Virus record (IMG/VR): IMGVR_UViG_3300031890_000005
Coordinates: 603-64,602 of that record
Length of the DNA: 64,000 nt
Direction: 5' to 3' (one strand)
Source: a virus
Taxonomy: Duplodnaviria; Caudoviricetes
This document shows positions 1-64,000 of this stretch, piece after piece. Numbering within the stretch: position 1 is the stretch's first letter; each line of letters begins with the position of its first letter. The translations under genes were made by a program, and so were the position numbers. Under the pieces are notes generated by a model. It was not told where the DNA came from, searched no databases, and saw only the letters and a program-made list of their open reading frames with translations.

Positions 1-2
1 TG

Positions 3-146
3 GTCAAGGGCGAGGACTTCGAGACCGAGGTCGACACGTTCCAGACCACGTGTCTGATCCGGGCGCGGAAGCGCGGGATCAAGATCGTGACCAAGAAGTT
101 GGCGGGTAACCGCCTGGCGGTCAAGAAGACCGCAGACAAGCGGTGA
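3..146 (+). CDS. 3' end of a small hypothetical protein (partial; resembles 20078-20305)
   Basis: Open frame VKGEDFETEVDTFQTTCLIRARKRGIKIVTKKLAGNRLAVKKTADKR to TGA at 144-146, followed by a terminator. Confidence 0.7.
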   Translation, partial: VKGEDFETEVDTFQTTCLIRARKRGIKIVTKKLAGNRLAVKKTADKR

Positions 147-156
147 CCGGGTAGGG

Positions 157-191
157 AAGGGCCCGTCCGACGAGAGTCGGGCGGGCCTTTT
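157..191 (+). terminator. Intrinsic terminator
   Basis: Stem AAGGGCCCGTCCGAC / GTCGGGCGGGCCTTT with GAGA tetraloop and a T-tract, directly after a stop codon. Confidence 0.8.
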
Positions 192-333
192 CCGCGCCTC
201 AAGGGGCCAGCGTTGCCACCTTTGTGCCACCGCGTGCCATGGGCCCATGGATCCCTGAGTGGCCCACGGATTCCATAGGTGTTCTGCGTGCCATGGGGCA
301 AGATCGGGCCCACTGCTTTACCACGGGTAGGCT

Positions 334-364
334 ATTGAAATCCCCCCGAGCCATGTGATATAAT
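334..364 (+). promoter_or_regulatory. Sigma70/HrdB-type promoter
   Basis: TTGAAA-18 bp-TATAAT with extended -10 TG, AT-rich downstream, then SD AGGAGGTGA before ATG 427. Confidence 0.85.
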
Positions 365-426
365 TATTACATAATAAAATAATAAAACAAGTCCACCAAG
401 ACAGCACAGTAAGGAGGTGAAAAGCC

Positions 427-861
427 ATGGCAAGCAAAGTTCCAGACGGGAGCATCCGGTTCGTATCAATGTCGCGTGCAAGTCAAGTCGTACCAATGAC
501 GCGAGTGATTGAAGACGACGAGACCATAACGATGACGGACGGCAAGGACAGCGTCACGCTAGTCAAGAGTGAAGATCCAAACCGGGTCACGCGCAGAACG
601 CTAACGCGCAACGAGGTCCCGCCAAAGCGTGAGGGTAAGCGCAAGCATCATCCACACAGGTGGTCCGGCGAGGAGTTCACGAAGAACCACGTGAGAGCCG
701 CGTACAGCCACGTAAGTGAAGATGGTGTCGAGCGTGACATTCCGATGACAGGAACGCGTCCCGAGGAGTGGCGAGGGACAATGAGTCCTGAGCTAACCAG
801 CGAAGTGATCGAGGGCGAAGTCCCAGCAGGGTATCAAGATCCGTTCTGGAGGGCGGTGTAA
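427..861 (+). CDS. Hypothetical protein
   Basis: First ORF after promoter, perfect SD. Confidence 0.8.
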   Translation: MASKVPDGSIRFVSMSRASQVVPMTRVIEDDETITMTDGKDSVTLVKSEDPNRVTRRTLTRNEVPPKREGKRKHHPHRWSGEEFTKNHVRAAYSHVSEDGVERDIPMTGTRPEEWRGTMSPELTSEVIEGEVPAGYQDPFWRAV

Positions 862-862
862 G

Positions 863-1174
863 ATGGAGTACAGTGCAGAGCGAGAGCAGCGCACTGCGCA
901 AGCAGTGCGAAGGCAGATCGAGGTCGATCTGACCGAGTTGGGCAATGCGATCCACGCGATCAAGCACGGTCGTTATCAAGCCGCGATCGGGCTAATCGAT
1001 CAGACAATGGACCGCATGCAGATCCTGAAAGAGACAGCGTGGGCACCAGTCGTTGAGGAACAGTGCATACATCCAAACCTGTTCGCGCGAGGGCAGGAAG
1101 CGTATGTCGGTGTTGAGAATCCGACCGAGCACTGCTGGACCTGCGATAAAGACATCCCAATCAGCGAGTTGTGA
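863..1174 (+). CDS. Hypothetical protein (C-terminal Cys/His cluster)
   Basis: Operon packing; C..H...CxxC motif. Confidence 0.75.
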   Translation: MEYSAEREQRTAQAVRRQIEVDLTELGNAIHAIKHGRYQAAIGLIDQTMDRMQILKETAWAPVVEEQCIHPNLFARGQEAYVGVENPTEHCWTCDKDIPISEL

Positions 1175-1183
1175 GGAGAAACA

Positions 1184-1402
1184 ATGTCAGCCATGATAGA
1201 CCTGATCGAGGAGATCAGTGACGTGCAGATGACAGACACCGGCAGGTGGTGCACGTTCGAGACCGCGCTTCAGTGTGTGTACGACGACAAGCGAGACGTT
1301 GCCGGCGATGAGCTGGAGACCGAAGCGAGGCGAACCGAAGCAGCAGAAGACATACCACTGCTAGAGCGGCTAGCACAGTTCCTAGAGATCGAGGTCAAGT
1401 GA
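1184..1402 (+). CDS. Hypothetical protein
   Basis: SD GAGGAG; operon packing. Confidence 0.75.
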   Translation: MSAMIDLIEEISDVQMTDTGRWCTFETALQCVYDDKRDVAGDELETEARRTEAAEDIPLLERLAQFLEIEVK

Positions 1403-1536
1403 TGAAGACCATGCATGAGCTACAATGGTTCCATGACATGCTGGAGTGGGCCCGTGAGAACGGCCTGGAGGTCAGCGTAGCCCATCTGGGCAACCGGATG
1501 GTCGAGATCACGCTAGTCGTGAAGGACGACAGCTGA
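1402..1536 (+). CDS. Hypothetical 44-aa protein (not in ORF track)
   Basis: ATG overlaps the previous TGA; MKTMHELQWFHDMLEWARENGLEVSVAHLGNRMVEITLVVKDDS. Confidence 0.65.
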   Translation: MKTMHELQWFHDMLEWARENGLEVSVAHLGNRMVEITLVVKDDS

Positions 1537-1606
1537 CGGTTGTGCTCGGGACAACCCGAGCTCAGCCGTGAGTTGGGCAGTCCAACTCAGGAAGGAGAGA
1601 AGTCAG

Positions 1607-1798
1607 GTGAACGAGCAAGACTACAAGAACCTGATCGCGGACAAGGACGAAGCCATCGTCGAGCTTGCGCATGTAGCAGACAACCTGCTAGAGCGTCTAA
1701 GCGAGATCGACCCGACGATAGGCATGAACAAGAAGGGCGTCCTGTACAGCGCAATCAACAGCAAGATCAGGTTCTATGCAAGGAAGGCGGACAGCTGA
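1607..1798 (+). CDS. Hypothetical protein
   Basis: GTG start after SD GAAGGAG; coiled-coil-like N-terminus. Confidence 0.7.
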   Translation: MNEQDYKNLIADKDEAIVELAHVADNLLERLSEIDPTIGMNKKGVLYSAINSKIRFYARKADS

Positions 1799-1977
1799 TG
1801 CCGTACGTGAGAGTGTACGACGATGCAGGGAACGTGCAGTCCAGCACGCACACGGACAGGGACGGCAAGCTGTTCCTGCTCCAGTCTGAGGTGCAGGACT
1901 TTGCCGATCAGCTCCCACTAGGCTGGTACGTTGAAGACGACAAGACCGGCACGCAGTACATGAGGGAGGAGTCATGA
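1798..1977 (+). CDS. Hypothetical protein
   Basis: TGATG coupling; MPYVRVYDDAGNV... Confidence 0.7.
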   Translation: MPYVRVYDDAGNVQSSTHTDRDGKLFLLQSEVQDFADQLPLGWYVEDDKTGTQYMREES

Positions 1978-2261
1978 GTACCGTCATAATCTGCTGGGCC
2001 GATGAACATCGTCCGGCCAGCCCAGTCGGCACCGTGCCGCAGGAGATCGTTGATGCCGATACAGAGCGCGCGGTCAACTGGGCAAAGGAATGGTGTCAGA
2101 CCGCAGTCAATCGTGAAGAGCAGGACGTGCTACCGCTGCTCGAATGGAAGCACTACCTGTCCAGAGGCAGCGGTCCAGGCACGGCGCACTACGTCGCCAA
2201 GCCTGACATTCCCGAGAAGGACGAGACGTTCGAGATCTGGATCGTCGGTGAAGTCAAGTGA
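1974..2261 (+). CDS. Hypothetical protein
   Basis: ATGA coupling, SD GGAGGAG. Confidence 0.75.
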   Translation: MSTVIICWADEHRPASPVGTVPQEIVDADTERAVNWAKEWCQTAVNREEQDVLPLLEWKHYLSRGSGPGTAHYVAKPDIPEKDETFEIWIVGEVK

Positions 2262-2470
2262 TGACCGATGAGAACTTGTACGTTGCAATCGTACGCCGTC
2301 GCGAGCCGATCTCAGGCGTAGCGATCCAGCCGGAGCACTACGTCGGTCCGCTGGAAGATGCACAGATGCATCTCTTCGAGGACCACTTCGAGGAGAACTA
2401 CGGGAACGTGTACTACGTCGACGAGGTCGTGCAACTGTTCAGCCCGTATCAACTCAAGGAGATGATCTAA
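2258..2470 (+). CDS. Hypothetical protein
   Basis: Stop/start coupling. Confidence 0.7.
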   Translation: MMTDENLYVAIVRRREPISGVAIQPEHYVGPLEDAQMHLFEDHFEENYGNVYYVDEVVQLFSPYQLKEMI

Positions 2471-2473
2471 GCC

Positions 2474-2602
2474 ATGTATGGCATCAACGACATCATGCAG
2501 ATCGTGAACGACCCGACTGCTTCAGTCAGGGACATCACAGCCGGTCTGTACACCATCGGCAGTCAGCACTATGACGGAAGGGACGACGATGCCGAAGCGT
2601 AG
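2474..2602 (+). CDS. Hypothetical 42-aa protein (not in ORF track)
   Basis: MYGINDIMQIVNDPTASVRDITAGLYTIGSQHYDGRDDDAEA fills the gap; AAGGAG upstream. Confidence 0.55.
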   Translation: MYGINDIMQIVNDPTASVRDITAGLYTIGSQHYDGRDDDAEA

Positions 2603-2699
2603 GAACAGCAGTAGCGGTCCCAAGCGATCGAAGTCGGTCGCGAGGGCGAGGCGCAGGGTGCAAAAGGCATCCCGCAGGAACAACAGGAGGAAGTCATGA
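2589..2699 (+). CDS. Highly basic 36-aa peptide (not in ORF track)
   Basis: MPKRRNSSSGPKRSKSVARARRRVQKASRRNNRRKS; its TGA overlaps the next ATG. Confidence 0.55.
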   Translation: MPKRRNSSSGPKRSKSVARARRRVQKASRRNNRRKS

Positions 2700-2965
2700 T
2701 CCTTGCAGTGTCAGCAGCAGCGTTGCTCATCCCGCTCTCAGCGGGTGTAAACGCACCCCAGTACCACTCAGGCACCTGCGAGTGGAACAACCCCGACGCG
2801 AAGGTCCTGTGCGTCCATCGCGCGCCACCGAGCGTGTGCAAGGAAGCAGGAATGGTGATCTACACCAGGAAGCATGCAGCCCGCATCGTCGAGCCATGCT
2901 GGTGGTGGGTCGGTAGTGACAGCATGATCGTGTTCGATTGGCGCGGCCGAGTCACTTCATCGTAG
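2696..2965 (+). CDS. Putative secreted Cys-containing protein
   Basis: Hydrophobic N-terminus ending in an AxA-like site; several Cys; SD AGGAGG. Confidence 0.65.
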   Translation: MILAVSAAALLIPLSAGVNAPQYHSGTCEWNNPDAKVLCVHRAPPSVCKEAGMVIYTRKHAARIVEPCWWWVGSDSMIVFDWRGRVTSS

Positions 2966-3030
2966 TCACCTCAGTTGAGCGCCGGTCCCGAAGGCTAACG
3001 TCGGGACCGGTACTGAAAGGAGGTGAGCAA

Positions 3031-3234
3031 ATGCCGACAGGTAACGAAATGCGACGGCAACGGTTCCAAGAGAAAGGGTACAAGCAAGTCGAAGTCTGGC
3101 TGCCAGGGCTAGCTAGGAAGCGTGTGGAGATTGCAAAGGCCATGCGCGGAGATCGAGGCGTCAACGACGTGATCGAAGAAGCAGTCGAGGAGTGGCTAGA
3201 CAGACATGGCATACCCAAGGAGTTCCCAGTCTGA
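3031..3234 (+). CDS. Ribbon-helix-helix DNA-binding protein
   Basis: KQVEVWLP strand followed by two helices (DVIEEAVEEWLD); SD GAAAGGAGGTGA. Confidence 0.65.
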   Translation: MPTGNEMRRQRFQEKGYKQVEVWLPGLARKRVEIAKAMRGDRGVNDVIEEAVEEWLDRHGIPKEFPV

Positions 3235-3247
3235 AAGGAGGTGAAGC

Positions 3248-3556
3248 ATGAGAATCCATGTCAAGCAAGTTACAGCTGCAGGTCTAGCCGTTCTAGCCAT
3301 CGGTTGTGGAGCCAGCCAATCAGCGCACCATAAGGTGTCAAAACCGTTCGCGCAAGGCGACTGCATTACAACCAGCCTGGCAAAGGGTCATACAACGTTC
3401 GAGTACTACCGGACAGCCTGCAACAACGCTCAGTACCTGGTCATCACAGTGATACCAGGCTACCCAACGGTCGAGGCAGCGAATAAGTGCAAAAGCCCAC
3501 TTACCGCGATGCCCGACTACAGCCACAACGTCACGTACTGTCTGAAGGGCTCGTGA
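3248..3556 (+). CDS. Putative lipoprotein
   Basis: Signal peptide with lipobox LAIG-C; further Cys residues; perfect SD. Confidence 0.7.
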   Translation: MRIHVKQVTAAGLAVLAIGCGASQSAHHKVSKPFAQGDCITTSLAKGHTTFEYYRTACNNAQYLVITVIPGYPTVEAANKCKSPLTAMPDYSHNVTYCLKGS

Positions 3557-3584
3557 GCTACAGTACGCCAAGTAAGGAGAGCAA

Positions 3585-3848
3585 GTGATAGACGCAAGCG
3601 AGGGAGGCATCCGAGCATTCCTGCTCGAGTATGCATGGCTCGGTACGCCGGAAGAGCAAGAGCGCGAAGTCGAGTGCATCATGCACCAAGACGGCTGGCG
3701 CTTCGTCGATGCGTGGGCCGATCAGTTCGCCGGCGCGCAGCAGGAGCCCGGCCCCCAGGCGTTCCAGGAGGGGCTCGGATTCGCGATCAGTGCACTGTAC
3801 GAGTGTCATGAAGGTCCGCACCTAGCCGCCTGTCCGCACAACAAATAA
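3585..3848 (+). CDS. Hypothetical protein
   Basis: SD AAGGAG, GTG start. Confidence 0.7.
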   Translation: MIDASEGGIRAFLLEYAWLGTPEEQEREVECIMHQDGWRFVDAWADQFAGAQQEPGPQAFQEGLGFAISALYECHEGPHLAACPHNK

Positions 3849-3865
3849 AAACCCGAAGTTATGGG

Positions 3866-3896
3866 CTAGATTTTCCAAGCGGGCCTGTTATATAAT
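3866..3896 (+). promoter_or_regulatory. Conserved phage promoter
   Basis: CTAGATT...CCTGTTATATAATATAATTA, nearly identical to the promoter at 14269. Confidence 0.8.
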
Positions 3897-3926
3897 ATAA
3901 TTAGGACCAAACCTATCGCGAAGAAG

Positions 3927-4121
3927 GTGTACGTGAGTACAGATCGCAGGCAAGGCAACACAGCCAGGAGGCCAATCGTTGTCATGATCGAGCTCAAGTG
4001 GAGCGAGATCCCAGACGATATCGCGGAGTGGCTGTTCAGTCAGTGCCCGGAGGACGCGTACCCTGAGGGTACGCTCAGCGGGCAGAAGCATTACACGACC
4101 AGGATACTGATCAAGGAGTAA
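3927..4121 (+). CDS. Hypothetical protein (start uncertain)
   Basis: First ORF after promoter. Confidence 0.55.
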   Translation: MYVSTDRRQGNTARRPIVVMIELKWSEIPDDIAEWLFSQCPEDAYPEGTLSGQKHYTTRILIKE

Positions 4122-4122
4122 C

Positions 4123-4473
4123 GTGCGGTACTGTATAGATACCGGCTATCCGCTAGACGGTCCGGAGCCTGATCTAGGCGGGATCATGGGCGGTCTAAGC
4201 GAGTCAGCAGGTGCCGGATTCGGCATACGCGACGAGCAGTGGTACGTCAAGGGTCACACTCGAGCGTTCGAGCTTGCCATGGCGTGCGCACATGAACTGG
4301 GCGTGGAGCTCAACGCCGAGCCGGTGAGCGACATCGCTCCGTACGTCAGCATGTACTGGGAGCCGGGGCTCACAATCCTGTACCTGATTAAGAACCGTGA
4401 CTGGCGAGCCATGCGCGACGATATCCGCAATGACGGGTGGGCCAAAACACTGCGAGAATGGTTCAGGCGGTGA
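4123..4473 (+). CDS. Hypothetical protein
   Basis: SD AAGGAG; operon packing. Confidence 0.7.
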   Translation: MRYCIDTGYPLDGPEPDLGGIMGGLSESAGAGFGIRDEQWYVKGHTRAFELAMACAHELGVELNAEPVSDIAPYVSMYWEPGLTILYLIKNRDWRAMRDDIRNDGWAKTLREWFRR

Positions 4474-4475
4474 AC

Positions 4476-4871
4476 ATGGGCAAGATCAATGACATCCTGC
4501 CAGGAACATACACATTCGAGGTAACCGCGCGCGCAGTGACGACGTCAGCCACAGAGTGGCAGGAGGCAATCGAGCAACAGGTCTACGCGTACGAGACCAC
4601 CGGCTACTACATTTCGACGCAGCCGACAGACGAATCGCGTACGTACCGTATGATCCTGAAAGTCGCCGGCACATACGAGGACGACATGGACGGGTTGCTC
4701 GAGGACATCATTCAAGTCACAGGCAACTTCTATGCGGATGATGGCTTGTACGTTAGGTACACTGATCCTGAAGGACGGCTCGTCAACGAGTACGAAGTCA
4801 GATGCACCTGCGGAGACCATGCCGTCAACGAGGCCATCCAGTACACACGTTCATCAAAAGACGAAACTTAA
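4476..4871 (+). CDS. Hypothetical protein
   Basis: ATG 2 nt after previous stop. Confidence 0.7.
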   Translation: MGKINDILPGTYTFEVTARAVTTSATEWQEAIEQQVYAYETTGYYISTQPTDESRTYRMILKVAGTYEDDMDGLLEDIIQVTGNFYADDGLYVRYTDPEGRLVNEYEVRCTCGDHAVNEAIQYTRSSKDET

Positions 4872-4904
4872 TCCAGCACAACCCGGAAAGAAAGAATGAA
4901 CTAG

Positions 4905-5069
4905 ATGGGTAACATACACAAAGAGATGGCAGAGGACGGTGCGCATGATGATCCAATCCGCCTCACCCACGCGGTCCTGTACCTAGCAGACCAACTCGAC
5001 GAGTTCCGTCAGCAACTACACGACGACATTGAAGAGATCAAGGCAACCATGCTGCACAAGCGTCGTTGA
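4905..5069 (+). CDS. Hypothetical 54-aa protein (not in ORF track)
   Basis: MGNIHKEMAEDGAHDDPIRLTHAVLYLADQLDEFRQQLHDDIEEIKATMLHKRR. Confidence 0.6.
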   Translation: MGNIHKEMAEDGAHDDPIRLTHAVLYLADQLDEFRQQLHDDIEEIKATMLHKRR

Positions 5070-5122
5070 TTGAAAGGGCGGTCTACGGACCGTTCCTTTG
5101 AATCAACGAAGGGAGGTGAAAC

Positions 5123-5395
5123 ATGGCAAAGATGATCACAGCCATCGTGACTGCGGATGAAAGCGAAGGCTTTCACCGTGACGTCAATGGTGCCGAGCAG
5201 CTGGTTTACCCAGTACATGCAAGCCAGCTGACCGAACCAGCCGTTGAGGGGTTCCATCCGGGCAAGATCGTCAACGCACTGCTCGAGATCGACCTGGAGG
5301 ACCTGATCGACGTCCTGCATCAGTTCGTTCCCGAGATGGCGGTCGACGCGTGGGTCGCGAACATCCAGCGGCTCAAGGAGATCCCACCTGAGTAA
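5123..5395 (+). CDS. Hypothetical protein
   Basis: SD GGGAGGTGA preceded by a UACG-capped hairpin. Confidence 0.75.
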   Translation: MAKMITAIVTADESEGFHRDVNGAEQLVYPVHASQLTEPAVEGFHPGKIVNALLEIDLEDLIDVLHQFVPEMAVDAWVANIQRLKEIPPE

Positions 5396-5505
5396 GTGAA
5401 GGCTGCGGTACACGGCGGGGCACGTGTGCCGTGGGGTCCACTTAAGGAGGTACAAGACCATGACACCCCCGGCAACCACGGGGCAAGAGTTTCACTTAAT
5501 TGCCT

Positions 5506-5536
5506 CTTGACGGCCCCCCCTGGATCGTGATATAAT
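5506..5536 (+). promoter_or_regulatory. Conserved phage promoter
   Basis: TTGACG-18 bp-TATAAT with extended -10; long identity with 11404-11473. Confidence 0.85.
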
Positions 5537-5595
5537 TAAATATAACCAAATAAAATACGGTTACGAAGCCAGCGAGCGAGGGAGGTGAAACAAGC

Positions 5596-5937
5596 ATGAA
5601 CGAGCGCATGTTCACGGTTACAGCAAAGGACGAGGAGTGGGACGAGGTGTTCCACGCGTTCGGGACGCTCGAGGGTAGCGAAGGCTACACTAGTGCGTCA
5701 CATCGAGCCGAAACGCGGATTAGCGAGCAGCTAGGCGAGCAAGGCTACGAGTGGCATCCTGAAGACGCCGATAGCTGTCAGATGGACGCAACCGATGATA
5801 ACGCAGTCCTCGTCGCGCGCATCACGTCAAGAATGGAACCGCTCGAGGTGTACAACGAACTCAAGCGGTTGTACGGTGATCGACCCGAGGTCGTCGACGA
5901 CATCCGTAGCCTACTAGGCGAGGCAGGATACCAGTGA
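5596..5937 (+). CDS. Hypothetical protein
   Basis: Perfect SD after promoter. Confidence 0.8.
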   Translation: MNERMFTVTAKDEEWDEVFHAFGTLEGSEGYTSASHRAETRISEQLGEQGYEWHPEDADSCQMDATDDNAVLVARITSRMEPLEVYNELKRLYGDRPEVVDDIRSLLGEAGYQ

Positions 5938-6257
5938 AGGCGGTACCAGGGCACAGTGGCGAGGAGCTGCTGCGCAAGGAAATCGACCTCAGCGAGGCCG
6001 AATACGGTGAAGCCGCATGGACAGGCGGAATCCGCAAGCACCTCCTCGAGCTAGGAGCGCGGATCCTGGCGGCGGCAATGACAAGCCCTGCTGAGATCGA
6101 TGCAGCCATTGAGGACTATGTGCTTGATGAAGGCGAGAGCCCGGAGCAAGCAGCAAGGGACTGCGCGGACTTCATCATCGGCGAAAAGAAGGACCGGATC
6201 AAGATTCTGATCTGGGGAGCGTTCGATACAACGGAACCGGAGAGGTCAAATGACTGA
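5934..6257 (+). CDS. Hypothetical protein
   Basis: GTGA coupling. Confidence 0.7.
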   Translation: MKAVPGHSGEELLRKEIDLSEAEYGEAAWTGGIRKHLLELGARILAAAMTSPAEIDAAIEDYVLDEGESPEQAARDCADFIIGEKKDRIKILIWGAFDTTEPERSND

Positions 6258-6513
6258 GCCTGATCCGAAAACAACACCGGTACATCCGTGGCCGCATGAC
6301 TACAGGCAGCTCAACGAGGAGGAGGCAAGAGACGCAATCCTGTTCGCGGGCCATGCAGACAACCCGAACTTCAAGGTCGACGGAGCCCTGCTAGGGCTTC
6401 TCGAGAAGGGCGAAGTCGTGTTCGCGATGGGGCCCGGAAACAAGCTCAACATACAAGCGACGAAGTTCGCACTGGAGGAAGACGATGGCAGAACCGGAGA
6501 GGCCCAATCCTGA
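6250..6513 (+). CDS. Hypothetical protein, paralog of the 9873-10364 N-terminus
   Basis: Shared DPK.TP..PWP.D..QL...EA...FKVD.AL motif. Confidence 0.75.
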   Translation: MTEPDPKTTPVHPWPHDYRQLNEEEARDAILFAGHADNPNFKVDGALLGLLEKGEVVFAMGPGNKLNIQATKFALEEDDGRTGEAQS

Positions 6514-6715
6514 CCATCTCGCGTGGCAGAAGATCTGTCCATTCTCGAACATGACGCATGCAACGTGTAACATGCCCGACGTGCCTGAAGGCCTATCAGC
6601 CGCGCACATCGGGTGGCACGCCGAGCGCATGGTCGAGATCGGGGAATGGGAAGTCGCGCCCGGGATGGGAGCCGACGACCCAGACTATGTCGCGTACAGA
6701 TTGAAGGAGCAATGA
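6485..6715 (+). CDS. Hypothetical protein (Cys/His motif)
   Basis: SD GGAGG; CP...H..C...H pattern. Confidence 0.65.
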   Translation: MAEPERPNPDHLAWQKICPFSNMTHATCNMPDVPEGLSAAHIGWHAERMVEIGEWEVAPGMGADDPDYVAYRLKEQ

Positions 6716-6978
6716 CCGACGAGCCTGACCTGACCGAATACGACAAAGCACCAGTCATTGCCGAGTTGTGCGAATGGTGCGGAGAGGGGGAGGATGACGA
6801 AGCAGGACCCGTCCGTGAGTTCAACGGCGGTGACGAGATCATGCACTCCGGGTGTATGTACTCGTATGAGCACGGCGGGATACGCAAGGTCCTTACTGAG
6901 GCCGAAGCCGCGGAACGTCAAGCCGCATACGACGACGAGTGGCCGCAACTAGGCGCACCATGGTGGGAGAATCGATGA
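6712..6978 (+). CDS. Hypothetical protein (CxxC...HxxC)
   Basis: ATGA coupling, SD AAGGAG. Confidence 0.7.
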   Translation: MTDEPDLTEYDKAPVIAELCEWCGEGEDDEAGPVREFNGGDEIMHSGCMYSYEHGGIRKVLTEAEAAERQAAYDDEWPQLGAPWWENR

Positions 6979-7451
6979 ACGATGACAAGATGAGTTTCGT
7001 CGTATCAGCAGGACACGACGAATACGGTCCGCAAGAGGTTCCAGGCCTGACGGTCGAGGACTACACGATCGAGGTTCTACGAGCAGCCATCTCGGGCGAC
7101 TTTGAAGGCGAAGTTCCCGGCTGGAAGGACGCAGTCGTTGAGGGCACTATCGTGTCCATCAACGGCGGCGACTACGATCTCATGTTCGAGAGCTTCTACT
7201 GGTGGAGCGGATCGCGCGAAGCCGTCGAGGCGGGGCTCGAGTCGCTGATGAAGGAGGTATCAAACGGCCCGTACGGGGCCGACGACGACACGTTCGACTA
7301 CTGGCCGAGCGGCGTGCGCTACGCGCAGCAGGTCGCTGACCAGCTCAGTTCAACACACCGTATCAAGATCGATGAGGCCGCGAAGCACGCGATCATGACC
7401 AAGCGGCCGCAGTTCGCGGACGAGCTGTTCAACAGTTGCCGTCTCACGTGA
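6975..7451 (+). CDS. Hypothetical acidic protein
   Basis: ATGA coupling. Confidence 0.75.
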   Translation: MNDDKMSFVVSAGHDEYGPQEVPGLTVEDYTIEVLRAAISGDFEGEVPGWKDAVVEGTIVSINGGDYDLMFESFYWWSGSREAVEAGLESLMKEVSNGPYGADDDTFDYWPSGVRYAQQVADQLSSTHRIKIDEAAKHAIMTKRPQFADELFNSCRLT

Positions 7452-7540
7452 ACGGGTTCTTCTCGACGCCGGTCGTGATCACGCTCGCCGTGATCCTCTG
7501 TCTGGCAGTGATAGGAGCGTTCATGAACGATAGATCCTAA
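7448..7540 (+). CDS. 30-aa single-pass membrane peptide (not in ORF track)
   Basis: GTGA coupling; MNGFFSTPVVITLAVILCLAVIGAFMNDRS. Confidence 0.55.
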   Translation: MNGFFSTPVVITLAVILCLAVIGAFMNDRS

Positions 7541-7607
7541 CGCAGGTCGTGATGGACAGCTCTGGGGCACTGTCCATTGCGAGGTACGTTAGGACAGGAG
7601 GTGAAAC

Positions 7608-7844
7608 ATGCAGATTATATTCAAGGACGAGCAAGAGCGTGCGTCCGGCAAGCAGGCAGCGGCGGCGCTACTGAACGCAGGTGATTTCCTCACCGATGCG
7701 TGGAATCAAGACCTATGGCTGGCGATTGCCAAGAGCGCTTGGGACTGCTCGGAAGAGATCGCGCTCAGTGCCCTGAGGGAGTTCTCGGGACGTACCCGAG
7801 TCAGGAAGACTCTGCGGTATCTAGAGACACATTCCGGGAGGTGA
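7608..7844 (+). CDS. Hypothetical protein
   Basis: Hairpin plus perfect SD. Confidence 0.75.
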   Translation: MQIIFKDEQERASGKQAAAALLNAGDFLTDAWNQDLWLAIAKSAWDCSEEIALSALREFSGRTRVRKTLRYLETHSGR

Positions 7845-7849
7845 AAGAC

Positions 7850-8128
7850 ATGGACGAACGACCGCCGTACCCGCAAAAGTTCCTGCGTGTGATCTTTACG
7901 GTCGAGTGCGAGTGGACCGATGAGGGTGGAGTTGACCCCGACCTGGTTCGGCATTTCCAGCAGGTTATCGATCTGTCGCGCGAAGACCTGATCACCGAGG
8001 CGATTGACAACCTGGCAGGAGACCCGATCACGGATCATCTTGCCCGTGTGGACGCTGTTGTCGTGCGAGGCGAGTACCGTATGGAGGACGGCGAGGTGGT
8101 GACCTATGAGCGAAGGAGCGGTGTGTGA
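7850..8128 (+). CDS. Hypothetical protein
   Basis: SD GGGAGGTGA. Confidence 0.75.
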   Translation: MDERPPYPQKFLRVIFTVECEWTDEGGVDPDLVRHFQQVIDLSREDLITEAIDNLAGDPITDHLARVDAVVVRGEYRMEDGEVVTYERRSGV

Positions 8129-8517
8129 TGCGCCTCAGGCTCAATGACGTCCGCAACGCGAAGTACTACTGTACCAAACATGAGTGCCCGCTAGTGCCCA
8201 ACTCGCAGAGCTTCATGGATCCTGCAAGAACAGTAGCGGAGGTCCACGCCCGCAGTCCCGAGCTTCCGGATGATGCGGTACGGCTTCTCGTGAATATCCT
8301 GGAGACCTACGGGCACACAAGGTGCTCGATGAGCCCGGCAAGTCGCATATGGCCGGACTACATGATCGGCGAGATGTACTTTACCTGTCCCGCGGCCGAA
8401 GCCGAATTCGGAATCGACGCGCTCACTGAAGGCAAAAACGTCGAGCCGTATGAAGACCTAGGGCGATTCCTTCAACAGGACTGGCCGTACTGGGTCATGG
8501 AAGTAACACTCACGTAA
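8125..8517 (+). CDS. Hypothetical protein (Cys/His-containing)
   Basis: Stop/start coupling. Confidence 0.7.
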   Translation: MMRLRLNDVRNAKYYCTKHECPLVPNSQSFMDPARTVAEVHARSPELPDDAVRLLVNILETYGHTRCSMSPASRIWPDYMIGEMYFTCPAAEAEFGIDALTEGKNVEPYEDLGRFLQQDWPYWVMEVTLT

Positions 8518-8528
8518 GGAGGTGAAAC

Positions 8529-8798
8529 ATGACTGACTGGAAAGAGGAAGTCGATCCGCACTGGCGTGAGAGGCTACAGGAACGTTGGGAGCGCGCCGAC
8601 AAGATGGGCGCGACCAAGGTACAGGAGATTCCGTTGCCTTGGAGACATCGCCGGATAGGGATAGTCGTTGCGATCGAGTATCCGCCCGACCGCCCAGCAG
8701 TTGTCGACCTGGTGTTTGAGGACGGACTACGAATGGCCGAGACGAAAGATTCCCGCTACATTCGACATGCTAACGGTTGGGGATACCCAGATGAGTGA
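8529..8798 (+). CDS. Hypothetical protein
   Basis: Perfect SD. Confidence 0.75.
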   Translation: MTDWKEEVDPHWRERLQERWERADKMGATKVQEIPLPWRHRRIGIVVAIEYPPDRPAVVDLVFEDGLRMAETKDSRYIRHANGWGYPDE

Positions 8799-9018
8799 AC
8801 CACCGAGATATCCCGACGACGAGCCGGTAGCGCCTGAGGTGCTGAAAGAGTTCCTATCGGGATATGTAGCAGGCAATCCGTTTGCTAAGCAAGCATTGGC
8901 GGACGCGATCGCAGTTGGCATGCTCCCGATGGACAATAACAGGATCATTCACTTCAATCTCCCAGGACTGAAGTGGATGGAGTGGCGTGAACAGCAACTA
9001 CGAATCGAGGCAAACTAG
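8791..9018 (+). CDS. Hypothetical protein
   Basis: 8-nt overlap with upstream gene. Confidence 0.65.
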   Translation: MSEPPRYPDDEPVAPEVLKEFLSGYVAGNPFAKQALADAIAVGMLPMDNNRIIHFNLPGLKWMEWREQQLRIEAN

Positions 9019-9227
9019 TGGAGCCGCCGGATCCAAGAGATACATACCAGCAAGCGTTCGGCGGACTCAGCATCATCCTTGAGTCCGATGAGGCAATGGC
9101 AGCGCTATCGGAGATACCGATGGAGCCGGATAGTGACAAGACAATGGCGGACATCGTCATTGCCACTGCGCAGAGCATGGCCGATTTTCGCGCATCCGTC
9201 GAAGAGTTCCTGAAAGGAGACACATGA
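9018..9227 (+). CDS. Hypothetical protein
   Basis: TAGTG coupling. Confidence 0.65.
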   Translation: MEPPDPRDTYQQAFGGLSIILESDEAMAALSEIPMEPDSDKTMADIVIATAQSMADFRASVEEFLKGDT

Positions 9228-9556
9228 GAGAACTGGAAATCAGCGTCATCAACGGCGATGAGGTCGAGGACGGGAACTGGAAGGAACTGCATCCGGAATG
9301 GGTCATCAACGTCCTGAGCGGATGCGAGTTCGACCTCGCCGAGGAGACGATCGGGCTGATCGAGTACGTCAACGGCTACTACGAAGTCGGCATCGGCGAG
9401 CCGCTAAGGCCGTACATCAAGGTCTACGGCGGTTACAAGCGGCCTGAAGCGTACGCAACGTTCTGGACAACCGTACAAGTGCGAGCGATGATCGGCGAGC
9501 CAACCGACTTCCCGGACGACGATTCCGATAAACCGGACGCGCCGCACGTTCGGTAA
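9224..9556 (+). CDS. Hypothetical acidic protein
   Basis: SD GAAAGGAG, ATGA coupling. Confidence 0.75.
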   Translation: MRELEISVINGDEVEDGNWKELHPEWVINVLSGCEFDLAEETIGLIEYVNGYYEVGIGEPLRPYIKVYGGYKRPEAYATFWTTVQVRAMIGEPTDFPDDDSDKPDAPHVR

Positions 9557-9634
9557 GACCACTGCAGCTTGGGGGTCGCCTTCCACGGAAGGCGGCTCCG
9601 AGGCTACAACAGTCTCGGAAAGGAGGTGAAAGGC

Positions 9635-9880
9635 ATGTGGCAGGATGACATGAAGCGAGAGGCCGTCAAGATCGCAGATTCGGAATTCGAGTTGCAGGAC
9701 GGTGACGTAATCGAGCTCGAAGTGACCTATGACGAAGGCTGGGATCAGACCTTCGGTGAGGCGCACCCGCGAGCGGAAGCTACAGTACGTGTACTGCGCG
9801 ACGGCAAGCAGGTACTGTGGCAGGAGTGGTCTGGTGAGGACGACTTCAATCGGTTCTGGCTCGACCTGATGAATGGCTGA
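9635..9880 (+). CDS. Hypothetical acidic protein
   Basis: Hairpin plus GAAAGGAGGTGA SD. Confidence 0.75.
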   Translation: MWQDDMKREAVKIADSEFELQDGDVIELEVTYDEGWDQTFGEAHPRAEATVRVLRDGKQVLWQEWSGEDDFNRFWLDLMNG

Positions 9881-10364
9881 TCCGAAGCTAACACCGGACG
9901 TCCCATGGCCGGATGATCACGTACAGCTAACGACCGCTGAGGCAAAGTTGGCAGTTCTGACGGGCGATCATCCTGAAGTGAGCAGTTTCAAGGTCGATAC
10001 GGCACTAGTGGACATGCTCAATCGCGGACTTGCCGTCTGCGCACGAGCGCCGGACAGGCGATTGTCCTTCCGACCATCCATGGCGTCTAACGCTACGGAG
10101 CTAGATCCGCGCCTTGTGGGCGAGGTAAAACTGCAGTATTCTGTACGAGGCGAAGAACGTAAGAAGCTCAAACGGCGGCTGCGACAGCTCAAGGGTGAGC
10201 TACGCGATAGCGCTGCCCTACGATCAGCGAATGCTGAACATATCAGGCAGCTCGAGCAGCAGCTCGAGGACCTAAAGGGAGGTGAAGAAACCGATGTCCA
10301 AGAAGCGCAAGAAGCAGCACCGATCACCGGTACCGAGTCCGCAGAAGACGGAATGGACTCCTAA
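9873..10364 (+). CDS. Hypothetical protein with coiled-coil C-terminus
   Basis: N-terminus paralogous to 6250-6513; heptad-like KKLKRRLRQLK...IRQLEQQLEDL. Confidence 0.7.
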   Translation: MADPKLTPDVPWPDDHVQLTTAEAKLAVLTGDHPEVSSFKVDTALVDMLNRGLAVCARAPDRRLSFRPSMASNATELDPRLVGEVKLQYSVRGEERKKLKRRLRQLKGELRDSAALRSANAEHIRQLEQQLEDLKGGEETDVQEAQEAAPITGTESAEDGMDS

Positions 10365-11274
10365 TGAAGTCATGGAAGAGTTCAGATACGTTCAAGCGCT
10401 CGTCAAGAGCGGATACGACAAGGTCAGAGAGGAAAACGAACCACTCCTAGCCTTGACGTCGTCGCAGGCTACCATTTCGGCCGATCACTCGCAGCAGCTA
10501 CTAGCAGCCGCAAATAACGGCCTGCTAGATTCCGAGCTCTACGAGATTAACGAGCGCATGGTGCATCAGATTCATGGAATCACGGCCGTGAGGAGAGATG
10601 GTCTCCCACTGCTCGAACAGCAGATGATGCCGTGCAGGGCTGGCTACGTGTTCTTCGATGCCCTGTGGCCCGATGCGTTCCCAAGGACGTTTCAGCCACG
10701 CTCACTCAGTTGGGTCTTGACTACAGTTGAGTCAGTCGATCACGGTATAGTCCCAGCCTTGCACGTAATCGTATACGGTCCCTTCTCGAAAATGGGCATG
10801 TTCGCGGACGTGCTTCCGCTCGGTGAGCAGTACCAAGGTGAGTTCTACAAGACCGGCGGCAAGGGCATGCGCCAACTCGGCAACCTAATCTGGGCCGTAT
10901 GGATGATGCTAGGTTCAGAACTAGCAGCAACGCGTCAAGTGCACTACGACCGGCGGCGAGTGCCGAAGCCACTGAGGAACATCAGTCATGGCAAGATTCA
11001 CGTCGTGACACTAAGGCGGCGTAGGCTCGATGGCGAAGTCCAGCACCGAGACGTTGACTGGCAGTGCAGTTGGTGGGTGGGCGGCCACTACAGACACCTG
11101 GAGAAGTACGATGGACTCCATCACAAGGCGTTCCCGAGGCCCGACGATCGTGAAATCTGCTTCAATTGCGGCAAGCGGATAACGCACATCGGCGGGTACA
11201 TCAAGGATCCGGCAGACCTAGGCACCGACAGCATGAAGGGCACGGCGCCTACAATACACAAACTAGTGAGGTGA
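10294..11274 (+). CDS. Conserved phage hypothetical protein (W.V.GH.R family)
   Basis: SD GGGAGGTGA; C-terminal VVTLRRR...DWQCSWWVGGHYR motif and CxxC. Confidence 0.75.
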   Translation: MSKKRKKQHRSPVPSPQKTEWTPNEVMEEFRYVQALVKSGYDKVREENEPLLALTSSQATISADHSQQLLAAANNGLLDSELYEINERMVHQIHGITAVRRDGLPLLEQQMMPCRAGYVFFDALWPDAFPRTFQPRSLSWVLTTVESVDHGIVPALHVIVYGPFSKMGMFADVLPLGEQYQGEFYKTGGKGMRQLGNLIWAVWMMLGSELAATRQVHYDRRRVPKPLRNISHGKIHVVTLRRRRLDGEVQHRDVDWQCSWWVGGHYRHLEKYDGLHHKAFPRPDDREICFNCGKRITHIGGYIKDPADLGTDSMKGTAPTIHKLVR

Positions 11275-11375
11275 GTGCATTGCGAGACAACCCAGTGCGG
11301 TTGTTCCTAATTGGCTTTGTCATACTGTTCACGGTCGGCATGATCATCACGTACGCGCTAGGCCTATGGCACTAA
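11271..11375 (+). CDS. 34-aa single-pass membrane protein
   Basis: GTGA coupling; hydrophobic LFLIGFVILFTVGMIITYALGLW. Confidence 0.6.
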   Translation: MSALRDNPVRLFLIGFVILFTVGMIITYALGLWH

Positions 11376-11419
11376 GGAGACATGACATCCAGGGGTCCCC
11401 GCTTTTCACAAAATTGCCT

Positions 11420-11451
11420 CTTGATTGGTCCCACTGGTTCGTGATATAATT
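11420..11451 (+). promoter_or_regulatory. Conserved phage promoter
   Basis: TTGATT-19 bp-TATAAT with extended -10; near-duplicate of the 5506 promoter. Confidence 0.8.
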
Positions 11452-11515
11452 AATTAACACCAAAAAAATACGGACACGGAACCAGAACCAAGACAAAAAG
11501 ATCATCCCGATGTAG

Positions 11516-11546
11516 CCTGGTTTTTACTCCAGGCATGCTGTATAAT
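11516..11546 (+). promoter_or_regulatory. Second tandem promoter with inverted repeat
   Basis: CCTGG-N8-CCAGG then GCTGTATAATAGAAT. Confidence 0.7.
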
Positions 11547-11577
11547 AGAATCAAGGACGGGAAGGAGGTGAGACAAA

Positions 11578-12366
11578 ATGACAAGCACAGAGACACCCGG
11601 CACGCGGGTTTCCGAGAGCGGTCCAAATGACGGTAATGAGCTACCGTCGCCGCTCTCGGTTGCCCACGTTACGGGCAGTCCCGAGGAGGGGATTGTAATG
11701 GCACGTCGTACCAACGACGAGCAGGAGCCGCAGGCGCAGGTTGAAGAGACCGAGGCCCCAGGCACCGAGCTCGAGACTGAAGCACCTGCCGAGGTCGAGA
11801 GCACCGAGCCCGAGGCACCCGCCGAGGACGAAGAGTCCGAGGACGAGGAAGGCGAAGAGGACGAGCCGGCCGAGGACGTCGTGGACATGCAGGAGCTCGA
11901 GAACATGCTGGCAGAGGCCGCCAAGGAGCAGCCGAAGCCGGCAAAGGAGCTGCGACCCTACGTGTTCACGCCGTTCCAGGGCGCGAAGTTCGTGACCGAT
12001 CTCCTGGCCAAGGCAGGCGTCACGGCGGACGACGGCGGTCCGAAGATCGTGAACGGACCGCAGATGTACATCTACGCCCGCAACGGTCGGTTCAAGATCC
12101 GCCGGTCGCCCGTCGACATCCAGCGGGTCAAGGACGGCAAGACGAAGGCCAAGCCGCGGTGGGAGATCTTCCCGCTAAGCACCTTTCAGGCCTTCGCCGT
12201 GGAGTACGTCTCAAACCAGAAGAAGGGCATCACCGCCGCGCAGGCCCGCAAGCAGCGGCAGGAGTCCGCAGCGGCATCCGACCAGGCGGCCGAGCAGGAC
12301 CTCGCAGCCGCACTAGAAGAGAGCCTGGCCGCCGTTGGAGGAGGCGAGCAGCCGGAGGCCGAATGA
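11578..12366 (+). CDS. Acidic low-complexity protein with putative DNA-binding core
   Basis: Strong SD at 11578 and a second SD-led ATG at 11698; E/A/P-rich region, core TP.QGA...QMYIYARNG. Confidence 0.8.
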   Translation: MTSTETPGTRVSESGPNDGNELPSPLSVAHVTGSPEEGIVMARRTNDEQEPQAQVEETEAPGTELETEAPAEVESTEPEAPAEDEESEDEEGEEDEPAEDVVDMQELENMLAEAAKEQPKPAKELRPYVFTPFQGAKFVTDLLAKAGVTADDGGPKIVNGPQMYIYARNGRFKIRRSPVDIQRVKDGKTKAKPRWEIFPLSTFQAFAVEYVSNQKKGITAAQARKQRQESAAASDQAAEQDLAAALEESLAAVGGGEQPEAE

Positions 12367-12472
12367 CCGTAGCGGGCCGACCGAGTCCGCGATGACGCGA
12401 ACCTAGTTCGCTCCGGTCAGGTTGGCCCTCAACTACGGGGCGAGTTGAGGGCCTCCCTGAAAGGAGGTGAGC

Positions 12473-12667
12473 ATGACTGAGGAGGAAGCAATATCAATCG
12501 CCCGCAGTTGGGTAGGCTGGCGCCGAGAAGTACGTCGACACCTAATCAAGGCTGCGCGCGAACGCCACCCCAGAGTCTGGTCGACTGAGGAGCGCAAGCT
12601 CTGGAACTACCCGAGCGACCTCAGCGAGGCGCGGCTACTAGCACTAATTGACAAGGAGGAGCAGTGA
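12473..12667 (+). CDS. Hypothetical protein
   Basis: Hairpin plus CTGAAAGGAGGTGA SD. Confidence 0.7.
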   Translation: MTEEEAISIARSWVGWRREVRRHLIKAARERHPRVWSTEERKLWNYPSDLSEARLLALIDKEEQ

Positions 12668-12927
12668 CAGTCTACTGCGTCATCCACGACACGCTAGAGG
12701 CAGCGCCCGAGGGCTCATTCCAGTGCTTCGAGTGCAAGCATGTGTACACAAGCCATGCAGCACTCATCATGGCCTGGAATAGTCTACAGCAAAGGATGGC
12801 TGAAGAGTCATTGAAGCCGCATCCGTTCGATGAAATCCTACCTGTGACGCGGACTGTCTATGTCGCAGATGTGCGAACGCTTGGTGACGACATCCCGTTC
12901 TGTCCATACTGCATGCACGACTTTTAA
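12664..12927 (+). CDS. Putative Zn-binding protein
   Basis: C..H, CxxC.H and CPYC.H motifs. Confidence 0.7.
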   Translation: MTVYCVIHDTLEAAPEGSFQCFECKHVYTSHAALIMAWNSLQQRMAEESLKPHPFDEILPVTRTVYVADVRTLGDDIPFCPYCMHDF

Positions 12928-12944
12928 GAGGAGGTGAACTAACA

Positions 12945-13130
12945 ATGGCAGAGAAGACTGAGAACACGTTCCGCAAGAAGAGCAACGTTGGGCAGCCGTA
13001 CGTCAAGTCGGTAACCGTAAGCCCTGCGCTTCACGAGCGGATCTCGAAAGCCGCTCAGGAGAAGGAGACCTACAACTCCGAGATCGTCCGCGTAGCGGTC
13101 GAGAAGTACCTATCCGAGAACGGATTCTGA
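12945..13130 (+). CDS. Ribbon-helix-helix (CopG/Arc-like) protein
   Basis: VKSVTVSPALHERISKAA...SEIVRVAVEKYL; perfect SD. Confidence 0.75.
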   Translation: MAEKTENTFRKKSNVGQPYVKSVTVSPALHERISKAAQEKETYNSEIVRVAVEKYLSENGF

Positions 13131-13131
13131 A

Positions 13132-13293
13132 ATGAACCTGCGCTACAACGTTCAGTACATCGATCCTGAGGCCGGCGGCGAAGAGGAACCGCACAACTAC
13201 ATCCACTACGCCGACCTGATCGCGCTGATCGGCCGGATGAAAGACGGACACGAACTTGTTGTCCAGGCCGTGGAGGACAAGGGCGGCATCTGA
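13132..13293 (+). CDS. Hypothetical 53-aa protein (not in ORF track)
   Basis: MNLRYNVQYIDPEAGG...; coupled to the next gene by TGATG. Confidence 0.65.
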   Translation: MNLRYNVQYIDPEAGGEEEPHNYIHYADLIALIGRMKDGHELVVQAVEDKGGI

Positions 13294-13496
13294 TGCCGCT
13301 TCAACGGCAAGACGATTCGGACAACAGCGAGTTCGCGCCAGCAATCACGTACCGGATGTCGAAGGACCGACGGCGCAAGCTCGAATGGCTCGTCGAACAT
13401 CTGAACTACCGAAGCATGACGGCGTTGATAGACGCCCTCATCGAGCAGGAGTATGAGGCTCAAGGAGGTGAACAAAATGTCAACAGACAGGGCTAA
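13293..13496 (+). CDS. Ribbon-helix-helix protein
   Basis: ITYRMSKDRRRKLEWL...SMTALIDALIEQEY. Confidence 0.65.
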   Translation: MPLQRQDDSDNSEFAPAITYRMSKDRRRKLEWLVEHLNYRSMTALIDALIEQEYEAQGGEQNVNRQG

Positions 13497-13809
13497 AGGG
13501 GCACCTCCCAAGGCTGAGGTTGCCACGCTGGTCTACATCATGAAGGCAACACAGGCGCTATCCGAAGTCCGACAGGACATCAAACGGACGATGAAATGTC
13601 CGACGTGCGATAAGCTGATCGGGCGAGCGGACGGCAAGCATGTCGTCTACATGGGCTTTGTAGTCATCACGTGCAACAGTTACTGGGTCATCGATCCGGA
13701 CAAACTCGGCATCGCGCGCCCAAAGTGGCAACCGCTACCTGAGACTCCGTTAGTGCGAGGACATGGCTCCATGCGCTCATGGAAGGAGACCAGTGCCGCC
13801 GCCACGTAA
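13477..13809 (+). CDS. Hypothetical protein (CPTC motif)
   Basis: SD AAGGAGGTGA. Confidence 0.7.
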   Translation: MSTDRAKGAPPKAEVATLVYIMKATQALSEVRQDIKRTMKCPTCDKLIGRADGKHVVYMGFVVITCNSYWVIDPDKLGIARPKWQPLPETPLVRGHGSMRSWKETSAAAT

Positions 13810-14203
13810 GAAGCTCGAGGCGGACATCCTGGAAGAGTGGATCGCGAAGCAGCGCTTTCAGCGCGAAGCACCGCGGCCTCTCAAAGGGAGGATGCCTAAG
13901 GTGACCCCAATGCAGTCAAGTCGACAGCGGCGGGCACTTAGGCAGACTGCTGATCCGGTACGGGCCTCCTATAACTCCGAGCATCCGATGAACGCGACGC
14001 CAGTCCGTCCTAATGAGGAGGGGTTGACGCGCAACCTCGAAGCCGATCCTGACTACCGGGCCGGCAAAGCGACGGAGACGAGGAGCCCTGATCCCGCGAA
14101 GAAGAAGCAACGGCGACGGACAACGAGAGTCAAAGTCACCAATCCAGACGTTGCGGTCACAACAGTGGACGACCTCCAAGCATGGATCGATGCGCGCAGT
14201 TAG
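13763..14203 (+). CDS. Hypothetical basic protein (start uncertain)
   Basis: Fills the gap to the next promoter. Confidence 0.55.
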   Translation: MAPCAHGRRPVPPPRKKLEADILEEWIAKQRFQREAPRPLKGRMPKVTPMQSSRQRRALRQTADPVRASYNSEHPMNATPVRPNEEGLTRNLEADPDYRAGKATETRSPDPAKKKQRRRTTRVKVTNPDVAVTTVDDLQAWIDARS

Positions 14204-14267
14204 CCAAGCATGGATTGCTGAACGGAGTTAGGCCGGACAAAAATAAAAAAAGATCTTGGGGGTGTGG

Positions 14268-14299
14268 CCTAGATTTACAACTAGGACCTGTTATATAAT
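14268..14299 (+). promoter_or_regulatory. Conserved phage promoter with inverted repeat and A-tract UP element
   Basis: CCTAG-N8-CTAGG then CCTGTTATATAATATAATTA; A-tract at about 14239-14251. Confidence 0.8.
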
Positions 14300-14341
14300 A
14301 TAATTAAGAACCAATACTGACCCGAAGGGGAGTGAACGTAC

Positions 14342-14536
14342 ATGGCAGTAACCAAGCCGCTTGACGACATCGAGGTCGGCGACCACTGCTTTGACCACGT
14401 TGCAGTGACCGAGCGGGGGAGGGAAGTGCTGCGGTTGGCGCTTGCCGATCAGGCACTGAACAACAGCGACCCGCAGATCCGAGCTGACTCCAACGAGTTG
14501 CTCGAGAAGATGCTGCTTGTCGAGCCCGTCACCTGA
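14342..14536 (+). CDS. Hypothetical protein
   Basis: First ORF after promoter; SD GGGGAG. Confidence 0.7.
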   Translation: MAVTKPLDDIEVGDHCFDHVAVTERGREVLRLALADQALNNSDPQIRADSNELLEKMLLVEPVT

Positions 14537-14611
14537 CCTTGAGCCCCGGGCTCGGATGTCAACGTCCGACAAACGCGCCGTCCGAGCCCGGTACTGAAAG
14601 GAGGTGACACA

Positions 14612-14980
14612 ATGGACGATTGGGTAGTTATCCAGCCGAAGCCTATCGGTGAGCACGAAACCATGGAGGACGTCGTCGGTCCATACACGATCGGAGCCGT
14701 AGTCGAGTCGCAACACAGTCAGTTGCGAGCCGACGGTACACGCGGCAAGATTGTTGCATGGGCCCGAGGCAGGGACGCCAACGCGCACTGGGCTGGCATG
14801 CACGAACCGCCACCCGGCGAGTCGGTTACATGCCCGTACGGGAACGACTGCGACGCACTCTGCGACAGTGAAGGGCCGCTCATCCGTTGGGACGATCAAG
14901 AGCTCGGCGACGAGTCGCTCGACTGGTTCCCAGGACAGGCGATGGGCTGCATCCGACCGATACAAGAACAGGAGGCATAG
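14612..14980 (+). CDS. Hypothetical protein (Cys cluster)
   Basis: Hairpin plus TACTGAAAGGAGGTGA SD. Confidence 0.75.
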   Translation: MDDWVVIQPKPIGEHETMEDVVGPYTIGAVVESQHSQLRADGTRGKIVAWARGRDANAHWAGMHEPPPGESVTCPYGNDCDALCDSEGPLIRWDDQELGDESLDWFPGQAMGCIRPIQEQEA

Positions 14981-15270
14981 TGAAGTCCGCAATCGCGTTG
15001 CCTGGCTGGACTGAGGTAACGGACGACCCGCACATGCCAGACATTACGTTCTGGTTTATCAAGTACGGGCCGTTCTACTGCGGCGTCATGCCGGATCCAC
15101 ATTCGAGGGCACCCAAGTACGTTTGGTGGATCTCGCAAGGGATCGGAGACGATCCTGACGACGACACGCAGCTTCTCAAGAAAGGCAACGCACCCGATCC
15201 CGAACGGGCTCGCGCGCAAGCAGCGACCTGGTTCAACCGTACGGGACAACATCTACGAGCCAGGAGGTAA
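14980..15270 (+). CDS. Hypothetical protein
   Basis: TAGTG coupling, SD AGGAGG. Confidence 0.7.
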   Translation: MKSAIALPGWTEVTDDPHMPDITFWFIKYGPFYCGVMPDPHSRAPKYVWWISQGIGDDPDDDTQLLKKGNAPDPERARAQAATWFNRTGQHLRARR

Positions 15271-15274
15271 CTAC

Positions 15275-15628
15275 ATGAAGCTGCGTACAGCAGCCGTAAG
15301 CGGAGCGATAGCGCTCGCTGCTGCAGGGATACCGCTCGCGACGCCATCAGGCGTAGCAGCACGTACCTGCGGCAAGCCGGGCGTCACTGTATCGCATAAC
15401 CAGACATCCACGACCGCTCACATCAATTCCAATCCCTGCAGCAAGTGGTGGATCTGGCCATGGGGATCGTTCATCGACCAGGACGGCAATCCCGACCGCG
15501 ACAGTGTGAGGGGCGTCAAGTCAGGCAACCCCGTTGTGCAGGAATCGGGCGCGCGTAAGAACGTGCTCGGCGGCTACGGCTACTCGGACTCGTCAGGCGT
15601 TATTACCAACGTACAGACGTACGGGTAA
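15275..15628 (+). CDS. Putative secreted protein
   Basis: Sec-type signal MKLRTAAVSGAIALAAAGIPLATPSGVAA; paired Cys. Confidence 0.7.
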   Translation: MKLRTAAVSGAIALAAAGIPLATPSGVAARTCGKPGVTVSHNQTSTTAHINSNPCSKWWIWPWGSFIDQDGNPDRDSVRGVKSGNPVVQESGARKNVLGGYGYSDSSGVITNVQTYG

Positions 15629-15716
15629 CCTCCGTTGAACGTCCGGCTCGAACCTTTGCCCTACAGGTCAGGGCGACATGATGGTAGGTTCGAGCCGGAC
15701 CTTGAAAGGAGGTAAC

Positions 15717-15959
15717 ATGTCGGCCTGGAAAGAGATACTGCACGATGAGCTCGGAGGGCTCACTCGCACAGAGCAGGCCAGGATCCTTGTCGCTCATGGC
15801 TGGACAGAGCAAGATGCCTACGACATGCTAGAGCGACAGCACGTCTTCGCAAGGGAGGAGGTGACAAGTGAGGACAATACTGATATCGATCAGGGACAAC
15901 GACTGGGCAGACAGAATCGTTCGCGAGCTCGCAGAGCGACAGAACCTCCTAGGCGATGA
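15717..15959 (+). CDS. Hypothetical protein
   Basis: Hairpin plus GAAAGGAGGT SD. Confidence 0.65.
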   Translation: MSAWKEILHDELGGLTRTEQARILVAHGWTEQDAYDMLERQHVFAREEVTSEDNTDIDQGQRLGRQNRSRARRATEPPRR

Positions 15960-16326
15960 CGCCGAGCCGTATCTCACGGACGATGAACTCATGCTCGAGT
16001 TTGTCGAACGGGCACATCTCGACGCAATGGTCGCTAGACCAACGGTTGCATGCAAGTGTCCAGTCAGCAAAGGCGCTGGACGCCGTACCGTAGGGTACGC
16101 TCAGACCGAGCGCTTCAAGTGGCTGGTTCACGTCGCATGCAAGAAACCCACGCAGTACATCGTCGATCACTGGATCTCGAACATGCTCAACGGAGCACGA
16201 GACCTGTTGGTCGAGGTCATCCCAGATCACAAAACCGTTACGGACTACCTGGACCGTGGAGCTCGATTCCGAGTCCGCAAGCAGGAGCTTCGTGACGGAC
16301 GGCATTACACCGGCACGCGTGTGTAG
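15868..16326 (+). CDS. Hypothetical protein
   Basis: SD GGAGGAGGTG; CxC...HxxC motif. Confidence 0.65.
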   Translation: MRTILISIRDNDWADRIVRELAERQNLLGDDAEPYLTDDELMLEFVERAHLDAMVARPTVACKCPVSKGAGRRTVGYAQTERFKWLVHVACKKPTQYIVDHWISNMLNGARDLLVEVIPDHKTVTDYLDRGARFRVRKQELRDGRHYTGTRV

Positions 16327-16358
16327 AGCACGCGGGTACAGAAAGAAGGAAGTTAACA

Positions 16359-16694
16359 ATGAAAGATGAAGAGCGCAGCGCACTCAGGGCTGGTAAGGGA
16401 ACCCGCCTTCCCGTCACTGGGGGAGTCCTGCATAAGCTCGCAGAGGCACTCAGTGAGGCTGCGACGCTGTACGACGCCGCTGAGACACCTGAGGAGTTCA
16501 TGGCGGAGCTCGAGCTCGATGATGTGAGTCACACGAAGTACGACCGGGGCACCATGCACTACGAGGCGGACAACAAGTACCTCGTGATCAAGACTGGCAG
16601 CGGTGAGGAGTTCCGCATGATGTTCTCCCTCACCGACAAAGGGCAGTTCACCCTTGACTTTAGAGGCTGGTTCACTCCGGCGGGGATGGGCTGA
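16359..16694 (+). CDS. Hypothetical protein
   Basis: Operon packing, GC3-rich codons. Confidence 0.75.
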   Translation: MKDEERSALRAGKGTRLPVTGGVLHKLAEALSEAATLYDAAETPEEFMAELELDDVSHTKYDRGTMHYEADNKYLVIKTGSGEEFRMMFSLTDKGQFTLDFRGWFTPAGMG

Positions 16695-16695
16695 C

Positions 16696-16923
16696 ATGCG
16701 GCTCATATTCGAGGACGACGATCTCGAGGTCATCGAGCAGGCGTTGTCGCACTATGGGCACAGCTTCATCGAGAAGCCGAAGGGAATCGACATCCCTGAG
16801 CTGATGTCGGATACCGAGCGCGCGACACGCAGGTACAACGCACTCATGAGCGACAAGGTCAGCCGCCTACACCGCATCGTCTACGAGACGGTTAACCAGC
16901 CCGTGGAGGTGGATCTGAAGTGA
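16696..16923 (+). CDS. Hypothetical protein
   Basis: ATG 1 nt after previous stop. Confidence 0.7.
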   Translation: MRLIFEDDDLEVIEQALSHYGHSFIEKPKGIDIPELMSDTERATRRYNALMSDKVSRLHRIVYETVNQPVEVDLK

Positions 16924-17183
16924 CACAAGAGCCGCACCGCGAGGCATGGCTCCCGAACGAGATGCTCGAAGGCGAGCTGGAAGGAGTGCGTGTGGCACCA
17001 GGACCGCCTGCATGGAAGATCTGGGGCGACAAACCTGACTCACTGTTCGAAGGCACTGAGGAGGAAGTCAAGGACGAGTACGCCGCGGAGTACGTCGGGC
17101 GTGAGGACACCTACATCGAGGACCCGCACGGCAACGAGTACATCTGGGACGTCATAGCCGAGGAATGGAGACACCTCCAGTGA
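16920..17183 (+). CDS. Hypothetical acidic protein
   Basis: GTGA coupling, SD GGAGGTG. Confidence 0.75.
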   Translation: MTQEPHREAWLPNEMLEGELEGVRVAPGPPAWKIWGDKPDSLFEGTEEEVKDEYAAEYVGREDTYIEDPHGNEYIWDVIAEEWRHLQ

Positions 17184-17292
17184 GCGCCAGGCTCAGGAGT
17201 CCGCTAAGGCTGACCGAGAGGCAGCCTGGGGTTCAGCCATTGATCACCCTTCTTGCGGAGACCTGAGCCTGGTTCTGAAAGGAGGTAACCAG

Positions 17293-17460
17293 ATGGACTG
17301 GTACAAGTCAAGTTATTCCAACCCGTCGGGCAACTGTGTAGGGGCACAGAGGCGGCCTAGCTCAATGGGCGTCCGCGACGAGAAGGACCCCCACGGGCCC
17401 GAGCTGGAATTCAGCAAGGAGGCCTGGCAAGCATTCATCCGGCAGATGAAGGAGGAGTAG
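17293..17460 (+). CDS. DUF397-family protein (55 aa; not in ORF track)
   Basis: MDWYKSSYSNPSGNCV...VRDEKDPHGPELEFSKEAWQAFIRQMK matches the DUF397 signature W.KSSYS...NCV...VRDSK.P.GP.L.F....W..F; perfect SD. Confidence 0.85.
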   Translation: MDWYKSSYSNPSGNCVGAQRRPSSMGVRDEKDPHGPELEFSKEAWQAFIRQMKEE

Positions 17461-17465
17461 TAGCA

Positions 17466-17678
17466 GTGAGGCTGGAGAAGATCACCTGTGCCCACGGCAA
17501 GCGGGTCATGCTAGACGAAGGCTCCGCCGCGCTGCCGCTGCGCCACCTGGATGCCAGCCCCTGCGGCGCCACGTCCTTCCTCGTCACCGAGCGCACCGAC
17601 CGGGGCTATGCCTACGGCAAGCTGCTCGCCGCGCAGATCGCCAGCGGCGAGCGGACCACGCTGATCGAGGAGGAGTAG
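17466..17678 (+). CDS. Hypothetical protein (GC-rich)
   Basis: Follows the DUF397 gene; C.H...H...C motif. Confidence 0.7.
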   Translation: MRLEKITCAHGKRVMLDEGSAALPLRHLDASPCGATSFLVTERTDRGYAYGKLLAAQIASGERTTLIEEE

Positions 17679-17681
17679 CAA

Positions 17682-18194
17682 TTGCCCACCGGGGCACAGA
17701 TCGACCTGACGCCTTTGAAGTCGACGTTCACGCGGAGAGGCCTTCGCTGCAACCGCATGCACACCGACTTCAAAGGCTCAGGCGGAGACAAAGTCCATCA
17801 GGTTATCTGGGTTGTGGGAGACCATCACGGCGCGATCTCGCTAGTGATCATGCTGATGCCGGATATAGACATATTCAGGCAGGGAGTCTACCTGGACCTC
17901 TACAGTCGCATCGGCGACGAGATCTACTTCGGTATCGACATCGGAAGGCATACGCCGCAGCCGCTAGCGGACTATGACAGAGAGTATGGCCCGCACGGTC
18001 CGTGTGTCTTCCTGGACGGCCTGCCGTGCTACTACGACGGTACCGGCATTGGCGCTGCAGACTTGCTCAGGAAGGCCGTCGCGGCAGGCGACGACGACAT
18101 GATCTGGGACGAGCTCATTGAGTACCACAAGGCGTGGATAACAGAGCGTGATGACGAGATCGAGGAGGTGACGAATGGCAACAAAGCAGATTGA
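17682..18194 (+). CDS. Conserved actinophage hypothetical protein
   Basis: C.FLDG.PCYYDG motif; SD GAGGAG. Confidence 0.7.
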   Translation: MPTGAQIDLTPLKSTFTRRGLRCNRMHTDFKGSGGDKVHQVIWVVGDHHGAISLVIMLMPDIDIFRQGVYLDLYSRIGDEIYFGIDIGRHTPQPLADYDREYGPHGPCVFLDGLPCYYDGTGIGAADLLRKAVAAGDDDMIWDELIEYHKAWITERDDEIEEVTNGNKAD

Positions 18195-18441
18195 CTACAA
18201 CATTGTCGCTGCTGACGCGAAGGCGAACGGTAATATCATGGCCGTACTTGAGGTCGATAGAGAGCGTGGAGTGCTTTACGTTCACGACGCGGCGAAGGGC
18301 ATTACAGCCCTGCGCATCTGCGGTTTGGAGACCGGAGGTATGGCTCGACGTGACCTATGGAAAGGTACCGGTCCGGTGCTGCCGATTGACATCACGATCA
18401 GCGATGGCAGCGCAACAGTTAGCTATGGAGGTGCTCAATGA
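18175..18441 (+). CDS. Hypothetical protein
   Basis: SD GAGGAGGTGA. Confidence 0.75.
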   Translation: MATKQIDYNIVAADAKANGNIMAVLEVDRERGVLYVHDAAKGITALRICGLETGGMARRDLWKGTGPVLPIDITISDGSATVSYGGAQ

Positions 18442-18653
18442 GACGCGAAGACGACCCCTACAGGAATGTTCCGTCTGACATCCTGGATGAGGTCCGTAAA
18501 AAGGAGCACGACAGAACCTCGGCGGACGATGGCATACTGGGCGGCCTCGTCAGTGACAAAAGGTCGACGCCGAAGCCGGAGCGGATAAAGCCCGCACGGC
18601 ACAACACGCCTAGACGTGTCTCCGACATCAGGTCGGGACATAACTACACGTAA
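18438..18653 (+). CDS. Hypothetical protein
   Basis: ATGA coupling, SD GGAGGTG. Confidence 0.65.
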   Translation: MRREDDPYRNVPSDILDEVRKKEHDRTSADDGILGGLVSDKRSTPKPERIKPARHNTPRRVSDIRSGHNYT

Positions 18654-18661
18654 GGAGCGCA

Positions 18662-19483
18662 ATGACAGAAGTACACGAGACGATGATCCACCTGGATCGG
18701 ATCGTCAGGAATCCGCACAACCCTCGCAGGGAAGTGGGCGATGTTACGGAGCTAGCCAAGTCGATCCAGGAGCTGGGGCTACTTCAGTCCCTGCTTGTAA
18801 GGCCGATCGCTAGCGGGAAGTACATGCTGGAAGCCGGCGAGCGTCGATGGACCGCAATGCGGCTCGGGACTAACATGACCGAGGCACCTTGCAGGGTTCT
18901 CGAAACGCCCGAAGGCATGCAGCCAGGGCAGCATTCACTGCTGGTAGGCCTAGTCGAGAACACACACCGGCAGGACCTCAACCCGATCGAGCGAGCCATA
19001 GGGTACGGCAAGTTGCGTGACGAGTACGGCATGACACAGCAACAGATCGCCCAGGCTCAAGGCATCACGGATGCGACCGTCAACCACTATATGGCGCTTC
19101 TCGAGCTGGACTTCAAGTCTCAGGAGCGGGTCATACGAGGATCGGTCACTGTCAATGATGCCGTTAAGGCGGTCCGAGCGCACCGTCAGCAGCGGCGCAA
19201 GAAGGAAGGCAAGAAGCCGGCAACCGTCTTCTGGGAGGCAGACTGGTTCACCGCATCCCACCCGCTGGCGCGCAAGGCGGCAACGATATGCGACGCTCGT
19301 CAGCACACTCGCAGGCGGCGCCTTGGCAAGAAGCATCAATACGCAGGCGCGTGCGGCGAGTGCTGGGAGACCGCAATCCGACAGGACCAGGACGTCGTAG
19401 GCGCCCTCAAGGGGGAAGTCGGAGGCGATGCCGCGGCGCGAATCCTAACGGGCATGGCAGAAAGGGGTAACAGCAGGACATGA
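18662..19483 (+). CDS. ParB/Sulfiredoxin-like nuclease domain protein with HTH
   Basis: NPHNPRR...ELAKSIQELGLLQSLLVRP...LEAGERRWTA...LVENTHRQDLNPIERA...MTQQQIAQAQG. Confidence 0.85.
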   Translation: MTEVHETMIHLDRIVRNPHNPRREVGDVTELAKSIQELGLLQSLLVRPIASGKYMLEAGERRWTAMRLGTNMTEAPCRVLETPEGMQPGQHSLLVGLVENTHRQDLNPIERAIGYGKLRDEYGMTQQQIAQAQGITDATVNHYMALLELDFKSQERVIRGSVTVNDAVKAVRAHRQQRRKKEGKKPATVFWEADWFTASHPLARKAATICDARQHTRRRRLGKKHQYAGACGECWETAIRQDQDVVGALKGEVGGDAAARILTGMAERGNSRT

Positions 19484-19496
19484 CCGAGTTCGAGAC

Positions 19497-19889
19497 ATGA
19501 ATATCCAGTACGGGCGAGCCTGGCGTAAGGGACCGACCGGTCTAGAGACAGGGCTAGGAAACCCACCACAGATCGTCAACATAGCTCACGGTCAGGAAGA
19601 GATCTGGCAGCTTATCGGTTTCCTGCAAAGGGAATGGCCCGACCTCTTCAGGAAGTGGCTAGAGAACCATCCCGAGGCTCATCCTGTCCTGGCTAAGATA
19701 CCGGAGCGAGTCGTCGTTCACTGGGCAGAGAAGGTCTGGAAGGTACCGTCGAGGACTCGCAAAGGACACGTGCATACCGTGACTCGGGTCAGGGGTAGGT
19801 ACTCTTGCGACTGTGAGGCCTTCATGTTCGGCAAGACCTGCTGGGCAATGGACAAGATAGCCAGAGAGGAGGCAACTGAAGGGAGGTGA
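19497..19889 (+). CDS. SWIM-type zinc-finger protein
   Basis: WKVPSRT..G..HTV....YSCDCEAFMFGKTCWA (CxC...C; the usual His is Ala). Confidence 0.6.
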   Translation: MNIQYGRAWRKGPTGLETGLGNPPQIVNIAHGQEEIWQLIGFLQREWPDLFRKWLENHPEAHPVLAKIPERVVVHWAEKVWKVPSRTRKGHVHTVTRVRGRYSCDCEAFMFGKTCWAMDKIAREEATEGR

Positions 19890-19895
19890 GAACCC

Positions 19896-20051
19896 ATAGG
19901 CGGTATCAAACGTCGGAAGCAGCTGAAGCGGCTCGAACGTCGCCAGGATGCATACGACGAGCATGGCAAGAACCCTCAAGCGCCGAACAACCCGTCGAAC
20001 GACAGGGGCCGAGGGCACGACATGCACCGTCCGGGTAGCAACAAGAAGTGA
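19896..20051 (+). CDS. Small basic protein with apparent ATA start (not in ORF track)
   Basis: GGGAGGTGA SD 6 nt before ATA; 51-codon frame IGGIKRRKQLKRLERRQDAYD...MHRPGSNKK. Confidence 0.55.
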   Translation: MGGIKRRKQLKRLERRQDAYDEHGKNPQAPNNPSNDRGRGHDMHRPGSNKK

Positions 20052-20077
20052 GCGACCCATAACCGAAAGGAATTACC

Positions 20078-20305
20078 ATGACCGAACATACACTGAGCCG
20101 ACAGGCTCCTCTAGGCCGTCCGCCCAAGTACCCCTGGAGTACCTGGACGGATGGCCAAGAGCACACGATCGAGTACGGCATCGACTTCGGATCTATGCCT
20201 GACTCCATGGCAGTCCTGCTACGGAAGCACGCTAAGAACCATGGCCTCGACGTCTCAGTCAGCGTGACTGGCGACTTCGTGACCTTCCAGTTCGATGCTG
20301 CTTGA
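20078..20305 (+). CDS. Small putative DNA-binding protein
   Basis: GRPPKYPWSTW.DG...YG.DF motif; SD AAGGA. Confidence 0.65.
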   Translation: MTEHTLSRQAPLGRPPKYPWSTWTDGQEHTIEYGIDFGSMPDSMAVLLRKHAKNHGLDVSVSVTGDFVTFQFDAA

Positions 20306-20873
20306 TGCGAGGTACACGGATCGCGACGTCCGCGAGTCCGAGAATCTCTATCTACTAGCCGTAAGGTTCCTGAAGGCATACCGAGGCGACTTCGAGTTCC
20401 TTGTCAGGGCCAGAAACCATCTCGACGATACTGGTGCACTGCCCATCGCAACAGCCCGTGGGGTCCTGAACTGTATGCGTTCAGACCCCATGGCCGCGAT
20501 GTTGCTTCCGCAGACGCCTACAGGAAGGTACCTTGACGACGTACCGCACTCTGGTTCAGGCGACGACTTCTATCACCGGCGGCAAGCAGCCAACGGGCAC
20601 AAGAGAAGGCCAGCGCACATAGATCTGCCAAGCAAGTGGCACGTCATGTATGTGTTGTCAACTTGGCCAACCGCGCAGGTATATCACGTGCTGAGGCCTG
20701 AGCTATCACACATACGCTGGTACCCGCATCAGAGCCAGTTCGGCTATGACATTCAGCTCTGGTGCGGCTATCCATTCGGATGGTCCTACAGCAGCAAGTA
20801 CATCATGACTAACGACCAACGAGGCAGACGCATCTGCAGGGGATGTGAACGGAGGATGCAAGCCTACGCCTGA
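20295..20873 (+). CDS. Hypothetical protein (C-terminal Cys motif)
   Basis: Operon packing; WCG...ICRGC. Confidence 0.7.
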   Translation: MLLDARYTDRDVRESENLYLLAVRFLKAYRGDFEFLVRARNHLDDTGALPIATARGVLNCMRSDPMAAMLLPQTPTGRYLDDVPHSGSGDDFYHRRQAANGHKRRPAHIDLPSKWHVMYVLSTWPTAQVYHVLRPELSHIRWYPHQSQFGYDIQLWCGYPFGWSYSSKYIMTNDQRGRRICRGCERRMQAYA

Positions 20874-20916
20874 CACATGAAATCTCGCCGCCAGCAGAGG
20901 AAAGGAAGGAGCCTCC

Positions 20917-21150
20917 GTGCCCATCTGGAGGAGACGACAACCACAGTACGTAGAGCGCATCCCCGCCGCGAGTGCACCGAATCGGAATCACCGCTGGCAC
21001 AAGATCCAGAATCCTGAATGGACGGTATGCAATATACCCATTCACGAACGCTGGCATAAGACAGTAGACCCACCGCCTGATGGTGCAATCCTCTGCCACT
21101 GGTGCTGGCCTGGAACAGGCCATCAAAAACTCTCCAAGGGGGTCAACTAG
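20917..21150 (+). CDS. Small Zn-binding hypothetical protein
   Basis: H...C...CxxC; SD AAGGAG. Confidence 0.6.
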   Translation: MPIWRRRQPQYVERIPAASAPNRNHRWHKIQNPEWTVCNIPIHERWHKTVDPPPDGAILCHWCWPGTGHQKLSKGVN

Positions 21151-21177
21151 AAAACCTACCTGTGCCTATGATATAAT
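21147..21177 (+). promoter_or_regulatory. Conserved phage promoter
   Basis: CTAGAA starts 25 nt before TATAAT; TGATATAATAGA. Confidence 0.75.
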
Positions 21178-21203
21178 AGATATAGAACCATGGAGGTTCT
21201 AGC

Positions 21204-21479
21204 ATGTCCGACGATGCCGATGATAATCATGTGTATGAGACAATGCTCATCGAACTCGGACCGAAGGTCATGGGCTGCTTTGACAGCTCACAGATCAGAG
21301 TCAGGACCAGAGCGGGAGCGGCGTTAATCATTACTGACATAAGGAGGCGATATGGGTCACCGAGAAGCCGCAAGGAGGACCCTCGCGACGTACAACTTCC
21401 TGACTGGTATGTCAGTCGTATCAGGGACCGTCGTCGTCGCGAGCGCATACGCCTTGTATACTCATCATCACGCAATTAA
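21204..21479 (+). CDS. Hypothetical protein
   Basis: SD GGAGG after promoter; overlaps the next gene by 128 nt. Confidence 0.5.
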   Translation: MSDDADDNHVYETMLIELGPKVMGCFDSSQIRVRTRAGAALIITDIRRRYGSPRSRKEDPRDVQLPDWYVSRIRDRRRRERIRLVYSSSRN

Positions 21480-21657
21480 AGTGCTAGGCATCGCCATTGG
21501 GGCGACCTGGATACTCGTGAACGCCCGAAGGGCTATAGGCAGACGCATGAAGTATCACTTCGACCGCGTGAACATGACCGGCCTGATCGCCAACTGGGGC
21601 AAGATGTCCAAACGCAGCCGTCGTGAGCGAGCGGCTCGGATCATAGGAAAACACTGA
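21352..21657 (+). CDS. Two-TM membrane protein
   Basis: SD AAGGAGG; two hydrophobic segments, basic tail. Confidence 0.65.
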   Translation: MGHREAARRTLATYNFLTGMSVVSGTVVVASAYALYTHHHAIKVLGIAIGATWILVNARRAIGRRMKYHFDRVNMTGLIANWGKMSKRSRRERAARIIGKH

Positions 21658-21833
21658 TGGACAACGACTGGTATGAGGCCGTCGGAGACGCATTGCATAT
21701 GCTTGGCAAGCGATGGTACGACGATGTCACTGCAGAAGAGGACGCATTCATACTGGCCTATGCAGATGAGGTAGCAGAGAGACCAGAACACGAGAAAGAA
21801 TTCCCACACGAGAAAGAATTCCCACATGCTTGA
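21657..21833 (+). CDS. Hypothetical 58-aa acidic protein (not in ORF track)
   Basis: TGATG coupling; ends HEKEFPHEKEFPHA. Confidence 0.6.
   Translation: MDNDWYEAVGDALHMLGKRWYDDVTAEEDAFILAYADEVAERPEHEKEFPHEKEFPHA
21789..21824. repeat. Perfect 18-bp tandem duplication
   Basis: CACGAGAAAGAATTCCCA twice. Confidence 0.9.
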
Positions 21834-21867
21834 CGACAAGGTCCCAGCAGGGTTCAGGAGGTAATGC

Positions 21868-22128
21868 GTGGTCAAACCTAGCATCAATGAGGAGCGACTC
21901 AGGAGGTCATACTATTGGTACTGCCTTACCTGTGCAGACTACAGTATGTACCATATCGATACCAACACAACAGCGATCAGACATATAGAGCGTCACCCGA
22001 CGCATGAGGTCATCGGCATAGGCACGATGGTCTCCAAGTTCTCTGCAGACAACAATCCCGCTTACGAAGACGTTCAGCTCCCTCCCATGCCTGAAGAAAC
22101 CGACCCTTACCTTACCTCTCCGGAGTAA
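21868..22128 (+). CDS. Small Zn-binding hypothetical protein
   Basis: WYCLTC...H...H.H; SD AGGAGG. Confidence 0.65.
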   Translation: MVKPSINEERLRRSYYWYCLTCADYSMYHIDTNTTAIRHIERHPTHEVIGIGTMVSKFSADNNPAYEDVQLPPMPEETDPYLTSPE

Positions 22129-22130
22129 CA

Positions 22131-22862
22131 ATGCCCTCTGACCCAAAGCCCTTCCCTGCCGATATTTCAGGCCAGTCAATGGAGTGGCTCTGGAACGCAT
22201 GTGACCAGAACCAAGCCAAGTTTAACAGGGCCAGCGTTGCTATGCAAGAGCTCATAGCCATGGAGGCCACCTGGACCGATCAAGAGCCAGAAGGCGACGT
22301 CTGGCGCTACCGGCCATACCCGCTCGGCAAGTTCGGACAGCTCCTCACTATGGCCAGAAGGCTATGGGAGGAGTACCATACCATTATGGCCTCGTTCCTC
22401 GAGGTCGGCTGCGGTCCAGGTACCAAGTGCGTCTTCGCTCAGGAGTTCCTCTGGGTGGAGTCTACCGGTTTTGACACCTCCGAGAAGTACATCAACGCCG
22501 CCGAAGAGCTCGCTACAGCTCGCTCCGTCGACTGTGAATTCTTTATCGAGGACGCCGAGCAGTATGACCTGTACAACGAGCACAGCATTATCTTCAACAA
22601 CCGGGTCTTCAGAGACCTCGACCGACAGGCCAAGTTGGACCAAAAAATCTATGAGGCAATGGAGCCTGGTACGTTTCTTATCAACGGTAACCAGGTCACC
22701 CAGCCTCCTGGCTGGCGCCTGATCGCTCAGGACGTAGCGGCCATGCTATGGCAGAAGACCTGCCGCTGCGAAGGCATGGAAGAGCTCCTCATCTCCGAGG
22801 ACGAGGCATACCTGACATGTACGGTCTGTGCTCGCAACTTCTCGGTTGGTCCGCCCGGTTAA
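22131..22862 (+). CDS. Class I SAM-dependent methyltransferase with C-terminal Zn ribbon
   Basis: FLEVGCGPG (motif I), GFD (motif II), IEDA, IIFNN; C-terminal CxC...CxxC. Confidence 0.85.
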   Translation: MPSDPKPFPADISGQSMEWLWNACDQNQAKFNRASVAMQELIAMEATWTDQEPEGDVWRYRPYPLGKFGQLLTMARRLWEEYHTIMASFLEVGCGPGTKCVFAQEFLWVESTGFDTSEKYINAAEELATARSVDCEFFIEDAEQYDLYNEHSIIFNNRVFRDLDRQAKLDQKIYEAMEPGTFLINGNQVTQPPGWRLIAQDVAAMLWQKTCRCEGMEELLISEDEAYLTCTVCARNFSVGPPG

Positions 22863-22888
22863 TTCCAATAACCTTCCAACGGGTATGC

Positions 22889-22920
22889 CCTACCTTCTCA
22901 TCTAGGTTCTGTTATATAAT
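22889..22920 (+). promoter_or_regulatory. Conserved phage promoter
   Basis: CCTAC-N8-CTAGG then CTGTTATATAAT. Confidence 0.75.
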
Positions 22921-22961
22921 GAAATAGATGACAACCGAGATCCGACGGAAAGGGCGGACCC

Positions 22962-23438
22962 ATGACGGAAGAGACACAGACTCAGACTCAGGAGCAAGAG
23001 GCTCCCAAGCCACAACGGAAGCACAAGGTACCTCAGGGCTGGATCACTCCAGTAGAGGCAACCCACATGCTGGTCGACGGGGGGCTTGCCAAGTCGACCC
23101 TGAACAGTGCCCAGCTGTATATCCTCAGCCGGAACGCCACATCGAACGGCATGCCGGTGGCTCACTTCGACCGCGAAGGCAAGCGGTACGAAGAGCGTCA
23201 GGTCGATCCGGTTACGGGGCAGGCAACCACTCGCCCAGCCCTTCACTGGGATGGCATCGAGGGCGAGGACGGCATCGGCTCATTCAAGGACTGGTGGGTC
23301 AACCGGCCCAAGCGGCAGCCAGGGCAGCAGAAGCCAGCTACTCCGGAGGCTCAGGCTCAGGACATCGTCGATGAGTCTGTCGAGGAGGCCGAAGCGGAGG
23401 AACTCGGCGGCGACGAGGAGCTGCAGGAAGCCGAATAA
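22962..23438 (+). CDS. Hypothetical protein with acidic tail; core resembles 11578-12366
   Basis: TP.EA...QLYILSRN; E-rich C-terminus. Confidence 0.75.
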   Translation: MTEETQTQTQEQEAPKPQRKHKVPQGWITPVEATHMLVDGGLAKSTLNSAQLYILSRNATSNGMPVAHFDREGKRYEERQVDPVTGQATTRPALHWDGIEGEDGIGSFKDWWVNRPKRQPGQQKPATPEAQAQDIVDESVEEAEAEELGGDEELQEAE

Positions 23439-23630
23439 CCGACAGGGAAGCATGCAATGGTTACTGCTGCAAGTACGGGAGCGGGTCTCCAGCACAACCG
23501 ACGTTCCCGGAAAGCATACGGGGCATGCGAGCAGGTAGGGGTTAGGCCTGAGGCGTGGGCGAGCGGTTCCGATCTGGTACTTCGCGCGCCGCTCGTCCAC
23601 CCACCCTCCCGTGGGAGGAGGTGAACAACA

Positions 23631-23978
23631 ATGACTGAGCTCTACAAGCAGTGCGTACGAGTTTACGACCAGATGACCTCAAGTGTTCTTGGTCCTGTAT
23701 ACAAAGGGTACTTGACGTATCTGTTCGAGGAACTCGGGCTGGGCGTGAGTAGATACACTCCCGTAATGCGGCGGCTTGTAGCGATGGGCTGCGTGCGGCA
23801 AATCGCCGCTGGCGGGCGTGGCAGCATGTCGCAATGGGAGCTCATTATGCGCCCTACCGAAGAACTATACGCGCAGGCGACTAGTCGTCGTCGGCGTAGC
23901 CGTATAACAGAGCTCGAGGCTCGGGTGGAGGAACTAGAGGCATGGCGTCTCTCACAAACCGAGACTGCGGCGAGCTAG
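23631..23978 (+). CDS. Putative winged-helix DNA-binding protein with coiled-coil tail
   Basis: LFEELGLGVSRYTPVMRRLVAMGCVRQI helix-turn-helix plus wing; ITELEARVEELE. Confidence 0.6.
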   Translation: MTELYKQCVRVYDQMTSSVLGPVYKGYLTYLFEELGLGVSRYTPVMRRLVAMGCVRQIAAGGRGSMSQWELIMRPTEELYAQATSRRRRSRITELEARVEELEAWRLSQTETAAS

Positions 23979-24142
23979 TTGCTCAGATCCATGAGATCGA
24001 TTCGACGGACTTGATCGGCTGGATCGTGCTCGCCATTACCAATGACGGTCAGACACGAGTTATGACTAACGCGACATCACAAGAGCAGCTTCAAGACGCC
24101 CTCAAGGCGGCCGCAGCTGCAGAGATGGAGCGCATGACGTGA
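23942..24142 (+). CDS. Hypothetical protein
   Basis: Operon packing. Confidence 0.65.
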   Translation: MASLTNRDCGELVAQIHEIDSTDLIGWIVLAITNDGQTRVMTNATSQEQLQDALKAAAAAEMERMT

Positions 24143-25617
24143 CTGTGGAGCTCCGATCGTTCCAGAGACAACTCGTTGACAAACTTGGCACGCCCAAGAT
24201 TACCGCACGCCTTATAGGCGATGACTGCGGCTTGGGTAAGACCTATGAAGGCTCAGCAATCGACAAGGCGCTCCGAGCCGGAACGGATACCCTACATACA
24301 AACGGTCGGTTCCGGGTGACCCTGATCGTCTGCCCACGTAGTGTGTTCGAGAAGTGGCGCGACGTCCTCTTGGAGTTCATGCCGCACGCCAAGATCATGA
24401 TCATCAACCGGAAGGATCGTCATCCGTTCGTTCGGGCTGCCGTAAGCGGTACACACTCACATCTCATCTGTCACTACGAGGCCATGCGCCTCATGCCAGA
24501 GCTCAAGAAGGTCCGCTTCTTTCACATCCTCTTGGACGAGACGCATCGCATCAAGAACCGGAAGACGCAACAGACGAGAGCGGTCAAGCAACTGAAGACC
24601 ACATACAAGACGTCTATGTCTGGGACGCCTGCTGATGACAAGCCCGAAGATGTATGGTCAACTCTGAACTTCCTGTACCCGGGAACGTTCCGAGGGTACT
24701 GGCCGTTCGTAAACGCCGTCTGTCAAGTCACGACCGAAACGATCGGTCAGAGCCAGAAGACGTTCAAGAAGGTCGACGGGATGAAAAAGGTCCTCGATCG
24801 GCGAGGCGAGCCGACAGAGGAACTCGATCCGGTCGCGCTTAAGCGTTTTCATGCAATGATCGAGCCGTTCTATATGCGACGACTCAAGGAGGACGTTCTC
24901 GACGACCTGCCCGAGAAGTACTACAGCCAGATGTACGTTGACCTGTCGCCTACACAGCAGAAGGTCTATGACCAACTAGTACGCGACATGCTGGCATGGA
25001 TCGGTGAGCATGAAGACGAGCCCCTCTCGGTCCCAGTAGTCATTGCCCAGCTAGTAAGGCTGCAGCAGTGCTCACTCGGCCATCTGGAGTGGTACGAGCC
25101 GCGACCGGGAGTTGAGAAGATCCGTATCACGGAGCCGTCATCGAAGCTCGACGAGCTGTTCCACTTCATCAAGGACGAAGGCCTCTGTCAACGCGGACGC
25201 AACGGAGCTATCAACCCGATCGTGCAGTTCAGTAACAGCGTCTCGTATACACAGCTAGTTACTAGGCGGCTTACAGCTGAGGGCCTACGCGTCGCCGAGA
25301 TGACGGGTGCGACTCCTGACTGGAAGCGCGACGAGCTCCAACGCGACTTTCAGAACGGCCAGTACGACATATGGGCTGGGACGATCAAGACAGGCGGGGA
25401 GAGCATCGACCTGTTCAGGGCAAGCACAGTAACCTTCTCGGACCGAGCCTGGAACCCGAGCAAGAACACCCAAGCTGAAGACCGGCTCCATCGCATGGGC
25501 CAGAAGAACGCAGTACACGTCGTCGACTTCATGGCCCGCGATACGGTCGATCTTCGTGTCCGCGCTACAAACATTCGGAAGTGGAGCAACCTGAAAGCGA
25601 TGTTCGGCGACAGATGA
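24139..25617 (+). CDS. SNF2-family (SF2) DNA helicase
   Basis: GDDCGLGKT (Walker A), LLDETH (Walker B), SGTP, GGESIDL, QAEDRLHRMGQ. Confidence 0.92.
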   Translation: MTVELRSFQRQLVDKLGTPKITARLIGDDCGLGKTYEGSAIDKALRAGTDTLHTNGRFRVTLIVCPRSVFEKWRDVLLEFMPHAKIMIINRKDRHPFVRAAVSGTHSHLICHYEAMRLMPELKKVRFFHILLDETHRIKNRKTQQTRAVKQLKTTYKTSMSGTPADDKPEDVWSTLNFLYPGTFRGYWPFVNAVCQVTTETIGQSQKTFKKVDGMKKVLDRRGEPTEELDPVALKRFHAMIEPFYMRRLKEDVLDDLPEKYYSQMYVDLSPTQQKVYDQLVRDMLAWIGEHEDEPLSVPVVIAQLVRLQQCSLGHLEWYEPRPGVEKIRITEPSSKLDELFHFIKDEGLCQRGRNGAINPIVQFSNSVSYTQLVTRRLTAEGLRVAEMTGATPDWKRDELQRDFQNGQYDIWAGTIKTGGESIDLFRASTVTFSDRAWNPSKNTQAEDRLHRMGQKNAVHVVDFMARDTVDLRVRATNIRKWSNLKAMFGDR

Positions 25618-25638
25618 GCCCCCATTTGGAGATGCCTA

Positions 25639-26019
25639 ATGCCTGATATGACTGGCGCGATCAACATCACCCCCGAGGTCGACCTAGCCGATCCCGAGCC
25701 GCTAAGCAGGCGCATGCTGGCAGCAATCGCGCCACACGTTCCTAAGCGCCCAGTCGGGCTCGAGGTCGTCGGCATGGACGTGCACTACAGCACCTTCATG
25801 GTCAACGGAGCTATTATGACCGGCTACGCATTCCTCCTGACGGTCAAGGGCGCCCTGATCGGTACGCAGTACCACATCACGAACGCTCACATCCTGGCGC
25901 CTGCGGTACCGGACGCGAAGACAGCGCAGGAAGCGGTTCACATTAGCACGGCGAAGCTGCGCGAGGCCAAGGTGGCTCAAGCGCGACAAGTCATGGGAGG
26001 GCCAAACAGCAATGGCTAA
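25639..26019 (+). CDS. Hypothetical protein
   Basis: Operon packing. Confidence 0.7.
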   Translation: MPDMTGAINITPEVDLADPEPLSRRMLAAIAPHVPKRPVGLEVVGMDVHYSTFMVNGAIMTGYAFLLTVKGALIGTQYHITNAHILAPAVPDAKTAQEAVHISTAKLREAKVAQARQVMGGPNSNG

Positions 26020-26323
26020 CGCACCGATCGAGGCCAAGGCTTACACAGGAACTGTAGCGACGTTCGCGGCCGGGTATCTGGCGACTCTGCTCATCGAGAT
26101 CATCCCCTGGCTAAAGGACAACCTGACGCCGGATCAGGTTCAGAACCTACCGATCTTCCTCGCTACAGTTATAACAGCCATCGCCTCGTACTATGCTCCG
26201 CACACATCACGACCAGACCTCATACCCGTCAGCCCTGCAGGCCGTCACGCCTCGCCGGCACCTGAGCCAGTAACCGCGCCAACAACAGTAGTGCCTAAAG
26301 ATGAAACTGCAACAGCCGGCTAA
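26012..26323 (+). CDS. Putative actinophage-type holin
   Basis: P.EAKA...two TM segments...ASYYAPHTSRP motif typical of actinobacterial phage holins. Confidence 0.7.
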   Translation: MANAPIEAKAYTGTVATFAAGYLATLLIEIIPWLKDNLTPDQVQNLPIFLATVITAIASYYAPHTSRPDLIPVSPAGRHASPAPEPVTAPTTVVPKDETATAG

Positions 26324-26342
26324 AAAGTCACTACTGGGTCGG

Positions 26343-26373
26343 CTAGTTTTTCCAGCAAGGGATGTGATATAAT
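26343..26373 (+). promoter_or_regulatory. Conserved phage promoter
   Basis: CTAGTT starts 25 nt before TATAAT; TGTGATATAATAGAAT. Confidence 0.8.
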
Positions 26374-26406
26374 AGAATTGAACAAAAAGTCTACCTAAGG
26401 AGGGTC

Positions 26407-26847
26407 ATGTCCGAGCAATCGTACGGTACTGTAGAAGTACTCCCAACGCGCATTCGCACAACACCCGATGCGCTCAACCCTGCAGTACCAGCACCACCCT
26501 TCGCGGATGACGGAGGTCTGCCACTGATACTGAAGAGCACTCTAGCAGAGACAGACCCCGAGCTAGCAAAGTGGCGGGCCGCCTTCGCGGCGGAGACAAT
26601 GTTCCGATACCGTGAAGCGCCTCACGAGCCGCCGCTAGCAGAACTGCCACCACCGCCCGAGCCGCGACCGCGGCCCGTTCCAATGACGTCACTAGCTCCT
26701 GAGCGGCTCGACGCTGAGGCTGCTCAGCGCGAGGACACAAGGTGGAACACGGCAGTCACGCCTCTTCCAGACCTGCCACCAGACCCATACCAGCAGCCAG
26801 CACGACACGCACGGAAGCGTAGGTGGTACCTCCTGTGGTTCAGGTAA
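26407..26847 (+). CDS. Pro-rich hypothetical protein
   Basis: SD AAGGAGG after promoter. Confidence 0.75.
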   Translation: MSEQSYGTVEVLPTRIRTTPDALNPAVPAPPFADDGGLPLILKSTLAETDPELAKWRAAFAAETMFRYREAPHEPPLAELPPPPEPRPRPVPMTSLAPERLDAEAAQREDTRWNTAVTPLPDLPPDPYQQPARHARKRRWYLLWFR

Positions 26848-26861
26848 ACCGAGAACTGTAT

Positions 26862-27062
26862 ATGCCCGACGGCGTCGATGTGGCTAGGATAATTGCTCAC
26901 GCTCGCGAACGTGCTCGGGCTGGCGAGATTGTTGTCCTGCATGATCACGCGAAGGACGCAGAGTGTCAGGACAACTGCACGCTTATGTACCTCGTCGTGA
27001 CTGCCGAACTATGGCAAGGCGAGCTGGAGAGGAGCGAGTACTTCCGTGCTCATCAGCATTAA
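26862..27062 (+). CDS. Hypothetical protein
   Basis: H.H...C...C motif; start uncertain. Confidence 0.55.
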   Translation: MPDGVDVARIIAHARERARAGEIVVLHDHAKDAECQDNCTLMYLVVTAELWQGELERSEYFRAHQH

Positions 27063-27288
27063 GTACCGCGGTCCTGACCTGCGGGAGTTCGAGGTCTTGG
27101 CTGAGCATGTCGCTCTCGACGTGTCCTACGGGCCGGCAGTGCTAGTCATGGTGACAGGCATTGTGCGGCAGCTCCTTGATGGGCAACCGGGCGAGGTAGA
27201 CATAACCGTCGACGATCAACGATTCAAACTACCGGAGGTATGGAGTGCCCCTAAGGCTCCTCGAACATTATCCGAGCATACAAGGTGA
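27046..27288 (+). CDS. Hypothetical protein
   Basis: SD GAGGAG. Confidence 0.6.
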   Translation: MLISIKYRGPDLREFEVLAEHVALDVSYGPAVLVMVTGIVRQLLDGQPGEVDITVDDQRFKLPEVWSAPKAPRTLSEHTR

Positions 27289-27949
27289 GGGTCCGCGCAC
27301 CGGCGTCCCTACTCAGTTCGTGAGGTTTGCTGGATGCAACCTCCGTTGTGCCGAGTGGCCCTGCGACACGCAGTTCGCGATCCAGCCGAAGCTGTACCGC
27401 AAGGAACAGAAGTTCGTGAGCGTGGCTAGCCTCTATGCCGACATCGCAAAGATGTCAGGTGAGACTGGAGCTGAAAACGTTTGTCTTACAGGCGGCGAAC
27501 CGATGATCCAACGTGCCGACGATATCACTGAGCTGATCGAGACCCTTACGTTCTATCACACGCCGGTCGAGATGTTCAGCAACGGAACGCTACCATACCC
27601 GGACGCTATCATAGAGCTCTGTCAGGTCGTCATGGACTGGAAGCTACCGGGCTCAGGCGAAGACGCCACCGATCCGACTCGAATCGCGAACTACCACGCG
27701 ATGAGGGAGGCAGGCGGGCACACCATTAAGTTTACCTGTGTCAACCGGGCCGATCTAGAACACGCGCTTCATCTGTATGAGTTCTATGACATGAAGGACT
27801 TCCCAGGCCAAGTCTACGTCGGCCCAGTCTGGGACGCTCAACTGCCGCCGAGACAGATCGTCAAGTTCATACTCGAGCATCACCTCGCCTGGAACCTCAA
27901 CGTACAGCTACACAAGTTCATCTGGGAACCCGACGCGAGGCGCACTTGA
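27245..27949 (+). CDS. queE: 7-carboxy-7-deazaguanine synthase (radical SAM)
   Basis: SIQGEG..TG.PT.FVRFAGCNLRC....CDT, LTGGEP, DWKLPGSGE, NVQLHK. Confidence 0.92.
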   Translation: MPLRLLEHYPSIQGEGPRTGVPTQFVRFAGCNLRCAEWPCDTQFAIQPKLYRKEQKFVSVASLYADIAKMSGETGAENVCLTGGEPMIQRADDITELIETLTFYHTPVEMFSNGTLPYPDAIIELCQVVMDWKLPGSGEDATDPTRIANYHAMREAGGHTIKFTCVNRADLEHALHLYEFYDMKDFPGQVYVGPVWDAQLPPRQIVKFILEHHLAWNLNVQLHKFIWEPDARRT

Positions 27950-28020
27950 TCTGGCGGATACTATTCTGGACAGCAGTAATAGTCGTCTTGGCTATTCTAG
28001 TACTAGTACTGACACCATAA
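27946..28020 (+). CDS. 24-aa hydrophobic membrane peptide (not in ORF track)
   Basis: TTGA coupling to the queE stop; MIWRILFWTAVIVVLAILVLVLTP. Confidence 0.55.
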   Translation: MIWRILFWTAVIVVLAILVLVLTP

Positions 28021-28034
28021 GTAACCACCTAGCG

Positions 28035-28080
28035 CCTGGCCCGGCTGTCCAGACTCCCCCCCTCTGGCGGCCGGGCCAGG
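28035..28080 (+). terminator. GC-rich hairpin (terminator or processing signal) just upstream of the tRNA-like RNA
   Basis: CCTGGCCCGGC ... GCCGGGCCAGG, 11-bp perfect stem. Confidence 0.6.
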
Positions 28081-28084
28081 TCGA

Positions 28085-28153
28085 GGGCCGGAGCAAGAGG
28101 AGCGGAACTGATCAGCCGCCATGGTATCGCGGGTTCGAATCCCGTCCGGTCCA
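28085..28153 (+). ncRNA. tRNA-like RNA without a D stem, with an Ala-type acceptor stem (G3:U70, A73)
   Basis: Acceptor GGGCCGG/CCGGTCC-A; T arm GCGGG-TTCGAAT-CCCGT; no D stem; non-canonical anticodon arm; CCA not encoded. Confidence 0.65.
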
Positions 28154-28154
28154 C

Positions 28155-28574
28155 GTGAGCAAGCATAGGCAACAGAGGAAGAAACCGCCGACCTGGATTC
28201 TGATCACAGGATCCGTTGCTGCCATTATCATAACGCCGGTCGCGTCGTTCACTATCACGCTGAGCGTCATCAGGCAGCTGTTCCCTCACCAGCCACCGCT
28301 GGGGCCATACATTTACATTCCGGGACCAAGCCCTTCACCTACGCCCGTCCGGCAGAGTGGCTATTACCAGCCTCAGTACTATCCGAATCCTGTCATTCCA
28401 GGCATCCCGTCACCGATAGTAGTCGGTCCCTCAGAGCCGGTCATCCCTGGCGTGGCTACGACGCCTGCTCCGACTCCGACCACACCGGTGCCGACTACAC
28501 CAGTACCGACTACTCCAGTGCCAACAACGCCTGTGCCGACAACTTCCCCGCCGGTTACACCAACAAATTCCTAA
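28155..28574 (+). CDS. Single-pass membrane protein with Pro/Thr-rich PTTPV repeats
   Basis: Basic N-terminus, one TM segment, (PTTPV)n tail. Confidence 0.7.
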   Translation: MSKHRQQRKKPPTWILITGSVAAIIITPVASFTITLSVIRQLFPHQPPLGPYIYIPGPSPSPTPVRQSGYYQPQYYPNPVIPGIPSPIVVGPSEPVIPGVATTPAPTPTTPVPTTPVPTTPVPTTPVPTTSPPVTPTNS

Positions 28575-28595
28575 AAGTCAACCAAGTGTGATGGC

Positions 28596-28626
28596 CTTGA
28601 TTAGGCCCACTCTCTCGCGATATAAT
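28596..28626 (+). promoter_or_regulatory. Conserved phage promoter
   Basis: TTGATT-18 bp-TATAAT; GGCCT/AGGCC inverted repeat flanks the -35. Confidence 0.8.
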
Positions 28627-28659
28627 AGACTTATAACGTAAGCGAGAGAGAGCCTATAG

Positions 28660-29781
28660 ATGGACTTGAGTGCGATCCATGAGGTGCACGGATCTCAACT
28701 CAAGTCCTTTCGAGGCTGTCGTCTTCAGTATCAGTGGCAGTATGTCGACGGCTACTCGCCGCTCATTCGTCCCGCTCCTCTTGAGTTCGGGACTGCCTTC
28801 CACGTCGGGATGGAGACTCTGTACTCTCCCGCCACGTGGGACTGGCCGCTCCTCGAGTTGTACCGCCGTGCTAAGCAGGCGTTCATCGATACGTGTGAGC
28901 TTCAGCAGCGCGAGTACCTAGATCGCAAGGAGCACTATCGGCTCGACCCTGAAGAGGAAGTCGACTATCAGGAGCGCATCGAGCTCGGTACTGGTATGCT
29001 GCGCCTAGTAGCTCGCACTATGGATCGGAAGAACTTCACGCCGATTGCTGTTGAGCGTGAAGCCTTTGCGCCGATCCTCGACCCCCTTTCAAGGACGCCT
29101 CTCGTCTGCCCTCATTGCGGAAAGCCGTTCTACTACGGCGTTCGTCCGGATGCAGTGCTAGTTGATCACAATGGCCTCTACTGGCTTGTTGACTGGAAGA
29201 CTACTGCCATGCTCTTGAAGGACCAGATCGTCCTCGAGCTGGATGGTCAGATCGCAACCTACCTGTGGGCCCTCGTTCATGCTCTCGGCCTCAACTTTGC
29301 AGGGTTTAAGTACGTCCAGGTCTACAAGGGATTCCCCAAGAGGCCTAGACTGCTAATGCAACCGCGCTTCGGCCGCAAGTTCTCGGTCGCTCATAACCAG
29401 CGAACTGATCCGGTCATCTTCAAGCAAGTGGTACGCAAGAGGGACCCGGCTGCTTTCCAACTTGGACTTTATGACGAGTACCTTGAGTGGCTAGCTGAAT
29501 TCGGTCCTAAGTTCTTCAGGTGGTTTACCGTCTACAAGAGTACTGCCCAGTTGGCAACAATAGGTGCAGATCTCGCTACGCAGGTTATCGAGCAGTACAT
29601 TGGCAACCCTCCGATCTACCCTAACTCCGGCCGCATGCAATGCGAACGTTGTCCCTTCCAGGAGCCTTGTCTTGAACGCCAAAGTGGCGGACACTATCAA
29701 GACGTCCTAGACTCCAGTTATGAGCAACTGGAGCCCTACTTCGTTAGGGCACGTATTCTGAGAGAGGAACGTATCGCATGA
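28660..29781 (+). CDS. Cas4-like / PD-(D/E)xK exonuclease
   Basis: N-terminal Cys, FGTAFH, RPDAVL..LVDWKT, C-terminal CERCPFQEPC. Confidence 0.85.
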   Translation: MDLSAIHEVHGSQLKSFRGCRLQYQWQYVDGYSPLIRPAPLEFGTAFHVGMETLYSPATWDWPLLELYRRAKQAFIDTCELQQREYLDRKEHYRLDPEEEVDYQERIELGTGMLRLVARTMDRKNFTPIAVEREAFAPILDPLSRTPLVCPHCGKPFYYGVRPDAVLVDHNGLYWLVDWKTTAMLLKDQIVLELDGQIATYLWALVHALGLNFAGFKYVQVYKGFPKRPRLLMQPRFGRKFSVAHNQRTDPVIFKQVVRKRDPAAFQLGLYDEYLEWLAEFGPKFFRWFTVYKSTAQLATIGADLATQVIEQYIGNPPIYPNSGRMQCERCPFQEPCLERQSGGHYQDVLDSSYEQLEPYFVRARILREERIA

Positions 29782-29951
29782 CATCTCCACCACGCATGAC
29801 ACTCGAAGAAGAGCTACAAGCCGCCATCACTAAGTTCGAGAAGGACCTAGCGTTCACCGCTCCTGAACTGCTCCCCATGCGGGTCGAGATGCTCCGAGAG
29901 CACGTTCAGAACATCATTGCCGACTTCATGGCACATGGAGAGGCAAAGTGA
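29778..29951 (+). CDS. Hypothetical 57-aa protein (not in ORF track)
   Basis: ATGA coupling upstream, GTGATG coupling downstream. Confidence 0.65.
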   Translation: MTSPPRMTLEEELQAAITKFEKDLAFTAPELLPMRVEMLREHVQNIIADFMAHGEAK

Positions 29952-30853
29952 TGGCCGCATCAGCAATCGAGCAAGGAGCAATTAGCGGCCGAGTCATCCC
30001 GCCAGGCGTACCAACAGAGTTCGCCGGCATCCCCATCGCACCGGTTAGGGAACTTCAGCCGTACTGCAAGATGCTGATCTACGGCAAGCCGGGCTCTGGG
30101 AAGACCACGCTCGCTGCAAGCGCGAGCAAGGTAGCTGCAATGTGTCCAGTCATTCATCTCTCAACCGACGCAGCGGAGGCAGAGACACTGCGAGTCGTCG
30201 CTCCTGATGTAGTCCGGATGCAGATCGACAAGTTCGATCAGTTCTGGGACGTTAGAGATGCCCTAGAGGCTCAGTGCAAGTCGACCGCGGGACCGTACTT
30301 CAAGACCTGGATCATCGATACGGGCACGGAGGCGCAGAAGACCTCCATGCGCGACATCATGAACACCCTGATGGTGAAGGGCAGGCCCGGTGGCGGAGAG
30401 GTCAATCCTGATGTACCATCTCAACGTGAATGGGGTCAGAGCATCTCAGAGATGCGCCGACTGGTTCGCGGCTTTCGGGACCTGCCGGTCAATTTCATCA
30501 TGTGCTGCCATGAGGCTGAGTCTCGGGATAACCGCGGGGTCAACTGGATCAAGCCTGACCTACCCGGTAAGCTCGGCAATCAGGTTGCCGGCATGTTCTC
30601 CAACGTCGTCTACCTCTACACCAAGCAGTTCACAGAGCGAGAGGAGGGCAGCCGGACCAGCATAGTCACTGAGGAGAAGCGCCTGCTCCTGACAGGCCTG
30701 ACTGAAGGTTACGTCGCAAAGAGCAGGACGGGAGAGCTACCTCGGGTGATCGAAGCACCCGAGATGACAAGCCTGTACCCGATGATCACGGCGGGCAACA
30801 AGTCAACGGATACGGAAACAGAAGACGGAAACGGATCCCGTAGAACGGAGTAG
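29948..30853 (+). CDS. AAA_24 / Sak4-like ATPase (recombination)
   Basis: LIYGKPGSGKTT (Walker A), WIIDT, CHE...P.L.GK. Confidence 0.85.
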   Translation: MMAASAIEQGAISGRVIPPGVPTEFAGIPIAPVRELQPYCKMLIYGKPGSGKTTLAASASKVAAMCPVIHLSTDAAEAETLRVVAPDVVRMQIDKFDQFWDVRDALEAQCKSTAGPYFKTWIIDTGTEAQKTSMRDIMNTLMVKGRPGGGEVNPDVPSQREWGQSISEMRRLVRGFRDLPVNFIMCCHEAESRDNRGVNWIKPDLPGKLGNQVAGMFSNVVYLYTKQFTEREEGSRTSIVTEEKRLLLTGLTEGYVAKSRTGELPRVIEAPEMTSLYPMITAGNKSTDTETEDGNGSRRTE

Positions 30854-30860
30854 ATTCATC

Positions 30861-31376
30861 ATGGGAATCAAAGTGAACGTCAGCGAGCAAGAGTCCAGGT
30901 CAGGCGACCGGGAGCCTTTGCCGGCTGGTAAGTACCACATGGCCATCACCGACGTCACGATGTCGTCTCCGGCGGATGGAGAGAACATCGGCAAGCCGAT
31001 GCTGGTCTTCGAGTTCACAGTTCAGGACTCACCCGACACGCAGGTTCCCAACCGCGAGTCGAAGGACTTCCTGAACCGTAAGGACTTCGTCAACGCCTGC
31101 CTCTGGGAGGGCGCTCTGTACACCATCGTCGGCATCCTCAAGGCGCTTGGCGAGTACGAGAACAGCCTCGACAGCAACGGCGACCTCGACGTCCCGACCG
31201 AGCCGGAGTTCTACCTCAGCCGCGAGCTGTACGTCCGGCGGGCAGTCAACCGGAAGCAGAAGGAGCGGTTCCCCGACATCCCGGATTACTGGATCCAGGC
31301 TCAGGGGTACTCGCCCTACAAGCAGACGGCGTCGACCGGCGCTCCAAGGCAGCAGTCTGACTCCTTGCTGCCGTAA
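30861..31376 (+). CDS. Putative single-stranded DNA-binding protein (DUF669-like)
   Basis: PLPAGKYHMAITDV...GKPML.FEF.V; follows the exonuclease and Sak4; ends in LLP. Confidence 0.7.
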   Translation: MGIKVNVSEQESRSGDREPLPAGKYHMAITDVTMSSPADGENIGKPMLVFEFTVQDSPDTQVPNRESKDFLNRKDFVNACLWEGALYTIVGILKALGEYENSLDSNGDLDVPTEPEFYLSRELYVRRAVNRKQKERFPDIPDYWIQAQGYSPYKQTASTGAPRQQSDSLLP

Positions 31377-31382
31377 CTAGCG

Positions 31383-31489
31383 GGCTGGCTCGAGAGCTTT
31401 TGGTCCGGCGCGATGAAGCGTGAGGATGACTTACGTGGAGTACTGGGAAGGTACCGCCAGAGGTAAGGTCGCCCCGTCTCGAGCCAGTC
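31383..31489 (+). ncRNA. Candidate structured RNA in the 240-nt gap upstream of queD
   Basis: 13-bp closing stem GGCTGGCTCGAGA/TCTCGAGCCAGTC enclosing nested helices; followed by TTTAA. Confidence 0.5.
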
Positions 31490-31617
31490 TTTAACGGACA
31501 GGGCCTCTGGCCGGCGGTGCGGTCAGGGGCCCTGTTCATTAGGAGGACCTAACTACGTGGGCTATGGGTAGCCGGGATGCACGAGAGCCCGGAGGGTGGG
31601 ATCAATAAAGGAGGAAT

Positions 31618-32124
31618 GTGTACACTATAAGCAAGGACTTCAGCTTCAGTGCCGCTCACGCTTTGATTGACTTGCCTGATGACCATCAGTGCTCGCGTTT
31701 TCACGGCCACAACTACGTGATCAGGATCACTCTCGGGTCTTACCAAGTGGACCACAAAGGCTTCGTCATAGACTATGGCGAGCTAGGTACCTTCAAACAA
31801 TGGCTGGACGATACCCTAGACCACCGCTGGCTAGGCTACGGTAACCTAGCTCGCGTCATAGGAGAGCCTGGGGAAGGCCTTCTCAAGCTGCGCACCAAAC
31901 CAGCCTTTGACTTCAACCCGACCGCCGAGAACATGGCCAAGCATCTCTATGACTTCGCGGCAACGCTGTATCCCGAGGTTGTCTCGATAGGCGTCAGCGA
32001 GACACCAAAGACCTGGGCGGTATACGAACCTGGTACGCTCACTCTGGAGCACATTGAGCATGCGCTCAACGCACTACCCGAACCGATACGAACGGACTTC
32101 AGAACAGCACTGAGGAGGCATTGA
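31618..32124 (+). CDS. queD: 6-carboxy-5,6,7,8-tetrahydropterin synthase
   Basis: KDFSFSAAH.L....HQCSRFHGHNY, DYGEL, LDHR, NPTAENMA, VSETPKTWA. Confidence 0.93.
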   Translation: MYTISKDFSFSAAHALIDLPDDHQCSRFHGHNYVIRITLGSYQVDHKGFVIDYGELGTFKQWLDDTLDHRWLGYGNLARVIGEPGEGLLKLRTKPAFDFNPTAENMAKHLYDFAATLYPEVVSIGVSETPKTWAVYEPGTLTLEHIEHALNALPEPIRTDFRTALRRH

Positions 32125-32708
32125 TGGTCGAAGAGCCCGCAATCCTAAGCATGTACGAGCCCGAGCAACTGTTCTCGGCGTTCCTTACAAAGGTCTGCCC
32201 GGATATCTACGATCCCACTAGCGAGCACTTTGCTGAAACGCCTCGGCGGTTCACTCAGATGGTCCGGGACCTCACTAACGGGGACGAGAGCACCTGGCGC
32301 TTCACGACCTTCAAGTCTCACTCCCGCGAGATGGTCATCAATAAGAACATCAAGTTCGTATCCCTCTGCGCGCACCACGTAGCGCCCTTCACCGGTGTCT
32401 GTCATATCGGGTACATCCCTGACGGCCAGGTCGCCGGTCTCTCAAAGTTCGCGCGCTACGTGCAGGCAGCAGCGCATACACTAACGAACCAAGAAGAGCT
32501 GACGACTACGCTAGCCGATCAGCTCATGGACATCCTGAACCCAATTGGCGTCGCGATCGTTATGGAAGCAACTCACTCGTGCATGACGAATCGCGGAGCG
32601 CTAGCTCACGGAACTGAGACAACAACGTCCGCGATGCGAGGCGTCTACCTTGAGGACTCACGAGGCGCCAAGTCGGAGTTCTTCCAGCTACTGAGAGGCA
32701 TTGGATGA
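32121..32708 (+). CDS. folE: GTP cyclohydrolase I
   Basis: ETPRRF, SLCAHH..PF.G..HIGY.P, GLSKFAR, QEELT, HSCM..RG, TTTSAMRG. Confidence 0.93.
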   Translation: MMVEEPAILSMYEPEQLFSAFLTKVCPDIYDPTSEHFAETPRRFTQMVRDLTNGDESTWRFTTFKSHSREMVINKNIKFVSLCAHHVAPFTGVCHIGYIPDGQVAGLSKFARYVQAAAHTLTNQEELTTTLADQLMDILNPIGVAIVMEATHSCMTNRGALAHGTETTTSAMRGVYLEDSRGAKSEFFQLLRGIG

Positions 32709-32947
32709 GTAAACGACGTAAGCACCGATCCCCTGCATGGGAGCAGGCAAGAGCAGAACGCCGCGCTCGCCGTCAACGACTTCCCGAGCAGGCTCGCAAC
32801 GAGGACGGCTATATCGTCAAGACCATTGCCACTCCCGGCGGGGGGACCCGACAAGTACTTTACGATCCAGGCGAGATGGATCGCGAGCTTTACCTGCAGC
32901 AGCGCAGACGACGCGAACGAGACAGTTGGGAGGCACCGAATGCCTGA
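32705..32947 (+). CDS. Basic hypothetical protein
   Basis: ATGA coupling. Confidence 0.6.
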   Translation: MSKRRKHRSPAWEQARAERRARRQRLPEQARNEDGYIVKTIATPGGGTRQVLYDPGEMDRELYLQQRRRRERDSWEAPNA

Positions 32948-33281
32948 GGCTACAAACGGCAGCGAGACCATTACGCTACATCTGAAAGACCCGTTCGACA
33001 ACGCCATCTTCCAGATCATCAAGACGGCTGAGCGCAAGCGAGCGGACTATGCGAGCAAGGCGGCACCGTTCAGCAACTTCGAGTTCACGGCTAGCTACTT
33101 CGGCCTCAGGATCTATCAGTCTGCAGATTTCAACGAACTGCAAAAGCTAGCCCGTCTGCGAGAATTGAACCAGCCGGGAATGGAGCCAACCAACGAGCCA
33201 GTCATGGACTCATACCTCGACAAGGCAGTGTTCGCCGTCCTCGCCTATGCGATGTATCTACAAGAGTACAAGGACTGCTAA
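32940..33281 (+). CDS. Nucleotide-modification-associated domain protein (DUF1599/Nmad-like)
   Basis: KRADYA...PFSNF...QKLARL...EPVMDSYLDKAVFA; SD GGGAGG. Confidence 0.65.
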   Translation: MPEATNGSETITLHLKDPFDNAIFQIIKTAERKRADYASKAAPFSNFEFTASYFGLRIYQSADFNELQKLARLRELNQPGMEPTNEPVMDSYLDKAVFAVLAYAMYLQEYKDC

Positions 33282-34105
33282 TGGAGATCGCACTCATACC
33301 GCCCTCGTCGCTCATGCACTATGCCGAGTCGTTCAGGTACCAGATGATGCTGCCATCGCCGCAGAACATCAACTACCTGCAATACTATCGGCGCATGGGT
33401 AGCGATACTGGCCACTACGTCATCATGGACAATGGCGTCTGGGAAGAGCAACCACTGACACCTGACCAACTGATCGCCAGAGCCTCAGCCTATGGAGTCC
33501 AGGAGCTCGTCGCTCCGGACGTCCTGAACGATCCAATTGGGACCGTAAGGGCTATGCAGTACTTCTTCACGCGCTGGGACAGGTTCTGTCAGGCGACACA
33601 CGGCTCGGTGAAGATGAGCTTTATGGCTGTAGCACATGGCGACACTATCGCTAAGGCAGCTAAGTTCATTGATCACGTAGCGAGGTTCATGCCGCTCGTC
33701 GAGACCATAGCTGCCGGCCGCGCATTCTCGCGCGCCTGCAGTGATCCGCACGCCCGAGCACAACTAGCCATGCTGGTTGCCGATGAGTACTCAGAGCGGT
33801 TCGGGTTCCACCTGCTCGGGTATAACGATGCCTGGGAGGGCGAGATTGCAGCCTGTAAAGGAGTCGTGCGTAGCCTCGATACATGCGCTCCGTTTACGGC
33901 AGCCTTCTACGACAAAAGCATGCAGGACGTCGCCGAGTTCAACACACCGAGACCGAGGCACTACTTTGATCTAGACGAGGATAGCTTCAACTTGAAGCTC
34001 CTTGGACGGAACATAAAGTGGCTAACGGAGTCCGCTCTACCGAACCAGGGACATCAGGTACCGCTACGGGAGGTGAGTCCAGTATGGCCGCCGATCACGA
34101 CATGA
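33281..34105 (+). CDS. TGT-fold transglycosylase, candidate DpdA-like deazaguanine DNA-insertion enzyme
   Basis: MDNG (equivalent to TGT DSGG), APD, FHLLG and SLDT motifs; adjacent to folE/queD. Confidence 0.65.
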   Translation: MEIALIPPSSLMHYAESFRYQMMLPSPQNINYLQYYRRMGSDTGHYVIMDNGVWEEQPLTPDQLIARASAYGVQELVAPDVLNDPIGTVRAMQYFFTRWDRFCQATHGSVKMSFMAVAHGDTIAKAAKFIDHVARFMPLVETIAAGRAFSRACSDPHARAQLAMLVADEYSERFGFHLLGYNDAWEGEIAACKGVVRSLDTCAPFTAAFYDKSMQDVAEFNTPRPRHYFDLDEDSFNLKLLGRNIKWLTESALPNQGHQVPLREVSPVWPPITT

Positions 34106-34299
34106 CACATGAGTGTCCAGCCGTCGGCTGCACCAGACGAGTAGTACCCAATCAACTCGCCTGTCGCGATGACTGGTATCGGCTACCCACAGGCCTCAGG
34201 AGGCAGATATACCGTGCCTACTATGGTCCGGGTCCCGGCTCCAGTATGCACAACACTGCCCTGGATGCTGCCATAGAGTGGTATAGGGATAACCCATGA
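34102..34299 (+). CDS. Small Cys/His phage protein
   Basis: HECPAVGC...LAC..W..LP..LRR.IYRAY. Confidence 0.65.
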   Translation: MTHECPAVGCTRRVVPNQLACRDDWYRLPTGLRRQIYRAYYGPGPGSSMHNTALDAAIEWYRDNP

Positions 34300-34565
34300 A
34301 GACCCCTGTACTGTTTGTCGACGGCCCAGCCAAAGGTCAAGTTCACTACATCGAAGGCCCTGTCTACTACCACCCAGACAGCAGTAGCATACCGCTAGGC
34401 GCACCACACATATATCACATACATAGGTTCAACTTCCTTGGCAAGCCTATGCGCCTTGCCACGACTCACCTCAATGCCGAGGAGGTCTTGAACCAAGATC
34501 TCTGGGACGTAATGACGTCCCCTGAAGCGAAGAGGGTCGCCCTTGAGCGAGCTCCTGCCACCTAA
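34296..34565 (+). CDS. Hypothetical protein
   Basis: ATGA coupling; LFVDGP..G motif. Confidence 0.7.
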   Translation: MKTPVLFVDGPAKGQVHYIEGPVYYHPDSSSIPLGAPHIYHIHRFNFLGKPMRLATTHLNAEEVLNQDLWDVMTSPEAKRVALERAPAT

Positions 34566-37191
34566 GAGGCACCCACTAGCGAACTGTCACGCGTGCCCTC
34601 TCTTTGACGACGAGTTCGCCTATGTACCTAGCTACGGACCGCCCAAGGCAGATATTGCGGTTATCGGACAGAACCCAGGTCAGAATGAGATACGCAGGGG
34701 CAAGCCCTTCATCGGGGCCTCTGGGCGCCTTCTTGATCAGGTCCTAAAGTACTATCACATCGAACGGAGCGAGCTATTCCTGACCAACGCTTGCCTCTGT
34801 GTCCACCGCCGGGAGAACATCAAACCGCCTTCGCTCGCAGTCCAAGCATGCAGGCCGAGGCTGATAGCCGAGCTCAAGGACCGCGGCGTCAAGAAGGTCA
34901 TCGCACTTGGCAACGTCCCAGCCCAAGGACTGTTTAGAACACGAGATAGTATCACCCGCCTGAGAGTAGGCGCCGCTCGTGAGATAGCAGACCTTCCCGC
35001 GGTACAGATATATAGCTCGTATCATCCAGCCGCCTGTCTGAGGAACGCTTCATTCTTTCCCAGCATGGCCAACGACTTCGGCAAGCTTGTACTACCGCCC
35101 CCACCATGGAAGGAACCAGGCTATGTTGTTTGGGAAGACCCTATCACTGCCATTCGCGGCCTCCGAGAAATGCAACGACGGGGAATACGTACTGTATCCC
35201 TTGACATCGAGACCTCCGTGCCTGGTGATAAGGACACCTCCTTTGATCATCCTTACCGGTACCGTCTACTGTGTATCGGGCTCGCCTACGCTCCCGACAA
35301 AGCCATAGTCATAGGCAAGGCCGCTTGCCGCAGTGATGCTGTCCTTGAGTGTCTGAGACTATACCTCCGCAACTGCACGATCATAACACAGAATGGAAAG
35401 TTTGACAAGCAAGGGACGCATAAGAAGGTCCCGTTTGTGTTCCATCGCGACACGATGCTACAATCATACATCCTTGACGAGAGGCCAGGCCATCATGGAC
35501 TCAAGCAACAGCTCGAGGAGAAGCTCGGGTATCCACGTTACGCTGACGAGATCAAGCAATATCTTGGGACCGGAAAGGCTAAATCGTTCGCTAACATTCC
35601 ACTGCCTGTACTCTATAAGTACAACGCGTTTGATACATGCGGTACGTTCGCGCTCGATGAGCACAATATGGCCCTCATGGAATCGGACGACTTCACCGAG
35701 CCAGTCAAGGAACGCGCTGATGGTGAGAAGTGGGGACTGGTTCGACTGCATGCTTTCATGGTCGAGACGGCAAACAACCTCGCCTTCACAGAGCTCAACG
35801 GAATGGGAGTCGACCTCAGATACAACGCGCAACTGATCCGAGAGTACGACGCCGAGATCGCACGCCTAGAACGGAAGATGTTCAAGATCATCGGCTCGGA
35901 GTTCAACCCACGCTCGCCATTGCAACTCAAGGATGTGTTCCATGAGCTTGGAGTTCCTTTGCCTCTCGTGCGGCGTCCCAATGGCACTCGATCCGAAACG
36001 ACCGATGCAGATACTCTGCAAGACCTGCTTGCGGAGTACCGAGATAAGCGCCGTCAGCGGACGAGTTCGTCAAGACTGTTGGGATTCGAATATCCGGAAG
36101 GTCCTAAGACACAAACGTTGGCAGGTCAACTTGTGGACGGCGAGTTCGAGGTCGAGACGGAGACCAAGGAGGTCGCGTTCCTTGAAACGCTTCTAGACCA
36201 TCGCAAAGCGGTCAAGTACAACGGCACGTACGCGCGCGGTCTGCGGAAGCATGTCTGGAAAGGTCGAGTGTTCCCAACTGTGATGATTCACACTACAGTC
36301 ACAGGGAGGACATCTCAGAAGCGTCCCTCACTGCAGGTCATCCCTCGCCGCGACAAACTGAAGCGACAGTTCAAGGTAGTCAAGCCCGAGAACATACTAG
36401 GAGAGTTCGACTATGGACAAATCGAGCTCCGGGTCCTCACCTGGCTCGCCCAAGAAGAATACTTCCGCGAAATCTTCTCCGATCCAAGCCGGGACCTCTT
36501 CAAGGAACTCGAGCCAACCATTAAGCCTACCCGCTCTGGCCGCCCTATCGAAAATCCGAAGGACGTCCGCAATATCGTCAAGTGCTATGTATACGGTCTT
36601 GCATACGGCCGTGAGGCTAAAAGTATCGCTGACGAGTTTGACATCAGCGTTCAAGAGGCTCAGCGAGGCCTCTCTAACTTCTTCCGAGTCATTCCGAACA
36701 TTGTCCGATTCCGTGAGGAGGTCAAGTGGCAGGCAACCAATGGAGAGGACCTCGTCACCCCCTTCGGACGACGACGCAGGTTCTGGCTGATCACTGACGA
36801 GAACAAGAAAGAAGTACAGAATGAGGCTTGTGCCTTCTACCCCCAGTCCATTGCGAGTGATATTTGTATACAAGCCTTCGACTGGCTCCGACCAAAGCTC
36901 AAGGGTAAGGCCTGGTGCCGCAACCTTGTACACGATGCATTGTTCTGGGAGTTCCATCAAGACGACCTCGACTTTGTTGTTGATACCGTCCGATCGACCA
37001 TGATCGCTTCAGCCGAAGCAGTCATGGGAACCTACGTTCCAATCAAAGTCGGAGTTGACCTAGGACGCAACTGGGGTGACATGTGCAAGTACGAAGAATG
37101 GAAGGAAGGCATTAGGCCGTACCCAACCGCAGTAGAACTATGGAGGCCTGAGTGGCTGACACCGAAGAACCTATTGGCAATTACCGCGTAG
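34543..37191 (+). CDS. polA: Family A DNA polymerase with N-terminal UDG-like domain and 3'-5' exonuclease
   Basis: UDG: CHAC, GQNPG..E, PFIG.SG.LL, NAC.C, HPAA; Exo: DIET, QNGKFD, YNAFD; Pol: DYGQIELR, K...YG...YG, HDA. Confidence 0.95.
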   Translation: MSELLPPKRHPLANCHACPLFDDEFAYVPSYGPPKADIAVIGQNPGQNEIRRGKPFIGASGRLLDQVLKYYHIERSELFLTNACLCVHRRENIKPPSLAVQACRPRLIAELKDRGVKKVIALGNVPAQGLFRTRDSITRLRVGAAREIADLPAVQIYSSYHPAACLRNASFFPSMANDFGKLVLPPPPWKEPGYVVWEDPITAIRGLREMQRRGIRTVSLDIETSVPGDKDTSFDHPYRYRLLCIGLAYAPDKAIVIGKAACRSDAVLECLRLYLRNCTIITQNGKFDKQGTHKKVPFVFHRDTMLQSYILDERPGHHGLKQQLEEKLGYPRYADEIKQYLGTGKAKSFANIPLPVLYKYNAFDTCGTFALDEHNMALMESDDFTEPVKERADGEKWGLVRLHAFMVETANNLAFTELNGMGVDLRYNAQLIREYDAEIARLERKMFKIIGSEFNPRSPLQLKDVFHELGVPLPLVRRPNGTRSETTDADTLQDLLAEYRDKRRQRTSSSRLLGFEYPEGPKTQTLAGQLVDGEFEVETETKEVAFLETLLDHRKAVKYNGTYARGLRKHVWKGRVFPTVMIHTTVTGRTSQKRPSLQVIPRRDKLKRQFKVVKPENILGEFDYGQIELRVLTWLAQEEYFREIFSDPSRDLFKELEPTIKPTRSGRPIENPKDVRNIVKCYVYGLAYGREAKSIADEFDISVQEAQRGLSNFFRVIPNIVRFREEVKWQATNGEDLVTPFGRRRRFWLITDENKKEVQNEACAFYPQSIASDICIQAFDWLRPKLKGKAWCRNLVHDALFWEFHQDDLDFVVDTVRSTMIASAEAVMGTYVPIKVGVDLGRNWGDMCKYEEWKEGIRPYPTAVELWRPEWLTPKNLLAITA

Positions 37192-37337
37192 CGCTCGACG
37201 TCATGGATGAGGACACCGAAGCAAACGTCATCATCGGTGACGTCGTAGGCAACTTCGAGGAGTTCCTCAACTGCTGTACCGACACATGGTACAGACTACA
37301 GAAGATCAAGTCACGGAGGGCGAAGGAAACAACATGA
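37152..37337 (+). CDS. Hypothetical protein
   Basis: SD GGAGG; ATGA coupling to the next gene. Confidence 0.6.
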   Translation: MADTEEPIGNYRVALDVMDEDTEANVIIGDVVGNFEEFLNCCTDTWYRLQKIKSRRAKETT

Positions 37338-39133
37338 CCGAAGATCTGATCGTCTGGGCGTCGGCGGACCCCGACTACAAGACCGGGTACGGGAGACAGA
37401 CGGCGATCTGGACAAGCAAGATGCGAGACGAGGGCTACAACGTCGAGATCGCATCTATGGGAGGCCTCAAAGGAGTACCCCGTGAATGGAACGGCATCAA
37501 GGTTTGGCCAGTAGGTGACTTCTTCGATCTGGCGCAGCTATACGTCCGTCGCGACGCGAAGCTCCTGATCGGTCTGCGCGATGTGTGGACGATCAACTCG
37601 GCCATCTTTGCCGAGGCGAACATCCGATGCGCCTTCTGGACGCCTATCGACTGCGATCCGATGTCGATCGCAGACCTAGCTCACCTGCGCGCCTCACGAG
37701 CATACCCGATCGCGATGTCACGATTCGGCGGTCGGATGCTACGCAAGGCAGGCTTCGAACAGTTTCAGTACGTCCCTCACGGTATCGATACGACGTACTG
37801 GACGCCCTCGGCGGATACCGAGATGGCAAGGATACGAGCAAACATTCCAGCCGACGTCTTCGTCATCGGCATCAACGCAACGAACTTTGATGCTCAACGC
37901 AAAGGCTGGTATGAGCAGCTCGAGGCGTTCGCGCGCTTTCATGCAGAGCACCCCAACACAGCTCTCCTTGTCCATACACTGCTCAACGACGAAGGTACGA
38001 ACCTCGAGTACGTTATTCACTTGCTCGGGATCGAGGACGTAGTTGGCGCCGTCGATCAGTGGATGTACAAGCAGGGTCTCATCAGCGACAACATCCTGCG
38101 GGAGTGGTACCGAACGCTACATGTCTTGTCCAACTGCAGCTGGGGCGAAGGGTTCGGCATACCCATCGTCGAGGCCCAAGCGTGTGGAGTGCCCGCGATC
38201 GTCACCGACTGCTCCTCTATGCCAGAACTGGTTGAGAACGGCTGGCTAGTCCCAGGCGAGCGGAAGTGGAACGCGACACATAACGGCAGATGGGTCGCTC
38301 CGAACATCGATGAGATCAGGAGCGCCTACGAAGAGGCGTATCAGATGTGGGCGACGGATAAATCACGCTGGCACGCCTTCACGACCCAGGCCCGCAAGTC
38401 CGCGCAGCGGTATAGCATCGATCGCGTCTGGAAGCGCTATTGGAGACCAGCGCTCAGCGCGATCTTCAGGGGCCGCACGATGATCTTCGAGAATGCAGGC
38501 CTTAGGTGGAAGGTCGATGTCGATATCACATCCGGCGACGGCATAGGCCCCCAGCACGAGGACTCAGTCGAGCAAGTACTGCTCAGCCTCATCCCCAAGG
38601 GCGGAGTGTTCCTTGACGTCGGAGCGCATGTTGGTCACTACTCGCTCAGGGCATCTAGGGTCGCCAAGCGGGTCATCGCCATTGAGGCCAACCCAGAGAC
38701 CGTCAAGCGCCTGCAGGACAACATCAAGCTGAACGACGTTACCAATGTACAGATCGTCCCCGTAGCGGCTTGGGACAAGGACGAGATCTTGCACCTGTTC
38801 AGCCCGAATCAGACCACCCGCGATGGATCGATGCGAGTGCTACCAGACGAGGACGGCCGAGAAGTTCCCGGCGAACGACTCGACGTCATACTCAAGGACG
38901 AGCCGCGTATCGACGTTATCAAGCTCGACGTGGAGGGAGCCGATCTTCATGCACTCCGAGGCATGCGCGAACTGATCGCCAAGCACCGGCCAGTCATGTT
39001 CATCGAAGACCATTCCATCTATGACTACTACAAGCGGGAGGACCTACTAGCGCTCATCGACGAGCTCGGGTATGACTGGATCGACGGAGGCACCTACGGA
39101 GGCGCCAACTACTTCATTTGCAGGCCACGATGA
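37334..39133 (+). CDS. GT4 glycosyltransferase fused to an FkbM-family methyltransferase
   Basis: VPHGIDT, EGFGIPIVEAQACGVP.IVTD (GT-B); FLDVGAHVG, AIEANP, IKLDVEG (FkbM). Confidence 0.9.
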   Translation: MTEDLIVWASADPDYKTGYGRQTAIWTSKMRDEGYNVEIASMGGLKGVPREWNGIKVWPVGDFFDLAQLYVRRDAKLLIGLRDVWTINSAIFAEANIRCAFWTPIDCDPMSIADLAHLRASRAYPIAMSRFGGRMLRKAGFEQFQYVPHGIDTTYWTPSADTEMARIRANIPADVFVIGINATNFDAQRKGWYEQLEAFARFHAEHPNTALLVHTLLNDEGTNLEYVIHLLGIEDVVGAVDQWMYKQGLISDNILREWYRTLHVLSNCSWGEGFGIPIVEAQACGVPAIVTDCSSMPELVENGWLVPGERKWNATHNGRWVAPNIDEIRSAYEEAYQMWATDKSRWHAFTTQARKSAQRYSIDRVWKRYWRPALSAIFRGRTMIFENAGLRWKVDVDITSGDGIGPQHEDSVEQVLLSLIPKGGVFLDVGAHVGHYSLRASRVAKRVIAIEANPETVKRLQDNIKLNDVTNVQIVPVAAWDKDEILHLFSPNQTTRDGSMRVLPDEDGREVPGERLDVILKDEPRIDVIKLDVEGADLHALRGMRELIAKHRPVMFIEDHSIYDYYKREDLLALIDELGYDWIDGGTYGGANYFICRPR

Positions 39134-39528
39134 GTCGGCATCTTGAGCGTATACACAGTACGGGCAGGCCGGAGGTATACAGAGGCTCAACCTACACGAT
39201 GCCAGCCCGGAGACCTGTCTATACCAACCAGGCCTTTCCGCGGCCGCGCTGGGTCATGTGTGGTGTTGACATTCCAGGCGAGCGTCCCTGCCGGCTCATC
39301 GCATCCAACACGCTCAGGCTGGCCGAGCTCACGGCGGAGTACGAGTATGCCGATCTGGTCGACTCTAGTCACATCATGTACCAAGCAATCATGACCCACG
39401 CGACCCTGACGCTCACAACGGTTATGCGCAACATGGTCATCATCGACGGCCCTGACTGGCGCACATGCTTCGAGGAACTGTTCCGCAAGTGGTCGCCTTC
39501 TGGAGCGATTGGAGAGATCGAACCATGA
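39130..39528 (+). CDS. Hypothetical protein
   Basis: ATGA coupling at both ends. Confidence 0.65.
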   Translation: MSRHLERIHSTGRPEVYRGSTYTMPARRPVYTNQAFPRPRWVMCGVDIPGERPCRLIASNTLRLAELTAEYEYADLVDSSHIMYQAIMTHATLTLTTVMRNMVIIDGPDWRTCFEELFRKWSPSGAIGEIEP

Positions 39529-40070
39529 CTACATTGAACATCAAACCAGCAGACCTGCTGCTAACACGATCGACCGGTTGGGGATCGTGGATGATCAGGT
39601 TCGGAGCGGCCCTTCGCGATCGCCCGAACTTGGTCAACCACGTCGCCATCGTTCACCACATAGACAAGGAAGGAACGGTGTGGTGTATCGAGGGGCGTCC
39701 CGGCGGCGTCGGCTGGCGAGACGCTAAGGACTACCTGAGCTCGTCACACACGATGTGCAACTACAAGCAGCCCAAGGATGAGGCTCAGCGCAAGATCGTA
39801 ACCGACGGCGCAGTCGCTATGCTTGGGACCCCCTACGACTGGGAGGCGATCGCCTCCGACGCAGCTAACTCATTCCCAGGCCTCGCGAACATCTGGAACC
39901 TCAAGTGGGGACCGCAGGGTACTGTACCCGGTCATGTAGTCTGTTCCTCCCTAGCCGCATTCCTATACGACCCGAAAGCCAAACTGGCACGACCCGAAGG
40001 TGACCGAGAGGTCGCGCCCGCTGATTGGCTCGCGCTATGGATCGATCGGGGATGGGCGACGAGACCGTGA
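39525..40070 (+). CDS. Permuted papain-like (NlpC/P60 YiiX/YaeF-type) enzyme
   Basis: DLLL, NHVAIV, IEG..GGV, LGTPYDW, VVCSSL; His precedes Cys. Confidence 0.75.
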   Translation: MTTLNIKPADLLLTRSTGWGSWMIRFGAALRDRPNLVNHVAIVHHIDKEGTVWCIEGRPGGVGWRDAKDYLSSSHTMCNYKQPKDEAQRKIVTDGAVAMLGTPYDWEAIASDAANSFPGLANIWNLKWGPQGTVPGHVVCSSLAAFLYDPKAKLARPEGDREVAPADWLALWIDRGWATRP

Positions 40071-40510
40071 AGCTACTAGGCATAGATCCAGGACACACAA
40101 CAGGATGGGCTGACTGGCAGAAGCTCGGAGGCTTCAAGACGTACGGTCAGATAGGCCCGGCTGAGCATCACGGCCTCCTATGGGACCTGCTATGTTCCAT
40201 AGAGGCGGACGTCATCATCTGTGAGTCCTTTGAGCATCATAAGGCCAACGAGGCAGCAGAACTGATCTCCCTAGAGTACATAGGCGTAGTCAAGAACTTC
40301 TGCGTCGTCTCAAGCACGCGCCTAGTCATGCAGCAGTCCGCCATCAAGACATGGGCTAGCGACGCCAAACTGTGCCACCTCGGCCTCTTCCACACTCATG
40401 CCACCCGGAACGCAGCAGACGCGCGCAGGCATCTTCTGTACTATCTAGCACACAATAGCTACGTGGACAAAGAGATCCGCACTGAGACCTTGCGGAGTTT
40501 GAAGACCTGA
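40067..40510 (+). CDS. RuvC-like Holliday junction resolvase
   Basis: LLGIDPGHTTGWA, VIICESF, EYIG, NAADA (RNase H-fold acidic residues). Confidence 0.8.
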   Translation: MKLLGIDPGHTTGWADWQKLGGFKTYGQIGPAEHHGLLWDLLCSIEADVIICESFEHHKANEAAELISLEYIGVVKNFCVVSSTRLVMQQSAIKTWASDAKLCHLGLFHTHATRNAADARRHLLYYLAHNSYVDKEIRTETLRSLKT

Positions 40511-40553
40511 GCCCGGAAGCTGCGGGCGGACGGCGCTGCAAACCGGGCTCAGG
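40506..40553. terminator. Bidirectional hairpin between the convergent arms
   Basis: CCTGAGCCCGG ... CCGGGCTCAGG lies between the plus-strand stop at 40510 and the minus-strand stop at 40561. Confidence 0.75.
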
Positions 40554-40560
40554 GGCCTCT

Positions 40561-40956
40561 TCAGTTCGTCTTCGTCCCTCCAAAGTAGGCAACCGCCATA
40601 CCGTTCTCGATCATCACATCACCGAACACGCGGCCGTCCGGCAAGGTGATCTCGCCGTCGTACCGCCCACCATACTTGTCCCATGAATGCGACATGACCG
40701 TTACCAGGGTGCCGGGAGGACATAGGCCTTCGGCGTACGCGTGAGCTGCCTTACCTGACCCGTCAGGGTTGGCCAACTCGGGCGCGTTGATCCCGTAGAT
40801 ACGACACGAGAGGACCGGCTTGCCGCCTAGGTCGTAGGCAGCAAGAATGATCCCGAACCCTAGGTCCAGATCCGCATGACACGTATCGCCGTCGTGCCAG
40901 TCGAGGATCTTCGCCCGATAGGGGCCGTAGACCCCACTCACGGGTTCGTCAGCCAC
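40561..40956 (-). CDS. Thermonuclease (SNase-like)
   Basis: DWHDGDT, RIYGINAPE, DKYGGR, MIENGMA. Confidence 0.88.
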   Translation of the reverse strand: MADEPVSGVYGPYRAKILDWHDGDTCHADLDLGFGIILAAYDLGGKPVLSCRIYGINAPELANPDGSGKAAHAYAEGLCPPGTLVTVMSHSWDKYGGRYDGEITLPDGRVFGDVMIENGMAVAYFGGTKTN

Positions 40957-41759
40957 TTCGTACCTGCCTTCGGAACGATCTTCGAGAGGGCATCCTCATC
41001 AAGACCGATCAGGCCCGCGCCGACGTTCGTGTCCAGATCGGACTCATGCGCCAGCCAGGCTGCCGTAGTTGAGTAGCCCCGAGACTTAGCGACCTGCCCC
41101 ATCGTCTGAGTGCCATCGAAGGTATGAACGTTCGACGGTGGCGGCGGTGGGGGAGGCTTCGGCGACGTGAAGCCGTACATCTTCTGCAAATCCGAAGCGC
41201 TCATACCATCCGCGGAGTTGAAGTCAGACGGCCCAAACGGCGCCGTTTTCTGCTTATCGGTGAACTGGTGAGCGTACTTGCCCGGGTAGCTCGGGTTAGA
41301 GCCATAGGCCGCGATGATGAGCTTGATGCCATGCGGCTTGCTAGGCCAGAGCGAGTTCAGGTCACTCGTATTACCGTAACCGACAACCCGGCTAGCGCTC
41401 CCGAGCCACTTAGCCAGCTCGTTGAACTGCGTGTTGATCGCTCCGGATTGGTTCCCGGAGACCTGTCCACCGGCGCCCTCGACGTCGATCATCGCGACCA
41501 TGTGAGGATCAGGATGTCCGACTCGGCTCCTGAGCAACGCGGCCCCGTCAAAGCCTGGCCGGTAGAAGTAGTAGACCATGAACCCCCACATGCGTCCGGA
41601 CGCGACGGCTGACCGACACCACGTGATGTTCTGTACGAAGTGATGGTCCTGATAGCTACCGTCGTTCGAACGAATGCACAGGAAGTGATACGGATAGGAA
41701 TTGTTCACCGGTACCTGGAACTCCGAGATGTCGGACCAGAGTGTATCAGTCATTGTCAT
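40938..41759 (-). CDS. Endolysin: GH25-like muramidase, Pro linker and short LysM-like tail
   Basis: DISEFQ and MIDVE (DxE) catalytic motifs; actinophage LysA-like SYPY..L..RSNDG. Confidence 0.82.
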   Translation of the reverse strand: MTMTDTLWSDISEFQVPVNNSYPYHFLCIRSNDGSYQDHHFVQNITWCRSAVASGRMWGFMVYYFYRPGFDGAALLRSRVGHPDPHMVAMIDVEGAGGQVSGNQSGAINTQFNELAKWLGSASRVVGYGNTSDLNSLWPSKPHGIKLIIAAYGSNPSYPGKYAHQFTDKQKTAPFGPSDFNSADGMSASDLQKMYGFTSPKPPPPPPPSNVHTFDGTQTMGQVAKSRGYSTTAAWLAHESDLDTNVGAGLIGLDEDALSKIVPKAGTKWLTNP

Positions 41760-41892
41760 CCGCCTCCACGATGTGCTTTTCCATTTGCTCGTCCGCCTCC
41801 TCAGCAGTACTCGCCTTAACCGTGTGACCGCATGTGCACTTAGCTACATAATTCCACCACCTTCCCTTAGCAAGCTCAGCGGTGTGCTTCAT
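41746..41892 (-). CDS. Hypothetical 48-aa protein (not in ORF track)
   Basis: ATGA coupling; MKHTAELAKGRWWNYVAKCTCGH...KH. Confidence 0.6.
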   Translation of the reverse strand: MKHTAELAKGRWWNYVAKCTCGHTVKASTAEEADEQMEKHIVEADDND

Positions 41893-42140
41893 CCAACACC
41901 GTCAGGCTTAGCCCGGCACGGCTTAGGCAAGAACGGTACCGTAGGGAACGCGGGAAGTCTAACATGATTATGTGTCGCAATAGCCTGTAGCGAATCCCGT
42001 TGCCAGTTCTCAACGATGCATAGTCGGATCGTTACGTTATCCAACTTGTTGTAGATGTCATTAATTGCCAACCCGATTGTAGCAACGCACGCAATACCGA
42101 TAGCGGTGAGCACAATTACTGCTACCTGAATGACTCGCAA
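41889..42140 (-). CDS. Single-pass membrane protein of the lysis region (TTG start likely)
   Basis: TTG 2 nt after the upstream stop; N-terminal TM segment; two Cys. Confidence 0.6.
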   Translation of the reverse strand: MRVIQVAVIVLTAIGIACVATIGLAINDIYNKLDNVTIRLCIVENWQRDSLQAIATHNHVRLPAFPTVPFLPKPCRAKPDGVG

Positions 42141-42142
42141 CT

Positions 42143-42403
42143 TTACCGTGTTACCAGATGTAGCAGAGCCAGGACCCCGAGGACTATCAGCGGTCCCACT
42201 ATGCATGATACTACCACTAGCGCCGCCTGCCACCGACGCTCGTTCTGCCGAGCCTCCAGGCTCTCCTCGCGCGTCCATCGATCTTCCATGGTCCTTTCTA
42301 CTGCCGCAATTCGGTTCGATAGTTCAACCTCTAGCGACGTCATGCGGTCCTTCAGCCTGGCGACGTCAGAGTCTCTTGGCTGCCAATTGTTCCGGTCACT
42401 CAC
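42143..42403 (-). CDS. Coiled-coil plus C-terminal TM protein (holin-like / lysis accessory)
   Basis: Heptad region then a hydrophobic C-terminus; upstream of endolysin. Confidence 0.6.
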   Translation of the reverse strand: MSDRNNWQPRDSDVARLKDRMTSLEVELSNRIAAVERTMEDRWTREESLEARQNERRWQAALVVVSCIVGPLIVLGVLALLHLVTR

Positions 42404-42705
42404 TGCGGCCCGATCACGTTCCGCTGGCTGTTCGAGAAGACATAAGGTGTAGCCGGCGCCGTATAGCCGTAACTCGTCGGCATCGTGCCCTTCTCGTACA
42501 TCTCGACAAAGGCATTGGCATCAGCTACCGCTGACAGAATCGCATTAGCGTCCGCTTGAGAGAACCCGATGCTCACTAGGTCAGCCTGCGACAGAGCAGA
42601 CGTATAGCCATACAGGTTCTTGATCGCCGCGAGGGCGGCCCGTAGCTGCATAAGCCCCTGCTGAACGTTTCCTAGTACCTGTTGCTGAGTAATCCCGCCG
42701 ATCAT
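42400..42705 (-). CDS. Hypothetical late protein
   Basis: SD AGGAGGG; late operon. Confidence 0.75.
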   Translation of the reverse strand: MIGGITQQQVLGNVQQGLMQLRAALAAIKNLYGYTSALSQADLVSIGFSQADANAILSAVADANAFVEMYEKGTMPTSYGYTAPATPYVFSNSQRNVIGPQ

Positions 42706-42713
42706 CAGCCCTC

Positions 42714-44462
42714 CTAAATGCTTGGGTCATACCTGATACTGAACTTCAGAATAGTCGAGCTACCGCCGACCTGCTCAACGCTAATCACGCCAGCGGGGGT
42801 AACACGAACGCCGATAGCCTGGCCCGAGACATCGGTATACGCCGCCTGGTGATAGTTAGTAGCAGGCCGGTAGGGAGTAGGCAACGGAGTACTACCGTTG
42901 AGGTTAAGGGCCGCTGAAAATGCTGCGTGGCTACAATAGCCCTCAATCATGACTGTCTTATCAGGCATCAGCTTGTACTGGGGCACCGTGTTGCTCGCAA
43001 CAGTGGTCCACCCCGAGTCCAAAGTAATAGGATGCCAAGACTCTGGCCCGCCATTAATTGGATCCACAGCTACAATCGGCGCGTTAATACCGTCGGTCAT
43101 AATCCCAGCAGGGAAAGCCTCAGCACTTAGCGGATCGGTCCCAGGAGCCCCGGCGATGCTTGCCATGATGGAAGTTGACGAAGGCGTATAGGTCAGGACC
43201 ATCTTGCCTGACCAGCCATTAGCGCCTGCTCGGGAGCCGCCCCCGTCGCCGCCCCCGCCCCCACCTCCACCGGCGGGCCCAACGGCCGGGCTCTGGCCAG
43301 CGAACGGGCTTAGGTTAGCGCCTCCACCGCGGCCTCCCGGGCCGCCGCCAGGCACCGCTGACGCTCCCGCTCCGTAGCCGCTACCACCTGTACTACCAGA
43401 GTTGCGGCCAGGGTTGCCGGCATTCCCTGGTACACCCGGACCACCAGAACCGCCGCCACCGCCGCCTCCTGCCGGTCCGTTAGCTATACCATTACCACCG
43501 CGGCCACCATTCTGAACGTCAATAGGACTACCCGGAGGCGTTGCGGTCCCGCCAGAGCCGCCAGCAGCACCCGTATTGCCAGACTGACCGTGATTGCCTC
43601 CGTCCGCTTTGGCCGTAGTAGAACTACTGAACCACGTAACGCCGCCGTCCCCACCGTCTACACCTGCGCCACTACCGCCGTTACCGTGACCGCCAATAGA
43701 CCAGCTATACGAGTTGCCAGGCACGACGGTAAGCTGATACTTAACATACTGCCCGCCGCCTCCGGCCGCCCCAGAAATGAAAAAGTTCGCTCCTCCGTTC
43801 CCGCCTCCACCACCTGCCCCGCCCCAGAGCTCAACGGTAACCGTCGTAACATTGTTAGGCGCAATCCAGGTTCCGGTGACGGGACTGCTTCCGGAACCGG
43901 AGTGCGTCTCAACAGTCGTACCGCCGGAGCCGTAAGTAAACAGGCCGCCGTTTGTACCGGAGATAATAATATCCGTAGCGTTGATCTGCTGTCCGTTGAT
44001 CTGAGCACCGTTGATTGTAAAACCGTCAATAGCTCCCGCTGCAATCATCCCGGCAACGATCGCATTAGCAGCGACCAGATTAGCTGTAACACTACCAGCC
44101 ATAATGGCATTAGTGCCGAACTGGTATGGAATCCAGTCAGTGCCGTTCCACTGAGTCAGCAGGAAGTTATTATTGCCATCATACCACAGGTCGCCGACAT
44201 TCGCCCCACTCGGCGCGACCGTGCCAATAGTGATACGGAGACCGGCAGTGACCATACCTGTAAACTCACCGGTCCCGTCGGCGTTGAGGCTCCAGCCCGC
44301 AGCGCCCTGAAGATAGTTCGGTGACTGAATCGTCGTGCGAGCCAATTGGGAACCGATCGCAACAGGGTCGGCAGCAATGTGTTCCAGGCGCTTAACTCGC
44401 TGCTCCAGCTGCCGAATCGTCTGCATAAGTCGTTTCTCAAGCGGCTGTGGATAGTTGCTCAC
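42714..44462 (-). CDS. Minor tail / fibre protein with Gly-rich domain
   Basis: N-terminal coiled coil, IQSPNY..G..GW, VELWGGAGGGGG and poly-Gly tracts. Confidence 0.8.
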   Translation of the reverse strand: MSNYPQPLEKRLMQTIRQLEQRVKRLEHIAADPVAIGSQLARTTIQSPNYLQGAAGWSLNADGTGEFTGMVTAGLRITIGTVAPSGANVGDLWYDGNNNFLLTQWNGTDWIPYQFGTNAIMAGSVTANLVAANAIVAGMIAAGAIDGFTINGAQINGQQINATDIIISGTNGGLFTYGSGGTTVETHSGSGSSPVTGTWIAPNNVTTVTVELWGGAGGGGGNGGANFFISGAAGGGGQYVKYQLTVVPGNSYSWSIGGHGNGGSGAGVDGGDGGVTWFSSSTTAKADGGNHGQSGNTGAAGGSGGTATPPGSPIDVQNGGRGGNGIANGPAGGGGGGGSGGPGVPGNAGNPGRNSGSTGGSGYGAGASAVPGGGPGGRGGGANLSPFAGQSPAVGPAGGGGGGGGDGGGSRAGANGWSGKMVLTYTPSSTSIMASIAGAPGTDPLSAEAFPAGIMTDGINAPIVAVDPINGGPESWHPITLDSGWTTVASNTVPQYKLMPDKTVMIEGYCSHAAFSAALNLNGSTPLPTPYRPATNYHQAAYTDVSGQAIGVRVTPAGVISVEQVGGSSTILKFSIRYDPSI

Positions 44463-47400
44463 TCACCCTCCCTGCAACGTAGGGGCAGTCCCTGCGCCTA
44501 GCGTATACATCGTCTGCTCCGGTTGACTCCCTGCTGGGAAGTTCAAAGTCCAGCCTGTCAAGCGGAACGCGCCCATATAGCCTGGCCGACCCTGCGGCCC
44601 CGAAGGATGCAAGGGCGACGTCAGGCCGGTACGCACCTCATCGCCAAGCTGTACATGCCTCACTTGCGGCACTGCATCATCACCCACTAGGAAAGTCGGA
44701 TTGATAAACGCACTCGGCGCAAAGTCCACAACAAGTGAGTCTGAGTACTTCTGTATCTGAGCTTGTGACGTTACTGTGCCGCTAAACGATTGCGAATCCT
44801 CCAAGAGCGGCATACCATCAACCACCCCGGTGGATGCTACCTGATAGTTGACTGGGTTACTGCCGCTGCCTGAACCAGTAACGACCTCGCGGTTGACTGC
44901 CGACTGTGGGGTCCATGGAAACGCATAGTCAATCAAGCCTCGACTAGGGAAGGTAATCTGAAACTGCGTGTCGACAAACTTTCTGCCTAGCAACGGTAGC
45001 CCCAGCCGTACCTGCGTGAACAGCGATCCGGCACTAGTAATTGCCGGTGCTAGGGTATACTCAAGACCGTAAGTCGTAACCAGATCGTTCCAGCAATCGT
45101 AGACCTTCTTGAGGCTATCCGCCTCAACTACGGAACCGACAATGCCAGAGTACTGTACCACATCTACTATACCCGACTGATTCGCATAGCGGCCCGTTCC
45201 TGCGATATTCCCGTTAGGTGTCTTGCTCAATGCAAACAACAGTTCCTGTCGGAAGATCTCAAATATGTCCAGGTTATTGAACACAAGGTTCGTATCAACC
45301 TGCCGATGCTTGAAGAACTCCTCCATGCTGGCAGCCTGAAGCGGTAGCGTACCGTCCGACACCGACTGATGATTCCAGGCTACGATAGGCCCATTCCAGA
45401 TCGGGAAGCCATTTTGAAATACCCATAGAATACTCCGCCATGGCTGAACGGCCTTCATCCAGGTAGCTACCATCCGGCTGCCGGGGCCGGCAGTAGGCAG
45501 AGTCAAGTTGCCACTAAACGAGCCTACTGAGTTAATCTGGCTCTGCGCTGTCAAGCCCGTAATAGGCAAAGAGTCAGCCAGTACACGACCTGTTACCGTA
45601 TCTGTTGTTACGAATCGATAGACATTACCAGGCGCCCGCAGAGGATACGGAGACGGCATAGGCATTGCTAGTGGCGGAGGCGGAGCCGACGGCGGTAGGA
45701 GCGTGCTCCCAGGCGGATACAGAGTACCGCTCGCTGCACTAGAGTCAACCAAGGCGCTACTCAAGGTGAATACCGTAATGAAGTGACCAGAAGCGACACT
45801 GACAGTTGAAGACGTAGCGAAAGCCATCCATGTCGTCGGACCGCCGCCAACGGACGGATCAAGCGCATCGAACAGTCGCTGATACGCCGCAACGACTCGC
45901 GAATCCGTAGTACCGTCAATCGTGTTCCCAGTACCGTTAGCATACCACATAACGGGCAGGTTGGCCTGCGCGCCGGCGGTCAGCTGATTGGTCATCGGAA
46001 TACGAACCTGGTTATCAATCCAGGAGGCAGTACCGGCAGGGTCGTCCTGAATCGGTCGCGTGCTACCATCCGTACCGCCCATCTCACCGATACCCGCCGG
46101 GAATGGTGGAGATGTGCTGTTGCACGAACTAAGTATACTGGCCAGAGTAATACCGTTGACTGCGTAGTCGCCGGAGTAGTAATAGTCTATTGAAATGCCG
46201 GTACACAACGGCCGCCCGTCACTCTGAAGCCGTGGCGGAATGAATGTCAGGGCCGAGCTAGAGGACGAAATCGCCGGATTGTACTGACACTGCAAGCCGG
46301 AAGAGGTAATCGTAGGACCGTGATAGTTAAACCAGTCAATATAGTTCTGAGCTGCCTGCGCCCCAGTCGGCGTACCGTACGGACTGGGTATGGAGGTACC
46401 GCTAGCGTCGGTCCAAGTCTTGCTGGTACCGTCTCCAAACGGACCATGCTGTCCGTTGATATTTGACTCATTGCCCATGCACACGTGAGGAGCAATGCCA
46501 TTATTCTTCCAGTACGTAATCATAGTCCGCAGGCTAGTCAGGCTCGAGGATACCCCGCCACCGACCGCTCGTGTAGGCTTTACACAAACGACACAGAAGA
46601 TGTCGTGGTTGACCATATAATCAACAACGCTTTGAGCCGGGTTGGCAGCGGACTCGTACTCGTTCTCGTTAAGGTACCGCTTACATCCTCGATTAGCTGA
46701 GACCCTACTTACAAACCCATCAAATGCAGTCTTGGCCTGATAGTTAGTGTACCCCAGACCCGGATAAGCACCGCTAAAGATAGACGCGCCAACAATACCC
46801 TTATTAGACACGACGGCTGGCTTGATACCGACAATGATCACATTCCAAGCCGCAGAGGCCGCAGTAGTACCGGAAGCTGTAACCGCTGCGGCTGCGGTAC
46901 CGAGCCTCGTAGCCATCGATGCTGAAGCATTGGCTCCGGAAGTTATGTTTGACGCAACTACCTGCCAGCCCGAATCCCATGTAAAAGTTCCTGCCGCGTT
47001 CTGCGTAGTGACGATCGCGACAAACATCTCTCCGGCTTGGCTAGGCACTCCCGAAGTTAGCGACGGCGCTGCACTAGTACCAGTACCTTGAATAGTTACA
47101 GCCACATCTTCCGGCAAGGCCATGCTCTGCATACCGACAGCGATCCACTGCTTCGCTTGCCCAGTACCAGTATACGTAATGGTGATCTGATCAGCCGTCA
47201 CTCCTGGGCCCGCTGCTTTGAGTCCATTGTTAGCAACAGTCTTCCACAACGTCACCGCCGGGCTGGTAGCCGACCCAGAGATTTTCGTATAGGTATGCCC
47301 CTGTGTATCAGTAATCCCGGTAGGTTGTGCAGCGCCAGTACCTCCAGCTATAATAACGACGTCGCCAGGCAATACAGGCCATCCGCCACCGTCGCCCACG

Positions 47401-47474
47401 GTCATGACAAGAGTAGTAGCACCCGCTCCGACAGCATCGCTGGCGATCAGATACGGCAGTATATCCAGGGCCAT
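44463..47474 (-). CDS. Large minor tail protein: beta-sandwich N-terminus, GH-A-like domain, Gp37-like tail hub domain
   Basis: GNES/GEMG motifs; YRFVTTDTVTGRVLAD.LP starts a typical actinophage minor tail domain. Confidence 0.75.
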   Translation of the reverse strand: MALDILPYLIASDAVGAGATTLVMTVGDGGGWPVLPGDVVIIAGGTGAAQPTGITDTQGHTYTKISGSATSPAVTLWKTVANNGLKAAGPGVTADQITITYTGTGQAKQWIAVGMQSMALPEDVAVTIQGTGTSAAPSLTSGVPSQAGEMFVAIVTTQNAAGTFTWDSGWQVVASNITSGANASASMATRLGTAAAAVTASGTTAASAAWNVIIVGIKPAVVSNKGIVGASIFSGAYPGLGYTNYQAKTAFDGFVSRVSANRGCKRYLNENEYESAANPAQSVVDYMVNHDIFCVVCVKPTRAVGGGVSSSLTSLRTMITYWKNNGIAPHVCMGNESNINGQHGPFGDGTSKTWTDASGTSIPSPYGTPTGAQAAQNYIDWFNYHGPTITSSGLQCQYNPAISSSSSALTFIPPRLQSDGRPLCTGISIDYYYSGDYAVNGITLASILSSCNSTSPPFPAGIGEMGGTDGSTRPIQDDPAGTASWIDNQVRIPMTNQLTAGAQANLPVMWYANGTGNTIDGTTDSRVVAAYQRLFDALDPSVGGGPTTWMAFATSSTVSVASGHFITVFTLSSALVDSSAASGTLYPPGSTLLPPSAPPPPLAMPMPSPYPLRAPGNVYRFVTTDTVTGRVLADSLPITGLTAQSQINSVGSFSGNLTLPTAGPGSRMVATWMKAVQPWRSILWVFQNGFPIWNGPIVAWNHQSVSDGTLPLQAASMEEFFKHRQVDTNLVFNNLDIFEIFRQELLFALSKTPNGNIAGTGRYANQSGIVDVVQYSGIVGSVVEADSLKKVYDCWNDLVTTYGLEYTLAPAITSAGSLFTQVRLGLPLLGRKFVDTQFQITFPSRGLIDYAFPWTPQSAVNREVVTGSGSGSNPVNYQVASTGVVDGMPLLEDSQSFSGTVTSQAQIQKYSDSLVVDFAPSAFINPTFLVGDDAVPQVRHVQLGDEVRTGLTSPLHPSGPQGRPGYMGAFRLTGWTLNFPAGSQPEQTMYTLGAGTAPTLQGG

Positions 47475-48523
47475 TATAGGGTCGCCTGCTTCACAGACAG
47501 CTCGATCGGCATGAAACTAGCGCCAGAGATCGTTGCAGTATTCACATGTAGCGCTACACGCAGCTGTACAGTATGAGTTCCCGCTGCCGGCGTAGTTCCC
47601 TTCAGGCCGCTCGTGACATGAATCACGTTTTGGGTCCCGTAATGATAGTTACCATCGGTCTGAGCCGGCTGAAAAGCGAAGACCTGATTGTCCTGAACCA
47701 TCGTCGAGTCTACATACAGCCGAAGATGCATCCAGTCACGCCCGACCGAATTATAAGCGTCTCCAAACCTTCCGATAAGCTCATAGTCGGACAGGCCATC
47801 AGCGGTAAAGTTAACTGACAACAACGTTGTCTCTGAACCGCTCGGCGCACTCTTGTTTGACGCACTGATTGCCAGCGCCGGAGGAGCTCCCAGCACGTGA
47901 AGCGGCTGGGCGCCCGTTGCGGTTAGCGCAAACAGTCGGCTGTTCGTCAGGTCGTACCCGATAAGGCCTGGCCAGCCAACAGGCAGGTTCGCCATATTCG
48001 GACAGAGCATGATACCGCCAGAACAAGCCGTGAAGATCCGCTCGTCGGTAATGTTGACCTGAGCGAACGACGACACACCCGCGTTGATGCGAATCTGAGC
48101 TAGCGACAACCCAGCTACTGGCACCGCAGGTGGCGAAGGCGAAGCTGCCGCAGTACCCTGGACGATAATGATCTGTCCAAATGACGTCGAGTTACCGTTA
48201 TCGACTACCTGAACAACCCAGCGGTCGATACGCGGGTTCGTTGGATCCGCCGCATTGTGAGTCAACGTCTGGACTGCACTGTTCACCGGAATGTAAGGGC
48301 CGGCCGCGACTGTCGCAGCAGGAATGACCGCCGCCCCAGGGTTGCAGGTAGCACTCAAGCCGCTAGACGCTAGAACCTGTAGCGCATTCCCAACGTTGGC
48401 AAGCACGCCGCCTCGGGACGCCCCAAGGGCCGTAAGACCGGCCGTCATATTGCGCCCGATCGTATCCGACCACGTAGTACCCGCCAGCCAACCGCAGTAG
48501 CCCAAGCTCACGCTAGTTGCCAT
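47474..48523 (-). CDS. Minor tail protein
   Basis: TLTHNAADPTNPRIDR.VV.V.D, ITDER motif common in actinophage tail proteins. Confidence 0.8.
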   Translation of the reverse strand: MATSVSLGYCGWLAGTTWSDTIGRNMTAGLTALGASRGGVLANVGNALQVLASSGLSATCNPGAAVIPAATVAAGPYIPVNSAVQTLTHNAADPTNPRIDRWVVQVVDNGNSTSFGQIIIVQGTAAASPSPPAVPVAGLSLAQIRINAGVSSFAQVNITDERIFTACSGGIMLCPNMANLPVGWPGLIGYDLTNSRLFALTATGAQPLHVLGAPPALAISASNKSAPSGSETTLLSVNFTADGLSDYELIGRFGDAYNSVGRDWMHLRLYVDSTMVQDNQVFAFQPAQTDGNYHYGTQNVIHVTSGLKGTTPAAGTHTVQLRVALHVNTATISGASFMPIELSVKQATL

Positions 48524-48532
48524 GCTTGCTCC

Positions 48533-49498
48533 TTATATCCACGCGTCGCGCGACCTCACGACCATAGTACCAGCATCGCTAATCACGCTAGTGCCGCTCA
48601 TTAGAAGAACATTGTCCAAACCTGGGTGCAGCGGGAACCAGGACGACGTAACATCCGCAGCTACGTAGCCACTAATCGATCCAGGTATCTGCAAAGGAAC
48701 GTCTAGGGTTACATTGCCAGGATTCACCCAAGCCATGCGAGAGTCACAGTCAATCACCATAAGGTCCCCTGCAGCCAAGTTGACCTGAGACCAGGACACT
48801 ATCTGTCCCGTGCTCTGTAGCTGAATGCCAGGAGCGTGATGTGGGCCGTTAATCGTTATCACAGGTCGAGTCTCAAAGTTGCCCGCGTTGGCGCACATGC
48901 TCGCAGGCGGTGCAGGGTTATTCGGGAGCGTAAACGGAATCGTCGTCGGTGCCCCCGTCGTCCCAATCGACATATAGCTCTGAGACAGCCAAGCCGTCAT
49001 TGGTGAGACACTCAACACTACGTTGTACTTGCGTGGATCCGGAGCAATCAAGACGCATGAGAAGTCCACCTCAAGGAGGTTATCATACGCCTCGGGAATG
49101 CGCCCGCTCCGTCGCACCCACATCTGCTTCGGGATAGGCTCGTTGTACTGCATGAGGCAAAGCTCGTTAACGGGAATGACTCGTTGCAATATAGCTCTAG
49201 CAACATCGCGCAGGTACTGAGTAGGAGCCGATGCTCTGACAGTTACCGTCATTGCCCGCGGCGCGTAAGTCTGCAATGCTGGCCACCCACCATGATCGGC
49301 TCCACGCTGTATCACGCCGCCCGACACGTCAGGGCTGTCCCAACCGTCAATCTTTTCCCAGAGCCAAGCAATACCGTTCGCATCAGGACCGGTACCGATG
49401 CTGACCTGTATCGGCTGTCCTGCCTGCGGGCCCATCGACGGCCAATGAGTAAACGAGCCTGTCCAGTAACCGATGTCAACGCTTGCCGGTGTTGTCAC
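48533..49498 (-). CDS. Distal tail protein (Dit-like)
   Basis: Immediately after the tape measure; GW.SP, APDPRKY, NAGN..T.P.ITI.GP, RDAWI. Confidence 0.8.
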   Translation of the reverse strand: MTTPASVDIGYWTGSFTHWPSMGPQAGQPIQVSIGTGPDANGIAWLWEKIDGWDSPDVSGGVIQRGADHGGWPALQTYAPRAMTVTVRASAPTQYLRDVARAILQRVIPVNELCLMQYNEPIPKQMWVRRSGRIPEAYDNLLEVDFSCVLIAPDPRKYNVVLSVSPMTAWLSQSYMSIGTTGAPTTIPFTLPNNPAPPASMCANAGNFETRPVITINGPHHAPGIQLQSTGQIVSWSQVNLAAGDLMVIDCDSRMAWVNPGNVTLDVPLQIPGSISGYVAADVTSSWFPLHPGLDNVLLMSGTSVISDAGTMVVRSRDAWI

Positions 49499-52400
49499 GG
49501 AGCAACTCCAAAGGCCAACGCCATATCCATATTCATCCGACGCTGCATCTCCGGTGTTGGATACTGCGTACCATAGTACTGATTGATGACCGTCATCCCT
49601 CCAGCGCCCCTGATACTCACACCCGGAGTAACGACAGCCCCGCCAGGGCCGACCGACACAAGCTCAGGCAGACCAGCCTCACCAACAATCCCAGAGCTGC
49701 CCATCGGGATTGTCCCGCCAGTAGCATGACGCGGTACGTGGAACCAGCGGGCCGCCTCCTGACCAAACCTGCGCGCCCAGTGATCAACCTCACGCTCGAT
49801 CTCTCGCCGCTGCCTCCTAAAGCCCGCCGCCAAGTTCAAGCTTGTGCTACCGTAAGCGGACGCAGCTGCTTGTCCCGCAAGCCCCTGCTCTGCAGCTCCG
49901 ACTGCCTCTTCAGTCGCTAGCAGTTCCTTAATCTGCCGATGGCCCATAGCGAGAATCTCGTCGGCTATCTGCTGGCCGGCATCAGGACCCATAGCCACGA
50001 TCTGCTTGATCAGACCTCTACTAACGCCGGCCTTGCCTAGAGCCTTAATCGACCTCGTAAACTTACGCAGGCTCTGCAATCTTTGCTGCAACTGCATATT
50101 GAGGAACGCGCCGCCGCTCACATATCCCTGAGCGGTATACGCGCCGCCAACAAGCAGCCCTGAAACATCCGCATAGCCGCTTAGGCCTTGAGCGACACTT
50201 GTACGATACGTCCTAGCTGCCGCAACCGTCCTGTCTACCGTACCGGCGATATGCCTCAGGTGCTTCTCTTGCTGCGCAACGAGGTGATCAAGGTGTCGCT
50301 GACGCGCGCCCGTAAAGTGCTTATGGATGTTCCTTAGCAAGTCCCTGATGTCAGTAAAAACATGACGGTCGCGCATCAGGTCATGTACTACCTCGCTAAT
50401 ACCTGGAGTGCCCCTTGCGTACATTGGTACAACTGGCTCGCCGCCGTGGAACCGCACCAACTCGGGGCCTAGCTCACCGACAACGCCCCAGCCAGGAGCG
50501 GCTCCAGAAGTCCCCTTAGCGTAGTACGCCCTATACGCACCAGAGGTATAAGTAACCCATGCACCCAGTCCCTGCGACTCATACTTAGCTACAGCCATCC
50601 GCGCATTAGTGAATGGGTCAAACGGGTTGCCCGGGAACGGTACACCCAGGATCTGCCACAGACCAGAAGCACCCGAGGGGTTGTACGCTCTGGAGTTACC
50701 GCCGGACTCGGCCATAGCAATGGCTGCCATGAGATGCGCTACGCCAGGAGGTCCGCCAGCAGCAATCCACAGGTTCTCCAGATAGGGCATCGCCGCATGA
50801 GTAGCTGGGCCCCTTGGACCGCCTCCCATCATCTCGCGCCGAGCAGCTGACATCGCGGCCTTCATAGCCGTAGTCATCGCTCGTTCCATCGACTGGGTTA
50901 CCTGGCTACGGAACCGCTCATCGTAGGTAACAGTCGACTGTCCCGGATCGATACCACTCTGAATGAACCCGCCGCCCTGGAAGCCAGGCACTCCATGCCG
51001 CTTCAAGACAGCCGCAACGTGAGGCACGACTTCTTTCGGAACGATTGCCTCGCCACCTTCAACCAACGCTAGGTGTCTATCGCCTCCGCCGTAACCCGGG
51101 ACCAGCATGCCCTTTGCAGCCCCAGTGACACCAGGGCCTTGACCGCCATACTTCTGGCCGCCAATGCCATAGTGCAGACCGCCACCAGGTAGGTTCCCCA
51201 CGATCGAGAAGTGACCAGTGCCGTGCTCTATGATGCTCAAGATGACCTTAGTCGGGATGCCTGTGATCTTATGAATCAGGGCCGCAATCTTATCAGTGCC
51301 GATACCCGCCTGTCGACCAATGTTCGCAAGGTTCTGAATCAGGTTCTTCTGCGGCTGGTTACCCTTCTGCACAGCGTCGTTGTACTCATTCTGCATGTCC
51401 CGGCTGGCCTTAAGAGCGTCGTGCTCCTTTTGCAAGGCTGTCTTGCCAGCATCGATATGCCCCGTGTATGCCTGAATAATTGAGTCCGCCTCCGACGTGC
51501 TGCCTGTCAACCGAATCAGGATATCCCTAACCGTCCTGTAAACACCCGACTGCTTCAGGCCAGCTACACCGTTAGCGTTAATGTAGTTCGTAAGGTTATT
51601 GACCGCATCTGTCAAGCCTGAGGCCTTCAATTGAGCAGCATCCATCGACGAGATGATCTGCTGCTGCATTACATTGCCAAGCTTCGATGCGACATCAGCC
51701 ATATTGGCCATCCTGATTGTCGTCTGATCGACAATCTTCCGGAGGCCGCTCATCGAATGGCCGCCCTGATCGACCCATTCCTTCAGCGTCTTGAAGTTGC
51801 TCGTAAACGGCCCGCCAGCCTCCTGAGCCATTGCGCTCAGTTCGGCTGTTGCTACCTTCGAATGCTGGGCCAGCGGGAGCATCTGCGAGATGATAGCACG
51901 GACTGCGTACGTCAGTTTGTCGCTAGTGATCTGGCCCTCGGCCCCCGCTGTCCTGAACCAGTCCAGCATCTGCTGACCAGGACCAGTAATAGCCGCATTG
52001 AACTGCTGCCAAGTCTGTGCCCCCTTCTGGCCTGCAGCCGTCAACGAGTTGGCGAACCCCGTTGTTGCGGTAGTCGCGCTCGTTGCTGCTCTCTTATGCA
52101 AGTCAATCGACGACACGGTTCCTTGCATGCTAGCCGAAGTCTTTAGCGCCGTAATTCCCATGCCCTGTATTGCAAGCACAAAGCCTGAGAACGCGTTCGT
52201 ACCCCCCGTCACGTTGGCTAGAAACTCATCCCAGGCCTGATTCAGTTGCGATACCTTAGTTGAAGCCAACCCGCTCTGGATCGCCAATGCGGACATGTCA
52301 TTGCCGACGGCACCAAGCGGTTGGCCCATAGCCCGCAGGCCGGCAACATAGTCCGCTATCTGGAACCGCGCAATCCGCGCCGCTTGACCCTGTCCGAGGA

Positions 52401-54495
52401 TGCCGTCCTGAAGCTTAACGCCCGCATTGGTAGCCAGTACAAGAGCTCCAAAAAACGATGTCCTATACTGACTCGACAACTCCGCTGCACCGTACAGCAC
52501 ATTCTTCATCGACTGGGTCAAGCCGTCCTGATGCTGATGCAACGCGTCGATGTTAGCCTGCGTGATCCTTACACGGTCTGAGTACGCAAGAAAGCCCCTG
52601 GTGCCGTCATTGACATAATGGCTCTGCCGCTGCACGGCGTCAGCATGATCCCTCGTTGCTTGAGCAGTCCTAGCAAGCGTCTGCCCCATCTGGGCAGTAA
52701 TCACATTCAGGACATGCATACTATTAGCGGCCTCGACAGCCCTGTTCGAGGCATCAATGAAGTCCTGTGTTACGCTCTTGAAGCGGCTCATCCAAAAGTA
52801 GAGTCCGATAAGCGCAACAACGGCGCCCGCTATAGCTAGCCCCCAGCCGGTACTCAGGAACTCGGCGAAACTAACAAGACTGAATCCTAGCTTACCGACC
52901 GCCTCTCCAGCCTTAACACTAGCGCTCCCAAACAGGCTAAACTTCTGAATCGTTGCACCCAGGTTAACGGCAATACCAGCTAGCGTCATCGGGATGAACT
53001 TCAAGACGGAACTGAAGATCGTCCCAAAGCGCGCAAGGAGCGGAACGCCCAAAGTCCCGAGTTCGGCCAACGCTCCAGATAGCCGAGCCAGGACTGTCGC
53101 AGCCGCTCCGCCCCAGCGCCAGACCTCCTCAAAGAGCATAAAGGTAGTAATCAGCCAAGGAGGCAGTTCGGAGATCTTTTCAATCAACGATGTGATCGCA
53201 ACCAAGAAGTTCAGCAGAACACCAGCTAGACCAGGCATCGCGGCAGCAAAGTTGACCAAGGCATGCCCGAGGTTAGCGAAGACTATGCCTAGCTTAACAG
53301 CATCCGGCACCATCTGATCAAGCAGCCCATGGATATTCTGGCCCATACCTGTAGCCAGACTGTACTGGAAGTGCGCAATAAAGTGGTCGAACATGGTGAC
53401 CATCTGCACACCGGCGCCCGCCATGTCCAGCAGGTGGTGCTTCGCAATATCAATCGCGCCACCCATCGCCTGATAAACCTTCGGGTCTGCCGCATCCTGC
53501 GCCTGCTGCAAAGCAGCACGCATCCCGAGCGCCTGACCCGTGGTCATATGCATGTACTTGTTAGTGGCTTCAGTAGCGGTCCATAGGGCCACCATATGCT
53601 GCTCGGCCTGCTGCGCTCCCTGAGCGACAACTGCAGCCGCCGAGCCTAGCGCAATAGTCGCGGGAACGACAACGGCTGCTAGCTCTGCACCACCCGCGAT
53701 GATCCAGTGAACCCAATTCAGCCACCAACGGCGGTTACCGGCACCAACTCCCGATAGGGAGCTAATCGCAATATACTCCGCCATGCTCTTCTTGAGCCGG
53801 TCGAGCTGGAAGTTCGCGCCTTGCATCTCAGCAATGGCGCGATCAATGCCCTCCATTTTGAACTCAACGTTGAAGTCCTTCTGAACGCCAGCAATCATGC
53901 CACGGACTTCAGTAAGCCCTCGCCTAAGCTCCTCTGTGTTCAAGTGAGGCTTAAGCACATAGGCTTCACTGAGCAGCTCAATCTCTGCCCGAATCTTCAT
54001 CAACTGATCGGGTATCTTACCAGTCTCAAGCCCAATACTAATGCTCTTGTCATGAATAAGAGCAAACTCAGCCCTGATCTTCTCTAGCTCGGCTCCGATC
54101 TTCTTCGCGTCAAGGCCGATATCGACCTTGCCTCTAAGCCCCCTCAGCCGGGCCTCCAGCTCCTTCATCGACCTCCGGATCTCGGCGGTATCCGGAATGA
54201 TGTTCAGCTGAGTGCGCGATCTAGTAATGTCCCTGAGCAGTCTGTCCAGCGTTGCCTTAGTCGCATCAATATCAATGTCCGGCTCGACATGCAGCCGAGC
54301 AACCATCGAGTTGATCTTTTCCTGAATCAGCAGTAGCTCGGGATCGATCTCCGAAGTGTCGATACCGACCTTAATCGCCCGATCGCGGATCGCCCTCAGC
54401 CGGGTCTCGAGCATCGTTAGGTCGCGGTTGAGTGAATCCTCATCAATATGGACTTCAGCATACGCATCCGCAATCTTGAAGCCCTCAACCGCCAT
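49495..54495 (-). CDS. Tape measure protein with C-terminal lytic transglycosylase (SLT-like) domain
   Basis: 1666 aa, Ala-rich and helical; AMAESGGN...ASGLWQ motif; follows the tail chaperones. Confidence 0.92.
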   Translation of the reverse strand: MAVEGFKIADAYAEVHIDEDSLNRDLTMLETRLRAIRDRAIKVGIDTSEIDPELLLIQEKINSMVARLHVEPDIDIDATKATLDRLLRDITRSRTQLNIIPDTAEIRRSMKELEARLRGLRGKVDIGLDAKKIGAELEKIRAEFALIHDKSISIGLETGKIPDQLMKIRAEIELLSEAYVLKPHLNTEELRRGLTEVRGMIAGVQKDFNVEFKMEGIDRAIAEMQGANFQLDRLKKSMAEYIAISSLSGVGAGNRRWWLNWVHWIIAGGAELAAVVVPATIALGSAAAVVAQGAQQAEQHMVALWTATEATNKYMHMTTGQALGMRAALQQAQDAADPKVYQAMGGAIDIAKHHLLDMAGAGVQMVTMFDHFIAHFQYSLATGMGQNIHGLLDQMVPDAVKLGIVFANLGHALVNFAAAMPGLAGVLLNFLVAITSLIEKISELPPWLITTFMLFEEVWRWGGAAATVLARLSGALAELGTLGVPLLARFGTIFSSVLKFIPMTLAGIAVNLGATIQKFSLFGSASVKAGEAVGKLGFSLVSFAEFLSTGWGLAIAGAVVALIGLYFWMSRFKSVTQDFIDASNRAVEAANSMHVLNVITAQMGQTLARTAQATRDHADAVQRQSHYVNDGTRGFLAYSDRVRITQANIDALHQHQDGLTQSMKNVLYGAAELSSQYRTSFFGALVLATNAGVKLQDGILGQGQAARIARFQIADYVAGLRAMGQPLGAVGNDMSALAIQSGLASTKVSQLNQAWDEFLANVTGGTNAFSGFVLAIQGMGITALKTSASMQGTVSSIDLHKRAATSATTATTGFANSLTAAGQKGAQTWQQFNAAITGPGQQMLDWFRTAGAEGQITSDKLTYAVRAIISQMLPLAQHSKVATAELSAMAQEAGGPFTSNFKTLKEWVDQGGHSMSGLRKIVDQTTIRMANMADVASKLGNVMQQQIISSMDAAQLKASGLTDAVNNLTNYINANGVAGLKQSGVYRTVRDILIRLTGSTSEADSIIQAYTGHIDAGKTALQKEHDALKASRDMQNEYNDAVQKGNQPQKNLIQNLANIGRQAGIGTDKIAALIHKITGIPTKVILSIIEHGTGHFSIVGNLPGGGLHYGIGGQKYGGQGPGVTGAAKGMLVPGYGGGDRHLALVEGGEAIVPKEVVPHVAAVLKRHGVPGFQGGGFIQSGIDPGQSTVTYDERFRSQVTQSMERAMTTAMKAAMSAARREMMGGGPRGPATHAAMPYLENLWIAAGGPPGVAHLMAAIAMAESGGNSRAYNPSGASGLWQILGVPFPGNPFDPFTNARMAVAKYESQGLGAWVTYTSGAYRAYYAKGTSGAAPGWGVVGELGPELVRFHGGEPVVPMYARGTPGISEVVHDLMRDRHVFTDIRDLLRNIHKHFTGARQRHLDHLVAQQEKHLRHIAGTVDRTVAAARTYRTSVAQGLSGYADVSGLLVGGAYTAQGYVSGGAFLNMQLQQRLQSLRKFTRSIKALGKAGVSRGLIKQIVAMGPDAGQQIADEILAMGHRQIKELLATEEAVGAAEQGLAGQAAASAYGSTSLNLAAGFRRQRREIEREVDHWARRFGQEAARWFHVPRHATGGTIPMGSSGIVGEAGLPELVSVGPGGAVVTPGVSIRGAGGMTVINQYYGTQYPTPEMQRRMNMDMALAFGVAP

Positions 54496-54870
54496 CGGTC
54501 ACCTTCGTGATCTCGAACAAGCCTACCTCCTGACCGATTTGCGGAGCTGCCGGGAACATCGCCTCCAATTGCTCCGCAGTCAAAGCCGGCGCATCAGGAT
54601 CTGGCATAGGCAACGGCGGTACCTGTCGCTGCTGCTGCTGATACAGTTCCTGATCAATCACAGGGCCTTCCCCTGCCTCTCTGGCAGCCGCTGCAGCTAC
54701 GGCGCCTTGATACGAGTCCAACCGATACGCCAACTTGAAGAACGCCGGTCCGTCTAGCTTCCGGATGTCCCTGACCCCGTGAAACGCACTCATGTCGCTG
54801 CATACATCCTCCAAGTGCGTATCGATCCAGGCTATCTGCGCGGACCGTTGTAGCCAGGCCGGGGCCTCAC
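54485..54870 (-). CDS. Tail assembly chaperone, -1 frameshifted C-terminal segment (gpGT-like)
   Basis: The -1 frame is open from the slippery site to the stop at 54485; SEAPAWLQ...LEDVCSDMSAFHG. Confidence 0.75.
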
Positions 54871-55242
54871 TTTTGGGCGCTCTTTTCCGCCCGTTGAGAT
54901 CTGAACTGCCAGGTCCAGAACCTGATCGTACTGCGCCTGTGTCAACTTCTCGTAGGTCATCAGTGCCTCGTACCCTGCCTCGCCAAGCATCTTGCTCAGC
55001 AGATAGTACGCGGCCTGACCTTCGCCCTCAGTACCGAGGATGTGGAGATACCGTAGCCCGATCGTCGGAGACGGGTTCTCGACTACGGTATACTCCACCT
55101 CATCGATGTAGAACAGCGGTACGCGCTTCTCAGGTTCCCCTTCTTGATCACTCTGCAGATGGAGTACTTTGTACTCCGTCTCCGAGATCGGGCGACCCTG
55201 GAGAGCTGCCGGAACGTGTTCCACCCCTTGGTTGTCCGCCAT
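54832..55242 (-). CDS. Tail assembly chaperone (gpG-like)
   Basis: Between major tail and tape measure; SD GGGAGG. Confidence 0.8.
   Translation of the reverse strand: MADNQGVEHVPAALQGRPISETEYKVLHLQSDQEGEPEKRVPLFYIDEVEYTVVENPSPTIGLRYLHILGTEGEGQAAYYLLSKMLGEAGYEALMTYEKLTQAQYDQVLDLAVQISTGGKERPKVRPRPGYNGPRR
54871..54877 (-). other. Programmed -1 ribosomal frameshift site C CCA AAA
   Basis: In-frame X XXY YYZ heptamer near the end of the chaperone ORF. Confidence 0.75.
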
Positions 55243-55253
55243 CGGTGGCCTCC

Positions 55254-55835
55254 CTAGCTCGTCTGGTCCTGAATATGGAACGGGGCGATCGACGGCGACA
55301 CGTAGTACGCCGTGAACGTCGAGTCCCAAGTGACCTGAGTGGTCAGATCGTACTTCGCACTGGCCTTGACGTCGCTGAGCAACTTCCGCACGATGAAACG
55401 CCGCCTCGCAGCCGCGCCGGTACCCAGCGTAGGCGCCCAACCGTCGACCAACAGAGCCGTATACGTCGGCTGGGTCGCCGATGTTGCGGTCACAGGGTCG
55501 AAGGTCGTCACGCCGGCCAGAGTCGAGATGTTCGCCGCTTGGTTCATCGCGACGAGCAGGTTCTGGAGCGTCGCCTCCAGCAAGCCCATCGCCACCGTGA
55601 TCGTACGGCCGGTCAGCCGCGCGCCGATGTTGTCGACTAGCTGGTCCGCCTTGATCACTCCGTAGGTGTGCTCGATCGAGACCGTCACACCGCCGGTCGT
55701 TGCTCCCATGTCGGTCCAGCCGGCACCAGGAGCCGCAATCAGCGCAGCGTTGGTGTCCGCTGGTTCCGTCGTGCCAAACGCGCCCCAGTAGATCGTCGCC
55801 GGACCCTGGATTACGTTGGACGGGTTAACTGCCAT
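55254..55835 (-). CDS. Major tail protein
   Basis: N..QGPA.IY.GAFG..EP, GAT.GGV, EATL.NL; GC3-rich codons; SD AGGAGGTGA. Confidence 0.85.
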   Translation of the reverse strand: MAVNPSNVIQGPATIYWGAFGTTEPADTNAALIAAPGAGWTDMGATTGGVTVSIEHTYGVIKADQLVDNIGARLTGRTITVAMGLLEATLQNLLVAMNQAANISTLAGVTTFDPVTATSATQPTYTALLVDGWAPTLGTGAAARRRFIVRKLLSDVKASAKYDLTTQVTWDSTFTAYYVSPSIAPFHIQDQTS

Positions 55836-55845
55836 TTGTCACCTC

Positions 55846-56232
55846 CTAGTAAACGCCTGGAATCTGGACCAGGAGTGCCTTCACATTGCCGGGAGTGCCT
55901 AGAGCGATCTGGACCAACCCGCCTGATGGTGCCGCTCCCGTAGTCTCGAGGACCGAACTAAACGGTCCGACGAGAATAATGTCGCCGACGGTCGGCGAGA
56001 ACGGCGTGAACGCTGTCACCGCCTGCCCAAGCACGGTAGTCGCTATGTTCACTGTGACCGTCGATGTCGTGGTCGGGCACTGCAGGAACAGCAAGTGCGC
56101 CGCCGGGATGTTAGCGAACTGAATCGGGCTGTTGCCTGCTCCGACTAGCGCGAGCCCCGTCATCGTCGTGGTCAAGTCAACGTTGCCCGAGTTCGGAGTC
56201 AGAAACGTTGGTGTCAAAGTAACTGCTGGCAT
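55846..56232 (-). CDS. Beta-rich virion structural protein
   Basis: SD GAGGAGGTGA; Thr/Gly-rich. Confidence 0.7.
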   Translation of the reverse strand: MPAVTLTPTFLTPNSGNVDLTTTMTGLALVGAGNSPIQFANIPAAHLLFLQCPTTTSTVTVNIATTVLGQAVTAFTPFSPTVGDIILVGPFSSVLETTGAAPSGGLVQIALGTPGNVKALLVQIPGVY

Positions 56233-56233
56233 G

Positions 56234-56470
56234 TCACCTCCTCCTCGCGCGAGCGCGCCGCCTTGACGCACCGCCGAAGTTCTTTGCGAAGGCCGCCTGC
56301 CGGCGCGTCTTGGCCGAGTACCGACCCTTAGGCGCCGCAAGCACTGCCGTCGCATGAGCCTGAACGCCTCTACCAGCAGCCTTAGCCTTCCTCGTGAACA
56401 CCCCCTTGTTCTTGGGGTTGATCCTGATCTTATTCCGCCGGCTGCTGGTCCGCCGGCGCCTCGCCGCCAT
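56234..56470 (-). CDS. Extremely basic 78-aa protein
   Basis: SD GAGGAGG; contains no Asp/Glu; INPKNKGVFTRKAKAAG.GVQA.A..VL core. Confidence 0.65.
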   Translation of the reverse strand: MAARRRRTSSRRNKIRINPKNKGVFTRKAKAAGRGVQAHATAVLAAPKGRYSAKTRRQAAFAKNFGGASRRRARARRR

Positions 56471-56678
56471 CGGTCGTCGCCTCCTCCTCTGCTGGGGCCT
56501 CACCTGCCGCGACGAGCTCGGCCGCCGGAAGTACGTTTTCAGGTATCCCCGACGAGGCACCCTCTTCGGGTTCGCCGTCAACTGAAGTCAGAATGTTCTG
56601 ACTCCGCAAGACCGCTACCTCGTCGTCGGGGACCTCGAGCTCCCTGTCGCCGAACAACGACACCGTTACCTTTGCCAT
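56430..56678 (-). CDS. Small acidic protein
   Basis: SD AGGAGGTGA. Confidence 0.75.
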   Translation of the reverse strand: MAKVTVSLFGDRELEVPDDEVAVLRSQNILTSVDGEPEEGASSGIPENVLPAAELVAAGEAPAEEEATTDGGEAPADQQPAE

Positions 56679-56686
56679 GTCACCTC

Positions 56687-57175
56687 CTACGGAATCAGAA
56701 GTCCTGCTTCTTTCCAGAACATGCCTGCGTCAAACTGATAGTGCGCATAGTTACGAGGATCGGCATACATTCTGCGCGGCTCGGTATGAAGCATCACTCC
56801 AGTCACCGTCGCGGTAGCGTACTGCCGACCTCCCGGACTGAACGTAAGCGGTCGCCCAAATACTCCAAGGGTCCTACCGTACGACGCTATCCGGATAATC
56901 TCGCAGAGCTGCGAGGCAGCGTGCCAGGGCGGCTTATTCGTCCCTACCTTGACTGCCCAAGTACTGATCTCGAGTACAGGATGAGCAACTGGCGCTGTAC
57001 CCGCCATCGGTGTCCCGCCAACAACCCTGACTGTTATGAAACGCGAGATGCCGTCTGACCCCACAGGCCAGTTCTCTTGATTCGGCATTGACGTTGCGCA
57101 GCTACCGGCGGGGATATCCGAGATGCTCAATATCCAGGCTACCGCCACAAGGTCGGTGGTAGGATGCAGAGCCAT
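56687..57175 (-). CDS. Tail terminator-like protein
   Basis: Position after the neck gene; VVGG.P...PV..I..WA pattern. Confidence 0.7.
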   Translation of the reverse strand: MALHPTTDLVAVAWILSISDIPAGSCATSMPNQENWPVGSDGISRFITVRVVGGTPMAGTAPVAHPVLEISTWAVKVGTNKPPWHAASQLCEIIRIASYGRTLGVFGRPLTFSPGGRQYATATVTGVMLHTEPRRMYADPRNYAHYQFDAGMFWKEAGLLIP

Positions 57176-57648
57176 TAGTTACCAGTTCCCCTACGCCGCC
57201 AGAACCGCAAGTGCTCCCGAGCGGCCTCGAGCGGCCACCTGATGCCCCTGCGACTTTGCGATCCGACTGAACGGTACCTCGTCCAAGGCTTCTTGATCGC
57301 GACCGGGAACGTTGCAGGTGGATCAGGCATCTCCGGTGTGCGATATTTATATACAGCCGGCCTCAAGAACGGTTGCGGAACAACTACTTCAGGACCGATC
57401 CTGCCAGTCCTAGGATGGAACACTCGGTGGCCTAGCTCAACGTAAGCGGCATACGGAGCAGAGGCAAAAATGTAAAGTGTTAGACCGTCAACTTCCCAAC
57501 CAATGGACTCAGCAAGAAAACCGGTACGCCTAGGTGCATACCGTTTGGCATCTTCCGCAATCAAGGGCCCGATCTTAGTGTCCAGAAACTCTCCGGCGTC
57601 GAACTGCAAACGCCAGAGGGCCCCATTGTCCATGTACACTCGGGCCAC
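57175..57648 (-). CDS. Neck / tail completion protein (HK97 gp10-like)
   Basis: AP.RTG.LA.SI, YAAYVELG, QPFLRPA. Confidence 0.8.
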   Translation of the reverse strand: MARVYMDNGALWRLQFDAGEFLDTKIGPLIAEDAKRYAPRRTGFLAESIGWEVDGLTLYIFASAPYAAYVELGHRVFHPRTGRIGPEVVVPQPFLRPAVYKYRTPEMPDPPATFPVAIKKPWTRYRSVGSQSRRGIRWPLEAAREHLRFWRRRGTGN

Positions 57649-57668
57649 TTGGTCTCCTCTACGTTGAC

Positions 57669-58046
57669 CTATGTGGGCTGTGTAGTTGTCACTCGCTTCA
57701 GCGTCAGCTGCATGTCTTGCAACATGCCGCCTATCTCGCCGGGCTGCGTGATGAGCTCGATTGAGTACGTGTAGCGAAAGCGCTCGTCGTAGATCTGATC
57801 CTCATTCGTGATGTCCGTACTGCCTGGCAAGATACAAGGGATCTCACGCGTCGTGGACGGAGTCTCGGACGAGGGCTCGTAGACGGTCGCGCCGAACACG
57901 ATTGGGCGGAACGGGCTTTGCGCCGGTGGCGAAATGTACGCCAAGATGCCACTGTACACTGGCACCCCACCCTGAACTAGATCCCCCTCGTCGTCGTAGA
58001 CGAATCCGCGGAGGATCGTAACTCTTGTGTTCGCGAGCTGGTACAT
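57669..58046 (-). CDS. Head-tail joining / closure protein
   Basis: T..TILRG...D..GD; DI...D.I.DE; position before the neck gene. Confidence 0.65.
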   Translation of the reverse strand: MYQLANTRVTILRGFVYDDEGDLVQGGVPVYSGILAYISPPAQSPFRPIVFGATVYEPSSETPSTTREIPCILPGSTDITNEDQIYDERFRYTYSIELITQPGEIGGMLQDMQLTLKRVTTTQPT

Positions 58047-58065
58047 ATTCTCTAGTCCTGATTCT

Positions 58066-58097
58066 ATTATATCACGAGGACCAGTTGGACATCCAGG
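58066..58097 (-). promoter_or_regulatory. Minus-strand copy of the conserved promoter, upstream of neck/tail genes
   Basis: Reverse complement reads CCTGGA...CGTGATATAATAGAATC, same geometry as the plus-strand promoters. Confidence 0.75.
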
Positions 58098-58120
58098 CCT
58101 TTACAACAATTCTCCAAAAT

Positions 58121-58462
58121 TCACACCGGTTGGATCTGTAGCGGACCGTAGCCCGCAGTCTTGCGCGAGCCTTGAACAAGCGCATCGCAGCGCCACCAGA
58201 ACAGGCCCGAAGCCGCCAGATGGGCATGGCCAATCGTTACGGTTGCGATACCATTCATCGCATCCGTGATCTGAACCTCGCCCGTCGTCGTAGACAAGTG
58301 TACCGTCGACGGGTCAGCGTCAGGTGTAGTCGACTGCAGCTTGATCCAGAAATCAACGACAGTCCCTGCTGGAATCGGATAGACAGCATCCGAAGTCATG
58401 AACGGCAGCTGAACCGTCTCGTCATTGTTCTGGAGCAAGGTCATCCTCATTGTACTAGTCAT
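58121..58462 (-). CDS. BppU N-terminal-like (Ig-like) structural protein
   Basis: G.V.ITDA.NG..TVTI...H.A..G..W.R.D...G...T..YG.L.I. Confidence 0.6.
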   Translation of the reverse strand: MTSTMRMTLLQNNDETVQLPFMTSDAVYPIPAGTVVDFWIKLQSTTPDADPSTVHLSTTTGEVQITDAMNGIATVTIGHAHLAASGLFWWRCDALVQGSRKTAGYGPLQIQPV

Positions 58463-61400
58463 GGCACTACCTCCGCTACCTTCGGTTGCGTATCAAGTCT
58501 GCCCTCAACCACAGGCATCACATCAGGACGTGCGCCAATACTGGGCACCGTATCCAGCCGCCCGGTTATCTGTGGCATAGTATCAAGTCGCCCGGCAATC
58601 TGCGGCATGATATCGAGCCGGCCAACAATGACTGGGACGACATCAAGTTCCAAAGCGGCCAAATAAGCACTAACAACAAACGCGCCCGCATACGTGATGC
58701 TAACATTGACTGCAGTACCAATCAGCGTCGGCATGCCGCCAAAGAACGCTAGCGGTGTCGACGATACCGTAACTGCAGTACCGCCGATGGACATCTTAGC
58801 AGTAACCGTACCAATTGCCAAAGACACATTGGCTGCCGTGGCCGTCGTAGCCCCAGCACCGACAAGCGCTCCGGTCGCGGTGCTGACGTTCGACGCAGCC
58901 CCGCTCATTCCAGGTACAGTTGCAAACGCTCCGGTGGCAACCGAGACACTCGAGGCCAGTCCAACCACTGCCTGCGTAACGGTAACTGTACCAACAGCCG
59001 AACTAACACTAACCGCAGTCCCCGTGACAGCCTGAGCACCAAACGAGCCTGTAGCCGTACTGGTACTGACAGCAGCACTGGCTATCGCTAGCCTAGTCGT
59101 GATGACACCAGTGGCCACACTAGCGCCAACCGCAGTACCGGATGCTGTCAGTGTAGCGACGATCGCGCCTTGAGCCACCGACACATTCGCTGCGGTGCCC
59201 GACGCCACGGCCGCCAAAGTAACTGTGCCTGAGGCCATGCTAACATTACTAGCGGAACCGGTAATCTGCTGAGCCCCGAAGACACCGGCAGTCGTACTAA
59301 CGTTCGATGCTGTGCCCGCTACCGCTAGCGTTGCTGTAATCGTACCCGAAGCAGAGGACGCATTACTTGCAGTACCAGCCGTTGCTGCCAGCAGGCCAAC
59401 AGTACCTGATGCCTGGCTTGAATTTGTCGCCGCTCCCGCGATTACGAGAGTTGCCGTTATGGCTCCATTGGCTACCGATACATTGGCCGCAGTACCGGTA
59501 GCCGTCTGAGCTCCAAACGCTCCCTGAGCCGCGGACGCAGTGACAGCGGCGCCGGCTGCCGCAAGCGTACTGACAAGCGCGCCTGTAGCGGATGACGCGT
59601 TGCTCGCTATCCCAGCAAACGTAAGCGTCGCTACAATCGTGCCCGAGGCTATACTCACATTGCTCGCTGCACCGGCTATCGTCGTTGCCCCAAAGACGCC
59701 TTGAGCAACAGATGCGTTGCTAGCAGTGCCAGCCGTAGCTAGCGTTACAGTGACAGCAGTCGCTGTCACACTAACATTCGCGGCAGTGCCGCCGAACGCT
59801 ACTGTCAGCGTAACCGCACCGGAAGCCGCACTCACGTTCGCGGCAGTACCAGCAGCTGCAAGAATAGCCGCTATCGTGCCAGTAGCTACACTGACGTTAC
59901 TTGCTATGCCGGCTATCGCTACACCGCCAAACGCGCCCGTTGCTACAGACGCGTTGGAGGCCGAACCTACTACCGCTAGCGTAGCAGTAACTGTCCCGGA
60001 CGCCGAAGACGCGTTGGACGCTGTACCAGTGGCCGCGACAATCGCAACTATAGCCCCTGAAGCCGTACTGACGTTACTGGCAATACCGGCTATGTTCCTA
60101 AAGGTCACCGAGCCGGTCGCACTGGATACGTTGCTAGCGATACCAGCCGCGGCCATAGTCAGCGTAACAGCACCAGATGCCGAGCTGGCATTACTAGCTG
60201 TCCCGGCTATCGGTACAGCAAATACCCCAGTGGCTGCGGATGCGTTCGAAGCGGTTCCGGTTGCCGCCATAGTCAGCGTAACGGCACCTGAGGCCGAGGA
60301 CGCATTGCTAGCAGTACCAGCAGCTGCCGCTAGCAGCGTAACTGCACCAGAAGTCGAACTAACATTAGCAGCAGTCCCCGCCGCTGCTAGCGTCGCAGTA
60401 ATCGTACCAGAGGCACTACTAATACTGATCGCTGTTCCAGCAGCCGCCATCAAGAGGCCGACAGTGCCTGAAGCTGTACTAGTACTGGTCGCTGTTCCAG
60501 CGATGTTCGGGAGAGAGAGGCGACCGGAAGCCGAGCTAGTAGTGACCGCTATCCCTGCTGCCGCAAGCGTCGCAGTAATGATCCCTGACGCTGAGGACGC
60601 ATTGCTGGCTATCCCTGCTGCCGCAAGCGTTGCAGCAATAGTCCCAGAAGCGGCCGAAGCATTGGACGCTGTACCAGCAGCCGCTAGTATTGCAGCAATA
60701 GTACCGGACGCTGCTGAAACATTGCTTGCCGTACCAGCAGTCGCCATCAACAAGGCAACAGTACCAGAAGCCGCCGAAGCGTTCGAGGCAGTCCCAGCCG
60801 CAGTCCAGCTCACCCCAACAGGGGCTACCAAGAACGTCCAAGCAAAGCCACGTACAAGCGTAGCAGCTGTCTGCTGCGACGTATACGACTGAGCTACACC
60901 GCTACTCCCCGCCTGAGGACTCGAGTACGTCCAGGTCATGAGCTGCTGCTGCGTACTCATCTGTGAATACAGCGGCGGAGAGGGCGTAATCGTGATCGGA
61001 AGTCCCGTTGGCTGGTTTGACTGTCCGAAGACAACAAGCTCATTATCGTTCGTAGGAGTAATAGACTGTGTAATCGACGCTGCGTTACCGTTATACCCTG
61101 TTGAGGGCATCATCGTGTCAACGGCGCCCCACGCATTACCAGGCACCGCAAAGCCGCTAACCGACATCGTGCCGGACGCAGCGGTACACGTAACAGTAAC
61201 GCTTGTACCAGCTGGCACTGCAGCAGTCTGCCCACCCCCAGGACCACCAGTAGCCCCTGGGCAGCGGAACGCGAAGAGCAGCGGCGAGGTAGTAGCTACT
61301 GCCCCATCCTGAATATACGTATTCCCCACCGAGTCAACAACCGAGGAGATCGTTATTGTCGCAACGTTAATCGTGAGGATCAGCAACAGCGTGTCCCCAG

Positions 61401-62253
61401 GGTTTGTCGCATTCGCACCCGTCGTGAACACCCGCGTGGTTGCCGAGCCACCAACCTGACCGCCCATAAAGATCCATGGAGCGACTCCCGAACCTAGCGG
61501 CGGCCCACTAGCATCATACCTAACCTGCAGCGGGCCACGTGGTGGGAACTGTGTCGCTGGATGTCGCAGCGCGGGCGGGCCGGCGCGTATTACAGCCGAT
61601 GGAGGAACTGTGACCGCCGCAGCTGCAAAGCTAGCCGCACCGTCATACCAGCCGACCGAGACACCAAGAGTACACGAGCAGGTAGTCAATGATGTAGACG
61701 TAGCAACCAGATAGCCCATCGAGACGCCGCCGCCGGTAAGCAGGACATCACCGATCTTAGCAAAGCCACCCGTGTAAGTCGTACTAGTAGCCGCAGCTGC
61801 AAACCCCTGGCCGAAAACGATCAAGTCACCTACATTAACGGGAGTGATCGTCATGCTGCTAGCGGCGGAGGTGCCATGGATGGCTCCAGCCAGGCCAGTC
61901 GGATTAGTAGCATTGGCAGCCTGCGGAGCAAGTCCGGAGCAGGCGGCGGCGAGAACCTGGTTGCCGGGACCGGCGACAGTGACGGTGATGGTATCGGAGG
62001 TGGTCAGCGCGGCGGTCGGGGTGCCCGGTGAGCCCTTATAGGTAGAGTAATAGAACGATATGCCATTAGAGGCATCCTCAAACGACTGAAGATAAGTGTT
62101 GCCCTTGGTGTCGGAAACGGCAGTGGCCGCGCCCCCGGTGTTGCAGTAGACGAAGATCGCGTCGCCGGGGCTAGTGGGAGTAGCAACCGTGAGCGCAGGG
62201 TTGGCAGCGCCTGCAGAAATGGACGCTATCTGATACGGCGTGCCCGCAGCCAC
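58459..62253 (-). CDS. Large Ala/Ser/Thr/Gly-rich repeat fibre protein
   Basis: Two N-terminal beta-sandwich units, about 35 repeats of 18-20 aa, C-terminal 10-aa repeats. Confidence 0.85.
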   Translation of the reverse strand: MAAGTPYQIASISAGAANPALTVATPTSPGDAIFVYCNTGGAATAVSDTKGNTYLQSFEDASNGISFYYSTYKGSPGTPTAALTTSDTITVTVAGPGNQVLAAACSGLAPQAANATNPTGLAGAIHGTSAASSMTITPVNVGDLIVFGQGFAAAATSTTYTGGFAKIGDVLLTGGGVSMGYLVATSTSLTTCSCTLGVSVGWYDGAASFAAAAVTVPPSAVIRAGPPALRHPATQFPPRGPLQVRYDASGPPLGSGVAPWIFMGGQVGGSATTRVFTTGANATNPGDTLLLILTINVATITISSVVDSVGNTYIQDGAVATTSPLLFAFRCPGATGGPGGGQTAAVPAGTSVTVTCTAASGTMSVSGFAVPGNAWGAVDTMMPSTGYNGNAASITQSITPTNDNELVVFGQSNQPTGLPITITPSPPLYSQMSTQQQLMTWTYSSPQAGSSGVAQSYTSQQTAATLVRGFAWTFLVAPVGVSWTAAGTASNASAASGTVALLMATAGTASNVSAASGTIAAILAAAGTASNASAASGTIAATLAAAGIASNASSASGIITATLAAAGIAVTTSSASGRLSLPNIAGTATSTSTASGTVGLLMAAAGTAISISSASGTITATLAAAGTAANVSSTSGAVTLLAAAAGTASNASSASGAVTLTMAATGTASNASAATGVFAVPIAGTASNASSASGAVTLTMAAAGIASNVSSATGSVTFRNIAGIASNVSTASGAIVAIVAATGTASNASSASGTVTATLAVVGSASNASVATGAFGGVAIAGIASNVSVATGTIAAILAAAGTAANVSAASGAVTLTVAFGGTAANVSVTATAVTVTLATAGTASNASVAQGVFGATTIAGAASNVSIASGTIVATLTFAGIASNASSATGALVSTLAAAGAAVTASAAQGAFGAQTATGTAANVSVANGAITATLVIAGAATNSSQASGTVGLLAATAGTASNASSASGTITATLAVAGTASNVSTTAGVFGAQQITGSASNVSMASGTVTLAAVASGTAANVSVAQGAIVATLTASGTAVGASVATGVITTRLAIASAAVSTSTATGSFGAQAVTGTAVSVSSAVGTVTVTQAVVGLASSVSVATGAFATVPGMSGAASNVSTATGALVGAGATTATAANVSLAIGTVTAKMSIGGTAVTVSSTPLAFFGGMPTLIGTAVNVSITYAGAFVVSAYLAALELDVVPVIVGRLDIMPQIAGRLDTMPQITGRLDTVPSIGARPDVMPVVEGRLDTQPKVAEVVP
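58700..60805 (-). repeat. Degenerate coding repeat array (about 20 aa / 60 bp)
   Basis: Consensus LAAAGTASNASAASGT(I/V)xAT. Confidence 0.85.
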
Positions 62254-62260
62254 AAGCGCC

Positions 62261-62851
62261 TCAGCTAGCTAGGGACTCGACCAGGAACCGGTTGCACTGA
62301 ATAGTCGCGTTAGCTCCCGCCAGAGTACCTCGCAACACGATCGGCATCGCTACCGTGGTATCTACAGCGGCGAGGGTGTCACCCGCCGAGTTAGGCGCGG
62401 CTAGCGCCATGCCCGGCGTGACGGTCAACGCGATCGGGTTAGCGGGCAGAGCTGCTCCAGAGTTGAACAGGGTCAGCTTGCCCCAGCTAGAGATCGTATT
62501 ACCGGACGAGGCGATGTTGGTAATCGTATGCCACGACTCCCACTGCCACTGAATGCCCGTGACTACCGTCGTGCCTGTAGTCAGCCCGTTCGGCGTACAG
62601 AGCGTAGTCGGTGTGGCCCCAGCCGCGGCAAAGATCGTAGCTGTAGTCGAGGTCGCCGTAGTAGTGAGAATGCCAGTAGCTAGGATATGCAGACCAGCGC
62701 CCCAGTACAGATACTGCGTGCCGATGCTGAAGTCCTTTGGGCCAGTAGTCTGTGGACTAATAGTTGCCGTGGTCGCCGTAGACAGCGCCGTGCCTGCATT
62801 GGTCTGCCATGGCGCTCCCCAGTTCAGCCACTGAGAATATCCAAGCGGCAT
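62261..62851 (-). CDS. Thr-rich virion structural protein
   Basis: SD AAGGAGG; beta-rich. Confidence 0.7.
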   Translation of the reverse strand: MPLGYSQWLNWGAPWQTNAGTALSTATTATISPQTTGPKDFSIGTQYLYWGAGLHILATGILTTTATSTTATIFAAAGATPTTLCTPNGLTTGTTVVTGIQWQWESWHTITNIASSGNTISSWGKLTLFNSGAALPANPIALTVTPGMALAAPNSAGDTLAAVDTTVAMPIVLRGTLAGANATIQCNRFLVESLAS

Positions 62852-62852
62852 A

Positions 62853-63137
62853 TTACCTCCTTACTACCAGCGCCATCACCACGCCGCCGCGATCCGCGCA
62901 CTCCCGACAGTAGGCATTGGCCATGAAGCACATCGCCTCGTGAGTCGAGCAGAGCCAGACGCCGCGATCGTGACCATACTTACATGTTCGTATAAAAGGT
63001 CTCGTAGGGGTCGTCCCGCACCTCCCGAGCCCATCCCCGCGTAGGGCAGTACAAGGATGAACTCGCGACACCTTCTCGTCTACGAACGCAGGACCGAACG
63101 GAATTACACTGCCAGGCGCTTTTCCTAGACCTGACAT
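62853..63137 (-). CDS. Cys-rich (Zn-binding) small protein
   Basis: C...C...C..GH...LC..H...C...YC..C. Confidence 0.55.
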   Translation of the reverse strand: MSGLGKAPGSVIPFGPAFVDEKVSRVHPCTALRGDGLGRCGTTPTRPFIRTCKYGHDRGVWLCSTHEAMCFMANAYCRECADRGGVVMALVVRR

Positions 63138-63565
63138 GTAAACGCCGCCGCAGCTGCCTGAAGCGAGTCACCGTTCGCAGGAGTACGAGACGCCGTAAGC
63201 AGGAACGCGACAACAAAGCTCGCCGTTGACGTCACCGTTGTGGTACCCAGCCCACCCCAGTTGATCGTTGCACCAGTACCCGTCGTGAACGGTCCGAACG
63301 TGATCGTGCCCGAGTTCGAGATCACCGACGGCGAAGCCACCGATGCAGTACCGGTCGCGAACGTCTGAGCTGAGTAGCCGGTCGCCCCATAGACCGTGCC
63401 CTGGTTCAGCAACGTCCACGTGTTGTCGACCGAACCGGAAGTCGCGTTGGTCAACAGATGCAGATAGACCGAACCGGCGACAGGACCCTGAGTCTTCAGG
63501 AAGATCTGATTCAGGGCTTGCTGCTCGCCGTAGGTCATGATCTGGCCGGCAGAGATCGTGCTCAC
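63125..63565 (-). CDS. Virion structural protein
   Basis: YL.LLT...Y..Q...G.A.......SN...ITF; SD GGAGGTGA. Confidence 0.7.
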   Translation of the reverse strand: MSTISAGQIMTYGEQQALNQIFLKTQGPVAGSVYLHLLTNATSGSVDNTWTLLNQGTVYGATGYSAQTFATGTASVASPSVISNSGTITFGPFTTGTGATINWGGLGTTTVTSTASFVVAFLLTASRTPANGDSLQAAAAAFTCQV

Positions 63566-63909
63566 GCAGTCACCTCCGTAAAGTGGCTAGCGAAGAACTC
63601 CGGATCGACTGACGTGCGCCGCTCGTCGCCGTGCTGATCAGTCCATGTAACGACCTTCAGGCCGTTCTCGTCGTCCTCCGGCTCGAGCTCGACCTCGGTC
63701 CCGTCATGCAGGTCGAGATCGTGCATCGAGCGGCCGAGGAACGCGTCTAGCTGCTCGCGCTGCTCGTCTGTCGGGTTGACGATCTCGAGCGCGGCTCGCA
63801 AGGAAGCCGCGACTTCTGGAGGCTGAGCATCCCGGGTCTTCAGGTCACCGTCAGCATGATGCGACCCGAGTCCCTCCCCCTCCGAGTGTTCGTACTTATA
63901 CTTGGCCAT
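63562..63909 (-). CDS. Acidic hypothetical protein
   Basis: SD GAGGAG; GTGA coupling to the next gene. Confidence 0.75.
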   Translation of the reverse strand: MAKYKYEHSEGEGLGSHHADGDLKTRDAQPPEVAASLRAALEIVNPTDEQREQLDAFLGRSMHDLDLHDGTEVELEPEDDENGLKVVTWTDQHGDERRTSVDPEFFASHFTEVTA

Positions 63910-63921
63910 GTGCTCCTCACT

Positions 63922-64000
63922 CTAAAAGTCAGGCCCGGCTAGGTATCCGCTCCAGGCTCCTACCGGTATCCACGGGAAGTCGGCCTCGAACGGCACCACG
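63922..64000 (-). CDS. 3' end of upstream late gene (partial, possibly head-tail adaptor)
   Basis: Frame VVPFEADFPWIPVGAWSGYLAGPDF ending in TAG at 63922-63924. Confidence 0.5.
   Translation of the reverse strand, partial: VVPFEADFPWIPVGAWSGYLAGPDF

Follow-up and report, generated by a model that had tools for sequence, protein, structure and literature searches.

A putative DpdA3-type 7-deazaguanine DNA-modification module without detected QueC in an uncultured soil phage

Introduction

FolE, QueD and QueE together convert GTP to 7-carboxy-7-deazaguanine (CDG). A 64,000-nt stretch of viral DNA (IMGVR_UViG_3300031890_000005:603-64602, one strand), called the window here and used for all coordinates, encodes these three enzymes and a TGT-fold protein close to a DNA polymerase. 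It raises the question of which base such a phage would insert into its DNA when no QueC is encoded beside them. Phages with DpdA3 and without QueC are already known, and it has been proposed that DpdA3 may insert CDG, at which the pathway of Campylobacter phages stops; the DpdA3 substrate is described as difficult to predict, and efforts to test DpdA3 in E. coli did not succeed (PMC10516641). So far one archaeal virus is the only source in which dCDG has been seen, and there at trace level (149 per million nucleotides).

Results

Source of the window

The full record measures 64.6 kb with an estimated completeness of about 82%, giving an expected genome of 79 kb (64.6 kb / 0.82). An 81,031-bp ENA contig (ERZ27257254) encodes exact copies of the first and last proteins of the window. 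This contig is the same phage, extends about 17 kb beyond the window and is longer than the expected genome; its final 5 kb or so was assessed from precomputed Pfam hits alone. No assembly reaches further than about 1.1 kb upstream of the first gene of the window, and the junction was never seen. The carrier is a tailed, uncultured soil phage with a genome of about 81 kb, probably an actinophage. An actinobacterial host is probable because the relatives of the portal protein are actinophages only and the 81-kb contig has a gene with Rpf-like PF06737 and LysM. A scan of genome contigs for prophage or host clues matched a single MAG contig.

Pathway genes for CDG

27245..27949, plus strand: QueE, radical-SAM CDG synthase (phrog_2076, 4.9e-35; TIGR03963, 7.8e-39)
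31377..31617, plus strand: non-coding leader upstream of queD, with a predicted multi-branch fold (14-bp closing stem) followed by an 18-bp hairpin
31618..32124, plus strand: QueD, 6-carboxytetrahydropterin synthase (PF01242, 1.7e-27; TIGR03367, 2e-22)
32121..32708, plus strand: FolE, GTP cyclohydrolase I (PF01227, 7.7e-51; NF006826, 1.8e-48, above its cut-off)

The preliminary description had named queE, queD and folE, and Pfam, PHROG and NCBIfam agree on all three. The cluster cysteines of QueE (C31, C35 and C40) and its GGEP motif are invariant in comparison with five phage QueEs. The catalytic motif of QueD, CSRFHGH, is intact and fits CxxxHGH, and no other PTPS-family gene occurs in the record; this gene is a true QueD rather than DpdL. 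The fold predicted for the queD leader has an MFE of -105.9 kcal/mol (z -2.63). The leader is 92% identical in locus L003, while L004 keeps the hairpin only, and it has no match in Rfam. No riboswitch, tRNA or tmRNA was found in the region with Rfam and ARAGORN.

Absence of QueC, DpdL and other downstream enzymes

A six-frame search of the entire record with the QueC model PF06508 gave no match at E<=1, and the SGGxDS motif is missing from six frames of the window. Past the window end, the precomputed Pfam list of the 81-kb contig contains no PF06508 up to the contig end, where the only QueC-sized proteins are AAA_25 and LysM/transglycosylase. The early claim that the window has no QueC is therefore correct, and the search of the longer contig supports its absence from the phage, beyond the window alone. 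Likewise, QueF and amidotransferase, said before to be lacking in the window, were not detected in the phage.

The Pfam PTPS model was discarded as a DpdL detector after it failed a control: in ACP17, where QueD and DpdL are both encoded, it found a single gene. Detection relied instead on a motif scan, phmmer and hhalign with a control. No LxxxHRHxF-type HRH motif of DpdL occurs in six frames of the window, and phmmer with ACP17 DpdL gave a best E of 0.35 against it. Plus-strand window ORFs of 60-260 aa, except QueD, reached at most 2.3% with the QueD profile and 3.7% with DpdL in hhalign, a comparison of limited sensitivity since the positive control, ACP17 DpdL, scored 17.4%; some 5 kb of the longer contig lie outside this DpdL scan. 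Because QueC, DpdL, QueF and amidotransferase were all undetected, the phage-encoded pathway is predicted to stop at CDG.

Fold and motifs of the transglycosylase

32937..33281, plus strand: small helical protein, DUF1599-like (ORF open from 32826)
33281..34105, plus strand: predicted DpdA3-type DNA guanine transglycosylase, a minimal TGT barrel of 274 aa without zinc subdomain
34543..37191, plus strand: UDG-PolA fusion (PF00476, 1.7e-54; PF03167, 4e-24), context; conserved downstream neighbour of the transglycosylase

The AlphaFold model of ORF 33281-34105 (pLDDT 88.5) aligned in VIA-align to ArcTGT (1j2b) with Z 15.6 over 244 residues (rmsd 4.3 A) and to bacterial TGT with Z 15.5. The top PDB matches in Foldseek are exclusively TGT, QTRT1 and ArcTGT, which confirms the TGT fold proposed earlier. 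The best BFVD fold match is M4SLA5 of Cellulophaga phage phiST (E 2.5e-14, TM 0.73/0.77), which we infer to be CGPG_00065. No sequence match was obtained in Pfam, PHROGs, NCBIfam or PDB, with the single sequence or with 9- and 132-sequence profiles, and the TGT model PF01702 gave none in six frames at E<=1; the link to TGT and DpdA3 is by fold and profile-profile comparison only.

The motifs listed in the preliminary description are present in this ORF (MDNG 49-52, APD 78-80, HLLG 177-180 and SLDT 198-201). Across 132 family representatives D50, G52, E55, E75, D80, R159, H177, G180 and D200 are invariant, so that each of the four motifs holds an invariant residue (D50, D80, G180 and D200). D50, D80 and D200 are also kept in the DpdA3 proteins of immuto and CP220 and, from the motif order, are read as counterparts of TGT D102, D156 and D280. 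None of the cysteines is invariant or nearly so in the 132 sequences, and they form no conserved Cys/His cluster.

For the small gene upstream, 25 of the 30 nearest ESM-Atlas clusters belong to the DUF1599/PF07659 set (score 0.95). It has no match in Pfam, PHROG or NCBIfam, and tblastn found homologues in L003, L004 and five other family loci. The former label, Nmad-like, is supported as a lead only.

Assignment to DpdA3 and family context

Profile comparison with hhalign gave probabilities of 94.8% for immuto DpdA3 and 95.5% for CP220 DpdA3, against 0.2% for Dp-1 DpdA and 21% for ACP17 DpdA. The family HMM matched immuto DpdA3 at 2.7e-20 and CP220 DpdA3 at 1.5e-14, with no match to Dp-1 DpdA or HVTV-1 DpdA4 even at E<=1000. 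Judged by sequence profiles, the enzyme is a divergent branch of the DpdA3 lineage (Cui, Hutinet et al. 2023; PMC10516641). The profile comparison favours kinship with DpdA3, and the suggested new DpdA subfamily is not supported.

The family comprises 3,792 cluster representatives. Of 80 family loci, 78 have a PolA homologue no more than 10 kb away from the transglycosylase, and of these 10 belong to the clade of the window and 68 do not; among the 70 loci outside this clade with a transglycosylase match, 68 have PolA, 62 FolE and 51 QueE. The window has the DpdA3-like context, with FolE, QueD and QueE encoded and a DNA polymerase close by. In the family tree it falls in an 11-row clade (SH-aLRT 95) with QueC-positive sister clades, and the named DpdA3 proteins form a long-branch outgroup. 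Every scanned member of the clade is without QueC except L007/G004.

QueC-less relatives and the search for a replacement

G004 is the closest near-complete relative by PolA (64% identity) and carries QueC at a remote site. Two syntenic relatives, G002 at 85% and G005 at 95% completeness, have no QueC, though they cover the QueC region of G004. Comparison of the QueC-less genomes with G004 brought up no window protein that the former share and G004 lacks, so no replacement enzyme is indicated. Pocket residues H119 and R151 were rejected as markers of QueC loss, since they occur in QueC-positive Youna2, G004 or L067. Only W54 (F in G004) follows QueC loss, weakly, and the change is conservative; no pocket residue follows the loss cleanly. 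As an observation against the CDG reading, the family is mostly QueC-positive, and because QueC is carried by 41 of the 50 records with a family member and by G004, the enzyme of this clade may still prefer preQ0.

Candidates for further modification

22131..22862, plus strand: candidate class I SAM methyltransferase (Methyltransf_31/25/11), conserved in G002, G004 and G005
37286..39133, plus strand: candidate GT4 glycosyltransferase-FkbM methyltransferase fusion (PF05050, 2.1e-21; PF13692, 7.7e-13)

The best NCBIfam matches of the methyltransferase are the carboxyl O-methyltransferases Tam and BioC, with weak scores of about 30 bits that fall far short of the cut-off. ORF 22962-23438 gave nothing useful in the ESM Atlas. 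Homologues of the GT4-FkbM fusion were found only in QueC-less clade members (L003, L004, L005 and L011) and are absent from G004 and from QueC-less G005. The fusion is ruled out as an obligate partner, as G005, 95% complete and QueC-less, has no GT4 or GT2 gene; for the same reason, the putative derivative-making role of GT4-FkbM or the methyltransferase is weakened.

Discussion

We moderately favour a DpdA3-type 7-deazaguanine DNA-modification module with a pathway ending at CDG and, as the modified base, CDG (dCDG) or a QueC-independent derivative. The deazaguanine cluster around a TGT-fold enzyme that the preliminary description proposed is upheld; for its product, two options are live, insertion of CDG and use of QueC from the host. 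The phage FolE, QueD and QueE would supply CDG from GTP. After replication the transglycosylase, whose gene adjoins replication genes and DNA polymerase, would swap guanine in phage DNA for the deazapurine, presumably through D50, D80 and D200. By analogy with other deazaguanine phages, the modified DNA may resist host restriction. The inserted base is most likely CDG itself or something derived without QueC. The trace level at which dCDG is known so far counts against this reading. We tentatively put forward a soil actinophage clade with CDG as its major DNA base, or with an undescribed CDG derivative made on DNA. CDG would then place a negative charge on a purine of the major groove. The derivative could be, for example, a methyl ester made by the conserved SAM methyltransferase or a sugar adduct made by the clade-restricted GT4(-FkbM), or another product of these enzymes.

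The main rival to dCDG, which we consider rather unlikely, is completion of preQ0 by the host. Host QueC would turn CDG into preQ0 or stop at ADG, the DpdA3-type enzyme would insert either to give dPreQ0 or dADG, and the phage genes would boost CDG. The co-occurrence of QueC in those 41 of 50 family records, its retention at a remote site in the sister phage G004, the lack of a decisive pocket change and the description of phages with partial pathways that rely on the host (PMC6884629) all speak for it. However, the host is probably an actinobacterium, and several actinobacteria are without QueC, the reason given for the full pathway in phage Rosebush; queuosine genes are lacking in Mycobacteria, and Rhodococcus has TGT alone (PMC6884629). 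Keeping three of four steps and losing only the final one would also be odd, and at least three near-complete genomes show this pattern (G000 with the 81-kb contig, G002 and G005).

It is improbable that QueC or DpdL is present and was missed, in the roughly 5 kb of the longer contig judged by Pfam list, past the contig ends or through divergence. The record is only about 82% complete, the QueC of G004 sits in a region that this record lacks, every assembly stops within some 1.1 kb upstream of where the window genes start, and the Pfam PTPS model did not detect the ACP17 DpdL control. On the other hand, the 81-kb contig is longer than the 79 kb expected, no PF06508 appears in its gene list as far as the contig end, and G002 and G005 cover the equivalent region without QueC. 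Weakest, and very improbable, is a TGT-fold enzyme acting on tRNA or a free nucleotide, or a CDG pathway for another use: the failed E. coli attempts with DpdA3 (PMC10516641) and the adjoining putative NTP-pyrophosphatase-like (DUF1599-like) gene are compatible with it, but the 274-aa protein is without the zinc subdomain, C-terminal parts and conserved Cys/His cluster of tRNA TGTs, PolA adjoins in 78 of 80 family loci within a replication and recombination module, and the nearest characterised relatives come from phages with guanine fully replaced.

What is new here is a predicted DpdA3 variant with neither QueC nor DpdL. The window, with three steps to CDG and a transglycosylase, and the QueC-bearing G004 form a natural contrast on direct use of CDG by DpdA3. 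Should dCDG be the end product, the known phage DNA modifications would gain an abundant new base; with QueC supplied by the host, the locus is an ordinary one. Cultured family members (Youna2 and the BSP7-like Bacillus phages) could serve tests of enzyme action on DNA.

Comparison with known systems

The tRNA TGTs (bacterial TGT and ArcTGT) share with the window enzyme the TIM barrel (Z 15.5-15.6) and the order of the Asp motifs. Unlike it, they possess a zinc-binding CxCxxC...H subdomain, C-terminal RNA-binding domains and PF01702, and the context here is DNA replication. The DpdA1 and DpdA2 preQ0 systems of 9g, CAjan, Rosebush and Dp-1 follow the same logic, pairing a phage pathway with a DNA transglycosylase as protection from restriction (Hutinet et al. 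2019, PMC6884629), and Rosebush is an actinophage using a preQ0-type system (PMC6884629). In those systems QueC is present and DpdA is recognisable as TGT; the window differs on both points.

Weizmannia phage Youna2 and Bacillus phages BSP7, BSP19 and BSTP5/8/10/12 belong to the same family through unannotated genes (hhalign 99.4%, HMM 8e-36) and share the order FolE, small genes, transglycosylase, PolA. The literature searched reports no DNA modification for Youna2 or BSP7-like phages. Youna2 has QueC in its cluster, unlike the window, and the hosts of Youna2 and the BSP phages are Firmicutes.

Identity between the window enzyme and the named DpdA3 proteins is only 19-25%. Position 119, read from the motifs as TGT Q203, is His in the window; immuto, CP220 and, outside the clade of the window, 89% of the family have Gln there. 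DpdL, known in phiST and ACP17, and the QueF or formyltransferase of immuto were not detected in the window phage, and its carrier is an actinophage-like siphovirus, whereas the named DpdA3 proteins come from large myoviruses of Gram-negative hosts. As in the window, the DpdA3 proteins of phiST, immuto and CP220 are minimal TGT-like barrels of about 260 aa that the Pfam TGT model misses, and they are encoded with FolE, QueD and QueE near a DNA polymerase. The likeness extends to phiST, compared by fold match, which is also without QueC and in which a small MazG/DUF1599-type gene adjoins the transglycosylase, as it does in the window.

A deazaguanine gene set in the replication arm

The interval 27245-34105 lies within a plus-strand replication and modification arm of the source IMG/VR record, which is linear, 64,602 bp long and rated about 82% complete; the window covers its bases 603-64602. 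The deazaguanine gene set accompanied by a TGT-fold protein and lacking QueC, as noticed in the preliminary description, was confirmed.

Features of the arm and its surroundings (window positions)
22131-22862, methyltransferase
24139-25617, plus strand, SNF2 helicase
27245-27949, plus strand, QueE, with the three cluster Cys and the GGEP motif retained
28155-28574, ORF of 139 aa between QueE and the exonuclease
28660-29781, plus strand, PD-(D/E)XK exonuclease
29948-30853, plus strand, Sak4-like annealing protein
30861-31376, plus strand, SSB-like protein
31377-31617, structured non-coding leader of 240 nt before queD
31618-32124, plus strand, QueD
32121-32708, plus strand, FolE
32937-33281, plus strand, small DUF1599-like protein
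33281-34105, plus strand, TGT-like ORF
34543-37191, plus strand, UDG-PolA fusion
37286-39133, plus strand, GT4-FkbM fusion

The catalytic CxxxHGH motif appears in 31618-32124 as CSRFHGH, which by the criteria of PMC10516641 marks the gene as a genuine QueD, as opposed to DpdL, its decarboxylase-like paralogue. With FolE, QueD and QueE the phage is able to make 7-carboxy-7-deazaguanine (CDG), and it owns a DpdA3-type transglycosylase.

The leader before queD is closed by a 14-bp stem and also forms a hairpin of 18 bp (MFE -105.9, z -2.63); Rfam has nothing matching it. Its sequence is 92% conserved in the related locus L003, a variation too small for a covariation test. The 139-aa ORF, 63% identical in L003, has a hydrophobic N-terminal stretch and a long Pro/Thr-rich tail with repeated PVPTT, and matched no family. 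At 28035-28157 no tRNA or tmRNA was found by ARAGORN run on the window, and Rfam was empty even at E<=1. In the polymerase gene, a UDG-superfamily (uracil-DNA-glycosylase) domain at residues 29-170 is joined to a family A DNA polymerase. This fusion is kept in three syntenic relatives, the QueC-bearing G004 and the QueC-less G002 and G005. Between FolE and the transglycosylase, the window has the DUF1599-like gene and G004 a different small gene (34038-34643, in L084), whose C-terminus may be DUF3310-like. In Cellulophaga phage phiST a MazG/dUTPase-like gene lies close to the DpdA3 gene, and these small genes may represent a recurring small helical partner of the NTP-pyrophosphatase type.

Fold and placement of the transglycosylase

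The TGT-like ORF has no sequence match in Pfam, PHROG, NCBIfam or PDB. An AlphaFold model built with nine homologues was confident (pLDDT 88.5, pTM 0.86). Its top Foldseek matches in the PDB were all tRNA-guanine transglycosylases (E about 1e-6), and VIA-align scored it at Z 15.6 against 1j2b (ArcTGT) and at Z 15.5 against the TGT of Zymomonas, over 230-244 aligned residues. Residues D50, D80, G180 and D200, of the motifs MDNG, APD, HLLG and SLDT, are invariant in 132 sequences. A zinc-binding cluster is absent. The fold first proposed from these motifs is thus borne out.

Among viral models, the best match was a 259-aa protein of phiST (E 2.5e-14, TM 0.73/0.77), which ordinary phage DpdA/TGT proteins trail by eight orders of magnitude. 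Profile comparison gave probabilities of 94.8% for the DpdA3 annotated in Flavobacterium phage immuto_2-6A, 95.5% for its homologue in Campylobacter CP220 and 99.4% for a Weizmannia phage Youna2 protein that carries no annotation, against 0.2% for Dp-1 DpdA and 21% for ACP17 DpdA. A family HMM from about 150 cluster representatives matched immuto (2.7e-20) and CP220 (1.5e-14), with no match at all to Dp-1 DpdA or HVTV-1 DpdA4. On the fold, these profile and HMM results, the invariant residues and the missing zinc cluster, the protein is therefore filed as a divergent DpdA3 branch. The earlier interpretation is accordingly kept for the QueC-less DNA-modification set, and its suggestion of a new DpdA subfamily is replaced.

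Distribution of the family

At E<=1e-3 the family counts 3,792 cluster representatives. A search of some 50,000 sequenced phages placed it in Youna2 and in six BSP7-like Bacillus phages, and in no others. In these cultured phages (Youna2, L001 7371-8141; Bacillus BSP7, BSP19 and BSTP5/8/10/12) the DpdA3-like gene stands beside PolA and is unannotated or misannotated, with labels including 'polynucleotide kinase', 'integrase/recombinase' and 'NADR'. The Youna2 gene clusters with FolE, QueD, QueE and QueC. We found no report in the literature of DNA modification in Youna2 or the BSP7-like phages.

The module QueE/exonuclease/Sak4/SSB/QueD/FolE/transglycosylase/PolA is conserved family-wide. QueC is present in 41 of the 50 IMG/VR records having a family member. 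A tree of 59 proteins places the window in an 11-row clade (SH-aLRT 95). All scanned members of this clade lack QueC except G004 (row L007), whereas the sister clades are QueC-positive; the loss of QueC in this clade is thus derived. By motif register, the aromatic position D+4 after DNG corresponds to TGT Y106. Trp stands there in every QueC-less member of the clade, Phe in G004, and Ala in more distant proteins. At the position of TGT Q203 the clade has His, and so do QueC-positive Youna2 and G004. A relation between these pocket residues and QueC loss is suggestive only.

Absence of QueC and genome completeness

PF06508 had no match in six frames of the record, and the SGGxDS motif is absent. 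In G004 (syntenic, PolA 64% identical), QueC is located at 76.9 kb, in an early block that runs from the terminase to the equivalent of the window start; this block is the part missing from the record. By exact-protein look-up, an 81,031-bp contig of ENA ERZ27257254 was found to encode the first and last window proteins letter for letter. Beginning close to window base 291, it extends about 17 kb beyond the window end, through head genes, scaffold, portal and terminase into a plus-strand block.

Proteins of the plus-strand block, in aa
First: 83, 93, 143, 427, 60, 60, 225 (AAA_25), 58, 113, 71, 106
Next: 77, 48, 93, 112, 70, 211 (LysM plus Rpf-like)
Last: 60, 75, 102, 490 (GT2), 402 (GH26, weak), 82

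The search for queC elsewhere in the genome, proposed earlier, thus yielded none in the record or in the gene list of this contig, whose last 5 kb or so was judged from precomputed Pfam hits. G002 (85% complete) and G005 (95% complete) span the same region, also without QueC.

All assemblies carrying the first window gene (22 contigs, 10 of them listed; L096-L099, L114, L115) break off no more than about 1.1 kb upstream, and the 81-kb contig begins just 136 nt before this gene (window 1-430 region). The shared break has the look of a terminal repeat or a physical end of the genome, not of chance.

Search for substitute enzymes

PTPS-family genes occur once per genome. As a test for DpdL this count was rejected, for the Pfam PTPS model with HMMER missed the positive control, ACP17 DpdL (L125 11833-12216, motif LGSPHRHLF), and a single PF01242 match is therefore no evidence for the absence of DpdL. 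An HRH motif scan and phmmer with ACP17 DpdL were both negative. An hhalign comparison of all window ORFs of 60-260 aa on the plus strand with a QueD profile and with DpdL gave at best 2.3% and 3.7%, respectively, for ORFs other than QueD, against 17.4% for the DpdL control. No amidotransferase, QueF or other candidate enzyme was found among the ORFs scanned, and no gene was common to the QueC-less genomes yet missing from G004.

Homologues of the GT4(-FkbM) protein are restricted to the QueC-less clade members L003, L004, L005 and L011, and absent from G004 and G005. G002 encodes a 392-aa GT4 without FkbM (24862-26001), placed between exonuclease and Sak4 and not after PolA. Since QueC-less G005 has neither GT4 nor GT2, a glycosyltransferase is ruled out as an obligate partner. 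Glycosylation of virion proteins is described for actinophages, and this ordinary role is an alternative for GT4-FkbM. Beyond the window, the 81-kb contig adds the GT2 glycosyltransferase, the GH26-like protein and the LysM plus Rpf-like transglycosylase, which are indicative of a Gram-positive (actinobacterial) host and of further sugar chemistry.

Host and predicted product

The portal has relatives in actinophages only, and together with the Rpf-like gene this indicates that the host is probably an actinobacterium. In the proposed pathway, the phage-encoded steps would stop at CDG, and the transglycosylase would swap guanine in phage DNA after replication. We lean towards the CDG nucleoside (dCDG) or a derivative as the product. 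Completion of preQ0 by a host QueC is the less likely alternative. None of the queuosine genes occurs in mycobacteria (PMC6884629), and with a probably actinobacterial host this favours dCDG or its derivative.

According to PMC10516641, DpdA3 may insert CDG; the only report of dCDG is from a Sulfolobus virus, at 149 per million nucleotides. Specific to the set described here is its reduction to a minimum, QueC and DpdL both being absent, in near-complete genomes from a clade of actinophage-like viruses, and the QueC-bearing sister G004 provides the contrast to it.

Follow-up and report, generated by a model that had tools for sequence, protein, structure and literature searches.

This analysis points, with moderate confidence, to a functional, non-decoding tRNA mimic that would be excised from a phage operon transcript by RNase P and RNase Z. 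The element, 69 nt in length, lies in the window, i.e. the whole 64,000-nt stretch of DNA that was analysed, which derives from an IMG/VR virus record of 64.6 kb (~82% complete, 57% G+C). What it retains of a tRNA (acceptor stem, T arm and a single strand with GG) is the portion recognised by RNase P, RNase Z, the CCA-adding enzyme, AlaRS and EF-Tu, while the decoding part has been lost, and it constitutes a new variant among the little-known phage-encoded, message-less, alanine-type tRNA mimics.

Anatomy and operon setting of the element

The anatomy that had been described in a first, sequence-only reading of this locus (69 nt, G3:U70, A73, a T arm, a 4-bp central stem, a preceding hairpin and a following GTG) was confirmed in every respect by sequence reading, and comprises the following parts.

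28035..28081, + strand: GC-rich hairpin with 11-bp outer arms and an inner CCAGA/TCTGG stem (inverted repeat and fold)
28085..28153, + strand: tRNA-like RNA of 69 nt, with a 7-bp acceptor, a T arm and a 4-bp central stem with a 10-nt loop
28085..28091, + strand: acceptor 5' strand, GGGCCGG (sequence reading, cmscan alignment)
28092..28101, + strand: single-stranded substitute for the D region, AGCAAGAGGA, 10 nt, containing GG
28102..28119, + strand: central arm, GCGG / AACTGATCAG / CCGC (constrained fold)
28102-28105 / 28116-28119, + strand: the two central-stem strands, GCGG / CCGC, with the loop AACTGATCAG between them
28129..28145, + strand: T arm, GCGGG-TTCGAAT-CCCGT (sequence reading, cmscan alignment)
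28146..28153, + strand: acceptor 3' strand CCGGTCC (28146-28152) and discriminator A73 (28153)

The acceptor is an accessible 7-bp helix that contains G3:U70, the universal alanine identity mark, and is followed by A73 as discriminator, a combination that by sequence is that of an alanine acceptor, and the 5-bp T stem with its T-loop consensus completes the acceptor and T-arm half typical of RF00005. The remainder departs from a canonical tRNA in that there is no D stem (the D region being 10 unpaired nt), a 4-bp arm with a 10-nt loop occupies the place of the canonical 5-bp/7-nt anticodon arm, a 9-nt linker, CATGGTATC, joins the central arm to the T arm, and no CCA is encoded at the 3' end. 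When folded on its own, the 69-mer is no more stable than shuffled sequences (z -0.85). The motif AGGAG occupies RNA positions 14-18, made up of the last 4 nt of AGCAAGAGGA and the first base of the stem. A 15-codon ORF (ATG 28121) lying behind this AGGAG, with the hairpin as spacer, was considered and rejected, being missing in the related phage contig G001 and ending at another stop in the close relative L063.

The element has no usable anticodon arm and is unable to decode. It is extremely unlikely to be an odd tRNA in which a GAU in the central loop reads Ile codons while alanine is carried: the sequence CUGAUCA does put a U ahead of GAU, and two full-length metagenome tRNAs that share the top half (L109 and L097) have GAU or UAU anticodons, but this reading must accommodate a 4-bp stem, a 10-nt loop, a C at position 37 and the lack of a D arm, as well as the absence of a comparable loop in G001 and a UGAU whose position in the loop varies between lineages, a 4-mer common to two 10-nt loops not being significant. 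The UGAU/GAU common to the loops of the window, L078 and L081 was rejected as an anticodon on these same grounds of inconsistent position and lack of significance.

Standard tools pass over the element. ARAGORN called 0 tRNA or tmRNA genes in the window, and Rfam at gathering thresholds yielded no match there; at relaxed thresholds RF00005 reached 22.3 bits against a gathering cut-off of 29 (E-value 0.026 locally and 9.9e-4 genome-wide), with a cmscan alignment that covers the acceptor and T arm only and skips the other two arms. RF00023 had no match anywhere in the genome at E<=10, and the mascRNA model likewise left the window element unmatched at E<=10. The mRNA-like domain of tmRNA (resume codon, tag ORF, pseudoknots) is absent from the element, which is only 69 nt long, and a permuted or two-piece tmRNA was rejected, ARAGORN and Rfam both being negative. 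The element thus lies outside the tRNA and tmRNA families as defined by Rfam, in agreement with the earlier suggestion that it is not an ordinary tRNA. Megablast and blastn comparison of the region with 50,697 phage records returned no match, and similarity to cultured phages is below 30% at the protein level. A loose acceptor-plus-T-arm motif occurred in 22 of 200 random 64-kb sequences, so that the motif alone is weak evidence; the element is judged to be real because of its conservation and its recurrence in relatives, as described below.

The gene order around the element, all on the + strand, is SNF2 helicase, small ORFs, QueE-like gene, hairpin, element and ORF139, and the neighbouring features are these.

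27245..27949, + strand: radical-SAM QueE-like gene (Pfam PF04055 / PF13353), upstream of the element
28155..28574, + strand: ORF139, 139 aa, GTG start, with a basic N-terminus, one TM helix and a Pro/Thr-rich tail
28597..28626, + strand: promoter-like site that starts the next unit and sets the 3' limit of the element's unit
28660-29781: PD-(D/E)XK nuclease of the next unit, followed by an AAA_24/Sak4-like ATPase

No promoter-like or terminator-like sites are present between queE and ORF139, and the element must consequently be co-transcribed with both. It is, in other words, a non-canonical tRNA-like fold within a longer transcript, on the strand of its flanking genes and lacking a promoter or terminator of its own, as are the t-elements of plant mitochondria. 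The GTG of ORF139 begins 1 nt after A73. Its basic N-terminus, its TM helix and its in-frame indels relative to L063 indicate that ORF139 is a real gene starting at GTG 28155, and yet no Shine-Dalgarno was found within 20 nt upstream of that codon, whereas 21 of the 28 predicted genes between 20 and 36 kb of the window have one at their first start. The near-leaderless downstream mRNA envisaged in the sequence-only reading fits this exception among neighbours that mostly carry a Shine-Dalgarno.

The hairpin, whose outer arms (28035-28045 / 28070-28080) correspond to inverted repeat I1/I17, stops short of the tRNA-like element, leaving 3 nt between its 3' end and G1. It was rejected as an intrinsic terminator, since in the window neither strand shows a U tract there. 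Hairpin positions 28042-28052 and central-loop positions 28108-28118 are complementary at 9 of 11 positions, a stretch that shows no variation. Long intergenic hairpins are also found at window positions 2966-3026, 12411-12466, 14539-14598 and 15614-15727; in these four the 3' arm runs into GAAAGGAGGT, so that an upstream TCACCTC-like strand pairs with the Shine-Dalgarno and sequesters it.

Conservation in close and distant phage relatives

While three loci (L002, L101 and L103) are near-identical copies of the window locus, L063, whose AAA_24 protein is 95% identical to that of the window, provides an informative comparison. The hairpin is identical at 52 of 53 positions in L063 (98%), the single change converting a G:C into a G:U pair, and the element at 67 of 69 (97%), with all 37 interior bases unchanged. 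The two differences within the element fall on both sides of one acceptor pair, G6:C67 in the window having become A6:U67 in L063, which is a compensatory change, and all three substitutions across hairpin and element therefore preserve pairing. In the flanks, ORF139 shows 67% identity with 30 gap columns, its indels remaining in frame as in coding sequence, and the upstream side is unalignable as far as the hairpin base. On this comparison hairpin and element form one conserved island or module, which, together with the pairing-preserving substitutions, argues strongly against a decaying pseudogene. The data show a structured RNA under purifying selection, and the element is regarded as functional.

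That the locus is a functionless remnant of a phage tRNA gene is accordingly held to be very unlikely. Several observations would suit such a remnant, namely the sub-threshold RF00005 score without an ARAGORN call, the collapsed D and anticodon arms, a stand-alone fold that does not exceed shuffles, and a patchy distribution in relatives that includes absence from one clade (below). Decay would nevertheless have to explain 97-98% identity amid flanks that are at 67% or unalignable, 0 pair-breaking substitutions together with one pair changed on both sides, and, at 27-64% protein identity, the retention in G001 of the 69-nt architecture with an identical top half. The earlier view that the element is not decaying is thus borne out.

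G001 (L072, IMGVR_UViG_3300044999_000022) is a phage contig of 86.8 kb (95% complete) with synteny to the window and 27-64% amino-acid identity. Its element is again 69 nt long and shares with the window all 32 bases of the acceptor and T arm (32/32), including G3:U70 and A73; its 37-nt interior is unrelated to that of the window save for AGGAG at positions 14-18. A similar GC-rich hairpin precedes it, and the module is located between homologs of window genes 22962 and 23631 and not after queE. The gene downstream of the G001 element has a strong Shine-Dalgarno. Some 340 nt upstream of the element, this contig has another odd tRNA-like gene (L072 1005-1085), an 81-nt sequence designated 'tRNA-Stop (tta)' by ARAGORN, with a normal-looking D arm, a 6-bp central stem and a 16-nt loop.

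In a more distant clade (L076, L078, L081 and L082), with AAA_24 proteins 37-41% identical to that of the window, a tRNA-like gene of 78-83 nt lies ~2.5-2.9 kb upstream of the ATPase gene, 7-10 nt past a stop codon and 14-22 nt ahead of the next ATG. A D-like hairpin of 6 bp, capped by a tetraloop, is present in this gene together with a 4-bp central stem and an oversized loop, and compensatory changes occur at 8 of its pairs. ARAGORN assigns these genes to Gly or Ile or makes no call, their best Rfam match is tRNA-Sec at a sub-threshold score, G3:U70 is absent from them, and the downstream gene possesses a Shine-Dalgarno here too. In the clade at 53-60% identity no such element was found within 10 kb.

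Across ten related elements, all 120 acceptor and T-stem cells (120/120) are paired and six pairs are altered on both sides. Two-sided changes of this kind, such as G6:C67 to A6:U67 in L063, are the covariation for which the sequence-only reading had proposed to search related phages. The further expectation that homologs conserve G3:U70 holds for those that share the same top half, most of which were found by searches that required this sequence, and it fails in the more distant phage relatives.

Related top halves in other genomes

Short forms (66-70 nt) turned up in exact-match scans with the top half: in the Micrococcales genera Demequina and Occultella, in one Pseudomonadales MAG and in metagenomes. 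Their interiors constitute several unrelated groups. Every short form retains G3:U70 and A73, as do the window, L063 and G001; among the short forms this invariance of the top half is partly built in, since the scans required that very sequence. The best Rfam match of the Micrococcales and metagenome short forms is mascRNA-menRNA, at sub-threshold scores of 24.3 and 19.2 bits. The Micrococcales copies look like stand-alone genes behind promoter-like -10 boxes, and cellular copies adjoin transposases, DUF4145 and DUF6414 genes. For Demequina and Occultella, copying of the top half of the host tmRNA or tRNA-Ala was rejected, because the sequences differ, and for the same reason, i.e. a top half unlike the tmRNA and tRNA-Ala of their own genomes, the cellular copies look foreign. 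The hairpin in Demequina and Occultella resembles a minus-strand terminator, so that one group's hairpin may not be the equivalent of another's.

These surroundings bear on a reading in which the module is a mobile or recombination cassette, either an integrase att site or a moving tRNA-derived element that has stayed identical through recent transfer. The cellular neighbours and the foreign top half just mentioned are in its favour, as are the different intergenic positions of the module in the window and G001 and the left flank that differs between the window and L063 up to the hairpin base. Such a cassette is nonetheless distinctly unlikely: no tyrosine integrase was found in the window genome, and PF00589 had no match in G000, G001 (95% complete) or G013 (100% complete); from copy to copy the interiors show no relation, an outcome that recent transfer would not yield; and neither terminal repeats nor target duplications were observed. 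The absence of a tyrosine integrase and the intact 5' acceptor strand, which att remnants do not have, also led to the rejection of an attP or integration remnant as such.

A search of 185,579 genomes for the exact 23-mer formed by the T arm and 3' acceptor strand gave 52 hits, most of them full-length tRNAs, whether ordinary or odd, from archaea, CPR bacteria and Acidobacteriota. As this 23-mer ends many ordinary tRNAs and also a jumbo-phage tmRNA, it defines no family by itself. The tmRNA in question, on a 239-kb viral contig (L005 5135-5517, minus strand; RF00023 88.5 bits; tag VETSTPLRMAA), has as its last 23 nt the 3' end of the window element. An interior-motif search for Micrococcales-type members matched at least 80 loci; among the 80 listed, all but two known members were chance matches (coding DNA), and its pattern is too weak to find such members. 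Tandem repeats of ~300 nt, with up to 6 copies per locus, in one Planctomycetaceae MAG (L161, L164, L171 and L179) were matched by chance with an unrelated pattern.

Several unusual tRNA genes were encountered in the course of these searches. In Acidobacteriota, 72-73-nt tRNA genes combine a GGGCCGG/CCGGTCC acceptor, G3:U70 and A73 with Asp- or Arg-type anticodon loops (a GCG-loop set, L009, L017, L029, L042 and L058, and a GUC-loop set, L025, L035, L049, L051 and L053); they have a bulged anticodon stem and each has its own promoter-like site, a canonical tRNA-Asp is also present in 4 of 5 Acidobacteriota genomes checked, and the Ala-type acceptor would entail mistranslation if these tRNAs were charged with alanine. 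An odd tRNA-Asp-like type from the same phylum (L086, L091 and L092) begins GGGCAGT TAGAGGAG and has a CTGTCAC loop, a TTCAAAT T-loop, G73, an encoded CCA and a 5-bp hairpin instead of a D arm, and three further loci (L084, L085 and L088) consist of tRNA-Asp 3' halves that run from the anticodon loop to CCA and have unrelated sequence in front of them; they look like classic att-site duplicates of integrated elements. On metagenome contigs and in Gammaproteobacteria MAGs, 71-nt tRNAs with an Ala-type top half and a CUC anticodon (L096, L102, L104, L106, L107, L010 and L059) have their own -35/-10 site, are enclosed by a leader/trailer pair CCTCCG...CGGAGG and are directly followed by a further promoter; they may form arrays. 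The metagenome tRNAs L097 and L109, likewise full-length at 71 nt with the G3:U70/A73 top half, have the Ile-type loops CUUAUAC and CUGAUAC. In Nitrosopumilaceae (L014 and L015), the central stem-loop of a tRNA-like gene, TCCGGTTTCTCACCCGA, is repeated ~50 nt upstream of the gene.

Proposed excision from the operon and possible roles in trans

For RNase P, RNase Z, the CCA-adding enzyme and AlaRS, the acceptor/T-arm half of a tRNA is sufficient as a substrate. From this, and from the anatomy of the locus, we infer the following course of events, which is the preferred reading. The element would be transcribed within the queE-ORF139 unit, and a cut by RNase P at G1 (28085) would leave a queE mRNA that ends in the conserved hairpin plus 3 nt and whose 3' end would be protected from exonucleases. 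With no encoded CCA, the RNase Z cut would fall behind A73, and the ORF139 mRNA would then start at C-GUG with a 1-nt leader; such a near-leaderless start is proposed as the reason why ORF139 lacks a Shine-Dalgarno. The released 69-mer would gain CCA, and G3:U70 with A73 would allow it to be charged with alanine, so that the RNA set free is probably CCA-tailed and alanine-chargeable. In this regard, Schimmel and colleagues reportedly found that minihelix-Ala, the acceptor/T-arm half with G3:U70 and A73, suffices for alanylation in vitro; those substrates are laboratory constructs, whereas the window RNA is a predicted alanine acceptor.

Excision is favoured by the distant clade L076/L078/L081/L082, in which a covarying tRNA-like gene sits between a stop codon and the next ATG. 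The formation of a leaderless mRNA, on the other hand, is not general, given the Shine-Dalgarno downstream of the element in G001 and in that clade. A pure processing signal is opposed by the 37-nt interior, fully conserved between the window and L063, and processing alone leaves the retention of G3:U70 and of the exact top half unexplained. The Micrococcales copies, which look like stand-alone genes, and the unremarkable fold of the isolated 69-mer also weigh against the preferred reading.

For the operon-embedded element, the closest functional analogues are the t-elements of plant mitochondria, non-canonical tRNA-like structures at which cuts by RNase P and RNase Z make mRNA ends (Forner et al. 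2007, PMC1920247). These t-elements and mascRNA/MALAT1 resemble the proposed arrangement in being tRNA-like structures inside longer transcripts from which they are excised by RNase P/RNase Z, and in MALAT1 a stabilising structure stands immediately upstream of the tRNA-like element; they differ in belonging to another domain of life and in being non-homologous, and processing of the window RNA is a deduction from its structure. With ordinary phage tRNAs and pseudo-tRNAs (RF00005) the element has in common an acceptor, a T arm and a position between phage ORFs, and it differs from them in the absence of a D arm and of a 5-bp/7-nt anticodon arm, in its length of 69 nt and in its sub-cut-off score.

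The main rival is a function in trans, regarded as a genuine but minor possibility, in which excision from the operon is merely how the RNA is made and the CCA-tailed, alanine-chargeable mini-tRNA serves as a message-less tmRNA tRNA-like domain (TLD) or as a toxin decoy; it might titrate SmpB, EF-Tu or AlaRS and in this manner inhibit trans-translation, or act as a decoy for defence toxins directed at the acceptor ends of tRNAs. Such a role would be consistent with the retention of G3:U70 and A73 throughout the short forms as well as in L063, G001 and the window, with the 37/37 conserved interior in L063 and with the stand-alone Micrococcales copies behind promoter-like -10 boxes, which hint at a role for the RNA itself. 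A precedent is available in mycobacteriophage DS6A, whose ssrA is listed as 'TLD only' (Hudson, Lau and Williams 2014, PMC4131195). According to a passage in that paper, a similar TLD-only molecule strongly inhibits tmRNA, perhaps via SmpB titration (PMC4131195, citing Mao et al. 2009). The DS6A element was located at JN698994 28478-28557 (L189), with G3:U70 and A73, 10 nt past the gp33 stop codon, with the DNA pol III gene gp34 on its other side. It is unannotated in the GenBank and RefSeq records, and DS6A also encodes an RtcB-like RNA ligase.

Both the DS6A and the window RNAs are phage RNAs of ~70-80 nt that have G3:U70, A73 and a T arm but neither a D stem nor a message; the DS6A RNA occupies an intergenic position within the replication region. 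However, DS6A scores 34.7 bits with RF00023, a score that it owes to its 5' D-loop motif, P2a helix and 3' end, while the window genome has no match at E<=10; the UGGUGGUCGAC D-loop motif, P2a helix and 3-nt linker that mark DS6A as tmRNA-derived are all wanting in the window element; and the acceptor and T-arm sequences of the two differ, with no blastn similarity between them. The window element resembles the TLD of tmRNA in general (RF00023) in its alanine pair, its T arm, a GG-containing D region that forms no stem, and a helix where the anticodon arm would be, but it has no mRNA-like domain, tag ORF or pseudoknots and is negative in ARAGORN and Rfam, the conserved tmRNA D-loop motif is absent and the T-arm linker measures 9 nt instead of about 3. 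The original idea of a message-less tmRNA head therefore survives in part: the DS6A 'TLD only' case (PMC4131195) gives it a precedent, while, with no RF00023 match and neither the tmRNA D-loop motif nor the short linker, the element is not detectable as a tmRNA relative. Further points against a role in trans are that the top-half invariance of the short forms is partly built into the exact-match searches, that the distant phage relatives lack G3:U70 and that the phage does not encode SmpB, no SmpB gene having been found in the window genome.

A broader version of the role in trans assumes a scattered family of 66-70-nt non-decoding mini-tRNAs with alanine identity and the top half GGGCCGG...GCGGGTTCGAATCCCGTCCGGTCCA, and is put forward only tentatively, as a rather unlikely proposition. 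Its extension, in which this family is carried by phages and mobile islands and acts in trans on the host's translation machinery, blocking trans-translation through capture of SmpB or absorbing defence toxins that modify or cleave the acceptor ends of tRNAs, is viewed with the same degree of doubt. If true, such a family would be a new type of RNA factor that serves counter-defence or host take-over and escapes tRNA and tmRNA finders. The preferred excision from the operon and a role in trans are not exclusive.

Phage genes for tRNA-like RNAs that are overlooked by standard finders are rarely examined, and the acceptor and T arm alone provide a concrete search model for further genes of this type. 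If the element is a processing module, the phage exploits the tRNA-maturation enzymes of its host for operon punctuation and for the production of a leaderless mRNA; operon punctuation by these enzymes is documented in organelles, and to our knowledge no case is known for phages. If, on the other hand, the RNA acts in trans, the barely described, single 'TLD-only' case of DS6A would widen to a class of RNAs directed against ribosome rescue or tRNA-directed defences.
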